Source: Phaeosaccion multiseriatum (lineage: Eukaryota; Protista; Ochrophyta, other classes). Taken from it: a stretch of DNA of 64,000 bases. The notes under the pieces are model-generated. The model saw only the letters and a program-made list of their open reading frames with translations. It was not told the origin of the DNA and made no database searches. The position numbers and the translations under genes were made by a program. The stretch lies in NCBI GenBank assembly GCA_965112735.1, contig OZ218961.1, positions 372,001-436,000 of the forward strand, read 5' to 3'. Of the stretch, positions 1 to 64,000 are shown piece by piece (positions within the stretch are counted from its first letter, which is position 1; every line of letters starts with the position of its first letter).

Positions 1-1538
1 GAAGGATGGTGGCCATTCGGCCGAAGTCCCTCGGCTCCAAACTCATATTCGCCATTTCGTCCTTGCAAAGCGCGTCATAGCCGGCGCTGAGGCAGCAAAC
101 GGGCACAGAGTAGAGAAATAGAGGCATATGGTCATTAGGGGTGTATGGGCGAAGAGCAGAGAATGGAGGTGTATGGGCACAGAGCAGACAATAGACGCAA
201 ATGATGGAGGCACACGGGCCATCTGGGCACATCGCAGACAATAGAGGCATACGCCCCTCCCTCTCTCTACCTCTACCTCCCGACACCCTTACCCCCCCCC
301 CGGCTCCCCACCTCCCTCCTCCCTCCCCTCCCCTCCCCTCCCCCACCTCACACACCTGACAATGAGTATGTCTGCATCGAACTCCTTGAGCCAGGGCACC
401 GCCTCCTGCTCGAACTTGGGGCCGTACACTGTCCACGTGTCGTCTCCGTAGTAGAAAGGAACGTTCTTGAGATTCTTCTTGGGCCCCACTTGCTCCTGTG
501 TGTAGGTGATTGTGTGTGTTTGAGTTTAAGTTGTATGGATCAGTGGCCGGCCTCGATCACTCGTCTCGAACCTATCGACATCAAATGTTCAGGAGTAACG
601 TATCCGATTGTGTGAATGAAATGATCGAAACGATGAGTCTAGAGGTGAGGTGGTTGGCCTTGTGTACACACTACACACACACGTACCTTCTCGCCCCCAG
701 GAGGGAAGATGCCTCCTTGGTGGAGTGAGCAGTACCGAATACGGTCATCTGCGGTTGGAGACGACGGAGAGAGAGAGAGAGGGAGGGAAGAAAGAGCAGG
801 AATGTATGGGGAGGGACGGAGGGAGGGAGAGAAAAAAACAGTGCGGAAGGAAGGGAGGGAGGGAGGGAGAGAGGGAGAGAATGGAGGGAAGGAAATAGCG
901 CGGTGGGCATTCTCTCGAGAGAGCGAGATTGCAATACAGAAACGAGCAACAAGCGCCGTCTGCCTCTCTCTCTGTGTCCCTCTCCCTTCTTCCTCTCTTC
1001 TCTCTGTCTGGTTCTCTCCCTGTCTACCTGTCCCTCTCTTCATCCCCCCACCCCCCTCACCGTCGCGAGAAAGAGACGCTATCCCATTCCCAAAGTGTAC
1101 GTCGAAATCTGTGCGCAGAGGGAAGGGGGGGGAGAGAGAAGGAAGAGAAAGGGAAACACCATTGTGTAATGAGCAACAAAGTGTATGACCATGCGTTGGT
1201 GGTCTCTTTTGCCTGCTCTTTGCAACAAAACTTTTTATACAAACGTTTGCCTGCTCTCTCACTCTCTTCTCTCCCTCTCACTACTCTTCTCTACTCTCTT
1301 ATCTCTCCTCTCAATCTCCATCACTATCTCTCCTCCCCTCCCCCATCCACTGCCATCCTCTTCCCTCCCCCCCCCTCTTTCTCTGTGCCCACATGCCTCC
1401 AACTGACTGCCTTGCACACGTTACACCCACTTGCCTAAGATGGCCACCCGGCGACAGTCCAAGTGGTCTGCGTGGGAGTGGGAGGAGAGGAGAGAGGGAA
1501 GAGGATGGCAGTGGATGGGGGAGGGGAGGAGAGATAGT

Positions 1539-1585
<47 letters not shown>

Positions 1586-3004
1586 GGACGGGTGGAGAGC
1601 AGGCGCTCCCTCTCTAGGCAGTGTCCCCTCTGACACTCTGACGCTCTCTCACCCACCGAGGCAGTAGAACGCGGCCGCTGCGCAGAAGTTGAAGATGCAA
1701 AAGCCCATGGCGGATCCCGCTACAGCGTGGTGCCCAGGGGGGCGTGTGAGGGCGAAGGAGGGCGTGCCTGAGTGAGGGAAGGAGGGAGGGAGGGAGGGAG
1801 GGAGGGAGGGAAGGAGGGAGGGAAGGAGGGAGGGAGGGAGGGAGTGGCGTGAGTGTGAGAGGAACGGAGGGAGTGAGGTGATGGAGGACGGAGGAAGGGA
1901 GGGAGGAGGAAGTGAGTGAGGGAGTGAGTGTAAATTCAAGTGAGGAGGTGAGTGTGTGAGGGAGTGAGTGAATGAATGAGTGAGTGAGTAAGTGAGTGAG
2001 TGAGTGCGTGGGTGAGTCGAGAGAGTGAGTGAGTGAGGGGGGGTGAGTGAGTGATTGAGTGAGTGAGTGGGTAAGTAAATGAGTGAGTGAGTGAGTGAGT
2101 GAGTGAGTGAGTGAGTGAGTGAGTGAGTGAGTGAGTGAGTGAGTGAGTGAGTGAGTGAGTAAGTAAATGAGTGAGGTACGCACCTGAGCGGGCGGTGTGC
2201 TCGACGGCCCCGAGCCAGGCCGACTGAGCCGCCACACACACCTCGAAGGTGTCCTTGTCCACTGAGCAGAGAGAGGGGGGGAAAGCAGGCACGGCAGTAA
2301 AGAGGGCACCGAGGGGGGGGGATGAATGGGTATACGCGTATTTCTTTCCCTCTCCGATTCTTTTCGCCTACTACACATGCTTAGATTGAATCATTTACAG
2401 AAGTCACACATCTCACCATATGTGTCCTCATCCACTCTCCCTCCTCCCCTGTTGCTCATGTCTCGCATTTCGCTTACGAAGTAGTCCCGATGGACCCTCG
2501 AGATGGCCTTCACGGCTCTGATGCACAATTACAAGTATGTACACGAATAGAGGAGGAGGAGGAGGAGGGAACTATCATCATCACCAGCAGCAGCAGCAGT
2601 AACACCAAAAGAAATATCCCACTCACTTGGTCTTCTCCTCCTCTGAGTTCAAACTCGGTGGCTTGGTAAACTCAATACCCTAAAGACGTTCCGATCCAAC
2701 GTGAGTTTTGGCGCAGGAAGTTAGGAGAGGACTAATATATGTAGTTTGAGCTCGCACACACGGGTCTCCTCAGCAGAATTACCTTGACATCTCGTAGGGC
2801 ATCTCTGATCGTCGTGACTCTCTCCGGACACTCCGGATGCCAACTGGTCGACACATGTTTGGTAAATAAGTCATCGTAAAAGACCTTGATGTTCTGCCCC
2901 GCTCCGGCACGGTTGCCTGTATTTCCTTGCTGCGGCGACAGAGAGAAGCCTTCCGCTGCTGGACTAAAGAGGAGGCAGAGCAGCAGCAGCAGCAGCGGCC
3001 CCAT
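1..3004 (-). CDS. Class II histone deacetylase-family protein (HDA14/HdaH-like), probably plastid-targeted; at least 10 exons, 3' end beyond the window
   Basis: Spliced exons give HPECPER, VDEDTY, RPPGHHA..GFC, RVAIL-DFDVHFGNG, SLHQ and SAGYDAL. The N-terminus [20 protein letters not shown] is a signal peptide with Phe at +1. Exons include 2783-3004, 1435-1467, 356-497 and 1-86. Confidence 0.93.
1321..1540. repeat. Perfect 47-bp inverted repeat (1321-1367 / 1494-1540) flanking the HDAC micro-exon
   Basis: tcactatctctcctcccctcccccatccactgccatcctcttccctc and its exact reverse complement. Confidence 0.95.
1770..2175. repeat. Intronic (GGGA)n/(GAGT)n microsatellite tract, representative of many in the window
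   Basis: Read directly; similar tracts at 6970-7165, 8500-8755, 22830-23150 and 44830-45015. Confidence 0.95.
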
Positions 3005-3223
3005 GAGCCCCCTTCGTTTCCCTGGATTTTTTTGTTTTTTTCGAAGGATCGCCTCTGAAGGTTTCCGCGTAGAAGCTGGAGATGGAACAGCCAAGCCACG
3101 GGGCGGCAAATTTCCAATTTCCATAGGGCCCCTATCAAACAAGGCAGATATATCAAAACTTTAGCTTCCTCCCTCCCCTCCCCAATATAACAGCACAGCT
3201 TGCAAAAGACGCCACATAGCACC
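3005..3223. promoter_or_regulatory. Short bidirectional promoter between HDAC and the DUF937-like gene; TATA-like aatataa at 3184-3190
   Basis: Head-to-head ATGs about 220 bp apart. Confidence 0.5.
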
Positions 3224-4082
3224 ATGGGGAAGAACAAGAAGATCATGAAGTTCTTCGTCAAGATGTTGGGCGGAGACAACGAAAAAGCCGTGCATAAGAT
3301 CGCGAGAGCCCTGCATATCTCGGACGCAGACGCACAAAAGGTTGGGAGCACTGACAGTGGAGACTCCGCGCTGGGTGTGGAATGAGTTTATGCAGTGCTC
3401 GCATGAGTAGTCTCTTGTCTGAGTTCTTCTCAAGCGAGTGTTGCTACTCAAAGGAAGGGGTGATGTGGCTTCCCTTTCCGAAGATAGAGTGGTCCCTGGC
3501 AGGCAAGGAGAGGGCCTCGCTGCCCTCACGGTCCGCCCCCCTGCCCCTTTCCACCCTCTGAACCTTTCAGCTCATCCCTCTTTCTCTCTTTTCTCCTCCC
3601 TCTTCTTTCCTTTCCTCTCACGCTCTCCCCTCGCTTCCTCAGGGTATCGCTTCTGTGTTGCCATCCCTCCTGGTGGGCATGAAGAAGAACGCCCACACCG
3701 AGGGGGGAGAGGAGGCCGCAATCAAGGCCGCTGTGAAGCACAAGGATGCCCTCGACAAGGATGATGACTTCGATGAGGAGGACGGAAAGAAGATTCTCGG
3801 TCACCTGGTGGGGAGTGAGGAAAAGACAAGGGGGGTGGCAGACCAGGCATCCAGGGAGACGGGGCTGAGCTCCGACTTGCTTTCGAAGCTCTTGCCCATG
3901 GCGGCGAGTATGTTGATGGGGGGCATGGGCAAGAGTCTGGTGGGGGGGCTCCTGGGTCAGCTGCTGGGCTCGGGAGGAGAACGGGGTGGGGATGGCAAGG
4001 GTGGACTGATCATGCTGTTGGACTTTGACCACGACGGCGACGTGAGCGACGACCTCATGGACATTGCCAAGAAGTTCTTCTA

Positions 4083-4083
<1 letters not shown>
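3224..4083 (+). CDS. DUF937 (YidB-like) family protein; exons 3224-3340 and 3643-4083
   Basis: A GT-AG intron joins the exons in frame. DGKKILGHLVG, ASRETGLS..LLPMAA and C-terminal LLDFDHDGDVSDDLMDIAKKFF match the bacterial DUF937 pattern. Confidence 0.8.
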
Positions 4084-4138
<55 letters not shown>

Positions 4139-5362
4139 GACTCTCTAGAGTCTCTCCCTCTCTCTCTTACCTCGGTCTGTCTGTCGGTCTGTCTGTCGGT
4201 CTGTCTCCGACTCGTCTGACTCATTGGCCCTCCTTGTCTTCCGAGAGGGAGGGAGGGAGAGAGAAAAAGTGCCGGATCCCTCTTGGGGGATCCATCATGT
4301 ATTTTGTAGCGAAGTACAAAAGCGGGACGAGGAGCGAGCGACTTTTCCGCGGGCACAAGCCTGGCGAAACCGCCTGTCACCAGCAGGAGCAGCAGCAGTA
4401 GTAGCAGTATAGTAGTAAGCCATCTGTCATTAGGGCAGCAGCAGTAGTAGTAGTAGTATAGCAATAAGCAAGCAGGGCAGTGAGGGCATCACATCGGCGG
4501 CCACAACGGCGAGCAGGCACTGGGAAGGTTTTGGACCCCAGTGCTGGTGAGAAAGAGGCAGGAAGGCGGGGGGGGGGAGAGACGGTATCGGGGGCACTGC
4601 AAGCATGAAACAGGTGTAACGCTTTTACCCACGTGTGCCATTGACTCCGGTGCGTGCGTGCGTGCGTGCGTGTGTGTGTGTGTCATGTAGTGCCGACTTG
4701 GCAGTATTGCCCTCTCGCCCCTTCAAGGCTGTGTGCACCTCAATGCCACAGCAAAACCACACGCATTGCTCAGGCAGTGTGAGGCCAGAGAGGGGTAAAT
4801 AGAAACGGTACTTACATTGGAAAATAAGAAGAAGAAAAAAACCACGGAAAAAGCGTGCCCTCCTCCTTGCACCTGCTCGGGCCCTGCCGCTCTCCGCCAC
4901 ACTTGAGTGGCATGCGTCCTTTGACTGCCATCCATCGCATTCTGGATGGTACTCTACAGAGAAAAGAGGAGGGAGGCACTGGATGAATCAGTACAGGGTA
5001 TCTCGCCCTCCTTTCTCTGGTCAGAGAGCAATGCTTCTATTTTCAGTTTATCATTGCACTTGTGACCCCCACCCCCTTCCCCTCCCCCGCCGCCCCCTAG
5101 ACCAAGCATTGGGCTCAGAGAATTGGGCGGGAAGGCCACACCTGGGGCTCATCACCCACTGCCACTCAAATTTCCCCTGTCTGCTGCACTGCACTTTGCT
5201 CTTGAAGTGCAAGGGAGAATAGAGGTAAGAGAGAGAGAGAGGGAGAGCCCAACCCAGCCCCCCTTCCCCCTTCCCCCTTCCCAAAGCAAGTCCAATACAT
5301 CGCTCCGGGCTTGCCACTGCTGCTGCAGCTGCCGCTGGTGCTGGTGCTGGTGCGGGTGCTTG

Positions 5363-5930
5363 TTACTGACCGCTGCTGCCGCTGGTGCTGGCCTTGGTTA
5401 CCTTTCCGCTGGCAGCTGTGGCCTTACTGCCACTCTTCGTCTTGCTCGTCTTCTTCTTCTTCTTGGTCGTCTTGTCGCTCTCAGTTGTGGTATCACCCTT
5501 CCTCTTCTTCTTCTTTCCCTTCTCCACCTTACTGCTCCCGCTTCCTTGCAGAGCGTGAAGGGACGCCGTGAGAGCTGAGTGGGAGAGGGCAGGCACGTCG
5601 GAGGGCAGTGCTGTTGGCACGCCCTCCTCCTCCCCCTCCTCGGCCATGTCATACGATGACAGGAGCGAGTTCGAGTCCTGTGGGGTCAAAGGGGCATTCA
5701 TTGCGTGTGTCAAGGGGGCTTGTGTAAGGGAGGGAGACAGAGAGAGAGAGAGGGAGGGAGGGACGGAGGGAGGGAGGGAAGACGATGGAAAAGAGGGGGA
5801 GAGAAGTAATGCGAAACTGCAACACGTGTTCCCCCATGCACGGCACACCTCCCCACCCCTCTCCACCCCTCCCCACACACACAGACACACCCACCCCTAA
5901 ACCCACACACCCGCATGCACGCACACACAG

Positions 5931-5967
<37 letters not shown>

Positions 5968-7660
5968 GTCACACACACACACACACTAACCTGCACAAAG
6001 TCGCGTGCTCTCTTCTCGTGCGTAAGGTAAAAGGAGATCATCTTACGAGTGATGTTCTTGTCCGCCTCAGACATGCCCGCTGTCCCTCCTCCTCCTCCTC
6101 CTCCTCCTCCTCCTCCTCCTGCCGAGAGCCGTGTCACCCTCTTGAGTAGCTGCTTCTGATAGGCTGCCCACAGCTTGACTAGGTCCTTAACGACGAGACT
6201 GAGGCAGTCACACGTGATATCGGAGTCCAAGTCGCCGGCAAGGGACGAGGAGTAAGCAGCCTGAGGGTGGGGAGTGGGGGTAGGAGTCAGGGTGGAGGGA
6301 GGGAGAGACGGAGAGAGAGCGAGAGAGAGAGAAGAGGAGCAAGAAGAGGGATTGAAAAGGAAGGACAGTGAGGGAATGGGAGAGAAGAGAGAGTAAGGCA
6401 AGAGAGGGAGGGAGAGAGGAATAGATGCAACACGGGGCGGGCATTGGTTTTGCTCCCCATGCACCGTTCAAAGAGCAGCACACACGAAGGACAGAGGGGT
6501 TGAAGCGCACGCACCCCCTCCCTCTCTCCCTCTCTCCCTCCCCTCCCCTCCACTTACCTTGATCAAGTCATGTGCGCTGCTCAGCGTGTCCAACGTCTCC
6601 GCCTCACGCGTTCCTGCAGCAAACGCCTCAGAGAACTCCGCAAAGTCCGGACTAAAGGCCCCCATCTTGGTAAAGACGAAGCGGGTATAGCTCTGCAACC
6701 AAGCGGCATAAGGGACGCCGGCATCGTCGAGAGAGCTCCGAGGGGCCCAGAGGTTGAAGTACTTTGAGCCGCTGCGCTCGTCGCCCTGTGTGTGGGGGGG
6801 TGGGGGTGGGGATGGGATGGCAGTAGATGGGGGGGGGGGGAGTTGGGATGGCAGTAGATTGGGGGAGTTGGGATGGCAGTAGATGGGGGGAAGGTGGGGT
6901 GCTACCATTGCATCCCTCTCTTCTGCCTCAACTATTGTATTCCCCTCACGTAGGCCTCTCCCGTTGGCCTCACTCACTCACTCACTCCCTCATCCACTCA
7001 CTCACTCACTCACTCACTCACTCACTCACTCACTCACTCACTCACTCACTCACTCATCCACTCCCTCAATCACCCACTCACTCACTCTGTCCCTCCCTCT
7101 CTCCATCCTCACTCACTCACTCACTCACTCAACACTCACTCACTCACTCACTTACTCACTTACTCTCACCTTCTCGCTCATGACAACAAACATGTCGTGC
7201 GTATATTCCCACGTCTCCTGAGGCACTTCACTCGCCAGCACATGCAGCAGGAGAAGGGCCTTGGCTTTCGTACGGTAGTCCTGAGGGTGGGACAAAGACA
7301 CGACAAGGAGGAGGAGGAGGAGGAGGAGGAGGAGGAGGAGGAGGAGGAGGAGGAGGAGGAGGAGGAGGAGAAAAGGCGGGGGGAAGATTAAGACAAGTAG
7401 GTAGGAGCAGAGTGCTTACATTCTACCTGTCCTTCCCTCCCTCCCTCATAGCCATCTTCGTAAATCCACAATAGGATGGCCCTTCGTCTGACAAATGATG
7501 TTGTTCCTAATTGTAAAAAAAAAAGGAAGGAAGATGGACACTCACCTGCTCCAGTATCCTCCTCCAAATCTTGTGCAGCAGTCGGTAGTAGGGCCCCTCC
7601 ATGTACTTGGCTTTGTAACGGCGGTCAAGGTACGCAGGGAAGCCCTTTGTTGCCTGCGTA

Positions 7661-7693
<33 letters not shown>

Positions 7694-9674
7694 CGGGATG
7701 GGGTGCGGTGCGGTGGGATGGATGGAGAAGTGAGAACTGAGTGGAGTGCTTAAGGCCACAAGAAACAAGAGGCAAAAGAAGCCCCATTTTCGCTCATCGG
7801 CACACACACACACCAGAGCGAGGGAGGAAGAGAGAGAGAGGGAGGGAGAGAGAGACAGACAGACAGACGGAGAGAGGGAGGAAGGAGACTACTTTTAAGC
7901 CACCCCCACGCGCAGCTCGTCCACCCACCTGCACAATGAAGTTAACGTGCTTCCTCTTGGCGGGAGAGTTGTCGGGCCTTGTTGCCTTCATCACCACCTT
8001 CTCCATGTCTCCGCTCACGGACAGCTTGAGTTCACGCACCACCTTCGTTGCCTTATGGCTGGCGCCGTGCATCTGATGGATCGGTTGGGCAGGCAAGCAT
8101 ATGGGCAGGCATATAGGTAGGCATGAGGGAGGGACAGAGGGAGGGACAGAGGGAGGGAGGGAGGGGGGGGGGGGGCAGGGGAAGAGGGACAAGGAGGAGG
8201 GGTTAGAGAACAGGGGAGAGGGAAGAGAGAAGGGGGAAGGAGAGGCACATTCCATTGACAGCATGGCCGAGGATGAGGAATCGATCAGGCGACCAGGAGG
8301 GGGAAGGATGGAACAGTAGCGGTCACAGCACTCGATACTTGTCAACCTCAATATCGACCTCGATATCTCTCGATCAGGAATACGAAGCAGTGGCAGCAGT
8401 GCGGCGTTGCTTGACTCTGAAGCAATAACTGCTACGGGATGCCGCCCCCCCCCCCCCTCGGTATAACAAGCCTCTACTGACTCACCCACTCACCCACTCA
8501 TCCGCTCGCTCCTTGACTCACTCACTCACTCATTCACTCACTCACTCACTCACTCATTCACTCACTGACTCACTCACTCACTCACCCACCCACTCACTCC
8601 CTCCCTCCCTCCCTCCCTCCCTCCCTCACTCCTTCACAAATCGCTCTGTGTTACAGTTCACTGATTCACTCACTCACCCACTATCCCATCCGCCAAATCA
8701 GGTGCTACTCACTCACCAATCCTTTCCCTCCCTCCCTCCCTCCTTCACTCACTCACCCGGTCCTTGACCTTCTCCTTGGACTTGTCGAGCGTCTCCTTAA
8801 TCTTGGCCGATGACATCTCCAAAGCCTCCAGCAGCTCGCGCTTTGTCTTCTTCCGCCGCGCCTTGCTCTTGGTTCCCTTCATTAGCTGCTTGAACTTCTT
8901 CTCGCTCACTACGCCTCTCCGGTCTCTCCCCCTACTCCCGCTGCCGCTCCTCCCTGCCGTCGCTCCTCGTGACGACGTCCTGGCCGAGCTCGATCTGCTG
9001 CTAAAGTACTCCTCCTCTTCGTCCTCCTCCTCGTCATCCTCATCGAAGGCGTCTTCATCGTCCTCGTAGTCTCCTTCGTCATCTTCGTCCCCCCAGTCGT
9101 CGTCGTCCTCGTCGTCGTCGTCCATCGTCGCTGCCGTCCTCCTGCCGCTGCCCCTTCTTCCTCCTCTGTGACTGCCTCGGCTATCCTCCACACTATCTTC
9201 TTCTTCCTCCTCGTCTCCCCAGTCGTCTTCGTCATCACCCCATCCATCTTCGTCATCGTCAAAGTAATCATCCTCCTCGTCTTCCTCGTCATCAAACTCC
9301 TCTTCCTCCTCCTCATCGTAGAATTCATCGTCCTCGTCCTCTTCGTCGGACTCATAGCTCCTTCTCCGGGAGCTAGATTGGCGCAATGCTTCGCCTCTGC
9401 TCCGCGCTCCCCCTCTCACCGCCCGACACGTGTGCATTGCTGAACTTCCGCCTCGTTCCACAACCACCTCCTCCTCCTCCCCGCCCCGCTCCTCCTCGAA
9501 CGACGGCTGTCTCTGATGTTGCCGCCTCCAGCGTCTGAGTACACTCACGTAGTAAGGCTGCAGCGGCTGTGCCTTTCCCGCATGCGACTGGCTGACCCAC
9601 AGGGAGGGAGCTCCCTTGATACTGTCGCCAGGACCCGCCAAGAGCAGCGTGAGGAAGGCTATCCTTCCCCCCAT
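5363..9674 (-). CDS. ANTH (AP180/PICALM-like) domain protein with a long acidic N-terminal extension; about 7 exons; start could be 9764
   Basis: KVVMKATRPDNSPAKRKHV, KAKALLLLHVL, WLQSYTRFV and CLSLVVKDLVKLW lie in in-frame spliced exons (8757-9674, 7928-8072, ~7546-7644, ~7169-7279, ~6558-6785, ~5990-6259, 5363-~5720). Confidence 0.72.
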
Positions 9675-10019
9675 CACTGCCCCCACCCGAGCTCCTCCTC
9701 CCCCCCCCCCGCCTGCTGCTATCCCTCCTGGCCTTTCTCCTCTTTTTTTTCTTTGTTCTACCATGTTCGATCTTGTCTTTGTTTTTGTCCAGGTCGGGGG
9801 AGGGGAGGGCAGGCTAATTTGGGGGCGTACGGGCCAAATTCCTTAGCTTGGACGAGGACGAGGATTGCTGCCCTTATTTTGGTCGAGGACTCACGTAGGT
9901 GAGCGCTATCAACGGGAGGATACCACGAGACGACAGTCGAGGCAGCAGCAGTGATGATGGGCGGACTTTGCGATCGCAATGTGTGAGGCGTAGGGAGACC
10001 AAGGAGAGAGAGCAGAGAC

Positions 10020-12848
10020 ATGTCGACTGCGCTGGGTAGAGGGCTTCTCCGGCGTCAAAGGCCGTCCTCCCGGCCCGGCTCCTCCCCCTCCTCGCTCTGC
10101 GGCTGCCGCTACTTCCAGCCATGGGCTGCGCTTGCTACTCCTGCTACCGCTCGGCCCACTGCGGCCTTTTCTTACTCCAGAACGGCGAGTAGCTGGAGCA
10201 GAAGCGCAAGTGGGCGTAGGGCTCTCACGCGCACAAGCAGTGGCAACGACATCGGGAGGAGAAGGAGCTTGGGTGGCGGCAAGGCATCAGCAGCTTTGGC
10301 ATCGGAGGGCAACGAAACTGCTTTAAGTGGAACCCCACGAGGAGGAGGACGACAGCGAGGGGGAGGAGGAGGAGAAGCAGACAAAGATGGAGAGCTGTGG
10401 CTGCACAACAGCAAGGGACAGGCCCCCTTTGTGCTCCCTTCCCCATCTAAGGCGGGCACTCTGACCTGGTACAGCTGCGGCCCGACTGTGTACGACAGCG
10501 CACACCTGGGCCACGCACGCACCTACGTGTCCTTGGACATAGTGCGACGAGTACTGGTGCGCTACTTTGGATACGATGTGTGCATGGCCATGGGGGTCAC
10601 AGGTACGATCATCAAGAAGAATAGTAGCGTTAGAGTGAGGGAAGAGAGCGAGAGAGAAGAGGGGGGGAGAAACAGTGAGATAGAGAGGAGAGATGTACGA
10701 GAGAGAGATTGAGAAGGACTATTATGGGGCTCACAGGTACGCGCTCATATCATCAACAAGGACAGAAGCCTCAGAGTGAGGGAAGAGAGAGAGATACGAC
10801 GCGTGGATGGGCATGGGGGTAACAAGTACGCGCCACGTGTCGCCAAGAAGCGCGGTTGCGTCACAGTGAGGGGGGAGGAAGAGGAGGGAGCGACCGAGAG
10901 ACAGGGATAGGCAGAGAGCGAGCGAGAGGAAGAAATTGGGAGGGAGAGAGAGAGAGGAGAACGGGCGACAGAGAGAGGGAGGAGCGACCCAGAGAGAGCG
11001 GGGGTGCCTGGAACTTTTCAACTCCCCCCCAAGTAAGGGAGGTCGACTGCACTTCTCTTTGGGACTGACTGACTGACTGACTGACTGACTGACTGACTGA
11101 CTGACTGCTGCAGGAAGCTGCTGGCTCGGACGAGAGAGACAAACGATGCAATGAATTAGAACCCCCCGTTTCTTGTCAGCTCACCCTGTCTTCTCGTACC
11201 CCCTCCTCCTTGCATGTACTCACTCGATGGCACTCAATGGATGGATGGATGGACGACTGGTGATGGACAGACATCGACGACAAGATCATTCAAAGAGGGG
11301 CGGAGAGGGGGTTGACGGAGTGGCCCCAACTCGCGGCCATGACGCGCCAATTGGAGGACGAGTTTATGACAGACATGCGCTCTCTGGGGGTGCTGCAGCC
11401 AGACGCGGTGAGCAGGGGAGGGAAGGATGGCAGTGGATGGGAGGATTGTGAGTGGCCAGACAGAGCGGGGGGAGGAAGATAATGATGTGGGCGAGGAGGA
11501 GGAAGAGGAGGGAGAGGGAGAGGAGGAAGGGCGAGGGCCCTCCTCTGGCCTTCCCATTCATTCCCTTCCTCTCGATGTCTCTCTCTTCCGTAAATTACCC
11601 TTTCTCCCCCCGCCTCTCCCTATCTTTTACCCACCGCCCCGCCCCAGTCCGCTCTCTCTCTCTCTTGACCCACCTTCCCTACCCTGTTGTCTATCTGCTC
11701 CTCTTGCCGGAACGTTGTACCAGCTCCTGAGGGTGACGGAGCATGTTCCGGACATCATCTCTTACGTGGAGAGGATATTGGCGCTGGGGAAGGCCTACGA
11801 GGCATCCGATGGCGTCTACTTTGATGTGGGAGGCCTCGAGAAGGAGAAGTACGGGAGGCTAGGTGAGCAGTGGGAGGGGGGAGGGGGGAGGGGGGAGGGA
11901 GAGAGGAGGGAGCAGGTGGTGGATGGGTAGGGGAAGGCGGAGAGAGGGACCAAAGAGGGATGTAGAGGTGTGGCGATGGTGACAGAAAGGGGTATAGCGG
12001 CCACGCCATTTCACACTCCACCTGTACCAACACTTTGTACCCGTTCTGTACATACATTCCGTACATTGCATTCTGTACATTTCATTCTGTATATTGTGTT
12101 CATTCTGACGCGCCGCAGGGATACACGGCAATGAGGTGGAGTTCCGCGGGTCTGACGAAGGAGAGGTCGCTGAGACGGGGGAAGGCGATGACAGCAGTAG
12201 CAGTAGTGGCAGTAGTAGCAGCAGCACTAGCGGTAGTAGTAGCAGTAGCTCCACTACCAGTCGCAGGAAGGGAGGCAAGCGGCACCACAGAGACTTTGCC
12301 CTGTGGAAGAGGACCAAAGAAGGGGAGCCTTGCTGGTCCTCGCCATTCGGCCCGGGTAGGCCCGGCTGGCACATTGAGTGCAGCGCAATGACTCACGCCC
12401 TCTTCGGGTCCAGCATGGACATTCATAGTGGAGGCATCGACTTGCTCTTCCCTCACCACACAAATGAGTGCGCCCAGTGTGAGGCATACAATGAGAGCGA
12501 GGAGTGGGTGGGCACGTGGGTGCACACGGGCCATTTGCACATTGACGGCCGCAAGATGAGCAAGAGCTTAAAGAACTTTATCACAGTAAGAGCGCACTTG
12601 AGACAGCAGGCGCGGCAGCGATACCTCGATGCCGCAGCTGCGGCTCCAACGCAGGAGGAGGGCGAAGAGGGTGGAGGTGGAGAACTTGGTGATACAGCAG
12701 GGGTGCAGGAGGCGACGGCGGCGGAAGAGTTGGCTGCGGAGGACTTTCGCATGTTCTGCTTGATGCACCGGTGAGTGGAGCCCGCCTCGATGGCCTCACC
12801 AGTATCAGTTTCAATGCTTCAGATTTGCCGGCCTGAAAGGAGGACAAC

Positions 12849-12888
<40 letters not shown>

Positions 12889-14409
12889 TAGCCCGCTTTC
12901 TTTCTGAGCCTGCTTTGCCCCTTAAGACTTGCCCTTCAAAAACCCTCCCCCCCCCGGATCATCAAACTGAAACGCCTCTCTCCATCTTGTGTTGTTTCTG
13001 CCCCTCCTCCTTTCTCTGCCCACTTCTCCTCCCCACCCCTCCTCTCTCCCTTCCACCACCACCACCAACGCCGCCGCTCTCTCCCCTCTCTCTCTCTCTC
13101 TCTCCCTCTCTCTCTCTCTCTTGCCTCTCTTTGGTCCATCCCCGCCAGCTACGGTGCCAGCGTGACTCTCAGTGATGGTCGAATGAACGAAGCGTCGCAC
13201 ACACGCACCCGCATCACAACTTCCTTGAGAGCGGCAGCAGTCTCAGTCAAGCGGCTGGAGAGTACTGAGGGGCAAAGCCATGGGGGGCTGTCCCCTGCAG
13301 AGGCGGTGCGGGGAGGCAGGCGGTGGGGAGAGCATGAGCGGCACCTCATGCGACAGTTACAGAAAGGCAAGGGGGCCATTCGGCAGTCGCTCCAACGCAA
13401 CGTGGACACTCCGACGGTGGTGCAGCACATGTCCGAGCTCTGCAACGCTCTGGACAGGTACTTGCGAGAGGCGGATGGCAGTGTATGGGGACAGCATGAT
13501 GGAGATGATGGGAATGGAGCCAGAGAGGGGGGAGGAGGAAGCGGGCAAGGCGGCATTGTGCCAGACCCTGTGCTGGCGGTGACGGGCTACGTGGAGTGGT
13601 TGCTGCGGCTCCTCGGGCTCGATAGGACCGCATCTGATGCGTGTCCTGACACCTCGGATCACGGGGGTGGAGTCGGGGTGTCAGGAGCAGGGGCAATGGT
13701 GGGGCCCACGGTGGAAGGCGCCGTGCAGGAGTTGTTGGACTTTAGAGCTCAGGTGCGAGAGCGGCTGCTGCTGGCAGTCAAGGAGACGAGAGCACATGGA
13801 CAGGACAAGGAGGAGGGGGAGACAAGAGAAGGAGGAGGAGGAGGAGGAGGAGGAGGAGGAGGAGGAGGAGGAGGAGGAGGAGGAGGAGGAGAAGTGCAGG
13901 AGCTGTTGTCTCTGTGTGACGAGTTACGCGACACTCGACTGCCTGCCCTCGGGGTGGAGGTGCGCGACGGCGAGGGCAGGACCGGGGGGACCAAGTGGGC
14001 ACTCGTGCCTGCGAGGAGGGCCACCGCAGCAGTACCTGCAGCAGTTGGTGATACAAAAGCAGCAACAACAGCTGGAGGAGGAGGAGGAGGAGGCGGAGGC
14101 GGAGGAGGCGCTTCATCGGGGAAGACGCGCAGGGGTGGGGCAGGGGAGATGGAAGCGAAGGACGCAGTGCCGCCCTCGCTCATGTTCCAGGACGGTGAGG
14201 GCGGTTCGGAGAACGGTCCGGCGATGCTGCTGCTGGGGGAGGCGGCGGAGGCGCTGTTCAGCGAGTGGGACGCGGAGGGGCTGCCCACACATGACGCCAC
14301 GGGGAACGAGCTGAGCAAGAATGCGAGGAACAAGTGGAGGAAGAAGAGGGAGAAGCAGGCCAGGAGGCACGAGCGGTGGCTGCAGAGAGAGAGGGGCAAA
14401 AAGCAGTGA
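10020..14409 (+). CDS. CARS2: Cysteinyl-tRNA synthetase with N-terminal organellar transit peptide; 5 exons
   Basis: [18 protein letters not shown] (HIGH motif), [51 protein letters not shown]; Arg/Ser-rich leader. Confidence 0.95.
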
Positions 14410-14697
14410 TATATACCTACCAGGGCTTGATGCAGCCGGTTAAACAAATGCAGAACAGATCCCTACGTACTCAGACGTTTGCACCTTTGCTCCTTGAAAC
14501 TTTTTGAAACGTCTGAAACTGACAGCCGAAGAACAGGAGCCAAGCAAAAAGAACAAGCAATAAACAAGCAAGAGGAGGAGGGAAGGAAAGAAGGAGAGGG
14601 CTCAATCGCCCCCAAGTGCTCAGCACAGCCGGGCTGGCCCTGGCGGCACGGAGAGGAAGAAGCAACCAGGCCAAGGGAATGTTCAACTAAGATATTA

Positions 14698-14710
14698 TCA
14701 TATATATATA

Positions 14711-14742
<32 letters not shown>
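14698..14742. repeat. (TA)n microsatellite
   Basis: Read directly. Confidence 0.95.
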
Positions 14743-14953
14743 CCCTAAACCGCAAATTAATAGAATATTTTCCTTCATCCCAAATGGCCTCTTCTCGTCC
14801 CCCGTTACCCGTACAACTTTCTATACCGACTAAGGACATCTTGATCTTTCATTTTGTACGAGAGATGCATGGGTCATCTCTGACGGGATCACCTGTTTTT
14901 GGGCCTCCAAAGTTGTAGACCCACTTTAGTGGGTCTTAAATTTGGTTTAGGGA
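14742..14953. mobile_element. Putative ~210-bp MITE at the edge of the TA tract
   Basis: Ends tatatccctaaacc(gc)aaat / atttggtttagggatata are inverted; TA flanks; internal hairpin agacccact-tt-agtgggtct at 14917-14936. Confidence 0.55.
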
Positions 14954-15185
14954 TATAAGCGAACAGTAGTGGCATTGCATTACGCCAATCGCCTTTTAGG
15001 TGTCTCGGAGGTGAGGGGTTTTACTCTACATCTATTTTTTCTTATAAAAAATTAAGCAAGTGTGCCACGACCCCCGCTGAGCTGACTTGACCTTACTTCT
15101 AAGTTAAAATTAGTCGCTCATCTATCTGCCTTCTCGCCCAAGTCGCCAAGTATGTCCCAAGGACTCGCTTAATAAATTAAGCACT

Positions 15186-16190
15186 TCAGCTGTTGTACAT
15201 CTCCACGTTGATGGTGGACACGGGGTTCCTCCAGTCGTAACGCTGCTCCACAAGGGATCCCACTCCGTGGAAGCCTCGGGAGATGTGGACAAAGCCCTCT
15301 CCAGTCCCTCCGGACACGTTGCCAGAATCGGAGGGGCAGGCAGGGCCGGGCATATCCGAGCACTGGCGTATCCAACGCGTTGAGAGAAGGAGGGGGAGGA
15401 GGGTGGAGGGGGGGAGGAGGCGAAGAAGTCAAGGGCAGGAATGAATGGACGAAGGAGGGGGGCGGGTGGTGTTTGTCAGCGCAGTAGCTAACACGGGCTT
15501 CTTCGTAAGAAAGACGAGAAAGCGCTGCCGTTGCTTGGACGCCACCCTGTCTCGTGCCCTCTGCCTCGCTCATACACTAAAGCACATGCAAGCAACATCA
15601 GCGCATAAGACGACGGAAGAAGAGAGCCCCCACACACACATACCAGTTGCTTGGCTGCCCACCACATCACACACACTCACCATCTCAGTGTTCGCCTCCG
15701 TTCCAGCGTCCCAGGCAGGAGCGATGGTGGAGAGACCCTCAGAGCCGAACTGCATGGCGCTGACTCCCATGAAGGCGTCGTTGGTGTTGATGAGCATGGT
15801 CACAACAGAGAAGGCCAGCGTGTCGCAATCGCAGTCCTCGGGCACCGTAAGCATGCCATCCCACGTCTCTCCAGGGAAGAGAGGCCCCTCCCCGACCGTG
15901 TAGCCGCACACAAGGTCGTTCTTTCCCAGGAGCTCCACCAGGGCACTGGGATTGCCGTCCTCGGCGACAATCTGGAGAGGCCCAGATGCCGGCACCATGG
16001 GCTCGAAGATCTTGAATCCCTTGTTGTGCGCCACCGCCACGACGGGGCTGAAGGGCTGGCGGAAGGTGAGGTTGTCCACGGAAACTTTGTAGGTACCGTC
16101 GCAGTGCTTGGTGTGGCCGGCCGCATCAGTGGTAGCTGCGCCGAGGAGAGCGGCGATCATGGTGGTCTTGATGGTTGATGAAGAGAACAT
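15186..16190 (-). CDS. Secreted Spondin_N domain protein, copy 1; exons 15681-16190 and 15186-15362
   Basis: Signal peptide, NLTFRQPFSP, AEDG, TMLINTNDAF, WDAGTEANTE, GEGFVHISRG and YDWRNPV; GT-AG intron. Confidence 0.9.
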
Positions 16191-16654
16191 GATGGCTGGT
16201 CAGAGTTTGGTTGTTTGAGTTGCTGGGCGGGCTTGCTGCTACTGCTGGTGTTGCTTATGGGTTGACTTGCTTGTGAGGTTGATGTTGTGTTGGTTTGCGA
16301 AAGAATCGAAGTTGGACATATCATATGTTCCGCCACTGTTTGCTGAAGCCCGCCTCCGCACCAAAAAATTTCAGTCGAGGAGTGGCGCCTCTTGCCGCCA
16401 AAAAATCATGTCCTTGTTTTCGGGCCAATTCGCCCAAATTTGGGCGGGAAACACTTAATCGTGCCGAGGGAGGCCGTAGGATTGCAACCGTAAAAAGAAG
16501 GGAAGAAGCAGCATTGATTGGATGTTGGATGAGGCGCCACAATGGAACGGGAGGGAAGAAGGTGTGCAAGAGGAGACGAAGAGAATTGTCGGCCGGTGTG
16601 TGGCTGAGGAGTCCCAGCGCAAAGTACCGTCGGCCTATTTTGGATCATCGCCCG

Positions 16655-16932
16655 TCGGCTCCAGGCGAGGTTTCTCGGGCTTTAGGCTTCTGGGCCGTAG
16701 CCTCCTCCAGGCTTCGGGCTTCTGGCCGCAGGCCAGCGCAGGCTTCTGGCCGCAGGCCAGTGGTCAGGCTTCAGGCTTCGCAGGCTGGGAGAAAAATGGG
16801 GGACTTGGCAGGCTTTTCGCTACTTTCTGCAGGCTTCTGGCCGCAGGCCAGCCGCAGGCTTCTTACTTTCGGCCGCAGGCCGCCGCAGGCTTCTGCTTTA
16901 TCGGGGGCCCGAGAAACCTCGCCTGGAGCCGA
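16655..16932. mobile_element. ~280-bp MITE with perfect 26-28-bp TIRs and internal ggcttctggccgcaggcc sub-repeats
   Basis: tcggctccaggcgaggtttctcgggc ... gcccgagaaacctcgcctggagccga, flanked by the direct repeat cgcccg. Confidence 0.85.
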
Positions 16933-16947
16933 CGCCCGCTCTTCCCA

Positions 16948-17215
16948 ATGGTCGAGGCTGCGTGCGAGGCGGTGGTGCCGGCCTCGGTGAGGCCCGCAGG
17001 GAGCAGCAAAGTTCAAGAGAATACATGCTGGGCTGTTGCGAATCTGAGCTTTGACAGTACGAACAAAGTTCAAGAGGGGAGGCGGGTGGGTGTGAGGCGG
17101 TCGTCGCGGCCATGACCCCCCATGCAGGCAGGGACAGCGGTGTCCAGGAGAAGGCATGCCCGGCTGTGGTGGCGCTTTTCAGCTGTAGCAACGAGGCCAA
17201 CGCAAGAGCTGTTAG
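16948..17215 (+). pseudogene. Degenerate relic of about 2 ARM repeat units homologous to the array at 33.9-37.4 kb
   Basis: ACEAVV...VQENTCWAVANLSFDSTNK, then a frameshifted second unit (gtccaggagaaggcatgc, aacgaggccaac). Confidence 0.8.
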
Positions 17216-17610
17216 CAACGAGCTGTTCCTTACGTAAGGGCCATGCGGGTCTTACGTAAGGGTGTCTTGCAGCCCAACATTCAACCCAGAGGGCCCTCCC
17301 ACCCCCCTAAAGGTGCCTCTATCGCCGAGTTGAGCAGTTTTGGTGAGCGACGCGTCCCAGGTAGTCTAGGGGTGGGTAAGGGGAGTGCAACAAGACCCTC
17401 AGAAGCTTTGGTAACATTAAGTGGCACTGCACTACGCCAATGGCCTTTTAGGTGAGGTGAGGGATTTTACTCTGTATTAATTTTTTGTTTAAATTTTAAA
17501 TTAAGCAAGTGTGCCAAGCAAGCGTCTCCCGCTGGGCTGACTGACCTTCTTACTGCAACACTTCTAAAGCTAAAACTAGTCGCTCCCTTCTCGCCCAAGT
17601 CGCCAACACT

Positions 17611-18596
17611 TTAGTTGTACAGCTCCACGCTGATGCTGGACACGGGGTTCCTCCAGTCGTAACGCTGCTCCACAAGGGATCCCACTCCGTGGAAGCCTCG
17701 GGAGATGTGGACAAAGCCCTCTCCAGTCCCTCCGGACACGTTGCCAGACTCGGAGGGGCAGGCAGGGCCGGGCATGTCCGAGCACTGGCGTATCCAACGC
17801 GTGAGAGTGGGAGGGGGGGGAGGGTGGAGGGGGGGAGGAGGTGCAGAAGGGCAGGGATGAAAGGACGAAGGGGCGGGGGGTGCGGTGTTTGTCAGCGCAG
17901 TAACAAGGGGCGGCTTCTTGGCAAGATAGACGAGAGAGCGCTGGCCGCCACCCTGTCTCGTGCCCTCTGCCTCGCTCATACACTAAAGCACATGCAAGCA
18001 ACATCAGCGCATAAGACGACGGAAGAAGAGAGCCCCCACACACACATACCAGTTGCTTGGCTGCCCACCACATCACACACACTCACCATCTCAGTGTTCG
18101 CCTCCGTTCCAGCGTCCCAGGCAGGAGCGATGGTGGAGAGACCCTCAGAGCCGAACTGCATGGCGCTGACTCCCATGAAGGCGTCGTTGGTGTTGATGAG
18201 CATGGTCACAGTAGAGAAGGCCAGCGTGTCGCAATCGCAGTCCTCGGACACCGTAAGCATGCCCTCCCACGTCTCTCCAGGGAAGAGAGGCCCCTCCCCG
18301 ACCGTGTAGCCGCACACAAGGTCGTTCTTTCCCAGGAGCTCCACCAGTTCACTGGCATCGCCGTCCTCGGCGACAGTCTGGAGAGGCCCAGATGCCTTCA
18401 CCATGGGCTCGAAGATCTTGAATCCCTTGTTGTGTGCCACCGCCACGACGGGGCTGAAGGGCTGGCGGAAGGTGAGGTTGTCCACGGAAACTTTGTAGGT
18501 ACCGTCGCAGTGCTTGGTGTGACCTTTCGCATCAGTGGTAGCTGCGCCAAGGAGAGCGGCGATCATGGTGGTCTTGATGGTTGATGAAGAGAACAT
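17611..18596 (-). CDS. Secreted Spondin_N domain protein, copy 2 (tandem duplicate, 2 exons)
   Basis: Near-identical to copy 1 including the intron. The duplicated unit is ~14968-16620 versus ~17420-19280. Confidence 0.9.
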
Positions 18597-18865
18597 GGTG
18601 AGAGTTTGGTTGTTAGAGTTGACTTGCTGGCGGGCTTGCTGCTACTGCTGGTGTTGCTTTTATGGGTTGACTTGCTTGTGTTGTTTTGTGTTGTGTTGGC
18701 TTGTGCCAACTTGCTTGAGCTTGAAGTGGTGGTGGGAAGAAAATTTCATTTGTTCCGTCATTTCTGTTTGTGTTGCAAGCGCCTCCGCGTTGGTGATTTG
18801 TTGCCGCCAAGAACAAATTATAAATGGACATCGAATATATATTCGATTTTCTTGTTTCTGTTTCG

Positions 18866-19128
18866 TCGGCTCCCCGCAGGGCTTCTCTGGCCGGCGATAA
18901 GAAGAAGCCTGAGGCGGCCTGCGGCCGAAAGCAAGAAGCCCGGGGCTGGCCTGCGGCCAGAAGAATCTCCCCCCCCCCCCGAGCCCCCCTGAGAAGCCTG
19001 AAGATGAAGCCCAGACCGCTGGCAGCCATGCGGCGCATAAGCCCAGACCGCTGGCAGCCATGCGGCGCATAAACCCGCGCTGGCATGCGGCCAGAAGCCC
19101 GGAGCCCGAGAAGCCCTGCGGGGAGCCG
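18866..19128. mobile_element. Diverged member of the same MITE family, in opposite orientation
   Basis: cggctccccgcagggcttctc ... gagaagccctgcggggagccg, flanked by the direct repeat ctgtttcg; internal cctgcggcc/gaagcc repeats. Confidence 0.75.
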
Positions 19129-19578
19129 CTGTTTCGGGCCGATCGTGCCGGCGACGGCGGCGGCCAGTAAGTCAATGTAGGGCCGAGGCACCTTGATTGA
19201 GGTGAGGCGCCACAATGAAACGGGAGGGAGGAAGGTGTGCAAGAGTAGGCGAAGAAAATTGTCCGTGTGTGGCTGCGGTTAGCTACCATTGGCTGGTGGT
19301 GGTCCCACGCACGCGCCCCGCCCCGCTGGAGGCGAGCGAGATAGAGGCCGCCTTGGACTGAAAAGTGAGCGGCCTTCACGGCCTAGGGCGGCCGGAGGGG
19401 AGGCCACCAGCCTAGCACTAGGCGTAGAGCCAAGCAAGGACCCTCGGCGTGAGTGGCTGGGGCCGAAAGAAGAGGGTGCAGAACCCTGAATGAATCATGA
19501 TGAATCAATTAAAGGCTTTGAATGCGCGAGCTAGGCCCTTTGTCCCATGATGTCAGGCAGCCGATAACCCCTCCTCTC

Positions 19579-24570
<4,992 letters not shown>

Positions 24571-25030
24571 CACAACCCTTTGTAGATCTTTATTATATAT
24601 GACGGAGAAAGAGAATCCGAAAGAGGGGGGGAGCGCCGCCTTGCATGTTGGTTGTATCCGAACTCACAGATGGCGCGTGGACTGTGCCCCCTCCTCACTC
24701 AATATAGAGGTGATAGAGTCCTTCTGGGTCTGCTCTGCCCTCCGCCTACTCCTTGCCGCTCTGCTGGGGATTTCACCGCCCGGAACTGTTCTTGCCGCCA
24801 TCAAAAGGGGTCATCATTGAGAGAGAAGGAGGCAGAGAAGGAGAGGAAGGAAGGACAGAACAAGGGAGGGTGCGCAGTCGCAAAACACTCCCGAGCAGCA
24901 GCGCGAAGCGCAGGGAAGGCCACAGTACTGATTTCATCTGAAGGAGGAGAAGCGCGTCTCGGAGGGAGAGGCGCTTGGAGGGGTGGCTAGAGGGGCCGCA
25001 GAGCCAACTAAACGCAAGTACAGGTAGAGG

Positions 25031-28000
25031 ATGGCTGTCTCGCTGACCTGCGCGATCGACAGCCTGCCTTCAAATGCGCTGGCCTACTCCAACAAGTGAG
25101 TGTGTGAGTTAGGACCTCTTCCGCAAGAGGCCAGGTCGGTTGGTGATTGATTAGCACCACAGGTTGCTTTAAGCCGTCGGGCACTCGTGTGCTTAGTTTG
25201 AGCGGAGGACCTGCAGACCTCTTGGTGGTCATGCGTGTGTTGATTGGTGGGCAGGGAGGAGCGAATAATACGAACGGGGGGGGGGAGATACACACACACT
25301 GCCAATAGAGGCCAGACTCGAGCTGAGGCGCTCCAATCGAAGACGGCCTCTTCACAACACCATGCCCGCAGAGACGGGCGGAGCGAGGACAGCACCATAG
25401 GGCCCAAGGAGGGAGGAGGGCTGAGGCGAAACGAAACGAAGCGATGCACCATTTTGCGGTGACGCTGCACTTATTTACCCCTGCGTATGCACCCTATCTG
25501 AGCAGCGCCCGCGTACCGTTGTGCTGCTGCTGCTGCTGCAGAGGTGCTGATTCATTCGTCGCACAAAAATGCTTCCCTCTTGCTTGCCCTTACCCTCCTC
25601 CCCCCCTCCCTTCCTTCCTTCCAACCTTCCTTCCTTCCTCCCTCCCTTTGTAACCCCCCTCCCTGTTCTGGGGGAGTACAGGGTCTTTCTTAACGAGAGC
25701 GACTACGAGCAGCTCAAAGCCGGAGACACTTCCTCTCTCTCCCACGAGCAGACGGTGCTGCTGCAGCTAGACGGCCATTGGGTCTTCACAGCGAGTCCGC
25801 ACCCTGACATAGTCCAGGGCAAGCTCGGCATCAATGGATTGCAGCGAAGGGCCGCACAGCTCACACTGAACCAGCCGGTCAGCCTGAGCCGGTTTGTCAT
25901 ACCACCGTCGCAGATGACCGTCGCCAACATCAGTATCGTTGTAGACCTGCTGCAGAAGGGCAAGGGGAGGAAGGTGCCTCTGGACGCCGGCAAGCTGAGC
26001 ACGGCTTTCAAGTTCCAGTTCATGCATCAGGTGCGTGATATGTCGAGGGGGTCGATAAGGGTAATCGAGGGGGTCGATAAGGGTAATCGAGGGGGTCGAT
26101 AAAGGGTGTCGAGCGGGTCGACAAAGGATGTCGAGGGGGTCGACAAAGGATGTCGAGGGGGTCGATAAAGGGTGTGGAGTGGGTGAGGTAAAGAGAGTGG
26201 AGAGGCGATGAAGGGAGTCATGAAGAAAGTCGAGGGTGTCGATGAAGAAAGTCGAAGAGGTCGATGAAGGGTGTCAACGGGTGTTGTAAGGTGCAAGCAA
26301 GTTGGTGAAAGTCATGACGCAGGGGGTCCAGGGGCAGTGAGAAGGGGTGGGGGTAGAGAGAGAGAGGAAGGAGGTAGGCAGAGAGAGAGAACGATAGAGG
26401 GGGGGAGGAGACAAGGAGAGAGGCAAGATAGAGCAGGAAGGAGGAGAGAGAGGATCAAAGAGAAGGCGAAAGAGACAGCAGGAAGGAGGAAGGAGAGAGG
26501 CAAGATAGAGCAGGAAGGAGGAGAGAGAGGATCAAAGAGAAGGCGAAAGAGACAGCAGGAAGGAGGAAGGAGAGAGGCAAGATAGAGCAGGGAGGATAGA
26601 GAGGATCAAAGAGAAGGCGAAAGAGACAGCAGGAAGGAGGAAGGAGAGAGGCAAGATAGAGCAGGAAGGAGGATAGAGAGGATCAAAGAGAAGGCGAAAG
26701 AGACAGCAGGAAGGAGGAAGGAGAGAGGCAAGATAGAGCAGGAAGGAGGAGAGAGAGGATCAAAGACAAGGCGAAAGAGACAGCAGGAAGGAGGAAGGAG
26801 AGAGGCAAGATAGAGCAGGAAGGAGGAGAGAGAGGATCAAAGACAAGGCGAAAGAGACAGCAGGAACGAGGAAGGAGAGAGAGCGAGAAACAGAGAAATA
26901 GGATGAGTGAGAGGATTCAAGGAGAAGGCGAGAGAGACAGCGAGAGAAGAGTGCTAACTACGCACAAATGCCCTCACCACACCCCCCCCCCCCCTCGATA
27001 CCCAATCATTCTCAGGTGTTCCGTAAAGGGCAGGTTCTGGCAATGGACTGCGAGGGCATCAAGCTCAATCTCCGCGTGGCCAGCGTGGAGTGCGCGGATT
27101 TGGGTGGGGCGCAGCCCTTTGGTGGGTGTAGGGGGGGATGTGCGTGTGTGAGAGTGAGTGTGTGTGTGTGTGTGTGCCTCTGTGTGTCTCTCTGTGTGTG
27201 TATGTATGTGTGTGTCAGAGAAAGAGAGAGATAGAGAAGGAGGGAGGGAGGGAGGGAGGGAGGGAGGGAAGGCGGGGGGAAGCGGGCGGGTGCCATCTGG
27301 TGCCATCTGATGCGGTCTGGTGCAGTCTAGTACTGACTCCACTCCCTCTTGTCCGTTGCATCATCACCTCCCCCTCCCCCCCTCCCTCCTTCTTGTTGCC
27401 TCAACCAAACCCCACCAGGAGCTGCAATGGACCACGGGCAAGTGGTGGATCCAAGCAACATCACATGGAACAAGGAGCCTGGCAGCGAAGTGACTCTCAC
27501 AGGCGCCACAGGTGGAGGAGGCACAAACATGATCTTCCGCCAGGACTTTGACTTTGCAAAGCTGGGCATTGGAGGCCTCACCAACGAGTTCAATCAGGTA
27601 TACGGTAGAGGGTAAGGGGGGGACATCATTGACTTATAGGGATCAACTTAAGAATTACGTATGTGTGAGGGATTGGGTAAATGGTAGAGTAGTAGAGTGG
27701 GGTAGGGCATAGGGTAGGATAAGGTGGGGTAGGGTAGGGTTTCCGTTGGCCAGTAAGGGCAGTGAGAATGGGAATGAATTTCAGCAGACGGGTGCAGCGT
27801 AGGGCGGGTCAGGGTAGGGCACCCTACGGTAGAGTGGAGGGTAGGGTAGGGTGGGGTAGGGTAGAGTAGGGTACGGTAGAGTAGGGTAGGGTAGGGTAGG
27901 GGAGGGTGGGGTAGGGGAAGGTAGGGTAGGGTAGGGTAGGGTGGGGTAGGGTAGGGTAGGGTAGGGTAGGGGAGGGGAGGGGAAGGTGGGGTGGGGATAG

Positions 28001-30367
28001 GGTAGGGAAAAGGATAGGGTGGGGTACGAGGTAGGGTAGGTTGGATGGAGAACTTTTGTCGCCCCTGTGAAGTGATTCCAGCAAGCATGGTCTCTCCTCT
28101 CCTCCTCCTGCTGCTCCTATCTGTGCCTCAAACCACTTCCCCTCCTCCTCCTCCTCCTCCTCCTCCTCCTCCTCCTCCTCCTCCTCCCCCGAAGATCTTC
28201 CGCCGGGCCTTCGCCAGTCGTGTGTACCCCTCCGCCATCATTGAGCAAATGGGCATCAGCCATGTGCGAGGCATGCTGCTCTTCGGCCCTCCGGGGTGCG
28301 GTAAGACACTCATTGCCAGACAAATCGGGAAGGTAAGGAACCGGAGTGGGCAAGAGGGGAAGGGAAGGGAGGCAAGCAATGGCGGCAGCAGGAGGAGTGT
28401 CTGTTTCGGCTCAGTATCTCTGCGGCTACTACCCTCTGTTCACACCGGCACCAACAAACACTACTTAATGCCTCCAATGCCTGTATGCCTCCAATCAGTG
28501 GCACCCAGAAACTCTCCACTTCACGCTATACATGTACTGCTTCAATGCCGATACGCCTCCAATCTAATGCCTATAGCCTCCAATCTAATGCCTATATGCC
28601 TCCAATCTAATGCCTATCTGCCTCCAATTCAATGCCTATATGCCTCCAATCTAATGCCTATATGCCTTCAATCACTGGCACTCCACGCGCTTCACCCTCT
28701 TCATGTACTGCAATGCCGATATGCCTCCAGTCCAATTACAACCTGTGATGTTCTAATGTCTGTTTGCCTCCAACCTACTGCCTGTATGCCTCCAACTGAT
28801 AACAGGTGCTCAATGCCCGCCAACCGAAAATCGTTAACGGACCCGAAGTGCTGGACAAGTTTGTGGGCGGCAGTGAGCAGAAGGTGAGGGGACGGCAGTG
28901 GATGGGGAGGAGGGGAGCAGAAAGGGGGGACTGAGGAGCGGGAGTACGAGGGGGAGAGGGGGGGTGAGGAGGAGGAGGAGAATTGAAGATAACGGCAGCG
29001 GAGGAGCGAAAGACGAAATAGGAACGTTACAAGAGATACATAAATATACTATTATGTTCTTTGGACATGGACCCATTCCCCCCCCCCGATGCTGTACCTC
29101 CCCGACCTAACCCTCCCTCCCCATCCACTGCCATTCCCCCCTCCTCCTTTGTGTACCCATCCTCGGCTATCCCCCCTTCTCCTTTGCCTACCCATCCACT
29201 GCAATCCCCCCTCCTCCTTTGCCTACCCGTCCACTGCCATTCCCTCTCCTCCTCTACCTACCCTCCCTCCTTAGATCCGCGACTTGTTCGAAGAGGCCGA
29301 AAAGGAGCAGGCAGACGCCGGCGATGGGTCCATGTTACACATCATCATCTTCGACGAGATCGACGCCATTTGTAAGACGCGAGGCAGCAACAGGGACTCT
29401 ACAGGGGTGTCGGACAGCATTGTGAATCAGCTCCTGTCGAAGATTGACGGGGTGGACTCGCTCAACAACGTTCTCATCATCGGCATGACCAACAGGTGTG
29501 AATCACCAACGTGTGTGTGTGTGGGCGTGTGTGTCTGTGGTTCTGTGGCGTTGGAGGTGGTTGTTTCTAACCCTCTTCGCCCGCCTCGATATACACATGC
29601 ACTTCTCTCTCTCTCTCTCTCTCTTCCCCCCACACACCCACACCCACACCCACACCCACACCCACCCGCCTACCCACAAACGCATCCACCCACCCCCACC
29701 GCTGCACACGCGCTTGCCCATATGCCTGCCCATACGCCCGCCCACCAGTCTACCCATATGCCTGTCTACTGTCTACCCGTATACCTGACCATATACCTGC
29801 TCACACACCTACCTGTACGCCTGTATTGTACCTCTGCCTGCCCATATGCCTGAACCACTCACAGGAAGGACATGATCGACGATGCCCTGCTGCGACCCGG
29901 CAGACTAGAGGTGCATGTGGAGATCGGCCTTCCCGACGAGGCGGGCAGGCTGCAGATATTGGGCATTCACACACGGGGCATGAAGGAGCACAACAGGCTG
30001 GCGCAGGTGGGTGTGGGGGTGTGAGGACTGTGGGTGAGAGGGGGGTGTCGGGACAGTCAATAGGGGTGTGTCAGGACCGTCAGTGGGTGGGTGTCAAGAC
30101 AGTCAGTGCGTGTCAGGACATTCAGTGGGTGTCAGGACAGTGACTGGGCGTCAGAACCGTCAGTATGGGAAGATATCAGGGCAGTCAGTGGGTGGGTGTC
30201 AGGATGGATGGGTGTGCGTGTGCGTATGTGTATGTTTTGTGAATCACATATTCAGAGCTCGTGCCGGCGGCCCTCATATCCGATTATTTATGCCGTTGCC
30301 TGCCCCCGGCCCCTACTACTGCCGCTGTTTCTCTCAATCTGTGTGTACGTGTGTGCGTGCCCGTGTG

Positions 30368-30400
<33 letters not shown>

Positions 30401-33102
30401 CTCTCCCTCTCTCCTCTGTCTCCCTCTCTCTCTCCTCTGTCTCCCTCTCTCTCTGTGTGTCTCTCTTTCTCTCTGTCTCCCTCTCTCTCTCTGTGTGTGT
30501 GTGTGGATCTTTGCAGGAGGCTGGTGATAACTTGCCTGAACTCGCACGGAAAACCAAGAATTTCTCCGGGGCTGAAATAGAGGTGAGTGAGAAGGTTAAG
30601 GTGTGAGGGAGTGCGTGGGCGAGTGAGTGAGTGAATGAGTGGGCGGGTGGGTGAGGGAGTGAGTGAGTGGGTGGGTGGGTGAGGGAGTGAGTGTGTGTGT
30701 GAGGGAGAAGACAGCGATAAGGGAGAGAGAGAGCAGAAGGGTGAAGAGCGAAAACAAGGGAAGGGAAGGGAGATCAGACGCGCTTCTTAGCTCACCTACG
30801 CACGCACTTTCCTCATCCACTGCCATCTCTTCCTCCCCATCACACATACGCACGACACATCACACTTCCACCCACCTCCCCATCCACTTTCATCCCCTCC
30901 CCCATCGCCTCCCCCCGCTCTCCCCCTCCTTGTCACCCCACCTCACCCACGCCCCACCCACCCACCCACATACGCACTCACCCACCCACCCCACCCACTC
31001 ACTCACCGACCCCTCATCCATTGACTTACTTCCCACAGGGCCTGGTGAAGAGCGCTGCATCGTACGCCTTCCACCGCAACGTGGATGTGAAGAACCTCGG
31101 GAAGGCTCTCGACGAGGGCAGCCTCAAGGTGGAGTGGGCGGACTTCGAGATGGCCCTCACAGGTGTGTATCACCAACGCGTGCTTACATCATGTGTGTGT
31201 ATGTGTGCGAGTGTGTGTGTGTGCGTGGCGTAGCGTAGGGCCTTGTCTTGCCTCGCCTTCTCTGGTTGCTCTGCACACGCTCCAGTCTCACCCTTTCCCC
31301 TCCTCCTCCTCCTCCTCCTCCTCCTCCTCCTCCTCCTCCCTCTCTCCCTCTCTGTCTTTTACATTTTCTCCCCCTCTCTCTCTGTATATATATCCCTCTT
31401 TCTATCCCCCCCTCCTTTCCTCTCCCTCCCTCTCAGAGATCCAGCCGAAGTTCGGTGCCAACACGGAGGACCTTGAGGCCATGTTCCGTAACGGCATTGT
31501 GCACTACGGATCCAACTTTGACGAGATTGCCACCACCCTAAGGAGACTCGTTGATCAGGTGTGTGTTAGTGGATGTGCATGTGAGTGTGAGTGGGTGCGT
31601 GTGTGTAAGTGTGTGTGTGAGTGACTGACTGAGTGAGTGAGTGAGTGAGTGTGGGACGGAGTGATTAGCCCGAAGGGGGCATGGGCAAGCACACACAGAG
31701 ATTGAATTAGGGCGAGACGGGCAAAGGGAGAAAGAGAGGGAAGAGACACCTCAGGCAGGCGTATGGGGTATGTGCAGGCGTATGGGCATGTGACTCGCTG
31801 ACCGACTCGTCTCTCTCCTCCTGTCTAAACTCTCGCCCCTCTCTCTCTTCTCCCATATCTCCTATCTCTCTGTGTCGCCCATTCCTCTCCTTCTGCCACC
31901 CACCCTACCATCCCTCCCTCCCGCTCTCCTTCTCTCTCCCCCTCCGTCCCTCCCTTCTTCCCTCTTTGCCTCCCATCCCTCCCTCCCGCTCCCCTTCTCT
32001 CTCCCTCCGTCCCTCCCTCCGTCCCTCTCTCCCTCCCTCCCCCCATCTCTCCCTCCCTCCCTCCCTCCCTCTCTCTCCACCCTCCCTCCCTCCCTCCCTC
32101 CCTCCTTTCCCTCCCTCCTTTCCCTCCCTCCCTCCATCTCTCCCTCCCTCCCTCCCTCCTTTCCCTCCCTCCTTTCCCTCCGTCCCTCCCTCCCTCCCTC
32201 CCTCTCTCTGCCCCAGGTGCGGGGCAGCGAGCGCACTCCCCTCATGTCTGTGCTGCTGGAGGGTAAGCCCTTCTCCGGCAAGACGGCAATCGCGGCCCAC
32301 ATGGGAGTCACCAGCGAGTTTCCCTTCGTCAGGAAGGTGCGGTAGTTGGTGATACAACTCACAGCCACGCTCCGTCTCGCTCACTCCGCCTCATTCACTC
32401 GTCCTTTTGTGGGCACTGGTAGCGAGTTTGTGCGTTCGATGTTTAAGAAAGTTCAGACAGAGTATCCGTTTGGAGGGCTCTGCTGAAGATCTTCGCGCCC
32501 TGTTCTGTTGCTCAGCCTCCTCCCTCCTCCCTCCCTCCCTCCCCCTCCCTCCCTCCCTCCCTCCCTCCCTCCCTCCCTCCCCCAAAACACAGATTTCCGC
32601 AGACGACATGATCGGCATGCCCGAGTCTGCCAAATGCGCACACATCAGCAACTGCTTCCTGGAGTCGTACAAATCTCCCCTGTCCCTCATCTTCATCGAC
32701 GACCTCGAACGCATCATCGACTTTGTCAAGATCGGCCCTCGCTTCTCCAACACCGTACTCCAGACACTCCTTGTCCTGCTCAAGAAGTCTCCTCCATCCA
32801 CGGGCCATCGCCTGATGGTGGTGGCGACCACGGCCATCCCGTCTGCCTTGGAGGAACTGCAGCTCGTGGATGTGTTCAACGTGTCTCTCCATGTGCCGGA
32901 GCTGCAGAGCCCGGATGAGATCAAGACCGTGTTGAGGGAGCTTGTACCCATGAGTCAGGCGGACATGGACTCGATTGCCAATGTCATGACCAAGCCGATT
33001 GGCATCAAGCAGCTGCTCATGGTGACGGAGATGGCGCGTAGTGACGAGAATACCGTGGACTGCCATCGCTTCTTGGAGTGCCTGCATACTTGCGGATATT
33101 GA
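25031..33102 (+). CDS. NSF: N-ethylmaleimide-sensitive factor (vesicle-fusing ATPase, Sec18); about 13 exons
   Basis: [70 protein letters not shown]2 GKTAIAA, IDDLER, GPRFSN. Confidence 0.97.
26040..26175. repeat. ~20-22-bp minisatellite (gtcgagggggtcgataaggg) in an NSF intron
   Basis: About 6 degenerate copies. Confidence 0.85.
26417..26880. repeat. ~77-bp purine-rich minisatellite, about 6 copies, in an NSF intron
   Basis: gatcaaag recurs at ~26453, 26530, 26604, 26681, 26758 and 26835. Confidence 0.9.
27830..28042. repeat. (GGGTA)n pentamer tract in an NSF intron (G-quadruplex potential)
   Basis: Read directly. Confidence 0.9.
28465..28795. repeat. ~22-bp minisatellite (atgcctccaatctaatgcctat) in an NSF intron
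   Basis: Multiple degenerate copies. Confidence 0.85.
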
Positions 33103-33526
33103 GTGCCTGATTGGCTGATTGGTTGGTTGATTGAGTAGTCTTTGCTTGATTGGTTGATGCATTGATGCATTGATTGACTGATCGATTGCTTGATAGATGT
33201 GTTACCGATGAGTACAGAGTCTGCGTGCCTGCCCTCTGCTATAATACATCATCGATTCTCTCTATCAACTTATGCCTGACGAAGGAGCGAGCGCTCTGCT
33301 GACGGCATCGATGGAGCTCTTATACTGGACAGACAGAGGAGAGATGGGCACAGCCACGAGTGAGCGACCGGCCGGAGGAAACAGATAATGATGTGGCTGT
33401 TGCTGACACCCTTCCCCTCTCTTCATCCCTTCCTCGCTGACGGACCTTGACGCTTCCTCCTCTTGGTGTGAGTACCGCTGCTCCTTCGCGCGCTGCCCCT
33501 CCCTGCCCCGCTTCCACACCTTCGCC

Positions 33527-33632
33527 CTCTGCCCGGCTGGTGAACAAAGTGGTGCTACGGCTACTCGAAGCGGTTCGGCCTGCCGGGAGTTGACAACGCC
33601 ACGCAGGAGCAAACGCCGAAGAACAGCTTTGA
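33527..33632 (+). pseudogene. Inverted relic of the GH1 last exon together with its acceptor region
   Basis: [27 protein letters not shown] versus [27 protein letters not shown] at 19.6-19.7 kb; the intron tail ctctgccc-ggctggtgaacaaa is shared. Confidence 0.85.
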
Positions 33633-33773
33633 CATCATGAGGCAAAGACGCTTGGGCCGTACTATTATATTACAGAGCCTTTTTACAAGTAAATTGTGAA
33701 GTCAGTCCAAGCAACAAGGCCGTTGCCATACTTGAACATGCGCTTCTTACTTGAACAGTCGCTTCTATAGTGC

Positions 33774-36700
33774 CTACATCCTCGTCCCTCCCTTGCATTC
33801 CAGGCCCAGACCGAGAACTCTCTTCGCCTGGTGTTCGACACCTTCCTCTCCCTTGTGGTACTTCAACGTACCCAATACCGCCTCCACCGCACCCGTGTGG
33901 CCCAGTCTCTTCTTGTTGACCTCATCTACACCCAGATTCGCAACAGCCCAGCATGCCTTCTCTTGGACACCTCTGTCCTCTACGTACTTCACCATGGCCG
34001 TCACCACCGTCTCGCACGCACCCGCCTCGCCCAGTTTCTTCTTGTTGGCCTCATTTACACTCAGATTCACAACAGCCCCGCATGCCTGCTCTTGGACACG
34101 TCTGTCGTCTGCGTTCTTCCCCATGGCCGTCACCACCGCCTTGCACGCACCCGCCTCGCCCAGTCTCTTCTTGTTGGCCTCGTTTCCATTGCTCAGATTC
34201 GCAACAGCCCTGCATGCCTGCTCTTGGACACCTCTGTCCTTTGCGTGCTTCACCATGGCCGTCACCACCGCCTCGCACGCACCCGCCTCGCCCAGTCTCT
34301 TGTTGTTGGCCTCATCTATACTCAGATTCACAACAGCCCCACATGCCTGCTCTTGGACACCTCTGTCCTCTGTGTGCTTCAACATGGCCGTCACCACCGC
34401 CTCGCACGCACCCGCCTCGCCCAGTCTCTTCTTGTTGCCCTCGATTGCACTGCTCAGATTCGCAACAGCCCTGCATGCCCAATACTGGACACCTCTGTCC
34501 TCTGCGTACTTCACCATGGCCTTCACCACCGCCTCGCACGCACCCGCCTCGACCAGTCTCTTGTTGTTGGTCTCGTTTCCACTGCTCAGAGTCACAACAG
34601 CCCCACATGCCTGCTCTTGGACACCTCTGTCCTCTGCGTGCTTCACCATGGCCGTCACCACCGCCTCGCACGCACCCGCCTCGCCCAGTCTCTTGTTGTT
34701 GGTCTCGTTTCCATAGCTCAGATTCGTAACAGCCTGGCATGCCTGCTCTTGGACACCTCTGTCCTCTATGTGCTTCACCATGGCCGTCACCACCGCCTCG
34801 CACGCACCCGCCTCGCCCAGTCTCTTGTTGTTGGTCTCGTTTCCATTGCTCAGATTCGCAACAGCCCTGCATGCCATCTCTTGGACACCTCTGTCCTCTG
34901 CGTGCTTCACCATGACCGTCACCACCGCCTCGCACGCACCCGCCTCGACCAGTCTCTTGTTGTTGGCCTCGTTTCCACTGCTCAGAGTCACAACAGCCCT
35001 GCATGCCTGCTCTTGGACACCTCTGTCCTCTGCGTGCTTCACCATGACCGTCACCACCGCCTCGCACGCACCCGCCTCGCCCAGTCTCTTGTTGTTGGTC
35101 TCGTTTCCACTGCTCAGATTCGCAACAGCCCCGCATGCCATCTCTTGGACACCTCTGTCCTCTGCGTGCTTCACCATGGCCGTCACCACCGCCTCGCACG
35201 CACCCGCCTCGCCCAGTCTCTTGTTGTTGGTCTCGTTTCCACTGCTCAGAGTCGCAACAGCCCAGCATGCCATCTCTTGGACACCTCTGTCCTCTGCGTG
35301 CTTCACCATGGCCGTCACCACCGCCTCGCACGCACCCGCCTCGCCCAGTCTCTTGTTGTTGGTCTCGTTTCCATAGCTCAGATTCGTAACAGCCTGGCAC
35401 GCCTGCTCTTGGACACCTCTGTCCTCTGCGTGCTTCACCATGGCCGTCACCACCGCCTCGCACGCACCCGCCTCGCCCAGTCTCTTGTTGTTGGTCTCGT
35501 TTCCATTGCTCAGATTCGTAACAGCCTGGCATGCCTGCTCTTGGACACCTCTGTCCTCTATGTGCTTCACCATGGCCGTCACCACCGCCTCGCACGCACC
35601 CGCCTCGCCCAGTCTCTTCTCGTTGGTATCATCTACACTCAGAATCGCAACAGCCCCGCATGCCTGCTCTTGGACACCTCTGTCCTCTGCGTGCTTCACC
35701 ATGGCCGTCACCACCGCCTCGCACGCACCCGCCTCGCCCAGTCTCTTGTTGTTGGTCTCGTTGCCACTGCTCAGAGTCGCAACAGCCCAGCATGCCTGCT
35801 CTTGGACACCTCTGTCCTCTGCGTGCTTCACCATGGCCGTCACCACCGCCTCGCACGCACCCGCCTCGCCTAGTCTCTTGTTGTTGGTCTCGTTTCCATA
35901 GCTCAGATTCGTAACAGCCCAGCATGCCTTCTCTTGGACACCTCTGTCCTCTATGTGCTTCACCATGGCCGTCACCACCGCCTCGCACGCACCCGCCTCG
36001 CCCAGTCTCTTCTCGTTGGTATCATCTACACTCAGAATCGCAACAGCCCAGCATGCCTGCTCTTGGACACCTCTGTCCTCTGCGTGCTTCACCATGACCG
36101 TCACCACCGCCTCGCACGCACCCGCCTCGCCCAGTCTCTTGTTGTTGGTCTCGTTTCCACTGCTCAGATTCGCAACAGCCCCGCATGCCATCTCTTGGAC
36201 ACCTCTGTCCTCTGCGTGCTTCACCATGGCCGTCACCACCGCCTCGCACGCACCCGCCTCGCCCAGTCTCTTGTTGTTGGTCTCGTTTCCACTGCTCAGA
36301 GTCGCAACAGCCCAGCATGCCTGCTCTTGGACACCTCTGTCCTCTGCGTGCTTCACCATGGCCGTCACCACCGCCTCGCACGCACCCGCCTCGCCCAGTC
36401 TCTTGTTGTTGGTCTCGTGTCCACTGCTCAGAGTCGCAACAGCCTGGCATGCCTGCTCTTGGACACCTCTGTCCTCTGCGTGCTTCACCATGGCCGTCAC
36501 CACCGCCTCGCACGCACCCGCCTCGCCCAGTCTCTTGTTGTTGGTCTCGTTTCCATTGCTCAGATTCGCAACAGCCCCGCATGCCATCTCTTGGACACCT
36601 CTGTCCTCTGCGTGCTTCACCATGGCCGTCACCACCGCCTCGCACGCACCCGCCTCGCCCAGTCTCTTGTTGTTGGTCTCGTTTCCAGTGCTCAGAGTCG

Positions 36701-39700
36701 CAACAGCCCTGCATGCCTTCTCTTGGACACCTCTGTCCCCTGCGTGCTTCACCATGGCCGTCACCACCGCCTCGCACGCACCCGCCTCGCCCAGTCTCTT
36801 CTCGTTGGTATCATCGACACTCAGAATCGCAACAGCCCTGCATGCCATCTCTTGGACACCTCTGTCCTCTGCGTACTTCACCATGGCCGTCACCACCGCC
36901 TCGCACGCACCCGCCTCGCCCAGTCTCTTGTTGTTGGTATCATCTATACTCAGATTCGCAACAGCCCAGCATGCCATCTCTTGGACACCTCTGTCGTCTG
37001 CGTGCTTCACCATGGCCGTCACCACCGCCTCGCACGCACCCGCCTCGCCCAGTCTCTTGTTGTTGGTCTCGTTTCCACTGCTCAGATTCGTAACAGCTCT
37101 ACATGCCTGCTCTTGGACACCTCTGTCCTCTGCGTGCTTCACCATGACCGTCACCACCGCCTCGCACGCACCCGCCTCGCCCAGTCTCTTGTTGTTGGTA
37201 TCATCTATACTCAGATTCGCAACAGCCTTGCATGCCATCTCTTGGACACCTCTGTCGTCTGCGTGCTTCACCATGGCCGTCACCACCGCCTCGCACGCAC
37301 CCGCCTCGCCCAGTCTCTTGTTGTTGGTATCATCTATACTCAGATTCGCAACAGCCTTGCATGCCTGCTCTTGGATACCTCTGTCCTCTGCGTACTTCAC
37401 CATGGCCGTCACCACCGCCTCGCACGCACCCGCAGCACCGAGCCTGACCCTGACTTCATCGTCGCTGGCCAGGTATAGTACGACGTCAAGCCCTGCTAGT
37501 GCTACATTCACGTCCCCAGCGTGCTTCGAGAGAGCTCGAACCACTTCCTTGCCCATCCCCGCCTGCGCAAGGGGCAAGGCCTCCTCACCTGGACCGAGAC
37601 CGCCAGAGGAGGTGCTCGGACGGGGAAGAGCCGCGATGGCCTTGAGAGCGTGCTGCATCACTTCGCCCACTCCCTCGCCCTCGTAGCTCTGCAGGAGCGC
37701 CACCAAGACGCCGTACTCTCGCCCAGCAAGGGCGCTTGATATATTCCTCTTCACCTCGTCCTTCCCACTGGGTGTAGGCGATGCGCGTCCCTGCTGCTGC
37801 TGGGGCGGTGATGGCGGTACTGCTGGCCACTGGAATGCTGCGAATACTTGGTCCCGTGACGGGGGTACCGAAGAGGGAGAGCCAACTCGCCCTCGGGTTG
37901 CCTTGCTCTTGCCGACAGCGTCGAATCTCCCCCCCTCCTGCCGCTTCCTCGCCTTATCATCCGTAGCTTGGGCATCCGCCTCCCTCTCCTCCTCCTCCTC
38001 CTCCTCCTCCTGTTGCTGCTGGCGAAGCGATGCTGGGCGGGTCCGGCGGCCAACACCTCCACGCGGGTCGCTTCTCTCCTCCACTATGGCGCCCAAAGCT
38101 TGCGAGACGTCGCTGCTGGAGGGTCGCTGGCCTGGGGCCTGCTGCCAGCACTGCCGCATGAGGTCTTCGATGCGCTTGTCCTCTACCACGCATGTCTCCG
38201 GGAGGAGGGGCCTTTCCTTCTTCACGGCCACCCTCCTACATATATGAGCCTGACTCAGTCCTTGAAAGGGAAGCTGGAAGGACAGCATCTCGTACATCAC
38301 CATGCCGAAGCTGTGCAGGAGGGCACGGGCAGCAGTGTGGAAGGAGACGAAGGAACAGCGAAGCGGGTGAGCTAAAGTGGACTACAAGAAGTGACACAGT
38401 GCATTGGCGGCAGTCCGCCGAGGTAGAGAGGTGGCTCCTTAACGAAAGCTTCAGCATGCCCGGCCTGGGAGTGTACGACAGAGAACGAGAGGCACACCTC
38501 ACCCAAAGAGCAAGTTCAAATGCAGCGTCCGCTCAGCCAGCTTGCAAGCAAAGAAATACAGTCATTCACCTACACGCCGCCTCGCTCTCTGCCTCACCTG
38601 TACACATCCGCGGCAGGGGTACCCTTCTCCTCATCCCAAATCTCAGGAGCCATCCAATGATAAGACCCCACCGACTTTGCTCCAGCTGTGCTCATGGAGC
38701 TGCTGCCTGTCTTCATCTGACGAGCGAAAAAGGAGAACAGCAGACGGGGCGGGTAGGAGGTTGGGGCTGGGTGACACGTGGCTGCTGCGTCAGAGAAAGG
38801 CAGGCGAGGAAGTGGGCAGTAGGAGGGCAGCCCCCAAGAGAGCCACCTGTACTATTCCTCTGCTGCTGCCTCTTCTCCGCCACCCTTACCTTGGCCATGC
38901 CAAAGTCGCACACCTTGACCCTATTGCTGGGGTACACGAGGAAGTTCAGGCTCTTGACGTCTCGGTGCAGCACGTCCTCCGCATGGAGGTGGGCCAGGCC
39001 TCGCACACCGTCGTACAGCATCGCCACACGCTCATCCCACGTCGAAGGAGGGGCGTCTGGGCCTCCTTGCTGCTCTCCACCGCCGCACGTTGCGGCGTGC
39101 ATCTGCAGATACTCGTACAAGCTTCCCTCTGGAGCGAGCTCCATCACCACGCACAGCGTGGGCTCCACTGTGCACGCGCCGTACAGAGGCACGATGAAGT
39201 CGTGGCGCAGCCAGTTGTGGACCTTGATTTCGTTGCGGAACTCCTTTAGCTCTTTGGCGCTCAGAGCCGCGCCATTACCGGTGATCACCTTCACTGCCAC
39301 TGTCGTCGTTCTCCGCCACTTGGCGACTCTCACCGCCCCGAAGCTGCCCTGGCCCAGACACCCCGCCGCGCTCTCATCAACCTCGAGGTCGGAAAAATCA
39401 ATCTCCTTGAAGCCTAAGATCCTCTCCCCCGCCTGCAGTCGACTCACCCTCAGCGCCTCCACCACATCCTTGTACCGCTCGTCCATCTTGCTCGTCTTCT
39501 CCTTCTCGTCCTCCAGGTCTTGGAGCAATTTGGTCATGTCCTCCTCTTCGTCCCTTTGACGGTGTGCCTCCTCCTGCTGTGCGGCAAGTCTCGCCCTCAC
39601 CGTCTCGCTCAGCTGAAGGTGCAGTATACACTCATCAAGGCGACTGTGGAATTCCGCAAAGACGCCAATATGTGCCTTGGCGCGGCGCTGGATCTTCCAC

Positions 39701-39954
39701 CACGTCTGAGTTGCGGCATACTCACTGAGCTTGTCCTCAATCTCCCGGACCAGCGCAAGCAGGAAGCGTAGGGCACTATCCCTCTCCTCCTCCCATACCC
39801 CCTCCCTTGTGAGAGCCTGCAGAGGCGCCTCCAGCATCGTGAGCCGGTCAGCGACGCGCTTACACTGCTTGGGGTAGCATTTGACACGCGCTGCGTGGGT
39901 CATGATTGACTGTATACCTGTGAACACCAGACTTACAACAAGCTCGGCCTCCAT
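33774..39954 (-). CDS. MLKL-like N-terminal four-helix bundle + coiled coil + TKL protein kinase + 27 tandem ARM repeats (~1900 aa); exons 38890-39954, 38598-38716 and 33774-38310
   Basis: N-terminus VKCYPKQCKRVADRLTMLEAPLQAL...RLDECILHLQL resembles MLKL_NTD. Kinase motifs GQGSFG, VAVK, HRDVKSLN, DFG, WMAPE and DVYSFG are joined by two GT-AG introns. ARM consensus is LGEAGACEAVVTAM..VQE.AC.AV..LS. Confidence 0.9.
33905..37445 (-). repeat. Coding tandem array of 27 near-identical 129/132-bp units (43/44-aa ARM repeats)
   Basis: Counted from the translation; divergent capping repeats on both sides. Confidence 0.95.
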
Positions 39955-40395
39955 GATCAGCACTACTAGGCTGGGCGATGGTCTTCCCTTCGCTGCACGT
40001 TGTGGTATATATAGTCCTCGTCGTCCAAAAGAAAGACAAGGAGAAATGGGAAGGAAGAAAAAGACGTCCCCCCTTCTCTCTCTCGGTAATTACACTAGCA
40101 CCACCATCGGCCCTTCTTATGCTCTTCGAATGGGGAATTTCCCCCCCCTAATGGATGGCCTCTGGGATCTGAGATACTTTTCATCGTTCGATCCAGATCG
40201 ATCGATCACGCATCGATCACGCAATTCGAAGCAATTTGAACCTAAGGTTACGTATTGTACCATCATCTGCAAGGCCTCCACATCCAGCGTCACAAATGGC
40301 TGAGCTTGACAAGAACTTCTCTTATCTCTCTTCCTCCTCCACAGCCGGTGTATACATAATCTCCTCCACAGCGGGAGGAAGAAGGAGGCGAGGTG

Positions 40396-42175
40396 ATGGC
40401 AAAGCTTGCGGAGATAATCACGCGTTCACCACTCCTGGCAGCAGCTTCAACTCATGCGGACGGTGGCCCCTTGGGCGAGGGCGGGGGCCTGTTCGCTCGC
40501 TTGGGGTTGCGAGACTTGCCTCCCCTGGAAAGTGTGCGAGTCACTCACCATATCGGTGAAGTCAGCAAGACGAGACTGAGCGAGGGCGGCGGCGAGCCTA
40601 CCATCAGCAATGTCATTTTATTTCACTGGAACGGCCGAGTGATCTACACGGCCTTCATTCCAGAGGAGGGGGAGCGGTGGTCGCATATCCGCACGTGCCT
40701 TCTCTTGCTGGACAGCAATCCTTACACGCTGCTCCAAATGGCAGCACAGGAAGAGGAAGAGAAGACGGCCCAAGAAGAGCAACAGAAGCAGCAGCACCAG
40801 CACAAGCAGGAGCAGCACCAGCAAGACACCAACAAGGCCGATGCTCTGCTGCTCTTCGTGTCTGGCGACCGCTCTCAGGTCGGCAAGAGCAGTGCATGCC
40901 TCGGTCTCCTGGGATCCTTGCTCGCGCTGGGCTTCGCTCCCTCCGAGCTGGCCTACATCAAGCCCGCCACCCAGTGCGAGGCGCCCCAGCTCGTCGGGAA
41001 GTGGTGCCACGCCAAGGGAATCCGCGGCAGAGGTACGAAGAGCGTGGACAGATGAGTGATTTCTTTCCACCACTCAATCATTAAACCTAAACAGGGCCCC
41101 ACCCCGCCACACGAGACCGCTTGAAGGGAAGCCAACTTGTAGCGGAGTATAGGAGGGTGGGGGTGTCTTGTTTGTGGCATACGTTGCCCACCTCGATAGA
41201 GCAACTACTGCTCAGGGTACAGCTGTCGTTGACTGCCGTCTGCATCGTGTTAAGGCAGCTCCTCCTCCTCCCCCACTCACCACTGACCCTCCCTTACGTA
41301 CGCATTGACCTGCGCTGTATTCTCGATGCTGCACCATCCCCTTCCTCCCTTTCTCCCCCACTCCTCCACTCCTCACACCCTCACCTCTTCCACCCCCTCA
41401 TCCCCCCACTCCCCCACCCTCTCCTCCCCCACACCCCGCCCCCCACTCCCCGCACTCTCTTCTCTTACCCCCAGGCATTGGCCCTATCGTCTTCTACAAG
41501 GGCTTCACACGTGCCTTCCTCAAGGGGCAGGGCGGCACCTCACATGAGCTTCTGGCGGACGCTGTTGACGCCGTCAGAGACATCGCCCGAGGGAAGCGCC
41601 TCGTCATCGTGGACGGAGTTGGGTACCCCGCAGTTGGGTCCATCTGCGGTGTAAGCAACGCGGATGTGGCGCATGCATTGGGCGCACCGGTGATATTGAT
41701 TGGCAAGCAGGGTGTGGGGGATGCGGTAGACTCGTTCAATCTCAACGCGACCTTCTTCGCCAGCAAGGGGGTGGACGTGTTGGGAGGGGTGTTTAACCGC
41801 ATCAGCGAGAGCGGCTTTTACAGCGTGGACAAGTGCAAGGAGGCCATCAGCTTGTACTTTGCACGCGAGAGGCCCACCCTCATGCCCTATGGCTTTGTAC
41901 CCGAAGTTGCTCCGCTGAGTACAAGTAGCAGTGGCAGCGGGCCTTCTCCTTCTTCGCTGCCGACTGCGGCCGAATCAGCTTCAGCTTCAACCTCAGCGCC
42001 AGTCCAACCCTCGTCTCCTCCTCCTCCTGCTGCTGCTGCTGCTGCTGCTGCTGATGCTGATGCTGCTCCTCCTGCTCCCGCTCCGATGGCAGTAGAGACC
42101 GCAGAAGAACTCGCGAGCCTCTTTGACAACACTACCACCACTACCACCACCACCACTACCACTACCACCACCACC

Positions 42176-42216
<41 letters not shown>

Positions 42217-43459
42217 GGCTGGAGATGAGGCCGAGGGTGGGGAGTGCGGCACCTCTGGCAGCAGAGTGGTGCTGGTGGACTTTGCAGCGGCATGGTGTGG
42301 CAACTGCAAGAAGCTCACCCCGGAGCTGCGGCACTTGGCTGCCACGTACGCAGGAGGCAGGCGGTGTTTCCGAGTTGCCACTGTGGATGTGGACGACGCG
42401 CAGGAGCTCGCTGACGCCTATGATGTGTCCGCCCTGCCTACCGTTGTGCTGCTCGAGAAGGAGGAGGGAGGAGGAGGAGGAGGAGGAGGAGGAGGAGGAG
42501 GAGGAGGAGAGATGAAGGAGATTGGCAGGTTTGTGTGTGGTGGGAGTGCGTCTGAGGGAATGAGTGGGCAGTATGGGTATGTACGTGCTTTTGTCTCTCT
42601 CTTTCCCTCTCTGCCTGTCCCCCTCTCTCTCCTTCTCTCTCCCCCTCCCTCTCTCTTTCCCTCCCTCCCTTCCCCCCTCTCTCCCTCCCACCCTCCCTCC
42701 GAACCTCCCGCTCTAGCCTTTGGCGGCACTTCAGGCCGGAGACTTCCTTTTCCCCTTCACCTCGCCACCCCTTCATACTGCTCCTCTGCTGTATCACCAA
42801 CTGTTCCTGCTGTCCCCTCTCCTCCTTTTCTTCTCTACTCTCACTCTTTCCTTTCCGCGGTCTCTACGTGGACGATGTATTCTCGATAACGATATAATAT
42901 CGATGGGCCATGTATGTTCATTAGGTACAGCGGAAGCGATCCCGCAGAGCTTCGGAGGTTTGTGACGAAGCACTTGGACAACCCAGGGGGGGCATCTAAA
43001 GATGGCAGTCAACGCACGGCCGCCGAGGGTGCTGCTGGTGCTCATGGCGGTGCTGGAGGAAGCGGGGCTACCGCTGGCAACGACGACGGTGAGGAGGAGG
43101 AGAACGAATTGCAAAGCCAGCTGGCGTGGGCTGATCACTTCATCTCGGTGTTTAGCGAGCGAGTGGATGTGGAACGGTTGGTGCAAGACCTGCAGCAGCG
43201 GCGTCGCCAAAGTCGGAGCGTTGGTCAAGGCGAGATGCCATCTGTAAGTGGGGCTCCCACCATCACCACCACCAGCAGCAGCAGCAGCAGCAGCAGCGGC
43301 GGCAACGGTAGCGGAGGAGGTAGCAGCAGCAGTCTCGAGAAGGAGCAGGGCAGAGCAGTTGGTGATACAGCAGTCGAGGGAGGCTCGGTGAAACGGCCGA
43401 GACTGACACGGGAGGAGATTGAGAGTGGCGCAAAGAAGGAAGGCGCTGCGGGGGGATGA
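40396..43459 (+). CDS. BioD/AAA_26-like P-loop protein with an inserted thioredoxin domain; 3 exons; start uncertain (40396 or 40738)
   Basis: FVSGDRSQVGKSS, AYIKP, IVDGVGYPAVGSICGVSNADVA, VLGGVFNR; Trx motifs LVDFAAAWCGNCKKLTP, VDVD, VSALPT. Introns ~41033-41474 and ~42529-42924. Confidence 0.8.
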
Positions 43460-44277
43460 GGGCGGAAGAGGGCTGCGAAGTAGTGGAAGGAGGGGAGGAG
43501 GGGAGTCGTCGGGGGGGGGGGAGGGGAAGAGGGCATCCCTAAGGCATATGGGTCTTGTTACGAAGAGGGCGATGTAACGTCTGCACCGTGGAAGACCTGC
43601 TGCCGGCCTTCCTCTCCCCCTTCCCCTCTTCCATCCACTGCCATCCTCCTCTCTTCCTCCTCCCGCCGCCCTCCCCCTCCGCTAGAAGCTTCGCAGCTCT
43701 CCACCCCTTCACCCCCTTCTCCCTCGCCGCTCGCTCCAGTGGCGCTCCACATCTATGCCATCTAGTGCCATCTAGTGCCATCAGTCCTCCACATCTATGC
43801 CATCTAGTGCCATCAGTCATCTCCAGCAGCAGCAGCAGGAGGAGGAGGAGGAGGGGAGGAGCAGTGCTGAAGGACGATAATGACGGGCCGTTTCGTTTCC
43901 AATTTGTGAAACGGTCTTGACCCCCCAAAAAGCACCAGCGACTCTCCAGTACAATAGAGGCACCAGTAGCACCAGCAGTTGGTGATACACCACCACCAGC
44001 ACATCGTGTACACAACCTGTAAGTAGTAGACCGATCTAGTAGTTTTGTGTAAAAGAGGAATCCCTGGGTTTTCCCCTTCCACGTTCCAGAGGTGGGTGTG
44101 ACTTTCCTCCCAGCGTCCAGAGTAGCTATAGGCATCTCTCTCAGGCCTCAGTCGTGCGTCACACCTTTGTACCGATGGGATTCAATTCGGAGGCCGCGAG
44201 CACACTGAAACTTAGATTCACCCCCTCCTTCACGCACTGACCCTCGCTGAGGTACCCTTTGTTTTCTGAAACTGCTT

Positions 44278-44473
44278 CTACGCGTCCAAGGAGGAGGGCC
44301 CCTCTCCGTCATACACGTCATACACGTTCCTCTCATGGGGGGGTTTGTAGACGAGGTTGAGGGCTTCGAAGATGCTCTCTTCGGTATAGCACTCGATCCG
44401 CTTTCCTTTGCCCAACTGTGGGAGAGAGGGGGAGGGATGGGAGGGGTGGGGAGTGGGGAGGGGAGGGAGAGGA

Positions 44474-44510
<37 letters not shown>

Positions 44511-46611
44511 GGGGGAGGAGGCAGGGGACGAGGGGGACCAGGATAGAGGGAGGGGAGGATAGACAGAGAGAGGGGGAGGGAGGGAGGGAGGGAGGGAGGG
44601 AGGGAGGGAGGGAGGAAGGGAGGAAGGAAGCAAGGTGGGAAAGGGAAAGGGGTGGGGGGGTGAGCAAGAGGGCCAAGTGGCGTGAAGAAGGCAAGGCGAA
44701 AGTGAGAGGGATACACTGGTAGAGTTAAAGTGAGAGATACGCAGTGGTAGACACGAGTCGAGCGTGTAGGCGAACGAAATCAATCGGCGCTTCTTCTTCC
44801 CTCATTCCTCCGTGTGGGCCTCATCCCACCTACACTCACTCACTCCCTCACTCACTCACTCACTCATCACCTCACTCACTCACTCATCCACTCACTCACT
44901 CACTCACTCACTCACTAATTCACATACCCACGCACTCCCTCCCTCCCTCCCGCTCCCCCTCTCTCCCTCCCTTACTCGCCCCCCCCCCCCCCTCACTCAC
45001 TCACTCACTCACTCACCAGCTCATAGTTGGCGCCCCTGCGAGCGTGGAATAGCCCCTTGTCGCTGAGAGTGAGTTTACTCAGACCTGCAAATCTCCGCAT
45101 AGAGCGGTTGAAGTGCGCGCTGCCGGTGAAGTAAAGCACAGCGGAGGCGAAGTCCTTGGCGGGGTATACCTTCATTTATGAAGAAAAGTAACGTGAGACA
45201 GTGGAGAGCATGGGGTAGATTGTAGTTTGAGCTTCAGTTGTGTTTGTGTGTTGAGTGTGAGTTTCCATTGGCGGGGCACCCCTTACATAACATGACACAA
45301 GGGGGGGGCTGGTACGACGTGAGTAGGTTGTGAGTTTGAGGGTGGTTTAATAACATCTGAGTTTGAGTTTCCGGTTGATCGGCCTCGATCAACACCTCGA
45401 TCATTATGTCGACCTCGATATGGATACCGATACGTGGAGTAGGTGTGTCTTGTAACCCCATCCTTCAACCACCCACCACCCTCCCTCCCTCCCTCCCTCC
45501 CTCTCTCCCTCGCTCCCTCCCTCCCTCCCTCCCTCCCTCTCTCCTTCTCTTCCTCCACTCCACTCCCATGCTCACCTTCATGTCTATCCTCCGATACTTC
45601 GGCCGTACACTGCCATCTGCACTACCCTTATCGAGCTTGCATATGCCCATGTAGACGTCTGCCATGTCTTCAACATGAGGGCCGGGTAGCTGTAAGTGGT
45701 CCGTGAGGAAGCCTCTCTCACTCAGGACACGCGTCAGAGCATGGAGGAGGTCACAGTGCTGTGGGAGACAGAGAGAGAGAGAGGAGGGGGGTGTTGGAGT
45801 GAAGCGGGGATGGGGGAGGGAGGGAGGCGGAGGAGGGGAAGGGAGGATGTTAAGACTCGTGTGGCGAGGAAAGGGGAGGATACTAGAGGCGTATGGTACA
45901 TGGAGGGGGGAGGAGAGGAGAGAAGAGGAGAGAAGAGGAGAGCAGAGGGGAGGAGAGCAGAGGGGAGGAGAGGAGAGGAGAGGAGAGGCGTGGGGGGAGG
46001 AGGAGGGAAGGAACAGGGCCGCGGCCATTGTAGCATAGGGTACATCAGGTAGCGGTTGGCGGTTCCTCGTAAGGGTATACCCCCTCACCCCGCACCCTTC
46101 CCCCCTCAGCCCCCACTCCTCACCCCTCTGTCCTGACACCCCTCATCCCTCTGTCCTGACACCCCTCATCCCTCTGTCCTGACACCCCTCACCCCTCACT
46201 CCTCCCCCCTCACCCCTCACCTCCCTCCCCTTGGGCGGCGCAAAGAGTATGTCAATGTCTCCGCAGGTTGCCTTCCCTCTCCTGTAGGAGCCGCAGACAA
46301 CACTCCTCACGCCGGGGCAGAGCGCCTCCGCCGCCTGTCTCACCACCTGATCAATGGCAGTGGATGGCAGTGGATGGCAGTGGAAGTGGATGAGTTTCAG
46401 TCTGGTGTCCGTATGTCTGAGTGTTGTCGGAGTGTGCGTCTCTGTGTATGTATGGCACTCTTAAAAGGTGGCTCGCTCTTGGCTCTTGAATGAGTACGGT
46501 ACTCTGTTGAGGGTGACTCTACTATCTCTTGACTCCTCACACACCTCATACAGCTGCGCGGCCTCACTGCGCGGCATCTTCTCCTGGAGGTCTTCGTACC
46601 TGTTCACGCAC

Positions 46612-46647
<36 letters not shown>

Positions 46648-49631
46648 GCACGCACGCACATACCCACACAGGTATGTCAGCACATACTCACGTAAGCACA
46701 CACACATAGAACACATGCACACGGCGGACGATAAATCACGCACGGGGTACAATGTGCCTGTGCGGGGTATTCCCTCCGTCGCTTCGATGTGCCGCGCCCG
46801 CACACACACGGAGACACATGACAACAGAAGAGAGACGGGGAATATCGACCGGGACAGGGAGAGGGAGACAAGTGGGAGACAAGGGAAAGAGGGACAGGGA
46901 GAGAGAGAGAGACAGAGAGAAAAAGACATGGAGAGAGACAGAGAGAGGCAGATGGAGGGAGAAGGACAGAGAGAGAGAGAGAGGCACATGGAGGGAGAAG
47001 GACAGAGAGAGAGAGAGGGGAGAGGGAGAGAGGAAGGGAGAGAAGAGAGTAGAGAGAGCGAGAGAGAGACATCGAGAGAGAAGGGGATAGAAAGGCACCT
47101 ACGTCGCATAGAGAAGGCCACACAACACACAAACAAGCACCACACCCTCCCCTCACCTCTTGAGGCCGGTCCTTTGTCGCGGACTGAGCACGTGCTGCCC
47201 CCTTTCTCGAAGGTCGGCAATGCTCGTGTAGCCCGACTTGATGAGGTTCTCAGCACTGGCAAAGCCCACCCAAGGGATGCCCATAAACTTGATCATGAGC
47301 TGTAGTTGGGGGTCGCTGCGGCAGATACCCAAGATTGACAGGCCTTTGGGGCCTCGGGATACGAGCTCGTTCAGCCAGGCGATTGGTACCTTGTCCTCGG
47401 GATATGAGCTGGGGAATGAGGAGGGAGGGACAGAGAGGAGGAGAGAGAAAGAGGGGACGAGAAGGAGAGAAAAAACCGAGGGACAGGGGAAAAGGAGAGA
47501 GAGGGAGGGGGAGACAGAGCGAGGGGGGGGGAGAGAAAAAGAGAAGGCGAGCAGGAGATAAGTGATAAACAGAGGGAGAGAGAGAGAGAGAGAAGAGGAA
47601 GATAGAGTGTGGACATGGCCAGAGTGTTGGCCAGCAAGGACAGGGGGCGGAACTGGAAGCGGAATGAGGGGGGGGGGGGCGCAGAACGTGAGGAGGACGG
47701 GGCCCCTGACCCAAGCAATTTGGGTGCTTTCTCGAGCCTTTGCTCTCTTCCCTCCCCCATGAATCACCGCAGGAAAGCCTCCCTACCTCCCTCCCCTCCT
47801 CCCCTTCTTCCTTCCTTCCCTCCCTCCCCCTTACCCTCACCCCGCCTCCCTGCCTCACTCACCCCTTGTTCTTCTTGAAAAACTTTTTGAGTCCATGCTG
47901 GGAGTCGACTTTCTTGGTGTACATCTTTAACAGTCCGATGAGCTTCTGCAAATTGCGTGCATTCCACTGCAGGTCGCTGAGGACCGCGCCGGGACCGCTG
48001 GCGCTCTTGGTATTCACCTGTTTCGTGTTGGTTTCAGGCTTAGTTTCCAGTTTGCAATGACCTCAAACTACCGATATCGACATTGAAATATAGCGAACAC
48101 GCTCCAACCACTACCGATATCGACATTGAAATATAGCTAACACTCCAATGATATTGAAATATAGCGAACACGCTCCAACCAGTCCAGAGCTGCCTCGCTT
48201 CACTTTTTCGGCCTCGAGCCACAAGTGAGTACAGTTCCTCCCAGTCAGTTTTTGAGTTTCAGTTCATTTGTCTGACCTCGAAATCGGAACACGAAAGACC
48301 TCCATATCGACCTCGATATCGACGTCGATAGACACGCTTCTCACCTTGGCCTGTAGGTACGAATACAGCTCCTCGAGAGGGCCGGTGAGGTGCTTGTTCC
48401 GGTTGGCGGCAGTCACGGACAGCTGGCAGGCGAACTTCTCTCGATCGGGCGGATTAAAGCGCCCGCGCTTCCTCCTTGATCCTCCTCCTCCTGTTCCTTC
48501 GACTCCTCCTCCTGCTTCCGCTGCTGCTCCTCCTTGGGCTGCTTCCTTGCGTTCTTTGGGGGACCCAAGTCTCTCCATGTAAGGCATTTTGATGTTCAGG
48601 TTTCTTGAGGGCGGAACGAAGACGGAGGGCGCGGTGGAGGGGTGGAGGGGTGGAGGTGTGGAGGGAGGGAGGGAGGGAGGGAGGGAGGGGGAGAGGGTAG
48701 CAGGGGCATATGGGCAGAGAGGGGAAGCGGGGGCAGCACAGGCATATGGGCACAAAGAGGAACGAGGTGAGCACGGGAGAGGGTGAAGCGGGGGCAACAG
48801 AGGAAGGCTATCACCCTGGAGTAAGAGATGGCACCGCAAAGTCAAATATGGCAGCCGACGGGTTGCCGCGTTGCTAGCTTAGCGACAGCGCCAGCGCCTG
48901 AGAGAGCCTACCTCGAGATCGTACAAGCTATGGAATGCACGCACGCACACACGCACGCACGCACCTACGGTCACCCGATTCCGCCCCACAGATGGCCCTT
49001 CACCACAAACATGCACGCACACACACACACACATACACACACACACACACCCTCATCGAGGCACAGGTCAAGCAATCAGACAGAGCGCTGGAGACATGGA
49101 CGCACGTACCCGTCTTCAGGCAGCGCCCCCGCCATTCCTGACTTGCGATGGAGCTCGTCGAAGCTCTCACAGTTGGCGTTATATTCGTCTGTATCCCCAC
49201 CACCCGCCGCCTCTCCAACAGAAGGCTTCTCCCACAGCGTCAGGGACGACGCTCTCGCCTTCCGATGCTCCTCGAATCCACGGCCTTGGGAGTCGTTCTG
49301 TGAAGAGTACACCGAGCAGGAGCTCTCCAGAGAAGAGACTGCAGAGACCCCCCCTCCCCCTTCCCCTCCCCTTTCCCCTTCCCCTTCCCCTTTCCCTCCC
49401 CCTTTCCCTCCCCCTCCCCCCTCCCCTCCCCCTCCCCCTCCCCCTCCCCCTCCCCCTTCCCCTTCCCCTCCCCCTTTCCCTTCCCCTCTCCCTTCCCCTC
49501 CCCCTTCCCCTTCCCCTCCCCCTCCCCCTCCCCCTTCCCCTTCCCCTTCCCCTCCCCCTTCCCCTCCCCCTCCCCTTGGCGAAGGAGTGTCCTTTGGGAA
49601 GGGGGAGTCTCCACCCCCCTGCTGCTGCTGT

Positions 49632-49697
<66 letters not shown>

Positions 49698-49776
49698 AGG
49701 TTGTTCTCTCGGTTTTGCCCGCTCTTGTGGTGTACGACCAGGGCCGCCGACAACGGCTTTGGTTGCTGTTTCGCCA

Positions 49777-49815
<39 letters not shown>

Positions 49816-50534
49816 CCTGACCCGAGCAATGGTGGTCCTTGTCCTCCTCGCAAGGCCCATCGACGCCCCTGACCAACGCGTTATCGCTCCTCGCTCCGCT
49901 TTCTTTGCTGCCGCCCGTCTCCTCCTCCTCCTCCTCCTCTGTGGCGAAACGCACATAGTACGCCCCTTCGTCCAGCACCTTTCCACTCCGCAGGCAGTCC
50001 ACCAGCCATTGAGAGACAACCATCACTACACCCCCTCGTTCCTCCTCTTCCTCTTCCATCTCCGTCGCCTCCTCCTGCTCCTTCTTCCCCTCACCCCCTT
50101 CCATACAGCCTTGGGCCTCCGCTCCCATCGTCGTCACCACCGGGACGCCACCCCGCCCCCCTCCCCTCCTAGCGTGTGACTGTGCTCGTGGGCTTGACCG
50201 GCAGCCCCATCCCCCTGTCTGCCCTTCGGACACCATCGGAGTTGCGCAGGCAGCCTGTGTGTGCCTCTGCCCCGTGCGTGCGTCCTTTACCTTGCCCCAG
50301 AAGCCCTTTGCTCCAAGGGGCTGGGCATAGTTCCAGTCCACGAGGAGATGTGTGGTGGCGTTCGTCAGTTGGGTGGTTAGCACGCCACCCAAAGCCGAGA
50401 GCTTCTTGTTCCAAATACCCACCCTCTTGGCCGAAATGTCCACTCCCTCCTCCACGGCGCAAATGTTGACATCGCTCCACTCTCGATGGCTTCCCCCCCC
50501 ACCAGCAAGGCCTTCACTGACACTATTGCTGCTT

Positions 50535-50572
<38 letters not shown>

Positions 50573-51706
50573 ACTGCTGCCAATGCGGTCAGCCTCGCTC
50601 TGAGCCGTGGTCGTGGTCGTGGTGGTGGTTGTGGTGGCAGCATTACCCGCCCCCTCGGGAGTACACCTCTTCGCCTTCCTCCTTGTCGTGTTGGTACTAC
50701 TCCTACCATCACCACTACAGTTGTTGTTGTTGCTGCTGTTGGAGCTGCTGCTGCTGCTGCTGCTGCTGCCCCTGACCCAGGCTATGGCGGTCGCGTCATT
50801 CTGGGGGTGAGTCATACTGGGGGCGCAATAGATAACGTTCTCCTTCGAGCGCTGGTCCAGAGGCTTCGCACCTCCTCCTCGTCCTCCTCCTCCTCCTCCT
50901 CCTCCTCCTCCTCTCCTCTGACCATCCCAAGCGCCACAAGTCCTTCCCCTGACCCTGGACTGCTTCTGCTTGTGTGCCTGCCCCTGCAGAAGAGCCTGCC
51001 TCCCTGCTTCTCCGTCCGCCTTCCTGGACCTCCTCGAGGGGAAGCCCGGGCCCCAACTACTAGGGATGAGCATCTTTGCATCTCGAGCGACACCTCCTCC
51101 TCCTACTGCTACTGCTGCTGCTGCTGCTGCTGACGCAGTTTTCGCTCCACTACTCCTACTCCTCGCAAGTGCCCTCTTCGGACCCTGATACACACCACCA
51201 CCACCACCACCACCACCACCGCCACCGCCATCGCCGCCGACACTGCCATGCTTGAAGCTGCAGTCTGCGTCACTGAAGGAGCGCTTCCGAAGGCGGCTGC
51301 CCCCCCTGTGCCCCATTGGAGCTGCTTTGCCACCGCTGCTGCTTCGGTGGTTGCCTCCCACCAAGCGGGGCACCCTCGTGACGTACTTTGACGGGATGGA
51401 TCGACGCACACTCGTGTCCTTGAAATAACCCCCCCCAGCCTCCTCCTCCTCCTCTCCCTCGACCTGCATATCTGAAACTGTTGCCTCTCCATCCTCCCTC
51501 GGCATCAACGGGGGTGGGGGAGAAGCCCGGCGAAGAGTAAGAGTTAAACCTCCTCCCCGGCGCTGCTCGTCTGGAGGGCGATCGCTTGCCTCCCCCCCCC
51601 CCTCCCCCTCCCCCTCTTCCTCACCCCCCTCCCCTCCTGTGCCTCTCTCCCGTTGCTGAGTAGCGCTGCCACTGCTGCCATTGCTGCTGCGGTTTGCTTG
51701 CCTTGG

Positions 51707-51747
<41 letters not shown>

Positions 51748-52243
51748 CAACGTGCTCCTCCTCAGCCCCTTCGGTGCTCTTCTGCTTGTCCGGTAGCACC
51801 TGCACCTGCTCTCCTCGTGTCCCCTGACCCTGCCCCACAGCGTGGAGCAGATCGATTGGAAGAGGCCCACCTCCTCCTCCCTCTTCTCCAGCAGAGGAAG
51901 GAGAAAGAGCAGAAGGGGCCGTAGCAGCAGCAGAAGTAGCAGTAGCACTAGAAAGGAGGCAGGTGCCACTAATGCCGCTGGTGCTGATAGTGCTTCTTCT
52001 CGTCCTGCTGTGGGCATCAATACCCTTGGCGATCTGGGGCCCGTTGTTGTTCGGTGGCAGCAGCGCCGCCACCACCACCACCACCACCTCCTCCTCCTCC
52101 TCCTCCTCCTCCTCCAGCTCCCGGAGTGCTGTGGAAAGCTTGGCAGTATATGAGTTGAAGGCGTGCCTAAGGTCCATGGCGTCTCCAAAGTAGGTGCCGG
52201 CAGTCATGGTCGAGCCCAAAGCCGCCGAAGTATTTACAAGCAT
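44278..52243 (-). CDS. POLL: Family X DNA polymerase (Pol lambda-like) with a BRCT domain and a very long low-complexity N-terminus; about 9 exons; start uncertain
   Basis: BRCT TTHLLV...[74 protein letters not shown]. Confidence 0.88.
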
Positions 52244-52851
52244 AGTACAGAGGAACCCTCCTCCCTCCTCCCCACCACCGCCTTCCTTAACATTCTACAA
52301 CGCCACGCTACTTTAGAAGAGGGAGGGCAGCTCGGCAGCAGGCCATTGGCGGGAAGCCCAGACGGCGTGGGCAGCGCGCCAAAAAAAAAGGGTACGGAGA
52401 GAGGCAGATGTGGTCTTCAGCGCATGCGTCGCAGTCCTCCCCCATACCACGCTACTCTAGGGAGAGAGAGAAAGCACTCGTAAGTCGCGCCAAGAGGGGA
52501 AAGAAGGAAAGAGTGGAGAGAGTGGATGGTTTCGACATCCAGAGTCATCGAGTCACAGATGGTCGCACATTCACAAACGTCCCTCTCCTGATCCTCTCCC
52601 CTCCACTCCACTCCACTACTGTGCCTACTCCCGGGAAGGGTGGGAGATAGACCCCCCTCTGTCTCTCTTGGAAAGCCTTTAACGGGGTGGACAGGAGGCA
52701 GTTCCATCCCCTTGCTCTTGACCCTTGGCCCCGTCTCCCACGCCTTCGTACAGCGCAGGACACAGAGTGTAGCCTTCTACCATCACATCTTCCCTCATCG
52801 AGGAGCAGCACTGAAGGATATTTGGCAGCGGACAGAGGGGAGGGGGGTACT

Positions 52852-53880
52852 ATGCGGCGGAGGAGGAGGATGGCAGCGACTGGTGCTGGTCCCAGTGCTC
52901 CTGCTTCAGATGAAGGAGGGAATGGGCTGCTCTTTGAAGCTTGCCACGAGGTCTTGGCACAGCCCGAGCTGCTCCGTTCTGTCTTGGGGCACGTGGGAGA
53001 GGGGCACTTCTGCTTCGTCGCAAGTGCGAGTAAGACGTGGAAGGCCAGCTACACTGCTTTGTATCCAGTAATGGAGACAGCTTTCTCATCTGTGGTCAGC
53101 TCTGTGGAGTGCACGAACTGGGCGACAAATCGGCAGGGGCTCGAGCTTTATGTGAAGGTCTTCGAGGCCGCTGCCCGGCACGGAGATGTCGAGGTATGCA
53201 AGGCCCTTTATGCCAAAAGGTGTCCCTGGTGTGTATCTGTGTGTTTCGCAGCACCGGAGAACGAAAAGCATGGCCTGCAAGTCCTGAAGTGGCTGCGCTC
53301 GGAGGACCTTCCCCGCAAGAAGCAGTGCCCGTGGGCCCTTATGGTCTATGAGTTGGCTGCAAGTAAAGGGCGTTTGGAGATGCTCAAGTGGCTGCTATCG
53401 GAGGATGCCAACACACAACTCCGTACGAATGCAGACTTTGATCTTGAATCTTTGTCATCTTGGGACGGCGCTTGTATGGGTGGGCAAATCCCCGTCCTGG
53501 AATGGCTTCTCGAGCATCCTCCCACCAGAGCCTGGTTGGAAGAACCAACACATGACGAGCATAATTGGCGTACGGGAGCCTCCTCTGCCGCTTCCTGTGG
53601 CCATCTCGAGGCACTGAAGTTCCTCCACGCCAATGCTCGCCACCTCTGTGATTGGGATTTGTGGGTCTGTAGTTGTGCAGTCGCACACGGCAAGAGCCTT
53701 GCTGTGCTGAAGTGGCTCCGGTCGGAGGAAGTGCAGTGTGAGTGGGACGAAAGATCGTGCCCACAGGTCATCAGGGACAGTGTGTTGGAAGATCAGGAAT
53801 GGCATATCGAGGCCGCAACATTTGAGGAGATCAAGCAGTGGGTGCACGCCAATGGCCACCCCTGCGACTGCCAGGACTGA
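52852..53880 (+). CDS. Intronless F-box-like + ankyrin-like repeat protein, copy 1 (most divergent)
   Basis: PELLRSVLGHV..FVASASKTWK followed by repeats such as AARHGDVEV, CPW, GRLEMLKWL and GHLEALKFL. Confidence 0.78.
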   Translation: MRRRRRMAATGAGPSAPASDEGGNGLLFEACHEVLAQPELLRSVLGHVGEGHFCFVASASKTWKASYTALYPVMETAFSSVVSSVECTNWATNRQGLELYVKVFEAAARHGDVEVCKALYAKRCPWCVSVCFAAPENEKHGLQVLKWLRSEDLPRKKQCPWALMVYELAASKGRLEMLKWLLSEDANTQLRTNADFDLESLSSWDGACMGGQIPVLEWLLEHPPTRAWLEEPTHDEHNWRTGASSAASCGHLEALKFLHANARHLCDWDLWVCSCAVAHGKSLAVLKWLRSEEVQCEWDERSCPQVIRDSVLEDQEWHIEAATFEEIKQWVHANGHPCDCQD

Positions 53881-54193
53881 GAGGAGAACAAGCTCGCACA
53901 GATGGAGAGAGAGACATGGGGGGAGGGGTGGGGGGGCAGTTAGCGTACGTTTGGGGAGGCTTCCGGTGAGCGTGGGTCAGTACAGAGCAGGATGGACGGC
54001 TGTGACTGTCGCACTTCGAGGAGCTGCTGGGAATGTTGAGGCTTCAGTGAGTACGTCTTTATGGTTCGACGTGGACTTCGGCAGCGAGTACAGCCTGACA
54101 GAGCTTGAGTGAGCAAGTGGAGCAGCAATTCTCTTATAGGAATCAACCTAAGAATTGCTCATGAATTATGTGCGTGTGTTGTGTGTGGTGTGT

Positions 54194-54225
<32 letters not shown>

Positions 54226-54713
54226 TGGGCCTCAGGGCCTCCACATCCAGACTCACAGATGGCGGGCCTGACAGACCTTAGGGGTATATAAACCTTGAGC
54301 TTAGCTCCATAAGATATACAGGCCGCAAGACCTCCCACGCGTGAATAAAGTAGGCAGCATAAGGAAGGGGGCGAGGCTGATAGAAAGAAAGGATTCTGCT
54401 GGCGCTGGTAAGTGCCTGCTACCGGAGATAGCCCGCCCCTCTGTTCTTGAGGGGGAAGCGGGGAAGCAGCTGTAAGGAAGAGGAGTGAGAGGAGTTATAA
54501 CAGATGTATGAATCATGCTGGCCATCTGGTCTCTCGGCTGCTGCCCCTCCTCCACAGCCGCTCACTCTCTCTCTCTCTCTCTCCCTCCCTCTCCCCTCCA
54601 CCTTTCCTTCCACTCCCCCCTTCTTCAGCAACTTATCTGCTCCGGCCAGCAGGGCTTACTAGAGGTGCTTACTTCCTCGCATTTATCCCAAGTTCTCCTG
54701 TTTCGAGGAAACA

Positions 54714-55811
54714 ATGGAGACGAGGCTGCAGCGGAGGAGAACGGCATTGGGGCACGGGGAGGCGCCACATGACTCTACCCAGGGAAGGAGGCTGAGACGG
54801 TCTCCAGTAGCAACAGCATGTGGGGGTGCCAGTGGTACCGCTGCTTCAAGTTCCGGATACAATGGGCTGCTCTTTGAAGCTTGCCACGAGGCCCTGGAGA
54901 ATCTCGAGCTGCTTCGTGCCATCTTGGAGCACTTGGGAAAGGGGCACTTCTGCTTCGTGGCTGGTGTGAGCAAGGATTGGAAGGCCAGCTACACCGCTTT
55001 GTATCCAGCAGTGGAGACAGCGTTTTCGTCTGTGGTCAGCTCAGTGGAGTGCGTGAACTGGGCGACAGGTCGGCAGGGCCTCGAGCTGAGTGTCAAGCTC
55101 TTCAGGGCCGCTGCCCGGTACGGAGATGTCGAGGTATGCAAGGCCCTCCATGGCAAGGACTGTCGCTGGGATGAGTATGTGTGTCACGAAACAGCGAAGA
55201 ACAGCAAGCATGGCCTGAGAGTACTCAAGTGGCTCCGCTCAGAGGACCTTCCCGACAAGGAGCAGTGCCCATGGGACGTTAGCGGCTGCGAAATGTGTGG
55301 CCTAGCTGCACTTGAAGGGCGCTTAGATATGCTCAAGTGGTTGCTGTCGGACGACGGTGGGGCAGACTTTGATGCCTTCTCTTGGAACATCGCATGTGAA
55401 GGAGGGGATATTCGCGTCGTGGAATGGCTTCTCTGGCATCCTCTCACGAGAGCCTTGCTGGAAGAAGGTTATGACGAGTGGCGCAGTGGCGCTGTGTGTG
55501 CAGCTGGCAAGGGCTGTCTCGAGGTACTGCAGCTGCTCCACGCCAATGCTGACCACCTCTGTTATTGGGATGCGTATGTCTGTACAGAGGCAGTCATGGA
55601 AGGTAAGAGCCTTGCTGTGCTGAAGTGGCTCAGATCGGAAGAAGTGCAGTGTGAGTGGGACGAAGGGTCGTGCCCACAGGTTATCAGGGACAGAGGAGTG
55701 TATGAAGAGTTACATGGGGAGGGCGCGGTATGGGACATCGACGCCAAAACCTTTGAGGAGATCAAGCAGTGGGTGCACGCCAATGGGCACCCCTGCGACT
55801 GCCAGGACTGA
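54714..55811 (+). CDS. F-box-like + ankyrin-like repeat protein, copy 2
   Basis: 365-aa ORF paralogous to copies 1, 3 and 4. Confidence 0.82.
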   Translation: METRLQRRRTALGHGEAPHDSTQGRRLRRSPVATACGGASGTAASSSGYNGLLFEACHEALENLELLRAILEHLGKGHFCFVAGVSKDWKASYTALYPAVETAFSSVVSSVECVNWATGRQGLELSVKLFRAAARYGDVEVCKALHGKDCRWDEYVCHETAKNSKHGLRVLKWLRSEDLPDKEQCPWDVSGCEMCGLAALEGRLDMLKWLLSDDGGADFDAFSWNIACEGGDIRVVEWLLWHPLTRALLEEGYDEWRSGAVCAAGKGCLEVLQLLHANADHLCYWDAYVCTEAVMEGKSLAVLKWLRSEEVQCEWDEGSCPQVIRDRGVYEELHGEGAVWDIDAKTFEEIKQWVHANGHPCDCQD

Positions 55812-56407
55812 GAGGAGAACAAGCTCGCACAGATGGAGAGAGAGACATGGCGGGAGGGGTGGAGGGGCAGTTAGCGTACGTTTGGGGAGGCTTCCGGTGA
55901 GCGTGGGTAGGTACAGAGCAGGATGGACGGCTGTGGCTGTCGCGCGTCGAGGCGCTGCTGTGAACGTTTGTTACAAGCGGTCTATCAGCAGAGGGAGGTG
56001 CCCTCGTTATCGTGTCTGTGGCATGTTCGCGGGACACTTTGCGCCCTTCGGCTGGTGGGAGGCTTCAGTGAATACGTATATATGGTTCGACGAGGACTTC
56101 GGCAGCGAGACGTGTCAGACTGAGATTGAGGGAAGTAAGTGGAGGGCATTTTATTGTTTTAGTAACTTACAGGAATCAATCAACCTAATCGGCCACCCTT
56201 ACGTGCTATCTGCTATCTGCTATCTGCTATGGCCGGCGCCAGCCGGCGTGCTACAACTGTATCTGCTATCGAGAATGTGGTCGATAGCAATAACACGTCA
56301 GCGGTCGAACCTAAGAATTATGTGTGTCAGGGGGGGGCTAGTGAAGGGCTGTCAACGGTGGCGAGATTGGAGCGTAGCATGGCACTGATCAGGGAGGATG
56401 TTTTGTT

Positions 56408-57510
56408 GGGCCTTTGTTGCCTCAGGCCCTCGACATCCAGACTCACAGATGGCGGGCCTGGCAGACAAACCCGGAGTACCTGGCCAGAGCCCTCAGCCAC
56501 AGCGTGAAGGGTGCTGGTGCGTGGCTCCACCTTCAGCCGACCAAGACGGCAGGGGGAGCACCACTCCACCTCACAGACGCCGAGCACAAGAGTGCCATTC
56601 GGCGAAGACTTGGCTTTGACCCCACCTACAGCAAGGACTGTCATAAGTGCCCTGGCAAGGCGCTGACGGAGGGGCACATCGTCACCTGTACGAAGACGGG
56701 GCTCAGCACACCCCAACACGACGCTGTGCAGAAGGCACTTGTCGCCCTGCTGAAGAGCGAGGGCCTGGGCAGAGGGATAGTCCAGAACACCGGCTTCCCC
56801 TTCTTCATGCATGAGGGCAAGAACGGTCACCCCGCGACGAGGGAGAGGGGGGAGCAACGCCGTGAGGAGTGACGCCCACGTGGCCAAGCAGATGGAGATG
56901 GACATCGTGACTGCCTCCCCCCAGGATGTTTGAGCTTCCGTCCGATCATGAATATGGCGACGGCCACAAGTCCCTCATGATCGACGTCACGCTCACAGAT
57001 GCCACCAACACCACCAACCGGGCCAAGGCATCGAAGGAGGCACTCGCGGCAGCCAAGAAGGCTGAAGCTACCAAGCGGACCAGGTATGGGGTGCCACAGG
57101 TAGGCATGGAAGGCCAGGGTGGGGACATCCACTATGACCCCACGCGATACCACCTCGTCCCTTTCGCAATAGAACAGCAAGGCGCATTTGGTCCTTCTGC
57201 TCAGATGTTTATGAAAACACTCGCCACCCACATGGCTGGGGGGCACGAACAGGCCGGCACGAACATCTGGACACGAGGGCTTGCTTATGCGAGAGCTGTT
57301 TGCGTCATTCGGCGACGATTAGCCGTAGCGCTCCAGCGGGCCCGACACGAACGATCGGTTCGACACAGGATCCTGGCTGGTATCAACTTTGTTCCAATGG
57401 GGAGAACTGATGAGTCAGAGGGACACGACGACACGACCTCGAGGGCTAAGTTCCCCGGGGCGGTGAGACATTACTTTTAGACAACCATAGATGGCACTTA
57501 AGGGTATGTT
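56408..57510 (+). mobile_element. 5'-truncated, frameshifted non-LTR retrotransposon of the RLE-endonuclease (CRE-like) type
   Basis: ARALS..GAGAWL, CCHC knuckle CHKC..EGHIVTC, QHD, MDIV (shifted frame), IDVT, E..K..RY, LVPFAIEQQGAFG, LAVALQR; no RT domain left. Confidence 0.85.
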
Positions 57511-57839
57511 ACAGCTCATACCTCCACGCGTGAATAAAGTAGGCAGCATAAGGAAGGGGGCGAGGCTGATAGAAAGAAAGGATTCTGCTGGCGCTGGTAA
57601 GTGCCTGCTACCGGAGATAGCCCGCCCCTCTGTTCTTGAGGGGGGAGCACGACGGGGGAAGCGGGGAAGCAGCTGTGGGGAAAAGGAGTGAGAGGAGTTA
57701 CAACAGATGTCTCCCTCTCCCCTCCACCTTTCCTTCCACTCCCCCCTTCTTCAGCAACTTATCTGCTCCGGCCAGCAGGGCTTACTAGAGGTGCTTACTT
57801 CCTCGCATTTATCCCAAGGTCTCCTGTTTCGACGAAACA

Positions 57840-58928
57840 ATGGAGACGAGGCTGCAGCGGAGGAGAACGGCATTGGGGCAAGGGGAGGCGCCACATGACT
57901 CTGCGCAGGGAAGGAGGCTGAGACGCTCTCCAGCAACTGCAGCATGTGGGGGTGCCAGTGCTACGCCCTTAGTGAATGAGCTGCTCTTTGAAGCTTGCCA
58001 TGAGGCCCTGGAGAATCTCGAGCTGCTTCGTGCCATCTTGGAGCGCTTGGGAAAGGGGCACTTCTGCTTCGTGGCTGGTGTGAGCAAGGATTGGAAGGCC
58101 AGCTACACCGCTTTGTATCCAGCAGTGGAGACAGTGTTTTCGTCTGTGGTCAGCTCAGTGGAGTGCGTGAACTGGGCGACAGGTCGGCAGGGGCTCGAGC
58201 TAACTGGGGAGCTCTTCAGGGCCGCTGCCGAGCACGGTGATGTCGAGGTATGCAAGGCCCTCCATGGCAAGGACTGTCCCTGGGATGAGTATGTGTATAT
58301 TGCAACAGTGCGTAACAGAGAGTATGGCCTGAGAGTACTCAAGTGGCTCCGCTTAGAGGACCTTCCCGACAAGGAGCAGTGCCCATGGGACCGTAACGGC
58401 TCCGAAATGTGTGCCGTAGCTGTATTAGAAGGGCGCTTGGAGATGCTCAAGTGGTTGCTGTCGGACGACGGTGGGGTAGACTTTGATGCCGTCTCTTGGA
58501 ACAGTGCATGCATAGGCGGGCACATCCCCGTCGTGGAATGGCTTCTCGAGCATCCTCCCACGAGAGCTGTCCTGGAAGAAAATGAAGACGGCGAGTGGCG
58601 CAAAGGGGCTTTTTATGCAGCTGCAGGGGGCCACCTCGAGGTACTGCAGCTGCTCCACGCCAATGCTCGCCACCTCTGTGATTGGGATTGGTGGGTCTGT
58701 AGTTGTGCAGTCATGAAAGGTAAGAGCCTTGCTGTGCTCAAGTGGCTCAGATCGGAAGAAGTGCAGTGCGAGTGGGACGAAGAGTCGTGCCCACAGGTTA
58801 TCAGGGACAGAGGAGTGTATGAAGAGTTACATGGGGAGGGCGCGGTATGGGACATCGACGCCAAAACCTTTGAGGAGATCAAGCAGTGGGTGCACGCCAA
58901 TGGACACCCCTGCAACTGCGAGGACTGA
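57840..58928 (+). CDS. F-box-like + ankyrin-like repeat protein, copy 3
   Basis: 362-aa paralogous ORF. Confidence 0.82.
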   Translation: METRLQRRRTALGQGEAPHDSAQGRRLRRSPATAACGGASATPLVNELLFEACHEALENLELLRAILERLGKGHFCFVAGVSKDWKASYTALYPAVETVFSSVVSSVECVNWATGRQGLELTGELFRAAAEHGDVEVCKALHGKDCPWDEYVYIATVRNREYGLRVLKWLRLEDLPDKEQCPWDRNGSEMCAVAVLEGRLEMLKWLLSDDGGVDFDAVSWNSACIGGHIPVVEWLLEHPPTRAVLEENEDGEWRKGAFYAAAGGHLEVLQLLHANARHLCDWDWWVCSCAVMKGKSLAVLKWLRSEEVQCEWDEESCPQVIRDRGVYEELHGEGAVWDIDAKTFEEIKQWVHANGHPCNCED

Positions 58929-59881
58929 GAGGAGAACAAGCTCGCACAGATGGAGAGAGAGACGCATAGCGGGAGGGGCAGTTAGCGTTCTTTTGGGCAG
59001 GCTTCCGGTGAGCGTGGGTCAGTACAGAGCAGGATGGACGGCTGTGACTGTCCCACTTCGAGGCGCTGCTGTGAGTGTTTGTTACAAGCGGTCTAGCAGC
59101 AGAGGGGGGTGCCCTCATCATCGTGTCTGTGGCATGTTCGCGGGACACTTTGCGCCCTTCGGCTGGTGGGAGACTTCAGTGAATACGTATATATGGTTCG
59201 ACGAGGACTTCGGCAGCGAGCAGTGTCAGACTGAGATTGAGGGAGAAGTGGAAGGCATTTTATTATTTTGGTAACTTACAGGAATCAATCAACCTAATCG
59301 GCACCTTACGTGCTATCTGCTATCTGCTATCTGTTATCTACTATCGCCGGCGCCAGCCGGCGTGCTACCTGCTATCGAGAATGTGGTCGATACGTCAGGG
59401 GTCGAACCTAAGAATTATGTGTGTCAGTGTGTGTGTGTGTGTTAGTGAAGGGCTGTCAACGGTGGCCAGGGGGGTTGGAGGGAAGGCATCACACGGAGGA
59501 AGCTTGCAGCTTGGAGCGCAGCAGCTATGTTTATGTTTTGTCGTGTTGGGCCTTTGCTGCCTCAGGGCCTCGACATCCAGACTCACAGATGGCTGGCCTG
59601 ACAGACGGAGCTCCTGTACAAGATATACGGGCCGCAAGAAGACCTCCCACGCGTGAATAAAGTAGGCAGCATAAGGAAGGGGGTGAGGCTGATAGAAAGA
59701 AAGGATTCTGCTGGCGCTGGTAAGCGCCTGCTACCGGAGATAGCCCGCCCTTTTGTTTTTGAGGGGGGGAGCAAGACGAGGGAAGCGGGGAAGCAGCTGC
59801 TAAGAGGAGTGGGAGGAGTTACAACAAACATGTGATCATGCTGGCCATCTGGTCTCTCTGCTTCTGCCCCTCCTCCACGCC

Positions 59882-59923
<42 letters not shown>

Positions 59924-60034
59924 CGCTCTCCTTACCCTCCCCCCTTCTTCAGCAACTTGCCTCCTCCGGCCAGCAGGGCTTACTTGAGGTGCTTACTTCC
60001 TCGCATTTAACCCAAGGGCTGTTTCGACGAAACG

Positions 60035-61124
60035 ATGGAGACGAGGCTGCAGCGGAGGAGAACGGCATTGGGGCACGGGGAGGCGCCACATGACTCTACC
60101 CAGGGAAGGAGGCTGAGACGGTCTCCAGTAGCAACAGCATGTGGGGGTGCCAGTGGTACCGCTGCTTCAAGTTCCGGATACAATGGGCTGCTCTTTGAAG
60201 CTTGCCACGAGGCCCTGGAAAATCTCGAGCTGCTTCGTGCCATCTTGGAGCACTTGGGAAAGGGGCACTTCTGCTTCGTGGCTGGTGTGAGCAAGGAGTG
60301 GAAGGCCAGCTACACCGCTTTGTATCCAGCAGTGGAGACAGTGTTTTCGTCTGTGGTCAGCTCAGTGGAGTGCGTGAACTGGGCGACAAGTCGGCAGGGC
60401 CTCAAGCTAACTGAGGAGCTCTTCGAGGCCGCTGCCCGGCACGGAGATGTCGAAGTATGCGAGGCCCTCCATGGCAAGGACTGTCCCTGGAATGAGCATG
60501 TGTGTAATGCAACGGCGTGCAACAACAAGCATGGCCTGAGCATACTGAAGTGGCTGCGCTCAGAGGACCTTCCCGACAAGGAGCAGTGCCCATGGAACGC
60601 TAGCGGCTGGGTCATGTGTGTCGTAGCTCCACGTCAAGGGCGCTTGGAGATGCTCAAGTGGTTGCTGTCGGACGACGGTGGGGCAGACTTTCGTGCCGTC
60701 TCTTGGAACTGTGCATGCAGGGGTGGGCATATTCCTGTCGTGGCATGGCTTCTCGAGCACGAGAGCTGTCCTGGAAGAAAATGAAGACGGCGAGTGGCGC
60801 AAAGGGGCTTTTTATGCAGCTGCAGGGGGCCACCTCGAGGTACTGCAGCTGCTCCACGCCAATGCTCGCCACCTCTGTGATTGGGGTTGGTGGGTCTGTA
60901 GTTGTGCAGTCATGAAAGGTAAGAGCCTTGCTGTGCTCAAGTGGCTCAGATCGGAAGAAGTGCAGTGCGAGTGGGACGAAAGGTCGTGCCCACAGATCAT
61001 CAGGGACAGAGGAGTGTATGAAGAGTATTTCGAGGGCGCGGTATGGGGAATCGACTCCAAAACCTTTGAGGATATCAAGCAATGGGTGCACGCCAATGGG
61101 CACCCCTGCGACTGCGAGGACTGA
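60035..61124 (+). pseudogene. Copy 4 of the ankyrin-like family, frameshifted by an 8-bp deletion near 60757
   Basis: Copy 3 has ctcgag-catcctcc-cacgagag and copy 4 has ctcgag-cacgagag; homology continues in another frame to 61124. Confidence 0.8.
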
Positions 61125-61815
61125 GAGGAGAACAAGCTCGCACAGATGGAGAGAGAGAGACACACAGAAAGAAAGAGAGAGAGAGATAGGGGGGAGGGGG
61201 AGAGAGAAGAGGGGGCAGATGGTACAGAGTGCGACATTGCTTTGGCTGTGCTGAATGCTGTGGGGTGAGCGCCTGCCAGAAAGCGCGGGTCAGTGAACAG
61301 GTGGATGACGGCCGTGGCTGTCTCGCTTGGAGCAAAGGTGTGGAGAAGCTGTCATAGGCGGTCCATCAGCAGAGGGAGGTGAACACATCGTCCTTGTGGG
61401 CACACTCGTGGGACACCTTGCCCTCTCGGCTGGTCGGGGATTCATAGAGGGTAGTATATAGTATTGGACAGCCTGAGGGGGGGGACCGAGTGAGTAAGCA
61501 GTCGAGAGCCGTCAATATTCACCTCGGGCGATGCTGGAGGGAAGGCAGCAGCGGCCACAGGGAGGCCGGCCGGAGCATAGGGTAGCATGGTGAGGGTCAG
61601 GAAGGCGCTCCTACCCAGGGGGATGTTTTGGCCCTGGGTAGAACGACTTCTACCCTTATGTGCTGCCGCACTGTACGCTTTCCCCACTTCTGATGAGGAA
61701 ATCGAAGTGTGCTTTGCATAAAACACACGCACATACGTTAGTCTTAGGTTGATTCCTGTAAGTTAGTCTAAGTTTCCTTATTGTACCAGGAGGAGGAAAG
61801 ATGGTTGAGAGAATA

Positions 61816-62081
61816 CTGTGCTTTCGCGGTTGAGTGAGACTTGAGACTTGAGGCTTTTGTGAACCCAATCTGAGCCTGATTCGACATCGCTTTGAACCAC
61901 TTTAGACCAACTTTGAGAAGGCTGCTCAAGAGTGGTTGGTTCAAAGTTGCCTCAACCGTGACTCAACTGGGCTCAAAGATGGCTCAAACTAGGGCTCAAA
62001 CGAGGGCTCAAAGGTGACTCAAAAGCGGTTCAAACGGCTCTTCATTCGTGCCTCAAGTCTCACTCAACTGCGAAAGCACAG
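61816..62081. mobile_element. 266-bp Tc1/mariner-type MITE with TA target duplication
   Basis: TA-ctgtgctttcgcggttgagtgagacttgag ... ctcaagtctcactcaactgcgaaagcacag-TA (30-bp TIR, 1 mismatch); internal ggctcaaa repeats. Confidence 0.85.
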
Positions 62082-62094
62082 TAAGAGAGATTGG

Positions 62095-62157
62095 TGGGCT
62101 CGGCTTGCATGTGACTGGGCTCGACTTGCATGTGACTGGGCTCGGCTTGCACGTGAC
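62095..62157. repeat. Three copies of a 21-bp tandem repeat, tgggctcggcttgcatgtgac
   Basis: Read directly. Confidence 0.9.
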
Positions 62158-62705
62158 AGTTTCTGCTGCACACTCGCACGAGTGGAATGCTCATACTACA
62201 CACAGTTAAAGAAGTAAGGGCATTTTCACATTAAAAAAAAGCGGAGTCAGGGGGGTCGGACTCAAAGGCATTCCGTGTTTGGTGGACAACAACAACAGCA
62301 ACAAACCAACTAGAGCCTTCTCTTCTCAAAAGAGAGAGAGAGAGAGACACTCACTACTTTTCGTTGCTGCTACCCAATCAAACACGTCGATTGTTGCTCC
62401 TTCCGAGTCGTCATTACCGCCCCACTTTCAACAGCTCTTGTGCCCTTACCCCCTGTCTGCGTATGTGTGTCTCTCTTACTCTCTCTCTCCCTCCTTCTCC
62501 TTCCGTCCCTCCCTCCCTCCCTCCCTCCCTCCCCTCCCTCTCTCCCCACCCTATGCCCTCTCTCTCCGAGAAGAATCAACAAAAAGAGTATGGTGCCTCG
62601 CCGCCCACCCGCCCACCCTCCCGTCCTTCCCTCCCCCCGAGCTCATATGCCTCTAAATGATAGGCTCTTCTGGAGATCTCCGCCGCTATGTGGAGGCCTC
62701 CGCCG

Positions 62706-63708
62706 CTATTTGGAGGCCTCCAGCGCCTCCTTGGCGGCTCGAGCAATGTCCTCCCTCGGAATAGGCGTCCCGGTGACCTCCTTGTAGGCAGTCACCTCCC
62801 CGGCTGTGTTGACAACGAGATACCCGCCCAGGGTTAGTCCGTCCCCCTTCATGTTCCCCTCGATGTTATTGTCCTTCAGGCGTTTGCCGAGGGCGGAGAA
62901 TTCTCGGTAAATCTTGATGGGGTTCCTGTGCACAGGTAGGCAGATAGGTAGGCAGATGGGTAGGTACATGGGTACGTACGTACGTAGGTAAGTCGGTAGG
63001 TGGGTAGGTAAGTAGGTAAGAAGGAGAAGGGAGGGAAGTGGGGTAGGTGGGGAGGTAAGGGGACGTAGGTAGGTAGGAGGAGGGAAGAAAGGAAGGAAGG
63101 TAGGCAAGGCAGTTACCAATAATACCCTGTCTTCCCCTTCTCTTATCCTACTCTACCCTGCCTTACCCTACCCTGCCCTATCCCACCCTACCCCACCCTC
63201 CCTACCCTACCCCCCCGGTGCACCTTACTCACCAGGAGGTGGGCATGAGGGAGAGCTTGTTGTCGCCAAGGGCCTCGTAGAACGACTTGTTTGTGTCTGG
63301 GGGGCAGGGCGGTGGAGGAATATGGGTGGTGTCGGAGGCATGTCGTACGGGTGCGCAGTCACATACTTACAGAGGCTTGTATTGGCACACACACACCCTT
63401 CCTCTGTCCCTCTTCCTCTGTCCGCTTGTATTGGCACACACACACTCTTCCTCTGTCCCTCTTCCTCTGTCCGCTTGTATTGGCACACACACACTCTTCC
63501 TCTGTCCCTCTTTCTCACCCTCTCTCTCCCCGTCTCTACCACCCTCTCTCTTGCCCTCCCTCCCCCCCTCTTACTCTCTCTCTCTCTCTCTGTGTGTGTG
63601 TGTATGCTCTGCATGCCTTTATCAGTGGCGGTTCTTACCGAGGAAGAAGCCGTCATTGTCGGCAAAGTATTTGTTCTCGAACTCCCCGACGCCGAGCTCC
63701 TCGTCGGT
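62706..63708 (-). CDS. Peroxiredoxin-like 2 (AhpC-TSA_2 / FAM213-like) protein; 3' exons only, 5' part beyond the window
   Basis: EELGVGEFENKYF, NKSFYEALG, IEGNMKGDGLTLGGYLVV..YKE. Confidence 0.8.
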
Positions 63709-64000
63709 CTGGTATATAAATAAGATGGAGAGGAGGCATGGTTTTGGAGAGACAGAGGGGGTGGGACAAAATGATATACATAAACTATTCTATTCCCTAT
63801 CTGTATAAACAGATAGAGAGTGGATATATATACAGTGGGTATATAGACAGAGAGTGGATCGTGTGTAAAACAGGATGTGCGAGGCGGGGAGGGGGGTTCT
63901 TGGAGCGGTGATTGCAGAGGGTAAAGTATCATCTGTAGAACAGACCTACATGCACATGTACGCATACACATACACACACGCACATACGCACACACACACG

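Follow-up and report, generated by a model that had tools for sequence, protein, structure and literature searches.

Does a single gene of the ochrophyte alga Phaeosaccion multiseriatum encode a complete recognition and cell-death device, in which an MLKL-type four-helix bundle, a kinase and a repeat sensor are joined in one polypeptide chain? In animals, necroptosis is executed by bundles of this type, and a similar executioner role is emerging for them in plant immunity. In a 2020 survey of 67 protists, necroptosis regulators were not reported outside vertebrates (PMC7539657). The window analysed here is a stretch of 64,000 nucleotides (contig OZ218961.1 of assembly GCA_965112735.1, positions 372,001 to 436,000), and it carries on its reverse strand a gene for which a sequence-only reading had proposed such a fusion, with an N-terminal MLKL-like domain, an intact kinase and 27 armadillo (ARM) repeats. 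The features of this gene are given in Table 1.

Table 1. Coordinates of the gene, its exons and introns, and its protein domains within the window.
Feature	Position	Strand	Basis
Whole gene, start to stop codon (3 exons, 1,906 aa)	33774..39954	-	ORF listing and in-silico splicing
Exon 1, aa 1-355: four-helix bundle, helical connector, kinase N-lobe through DFGMAK	38890..39954	-	GT donor at 38889-38888
Intron 1 (inferred), 173 nt, GT..AG	38717..38889	-	Junction colinear with intron-less Phaeothamnion kinase
Exon 2, 119 nt: Ser/Thr-rich activation loop, APE, start of subdomain IX	38598..38716	-	
Intron 2 (inferred), 287 nt, GT..AG; interrupts Ser codon of DVYS/FG	38311..38597	-	
Exon 3, one unbroken ORF: end of kinase C-lobe, linker, entire ARM array; stop at 33776-33774	33774..38310	-	
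Predicted MLKL_N four-helix bundle, aa 1-125	39580..39954	-	Pfam, profile against PDB, AF2, Foldseek, VIA
Acidic helical connector ('brace' position), aa 126-185	39400..39579	-	Predicted continuous helix 116-180; 12 K/R, 18 D/E
TKL-type protein kinase domain, aa 186-470, broken by both introns	38085..39399	-	Pfam PK_Tyr_Ser-Thr, CTR1 nearest, motifs
Low-complexity linker, aa 471-590, acidic, poly-Q/E, P/S-rich; TCC repeat at 37975-38011	37725..38084	-	
Divergent N-terminal ARM-like capping repeats, aa 591-688	37431..37724	-	ARM_LRRK2 Pfam stretch starts upstream of regular array
27 near-identical 43/44-aa ARM units, aa 689-1867	33894..37430	-	TRF, unit alignment, entropy, codon analysis
Degenerate C-terminal capping ARM unit (unit 28), aa 1868-1906	33777..33893	-	Unit alignment

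The locus is an intact three-exon gene encoding a cytosolic protein, which consists, in this order, of an MLKL-type four-helix bundle, an acidic helical connector of about 60 residues, a TKL kinase, a disordered linker and an armadillo superhelix of about 30 repeats. In-silico splicing of the three exons yields a coding sequence of 5,721 nt, the sole stop codon of which is the terminal one, and restores the kinase motifs across both splice junctions (DFGMAK followed by MKTG..., and DVYS followed by FG). When compared with the kinase of protein P0045 from Phaeothamnion confervicola, the spliced product is colinear and gap-free at both junctions. We infer the two introns from their canonical splice sites, the reading frame, the restored motifs and this colinearity with an intron-less homologue. 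Four public sequencing runs from one sample cover introns and intergenic DNA evenly over positions 37300-40400, and no splice joints were seen in these runs over the same interval; the runs thus behave as DNA. Because the kinase is divided between exon 1 and exon 3, the bundle and the ARM array belong to one product, which bears out the proposed single chain of bundle, connector, kinase, linker and ARM solenoid. The neighbouring genes are ordinary ones, and the gene does not lie in a receptor cluster.

The first 120 or so residues had been assigned the pattern of the MLKL N-terminal domain, and several methods agree with this assignment. Pfam family MLKL_N (PF22215) matches aa 15-140 (E 3.3e-11, 43.3 bits, for a cut-off of 27), and a profile built from the N-terminus and seven relatives matches the solved N-terminal domain chains of human and mouse MLKL with E-values of 1.6e-17 to 1e-15. 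In the latter alignment, the KKQCxRLxxR motif is in register with MLKL. The motif quoted in the sequence-only reading, KQCKRVADRLTMLEAPLQAL, lies at aa 29-48, and the human MLKL string given there agrees with the aligned solved chains. Basic residues K29, K32, R33 and R37 of helix 2 align with K26, R29, R30 and R34 of human MLKL. The N-terminus is also modelled by AF2 as a four-helix bundle (pLDDT 82). With this model, the best nine Foldseek matches in PDB are all MLKL, the best two in AFDB Swiss-Prot are mouse and human MLKL, and the best seven VIA matches are again all MLKL (rmsd 2.2-3.3 A over 97-122 residues), with Z-scores of 11.2-12.3, values that for helical bundles are not decisive by themselves. 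Profile and model support a true MLKL_N four-helix bundle; membrane killing by this bundle is a prediction. The coiled-coil brace that had been described behind the bundle corresponds to a helical connector of about 60 residues, which is present, but it is predicted as a single long helix, whereas the MLKL brace consists of two.

The kinase retains every catalytic motif that had been claimed for it (VAVK at 219, HRD at 330, DFG at 350 and APE at 378), together with GQGSFG (201) and DVYSFG (392). Its best Pfam model is PK_Tyr_Ser-Thr and its nearest relatives are CTR1, TAK1, RAF and RIPK2 rather than MLKL, CTR1 being the best match among solved sequences; an AF2 model of the Phaeothamnion homologue superposes on CTR1 at TM 0.92. 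The domain is a TKL-group kinase that, judging from its motifs, is apparently catalytically competent, with a Ser/Thr-rich activation loop (SSSMSTAGAKS). The low-complexity linker reported behind it was found as an acidic, Q-, P- and S-rich segment.

The ARM array, which had been counted at 27 repeats, is detected by Tandem Repeats Finder as 27.2 copies of a 132-nt unit at 91% identity (33877-37433) and by Pfam as 19 stretches of Arm (PF00514; E 8.7e-90). Over the repeat, read words reach a depth roughly 15-60 times the value in unique sequence, which fits tens of copies. An ARM fragment is also found elsewhere in the window, at 16960-17207. The units align in register with designed ARM proteins, Vac8 and importin-alpha. 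Their differences are concentrated in a few columns: 22, 25, 28, 29 and 32 are hypervariable (plus 33/34, 36 and 38), and half of the pairwise non-synonymous differences between units fall in 5 of the 44 codons (73% in 9 of the 44). Outside this variable stripe, the 27 core repeats are almost frozen, synonymous sites included. At the variable codons, the columns of which were picked post hoc, dN amounts to 0.40, compared with a framework dS of 0.037. Framework dN/dS is about 1. Whole-unit dN/dS is 1.4-1.5 (at 1.53, the bootstrap interval is 0.67-5.08), which is not significantly above 1; as the intervals span 1, positive selection is not demonstrated by whole-repeat dN/dS.

In importin-alpha, the face of helix H3 forms a peptide-binding ladder. 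Columns 22, 25, 28, 29 and 32 of the algal units lie within one 120-degree arc of this helix, and the first two of these columns correspond in the alignment to Glu30 and Trp33, the exposed peptide-binding residues in designed ARM proteins (PMC4756613). The variable stripe, as aligned, falls on the H3 face, the predicted ligand-binding side.

How widely is this architecture distributed? The sequence-only reading knew of no description of it in an alga. This is consistent with the literature that we searched, but a colinear protein of another alga, P. confervicola, was already present in NCBI. This unnamed protein (P0045, 835 aa, GCA_964200195.2) is the sole full three-part relative among the matches listed. 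It has the same succession of MLKL_N, connector, kinase, linker and GACEAV-type ARM repeats, with 38% identity over the first 440 or so aligned residues. It differs in having about six ARM units, which are more diverged than those of Phaeosaccion (its 4-kb contig may truncate the array), a non-RD catalytic loop (HHD instead of HRD), and introns in the linker instead of the kinase, aa 1-500 being encoded by one exon. Its five to six units vary at H3 columns 21, 22, 25, 28, 29, 31 and 32, and at other columns too, so that they lend weak support to variation on this helix. In the AF2 model of P0045 the individual domains are confident, but the orientation between them is unreliable; superposition on MLKL structure 4BTF covers both domains with an rmsd of 26.7, and the inter-domain orientations differ.

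4HB-kinase modules are widespread across eukaryotes. When the first 195 residues were searched exhaustively as a single sequence, five matches were obtained at E<=1e-3, and even the Phaeothamnion homologue was missed; the result is thus a poor guide to distribution. A word-indexed search with exon 1 returned no match at E<=1e-5, and a search with P0045, dominated by CTR1/EDR1-type kinases, contained no further three-part protein among the 120 matches listed. Of the N-terminal relatives that the exhaustive search recovered, the Glomeromycotina-type MLKL_N-kinase-Sel1 proteins P0001, P0004 and P0005 are the closest. Their layout resembles that of the algal protein, in that MLKL_N bundle and TKL kinase are followed by an alpha-solenoid repeat at the C-terminus. 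This solenoid consists of a few Sel1/TPR repeats, where the algal protein has a 30-unit ARM array, and the chain is about 590 aa in length. Among fungi, MLKL homologues with Sel1 repeats are reported to be exclusive to Glomeromycotina (PMC8778642). Two tandem kinases with a 180-aa N-terminus, P0071 and P0072, were considered as divergent 4HB proteins and rejected (hhalign probability 0.1). Separately, AFDB clusters A0A6H5KS20 and A0A6H5JLJ5 hold proteins of 745-830 aa with 31-32% identity over bundle and kinase.

What could such a protein do? The reading that we prefer, while giving it somewhat less than even credence, is that of a single-chain intracellular recognition receptor in which sensor, switch and executioner are fused; an immune or cell-death role is plausible by analogy with two wheat proteins that combine a 4HB with an active kinase, Pm13 and R3AK, and with the conserved-repeat receptors of fungi. 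The concentration of hypervariable sites on the ligand-binding face of the ARM units lends this reading indirect support. The ligand of such a receptor would be non-self or modified self, and most likely a protein surface or an extended peptide; the diversified H3 ladder of the ARM array would bind it as in importin-alpha. Binding would relieve autoinhibition or cluster the molecules, and the kinase would then autophosphorylate its activation loop or the connector, acting in cis as RIPK3 does in trans for animal MLKL. The freed bundle would oligomerise on membranes through its conserved basic helix-2 patch, with ion flux or cell death as the end result. More speculatively, and in our opinion doubtfully, the gene may represent an ochrophyte class of intracellular immune receptors that are single-chain and NTPase-free. 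In these, a shuffling, hypervariable ARM array would sense ligands, an active kinase would stand in for RIPK3 as well as for the NLR switch, and killing would fall to an MLKL-type bundle.

Three other explanations need to be weighed. The best of them, possible if on balance unlikely, is a signalling or scaffold kinase without killing activity, in which the bundle would serve regulation, oligomerisation or membrane targeting, after the example of plant PUB U-box-ARM ligases, MCA channels and DUF7792-ARM proteins, and the ARM array would be a docking site for substrates or partners. The fold of the bundle fits this explanation, as Foldseek also matches it at probability 1.0 to the N-termini of PUB12/13/4 and to MCA1/2, and as shape matches in the ESM Atlas include plant clusters that combine U-box with Arm and DUF7792 with Arm; the nearest kinases, CTR1, TAK1 and RAF, are signalling kinases as well. 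At the sequence level, however, the bundle specifically matches MLKL_N (Pfam E 3e-11, profile E 1e-17), and UND, MCAfunc and DUF7792 gave no bundle match above threshold. Repeat variability would result, under the same explanation, from relaxed constraint, unequal crossing-over and gene conversion, with which a framework dN/dS of about 1 and a whole-unit dN/dS not significantly above 1 are compatible. Against this, variation is focused on the H3 stripe while adjacent codons are frozen even synonymously, a pattern that drift and conversion do not easily yield. Moreover, the known proteins with MLKL_N, an active kinase and a phenotype are immune proteins (PMC10951266).

A second explanation, which we regard as improbable, assigns the same machinery to conspecific self/non-self recognition (vegetative or gamete incompatibility, or kin recognition), in the manner of fungal het-type receptors. 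Conserved repeats with hypervariable sites are a hallmark of the fungal het-d, het-e and HNWD loci (PMC4986451, PMC12222747), and the DNA runs contain divergent contigs, from a second haplotype or a paralogue, that span parts of the gene; on sequence alone, this explanation is inseparable from the immune reading. Finally, it is very improbable that the gene is non-functional as drawn (unexpressed, with a recently expanded or assembly-inflated array on a decaying gene, or with exons on separate transcripts): a 3.5-kb array at 91% identity is difficult to assemble and the ARM fragment at 16960-17207 shows that such pieces decay, but the 5.7-kb frame runs through 27 repeats without internal stop, it takes the joining of all three exons to complete the kinase, which is then colinear with an intron-less homologue, both ends of the array have proper capping repeats, and the repeat word depth fits tens of copies.

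If the more speculative reading of an ochrophyte receptor class is true, necroptosis-like killing would exist as a self-contained module beyond animals, plants and fungi, and such receptors would form a natural repertoire of modular peptide binders. An MLKL_N domain in a stramenopile alga, fused to a competent-looking kinase and a diversifying ARM array, would extend this machinery to another eukaryotic supergroup, and one polypeptide would offer a minimal system in which to dissect recognition, switching and execution. The ARM array, with its frozen framework and variable stripe, is itself a natural counterpart to engineered modular peptide binders. Even if the bundle is only regulatory, the locus illustrates recurring combinations of 4HB, kinase and solenoid (with Sel1 in Glomeromycotina, ARM here, and U-box-ARM in plants).

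Comparison with known systems places the protein between several families. Animal MLKL is a pseudokinase that is activated in trans by RIPK3 and the chain of which ends after the kinase. Both proteins have a homologous four-helix bundle, a helical connector and a TKL-fold kinase domain (2MSV, 6ZVO, 4BTF), as well as the basic helix-2 motif K-x-x-C-(K/R)-R-x-x-x-R. Unlike MLKL, the algal protein keeps the G-loop, VAVK, HRD, DFG and APE in a kinase nearest to CTR1/TAK1/RAF, and continues for about 1,430 residues (linker and ARM array) beyond it; its active-type kinase and added ARM tail rule out an orthodox MLKL. In plants, an N-terminal bundle of this fold is also found in PUB12/13/4 and DUF7792-ARM proteins, ahead of a signalling domain, an ARM array or both. 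The likeness goes no further than the fold: the place of the kinase is taken by a U-box ligase or by no enzyme, and the ARM repeats are ordinary and number about 5-12. PUB12/13 are regulators of immune receptors, and we know of no killing activity reported for the bundles of PUB12/13/4, MCA1/2 or DUF7792-ARM proteins.

Further parallels are found in plant resistance proteins. Pm13 of wheat/Aegilops, in which MLKL_NTD and brace are joined to a kinase predicted to be active, is genetically necessary for resistance to a pathogen (PMC10951266). In R3AK it is the 4HB that carries out cell death, accompanied by a shift to higher oligomers (bioRxiv 10.64898/2026.08.07.743466). At the level of domain layout, these proteins share with ours an MLKL_NTD, a segment at the brace position and a kinase in which every catalytic residue is kept. 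They have no C-terminal repeat sensor, and R3AK relies on a separate NLR as sensor, whereas the algal protein carries a candidate sensor in cis. The 'NLR-like tripartite design' of the sequence-only reading holds as an analogy of layout only: Pfam scans of both long exons, at E up to 1, found no NACHT, NB-ARC or other NTPase family (short exon 2 lies inside the kinase domain), and membership among NLR or STAND proteins is rejected for lack of an NTPase domain.

The array has its own counterparts. In fungi, NLRs have been described whose repeats are highly conserved apart from hypervariable sites (PMC4986451), and the repeats of fungal HNWD/het-e-type proteins and of brown-algal LRR-ROCO and NB-ARC-TPR proteins are seen as fast-evolving recognition modules (PMC4986451; PMC3341825; PMC11378527). 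The algal units share with them near-identical tandem repeats and variation limited to predicted binding positions; with 91% DNA identity and variation on the H3 face, they have the properties that characterise highly internally conserved (HIC) repeats (at least about 85% mutual identity, variation at predicted binding positions). In those receptors, an NTPase switch precedes WD40, ANK, TPR or LRR repeats, which in brown algae are encoded one per exon, whereas here ARM repeats lie in a single exon behind a kinase, with no NTPase domain.

The ORF listing shows two long minus-strand reading frames separated by a short gap, and in-silico splicing joins them into a CDS of 5,721 nt (1,906 aa) in which the sole stop is the terminal one. 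From start codon through stop codon this putative gene covers precisely 33774-39954, the interval assigned to it by the sequence-only reading. The gene model rests on splice sites, completion of the kinase, word depth in the repeat array and colinearity with P0045, an 835-aa homologue from Phaeothamnion confervicola. Splice sites are canonical at both introns, the kinase domain is complete only when all three exons are joined, and the spliced product is colinear with P0045 and gap-free at both splice junctions. Residues 1-500 of P0045 (N-terminal bundle, kinase and start of the linker) lie in one exon. The kinase spans exon 1, which also encodes the bundle, and exon 3, which also encodes the linker and ARM array in an unbroken frame, so that bundle and array must share a single product, provided that the kinase is genuine.

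Coordinates of the gene parts and neighbouring features (window positions)
Feature	Position	Strand	Remarks
Upstream ORF	38713-39963	-	ATG at 39954; kinase N-lobe as far as DFGMAK
Downstream ORF	33774-38303	-	from kinase subdomain IX, 1,500 residues to stop
Exon 1, 3' end	38890	-	GT donor immediately past DFGMAK
Exon 2 (119 nt)	38716-38598	-	AG acceptor ahead; Ser/Thr-rich activation loop and WMAPE
Exon 3, start	38310	-	second GT..AG intron interrupts Ser codon of DVYS/FG
Repeat array entry	37300-37507		rise in word depth in DNA runs
Minor contig	37558-37706		linker
Minor contig	38723-38772		intron 1
Minor contig	38923-38975		exon 1
(TCC)12 microsatellite	37975-38011	+	poly-Glu run of the linker
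ARM piece	16960-17207	+	about two ARM units
206-aa ORF, first copy	15570-16190	-	hydrophobic N-terminus (MFSSSTIKTTMIAALLGAATTDA...)
206-aa ORF, second copy	17976-18596	-	near-identical to the first

Public runs containing the locus DNA all derive from one sample. Introns and upstream intergenic DNA are as evenly covered as exons and the predicted junctions show no joints, so that these runs are genomic. In them, word depth climbs ~15-60-fold on entering the array, as expected for tens of repeat copies. Minor contigs occur at three sites, at 1/4 to 2/3 of local depth and with 3-6 differences per 50-150 nt; they represent either a second haplotype ~4% diverged or a very close paralogue. Reads also seem to be cut at the (TCC)12 microsatellite, whose length may thus vary.

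The MLKL-like N-terminus, intact kinase (VAVK, HRD, DFG and APE) and large ARM solenoid announced by the sequence-only reading were all recovered. Pfam PF22215 matches aa 15-140 (E 3e-11; 43 bits for a cut-off of 27), while RPW8, Rx_N and SesA give only sub-threshold echoes. A profile of the N-terminus and seven relatives matches the N-terminal domain in solved structures of human and mouse MLKL (6ZVO, 6ZLE, 4BTF, 2MSV, 6UX8, 6D74 and 6LK5) at E 1.6e-17 to 1e-15, with the helix-2 motif KKQC-RR-xxx-R in register. The modelling suggested in that reading, based on the alignment behind this profile, gave a bundle of helices with one long helix after it (AlphaFold2, pLDDT 82), for which the first nine Foldseek ranks in the PDB are MLKL executioner-domain chains, and the best two AlphaFold DB Swiss-Prot matches are mouse and human MLKL. 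VIA-align places seven MLKL entries at Z 11.2-12.3, scores that for helical bundles are not decisive alone, above AtMLKL3 (9.8), the Sr33 CC domain (9.8) and the NRG1.1 CC-R domain (9.0). With fold scores and sequence statistics combined, membership of the MLKL_N superfamily is secure.

The kinase retains GQGSFG (201), VAVK (219), HRD (330), DFG (350), APE (378) and DVYSFG (392), as well as the Arg of subdomain XI. Its best Pfam model is PK_Tyr_Ser-Thr and its nearest solved sequence CTR1; the P0045 model is best superposed on CTR1, TAK1, RAF and RIPK2, and full-length mouse MLKL is the sole solved chain aligned over both its bundle and kinase. On these grounds it is a TKL kinase of RD type rather than a pseudokinase, and one that looks active. 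In P0045, by contrast, the catalytic loop reads HHD (non-RD). Innate immune receptor kinases include a disproportionate share of the non-RD type.

Tandem Repeats Finder detects 27.2 copies of a 132-nt unit at 91% identity, corresponding to 27 regular 43/44-aa ARM units (aa 689-1867), with about two divergent N-cap repeats and a degenerate C-cap. Alignment to consensus-designed ARM proteins, Vac8 and importin-alpha keeps the units in register. Most codons are invariant in all 27 units, third positions included, whereas up to seven residue types occur at unit columns 32, 25, 22, 34, 29 and 28. Five columns account for 50% of all non-synonymous differences between unit pairs, a share that rises to 73% with nine; dN is 0.40 in the nine most variable codons, against 0.038 (dS 0.037) in framework codons. 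Columns 22, 25, 28, 29 (the ladder Asn) and 32 lie inside one 120-degree arc of H3, the third helix of the unit. In the alignment, columns 22 and 25 coincide with Glu30 and Trp33 in designed ARM proteins, exposed residues of their peptide-binding site and of the importin-alpha NLS site (PMC4756613). This pattern indicates diversifying selection on the array, which is not proven given a unit-wide dN/dS of 1.5, whose bootstrap interval spans 0.67-5.1, and variable columns chosen post hoc.

Elsewhere in the window, an ARM piece 52-66% identical to array units (e.g. CEAVV...VQENTCWAVANLS) sits between two tandem 206-aa gene copies, with no bundle or kinase close by, and is probably what is left of a related gene that has decayed. 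In the flanking copies, a gene for a secreted-looking protein seems to have been duplicated locally and recently.

With the N-terminal 195 aa as query, an exhaustive search returned only five proteins, three of which (~590 aa) combine MLKL_N, a TKL kinase and Sel1 repeats, a combination that among fungi is reported to be Glomeromycotina-specific (PMC8778642). Exon 3 retrieved many long ARM proteins from stramenopiles and other protists (Tribonema, Ectocarpus, Aureococcus, Ochromonas), including several kinase-ARM proteins without the bundle (P0057, P0061, P0068 and P0069). The complete architecture was found in one exon 3 match, P0045, which is unnamed in NCBI; the three-part design is common at least to our protein and Phaeothamnion. 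In ESM Atlas features, the N-terminus of our protein adjoins Oomycota MLKL_N clusters, and P0045 adjoins Basidiomycota MLKL_N-kinase clusters and vertebrate MLKL. Among AFDB fold clusters, proteins of 700-1,100 aa match the bundle and kinase of P0045 over both domains, the best two (745-830 aa) at 31-32% identity. From their accession patterns, we take these matches to include brown-algal, rotifer, charophyte, oomycete and amoebozoan entries. The bundle-kinase module is thus widespread, with a C-terminal solenoid that differs between lineages. The nearest kinase relatives of P0045 among the matches listed, P0071 and P0072 (metagenome/Logan, ~755 aa), are tandem kinases; their unassigned ~180-aa N-terminus shows no match to the MLKL_N profile (hhalign probability 0.1).

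As an observation the sequence-only reading is confirmed, and as an interpretation it is partly supported. A single bundle-kinase-ARM chain is shown, with all its parts intact and in that order, together with the place where its repeats vary; its function as an immune or death receptor is what we infer. The ARM ladder would capture a ligand, and this binding, or clustering, would switch on the kinase; the kinase could then phosphorylate its own Ser/Thr-rich activation loop, or the connector between bundle and kinase, and so free the bundle to oligomerise at membranes. We tentatively favour such a receptor-executioner, pathogen or virus sensing included, at a little short of even chances. A non-lethal signalling or scaffold role is somewhat unlikely, its main argument being that plant U-box-ARM ligases, MCA proteins and DUF7792-ARM proteins carry the same bundle fold N-terminally. 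Use of the same machinery for allorecognition is improbable, and a non-functional or mis-assembled locus very improbable indeed.

The literature searched contains no description of MLKL_N-kinase-ARM proteins or of MLKL-like proteins in stramenopile algae, which is consistent with the novelty suspected in the sequence-only reading. A 67-protist survey reported zero MLKL homologues (PMC7539657), and the words "MLKL" and "armadillo" are both absent from a brown-algal comparative genomics preprint. The protein is neither an NLR nor an orthodox MLKL. Cereals offer functional precedents. Pm13 joins MLKL_NTD and brace to a kinase that retains every catalytic residue, and resistance is lost when any one of these parts is mutated (PMC10951266); in R3AK, cell death is executed by the four-helix bundle, with an NLR acting as sensor in trans (bioRxiv 10.64898/2026.08.07.743466). 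The way in which the ARM array varies has been described for fungal NLRs whose repeats are highly conserved (PMC4986451), and it recalls brown-algal candidate receptors that shuffle their repeats (PMC3341825, PMC11378527). Our candidate receptor-executioner is best filed with the MLKL-like kinase fusions, to which it adds a hypervariable ARM array fused in cis.

Follow-up and report, generated by a model that had tools for sequence, protein, structure and literature searches.

Tandem arrays of nearly identical repeats in which the binding residues are hypervariable characterise recognition receptors of fungi (NLRs), of brown algae (LRR/TPR) and of vertebrates (PRDM9, VLR). An array of 27 armadillo (ARM) units in the alga Phaeosaccion multiseriatum, with variation focused on a handful of codons, raises the question of whether an ARM solenoid is used in this manner, and of what keeps its framework uniform while a few residues vary. 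The array was analysed within a 64,000 nt stretch of DNA, referred to here as the window.

A 27-unit ARM array in a single exon

TRF detects a single array at 33877-37433 (period 132, 27.2 copies, 91% matches), and anchoring on the motif G-E-A-G-A-C resolves it into 27 in-frame units, 18 of them 44 and nine 43 residues long. All 27 lie inside one 4.5-kb exon, within a minus-strand ORF at 33774-38303. The first-pass annotation had placed the array at 33905-37445, very close to the limits found here, and gave neither the strand nor the gene context (MLKL_N and kinase) described below. The array and its flanks comprise the following features.

37440-37718, minus strand: degenerate ARM-like N-terminal repeats, helical in the AF2 model and presumably serving as a cap
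33903-37439, minus strand: 27 near-identical ARM units, 129 or 132 nt each (TRF, motif anchoring and translation)
Unit starts 1-9 (high coordinate, minus strand): 37439, 37310, 37181, 37049, 36920, 36791, 36659, 36527, 36395
Unit starts 10-18 (high coordinate, minus strand): 36263, 36131, 36002, 35870, 35738, 35609, 35477, 35345, 35213
Unit starts 19-27 (high coordinate, minus strand): 35081, 34949, 34817, 34685, 34553, 34421, 34292, 34160, 34031
33774-33902, minus strand: degenerate C-terminal cap unit and stop codon (motif anchoring, translation)

Codon positions follow from the unit start S: the codon in column c, for c up to 36, occupies S-3(c-1)-2 to S-3(c-1). A 33-nt framework word, allowing up to 3 mismatches, occurs 27 times in the window against 0 expected, exclusively within the array. 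A Pfam ARM_LRRK2 match begins at residue 250 of the exon-3 ORF.

The core units share a mean nucleotide identity of 92.3% and an amino acid identity of 86.5% over about 900 residues, the latter rising to 96.1% outside the variable columns. The most divergent units are the edge units 1, 23, 26 and 27, which is the expectation under unequal crossing-over and was read as a signature of concerted evolution. Neighbouring units are no more similar than random unit pairs. A three-unit period (offsets 3, 6, 9 and 12) was considered and rejected, as its post hoc p=0.007 becomes p=0.29 when corrected over all offsets.

The array is part of an expressed MLKL_N-kinase-ARM protein

The exon containing the array is the last of three, and the spliced protein has the domain order MLKL_N, kinase, linker, ARM array. 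The remaining features of the gene are as follows.

33774-39954, minus strand: whole gene in 3 exons; the spliced CDS has 5721 nt and encodes 1906 residues
39535-39912, minus strand: N-terminal helical domain, MLKL_N-type (protein residues 15-140)
38097-39360, minus strand: protein kinase domain, spanning both introns (Pfam PK_Tyr_Ser-Thr, Pkinase)
38717-38889, minus strand: intron 1, 173 nt, GT..AG, skipped by the X5 contig
38311-38597, minus strand: intron 2, 287 nt, GT..AG, skipped by the X5 contig
37719-38096, minus strand: low-complexity linker, poly-Glu and Pro/Ser-rich (translation)
37975-38011: TCC repeat in the linker (TRF)

The gene is expressed and spliced. A transcript contig from run X5 joins 38310 to 38598 and 38716 to 38890, removing two GT..AG introns on the minus strand, and the resulting CDS is in frame with one terminal stop. 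The head matches PF22215 MLKL_N (E=2.9e-10, 40.2 bits against a cut-off of 27). This call is sequence-based: a single-sequence AF2 model of exon 1 is helical over the MLKL_N region with low confidence (pLDDT 48.5). The kinase retains the complete motif set (GxGxxG, VAVK, HRD, DFG and APE) and is apparently active as judged from these motifs, so that the pseudokinase state of the MLKL family does not apply. Pfam gives MLKL_N, kinase and ARM only, with no NACHT or NB-ARC (NOD) domain. Hence, the protein is not an NLR, and any analogy to NLRs is purely architectural.

The length and unit order of such an array could in principle be a product of assembly, through collapse, expansion or mis-ordering of real units, making the observed combinations partly artefactual. 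Logan short-read contigs indeed break within the array and do not bridge it, and the runs contain only 34-67% of the words sampled from the stretch. Against this, the frame stays open throughout the 4.5 kb, the region is free of N, 19 of the 21 core units have distinct sequences, and array words are present in two independent samples. The transcript contig passes from the linker into unit 1 without a splice. Furthermore, exact repeats inside the array reach 271 nt at most, and any long read would therefore place the units unambiguously. We therefore consider an assembly product distinctly unlikely.

Variable residues map to helix 3 of the ARM fold

The first-pass annotation had assigned the units to the ARM family, an identity that is well supported. 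Pfam Arm (PF00514) matches with E=8e-90 and 292.7 bits against a cut-off of 20.6, and an AF2 model of the array (pLDDT 84) displays the H1/H2/H3 pattern in each unit. Foldseek aligns this model to the engineered ARM protein 4rv1 with a TM-score of 0.87, and to importin-alpha and beta-catenin with about 0.8.

Five unit columns are hypervariable: 25, 28, 31, 32 and 35. Across the 27 units, column 25 is Q in 15, M in eight, K in three and W in one (CAG/ATG/AAG/TGG); column 28 is R, W or G in seven each, Q in four and K in two; column 31 is A in 18, T in five and V in four; and column 32 is N in 17, T in seven and I in three. The loop that follows reads IDD or VDD in short units and S/N/Y/T-GNE in long ones. 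Every variant listed in the first-pass annotation for columns 25, 28, 31 and 32, together with both loop types, was recovered in the codon tables.

It had further been proposed that these sites lie on the ligand-groove helix, and the model is in agreement. Helix 3 is predicted to span columns 20-33, as exemplified by unit 9:

36297-36338, minus strand: helix 3 of unit 9, columns 20-33 (AF2 helix boundaries, codon tables)

All five columns are placed on or directly after this helix, within one 120-degree arc, while the invariant residues A26, C27, A29, V30 and L33 point away from it; surface exposure is judged here from helix periodicity and alignment. Aligned to designed ARM proteins that bind peptides, the five columns fall on the helix-3 positions E, W, S, N and S. 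The ligand groove of ARM solenoids is formed by the exposed side of helix 3, and a Trp/Asn ladder along helix 3 of consecutive repeats defines peptide-binding ARM proteins of the importin-alpha type. Trp is present at column 28 in 7 of 27 units and Asn at column 32 in 17, with both in just 3 units. As the backbone-binding Asn of column 32 is substituted in 10 of the 27 units and Trp is found only in seven, canonical importin-like peptide binding along the entire array is unlikely. Published shifts in peptide binding map to ARM helix 3 (PMC10684580), and engineered pocket residues 29, 30 and 33 are located on the same helix (PMC11228518).

Amino acid change is concentrated at five codons

Of the 19 minimal amino-acid-changing events counted among the 16 long core units, 12 fall at the five variable codons (binomial p=4.8e-4). 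Allowing for post hoc choice, the top five codons take 13 of 19 events (p=0.0014). This corresponds to 12 amino-acid-changing events over 12.3 sites against 5 silent events over 30 sites, a ratio of about 5.9 by small-number parsimony that leaves the genealogy of the units out of account, as compared to 0.47 in the rest of the unit. Pairwise Nei-Gojobori ratios are 2.5 at the five codons and 1.5-1.6 over all columns. Gene conversion, or selection acting on codon usage, may have depressed the silent rate. The five codons thus display an excess of amino acid change at few sites, as in positive selection on a binding face, and the expectation that amino-acid-changing rates at these codons exceed silent ones is borne out about six-fold.

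Other aspects of the pattern described by the first-pass annotation hold in part. A fixed third codon position is seen at columns 25, 28, 31 and 32 but not overall: the segregating sites of core units 2-22 split 9/10/10 over codon positions 1, 2 and 3, owing to third-position differences in the alternative loop block. Near-identity even at synonymous sites is correct in that silent variation is low, albeit with the 5 minimal silent events noted above for the long core units. Shuffled combinations are found for columns 25 and 28, which vary freely relative to the rest of the unit, whereas columns 31-37 form tightly linked blocks. Incompatibility counts require a minimum of 3-5 events, located between columns 25 and 28 and between columns 28 and 32. 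As the incompatible sites lie merely 9-12 nt from each other, recurrent mutation under selection explains the combinations equally well as recombination.

Could the pattern reflect a young tandem expansion under relaxed constraint, with the five positions an unconstrained surface, the framework frozen through recency and no positive selection? The overall divergence is small (92% nucleotide identity), the all-column pairwise ratio is merely 1.5-1.6 and the event counts are low, all as such an expansion would have it. Neutral sites would however be expected to change at the silent rate, which the five codons exceed about six-fold (p=5e-4), and the variants of these codons occur at intermediate frequency where most silent variants are singletons. 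The same columns also vary in a much older array from Phaeothamnion, where the framework is conserved through many silent changes (see below). We hence regard a young, unconstrained expansion as unlikely, and favour selection for change on helix 3.

Related proteins in other ochrophyte algae

Protein searches with the whole exon and with units 2-8 returned no match above 46% identity, and scans of metagenome contigs with a protein pattern and with the 33-nt DNA word gave no matches. The nearest natural relatives are two proteins that share the full architecture of MLKL_N, kinase and a single-exon ARM array. Protein P0071 of Phaeothamnion confervicola has a best local identity of 45% to the Phaeosaccion protein, and P0226 of Chrysophaeum taylorii (KAJ8614307.1) is matched through the kinase region only (36%). 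P0226 contains 10 near-identical ARM units, comprising a 3-unit block copied threefold, with variable residues W/R/G and D/N at helix-3 columns equivalent to those in Phaeosaccion. The array of P0071 is old, with about 6 units separated by many silent differences; it has the same framework as the Phaeosaccion array and varies at columns 25, 28, 31 and 32. The framework having been kept despite many silent differences, it is constrained, and the variable sites recur.

Related heads are also found joined to LRR repeats in Cladosiphon (P0157, with near-identical repeats), Pylaiella and Discosporangium; in all three, MLKL_N scores under its Pfam cut-off or goes undetected, and the heads were aligned by phmmer. 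Another related head, in P0247, precedes Sel1 repeats, and some carry no C-terminal repeats whatever.

These relatives bear on whether the protein is instead an endogenous scaffold or regulatory kinase, similar to cytoskeletal or trafficking ARM/HEAT kinases, with units that tune housekeeping interactions as opposed to detecting non-self. Proteins that join a kinase to diverged ARM repeats are widespread among stramenopiles and other protists, and nothing in this analysis links the gene, expressed in an ordinary transcript data set, to infection. Repeats in housekeeping ARM proteins are diverged, however, while those studied here are near-identical with site-specific excess change. The head is moreover an MLKL_N domain, and the relatives join the same head to different repeat types, as receptor families do. 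A scaffold role accordingly has a modest chance of being correct, and a receptor-like role is preferred below.

Comparison with known systems

The likeness to fungal repeats proposed by the first-pass annotation agrees with the published description. High-internal-conservation repeats of fungal NLRs are defined as >85% identical over at least 100 residues (Dyrka et al. 2014, PMC4986451), which the Phaeosaccion array exceeds with 86.5% over about 900. The fungal HET-E, HET-D and HNWD WD40 arrays, like the fungal ANK and TPR arrays, share with it the >85% identity, the few positively selected, hypervariable positions on the binding face and the inferred concerted evolution (PMC4986451). Many fungal NLRs also possess an N-terminal cell-death head (HeLo) related to the MLKL four-helix bundle, similar to the Phaeosaccion head. 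The repeats differ in type, with WD, ANK and TPR but not ARM listed in the fungal NLR survey (PMC4986451); a kinase with intact motifs replaces the fungal NACHT or NB-ARC, and the host is a stramenopile alga.

The Ectocarpus LRR-ROCO and NB-ARC-TPR candidate receptors are likewise from an ochrophyte and carry residues under positive selection on their concave face; shuffling of the repeat modules was proposed for them (Zambounis et al. 2012, PMC3341825). Their arrays consist of one repeat per phase-0 exon, with the exons being shuffled (PMC3341825), in contrast to the 27 units in one exon and an uninterrupted ORF in Phaeosaccion. Repeat type and signalling domains also differ, and armadillo repeats are unmentioned in that report (PMC3341825). 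MLKL, the executioner of animal necroptosis, and its plant and fungal counterparts share the MLKL_N helical domain followed by a kinase fold; MLKL is a pseudokinase lacking a C-terminal sensor, whereas the Phaeosaccion protein has all catalytic motifs and a 29-repeat ARM domain.

Designed ARM proteins and importin-alpha are the best sequence and fold matches of the array. The designed proteins have repeats of identical framework, and their randomised helix-3 pocket positions coincide with the variable ones in Phaeosaccion (PMC11228518). The latter array is natural and has 27 units, as opposed to 4-7 in designed ARM proteins and importin-alpha, with the Trp/Asn ladder partly kept. It is a natural counterpart of designed armadillo binders, and its 27 pockets could help to explain how specificity is set on helix 3. 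The PRDM9 zinc-finger array is also a single-exon tandem array with a homogenised framework, hypervariable contacts and a mosaic of unit types (PMC3890296). PRDM9 contacts DNA and not protein, and its array polymorphism is documented. A published natural armadillo example of such a hypervariable, near-identical array was not found in the searchable literature; the present array extends the principle to the armadillo fold, and to NOD-less signalling through an MLKL-type head and an apparently active kinase.

Proposed function and origin of diversity

The array probably serves as a sensor in a receptor-like, non-NLR protein of MLKL_N-kinase-ARM type, evolving in concert in the germline and subject to diversifying selection. 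Of the three parts, the ARM repeats would act as the sensor. Unequal crossing-over and/or gene conversion among the 132-nt units would homogenise the three-helix framework, including its silent sites, while selection would favour residue change at helix-3 columns 25, 28, 31, 32 and 35 and in the following loop. The outcome would be a long superhelix with 27 different pockets along its groove. MLKL, and the fungal and plant receptors bearing HeLo or CC heads, suggest by analogy that ligand binding may turn on the kinase, freeing the N-terminal helical bundle for action at membranes and leading to signalling or regulated cell death, possibly in immunity.

Tentatively, the relatives might together constitute an ochrophyte class of NOD-independent receptors, in which an MLKL-type membrane-attacking head and an active kinase gate are combined with swappable ARM, LRR or Sel1 sensors. 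The ARM array would then be a library of helix-3 pockets recognising pathogen or non-self proteins and triggering a necroptosis-like death. An algal sensor-executioner of this kind is a directly testable hypothesis.

Diversity could also be generated within the individual by a programmed or somatic process, as in lamprey VLR assembly or diversity-generating retroelements. Contigs from DNA runs do show unit junctions unseen in the compared part of the array, but other units or paralogues explain these. The changes show no bias to one base, and germline evolution accounts fully for the pattern. A scan of eight large window ORFs found neither donor cassettes nor a reverse transcriptase or other such machinery. 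Somatic diversification is thus highly improbable. Regarding the gene content of the window, three of these eight ORFs are ankyrin genes.

The array and its variable codons

Tandem Repeats Finder reports a single tandem array at 33877-37433 (period 132, 27.2 copies, 91% matches), which lies on the minus strand within an open frame of 1509 codons (33774-38303). Splitting this frame by anchoring on the motif G-E-A-G-A-C yields 27 armadillo (ARM) units, 18 of 44 aa and nine of 43 aa, preceded by degenerate cap repeats.

33903-37439, minus strand: 27 near-identical ARM units
33774-33902, minus strand: degenerate C-terminal unit, directly after the 27-unit array

The presence of an ARM array with variable codons, 27 units long in the assembly, is confirmed. 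The coordinates in the first-pass annotation, which gave no strand, were correct within a few bases, and every variant it listed was recovered. A 33-nt framework word, searched over the whole window with up to three mismatches, occurs 27 times (0 expected), and at this tolerance there is none in the window outside the array.

Residues at the variable columns (codon positions within one unit) in the 27 units; columns 25 to 32 from the codon table and dot alignment
Column 25: Q 15, M 8, K 3, W 1
Column 28: R 7, W 7, G 7, Q 4, K 2
Column 31: A 18, T 5, V 4
Column 32: N 17, T 7, I 3
Column 35: S 10, V 5, I 4, N 4, Y 3, T 1
Loop forms: IDD/VDD in 43-aa units, xGNE in 44-aa units

The short-read contigs do not bridge the array, so that its unit number and order are provisional. 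A gross assembly artefact is argued against by a frame that stays open across 4.5 kb, a region without any N, the fact that nearly all units differ from one another, and a longest internal exact repeat of only 271 nt.

Amino-acid change is concentrated at five codons

The core units (2-22) are 92.3% identical as DNA and 86.5% as protein; that the DNA is the more alike of the two in itself points to an excess of amino-acid change. With the eight variable and loop columns set aside, core protein identity rises to 96.1%. Because the genealogy within the array is unreliable, each codon column of the 16 long core units was scored by the fewest mutational events that it requires.

Minimum mutational events in the 16 long core units
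Columns 25, 28, 31, 32, 35: 12 amino-acid-changing events, 12.3 sites, ratio to silent rate about 5.9
Other 39 codons: 7 amino-acid-changing events, 89.7 sites, ratio to silent rate 0.47
All silent events (reference): 5 events, 30 sites

The binomial p for the excess at the five codons is 4.8e-4, or 1.2e-3 when each additional amino-acid allele is scored as a single event. Of the 19 events, 13 fall in the top five codons (p=0.0014 for a uniform model, post hoc choice allowed for). Pairwise Nei-Gojobori ratios are lower, being 2.5 over the five codons and 0.8 in the remainder of the core.

It had been proposed that codon position 3 is fixed. This was found to be the case for columns 25, 28, 31 and 32, but not for the array as a whole, with 9, 10 and 10 segregating core sites at codon positions 1, 2 and 3, respectively. 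The third-position variation stems from the two loop forms, which are distinguished from each other at several such positions. Differences between these forms are confined to columns 34-38, with no fixed difference at the remaining 39 codons. The two forms behave like two old unit lineages, and the pattern fits homogenisation of the framework across unit lineages; the alternative loop could instead have been made by a single complex mutation. The edge units 1, 23, 26 and 27 are the most divergent, the classical pattern to be expected under unequal crossing-over.

Variants are only partly shuffled

Haplotypes over the variable columns are distinct in 19 of the 21 core units. Neither column 25 nor column 28 is associated with the other columns, and at least three recombination or homoplasy events are needed for 25 versus 28 and at least five for 28 versus 32. 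Columns 31, 32 and 35 are, by contrast, tightly linked with one another and with loop length (permutation p<0.005 for 32 versus 35 and for 32 versus loop length); no incompatibility was seen for 31-32, 32-35, 35-37 or 31-37, and one for 31-35. The description of the variants as combinatorial is therefore half right, applying to columns 25 and 28 only.

The incompatible sites are spaced 9-12 nt apart, and recurrent mutation to a preferred residue set explains the incompatibilities equally well as very many crossovers. Near-identical unit pairs are not adjacent (10/18, 7/10, 9/13, 15/21, 2/4, 11/14), and similarity between neighbours does not exceed that of random pairs (p=0.5). Periodicity of three units along the array is suggestive only.

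The variable residues map to one predicted face of helix 3

An AlphaFold2 model of the cap and units 1-8 (pLDDT 83.9, pTM 0.78) displays a regular H1/H2/H3 pattern, with helix 3 formed by columns 20-33. Foldseek aligns it with the engineered ARM protein 4rv1 (TM 0.87) and with importin-alpha, beta-catenin and Vac8 (about 0.8), while designed consensus ARM proteins are the best PDB sequence matches of the array. The array helix-3 segment pairs residue by residue with the designed-ARM segment L-Q-E-A-L-W-A-L-S-N-I-A-S-G, placing columns 25, 28, 31, 32 and 35 at E, W, S, N and S, respectively.

Peptide-induced shifts in ARM proteins are found mainly on helix 3 (PMC10684580), and pocket residues that have been engineered lie at repeat positions 29, 30 and 33 (PMC11228518). 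On a helical wheel, the five variable columns fall inside a 120-degree arc, with the invariant A26, C27, A29, V30 and L33 on the opposite side. The helix-3 location, the single arc and the designed-ARM alignment together support the proposal that the variable codons lie on the predicted binding face. We take pocket positions 29, 30 and 33 to correspond to array columns 24, 25 and 28. In importin-alpha, a Trp/Asn ladder binds the peptide. Many units of the array have other residues in place of the ladder Asn and Trp, which makes canonical peptide binding over the full set of 27 unlikely.

The array belongs to an expressed MLKL_N-kinase gene

In the upstream exon, Pfam detects MLKL_N (40.2 bits against a cut-off of 27) together with a protein kinase; in the large exon, it detects the kinase C-terminus and ARM repeats. 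Logan contigs from four sequencing runs were compared with 35990-40100. A single 2352-nt contig from run X5, which belongs to a second sample and study, covers 37417-38310, 38598-38716 and 38890-40100. The gaps of 287 nt and 173 nt are both minus-strand introns with GT..AG ends, which shows an expressed gene of three exons. The spliced coding sequence of 5721 nt (1906 aa) is in frame and encodes all of the kinase motifs GxGxxG, VAVK, HRD, DFG and APE, so that the kinase, unlike that of MLKL, looks catalytically competent.

The X5 contig matches the reference up to 37417, 23 nt into unit 1. Beyond this point, 69 nt (window 37349-37417) encode a different in-frame ARM-like sequence, approximately A-V-T-V-V-M-A-N-K-T. 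This stretch may come from a paralogue or from a strain allele of the array, or may reflect a chimeric contig joined at a shared word.

All three runs from the first sample yielded DNA contigs without splicing; these carry, in the linker and in exon 1, variants that look heterozygous. Minor-haplotype variants were seen at 37588-37629, 38923-38975 and 39181-39505, and 14 of 325 positions differ in one contig from run X4. Such variants point to heterozygosity, to a close paralogue of the head, or to both. As some are common to X5, the second sample, the locus is polymorphic in the species.

Related heads carry different repeats in other algae

No protein more than 46% identical was found in a 5.8-billion-sequence collection, and two metagenome scans for the array were blank. 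The named best protein matches are from the stramenopiles Phaeothamnion, Tribonema, Ectocarpus and Hondaea. Head relatives were collected by an exhaustive exon-1 search followed by Pfam and name look-ups, showing that heads of the MLKL_N-kinase type occur widely among ochrophytes, with varying C-terminal parts.

Proteins related to the head or array
P0226, Chrysophaeum taylorii: near-identical ARM repeats, threefold 3-unit block, single exon
P0071, Phaeothamnion confervicola: older ARM repeats
P0157, Cladosiphon okamuranus: near-identical LRR repeats, 24-aa units, 85% self-identical, homologous kinase head
P0222, Pylaiella littoralis: LRR repeats
P0128, Discosporangium mesarthrocarpum: LRR repeats
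P0247: Sel1 repeats
P0126 and P0136, Ectocarpus species: without repeats

For the three LRR proteins, Pfam MLKL_N is below cut-off or absent, but phmmer does align their heads with that of the Phaeosaccion protein. The Phaeothamnion units (P0071) have the framework of the Phaeosaccion array and vary at columns 25, 28, 31, 32 and 34-37, with many silent differences. Retention of the framework despite these silent differences indicates that purifying selection holds it, besides recent homogenisation, while variation at matching columns indicates that the variable sites recur across lineages. The helix-3 W/R/G and D/N positions also vary among the Chrysophaeum units (P0226).

Near-identical arrays on death-related or kinase heads were observed in other algae, namely in P0157 and in P0115 of the cryptophyte Teleaulax amphioxeia, which combines a caspase-like domain with near-identical 43-aa ARM units.

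Comparison with known repeat receptors

Repeat domains of fungal NLRs undergo concerted evolution with diversifying selection on binding-face residues (PMC4986451), and the same has been proposed for Ectocarpus LRR and TPR receptors (PMC3341825). The array evidence fits the fungal NLR model of concerted evolution with diversifying selection. The interpretation in the first-pass annotation is partly supported: its binding-face location and selective pattern are retained, while generation of the combinations by recombination and a resulting repertoire of specificities are hypothetical. Three features set the system apart, namely its ARM repeat fold, the placement of all units inside one exon, and a signalling part made of an MLKL-type head and an active-looking kinase without a NOD domain. 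The literature searched yielded no account of natural ARM arrays with hypervariable sites, nor of algal proteins that combine MLKL_N, kinase and repeats. Membrane-targeting execution is an established role of the MLKL four-helix bundle and of its relatives HeLo and CC (PMC10197012); by analogy, the Phaeosaccion protein might act likewise.

Other features of the window

32001-32208 and 32519-32581: two (CTCC)n microsatellites, with 51 and 16.5 copies, respectively, on the downstream side of the ARM gene
49076-52243, minus strand: 1055-aa open frame, no Pfam match at E<=0.001
41609-42889, plus strand: ORF with about 15 Thr then about 13 Asn beside a thioredoxin-like WCGNC motif, followed by a poly-Gly tract
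52687-58928, plus strand: three ankyrin-repeat ORFs (Pfam; 362-397 aa), at a distance of 15-20 kb from the ARM gene
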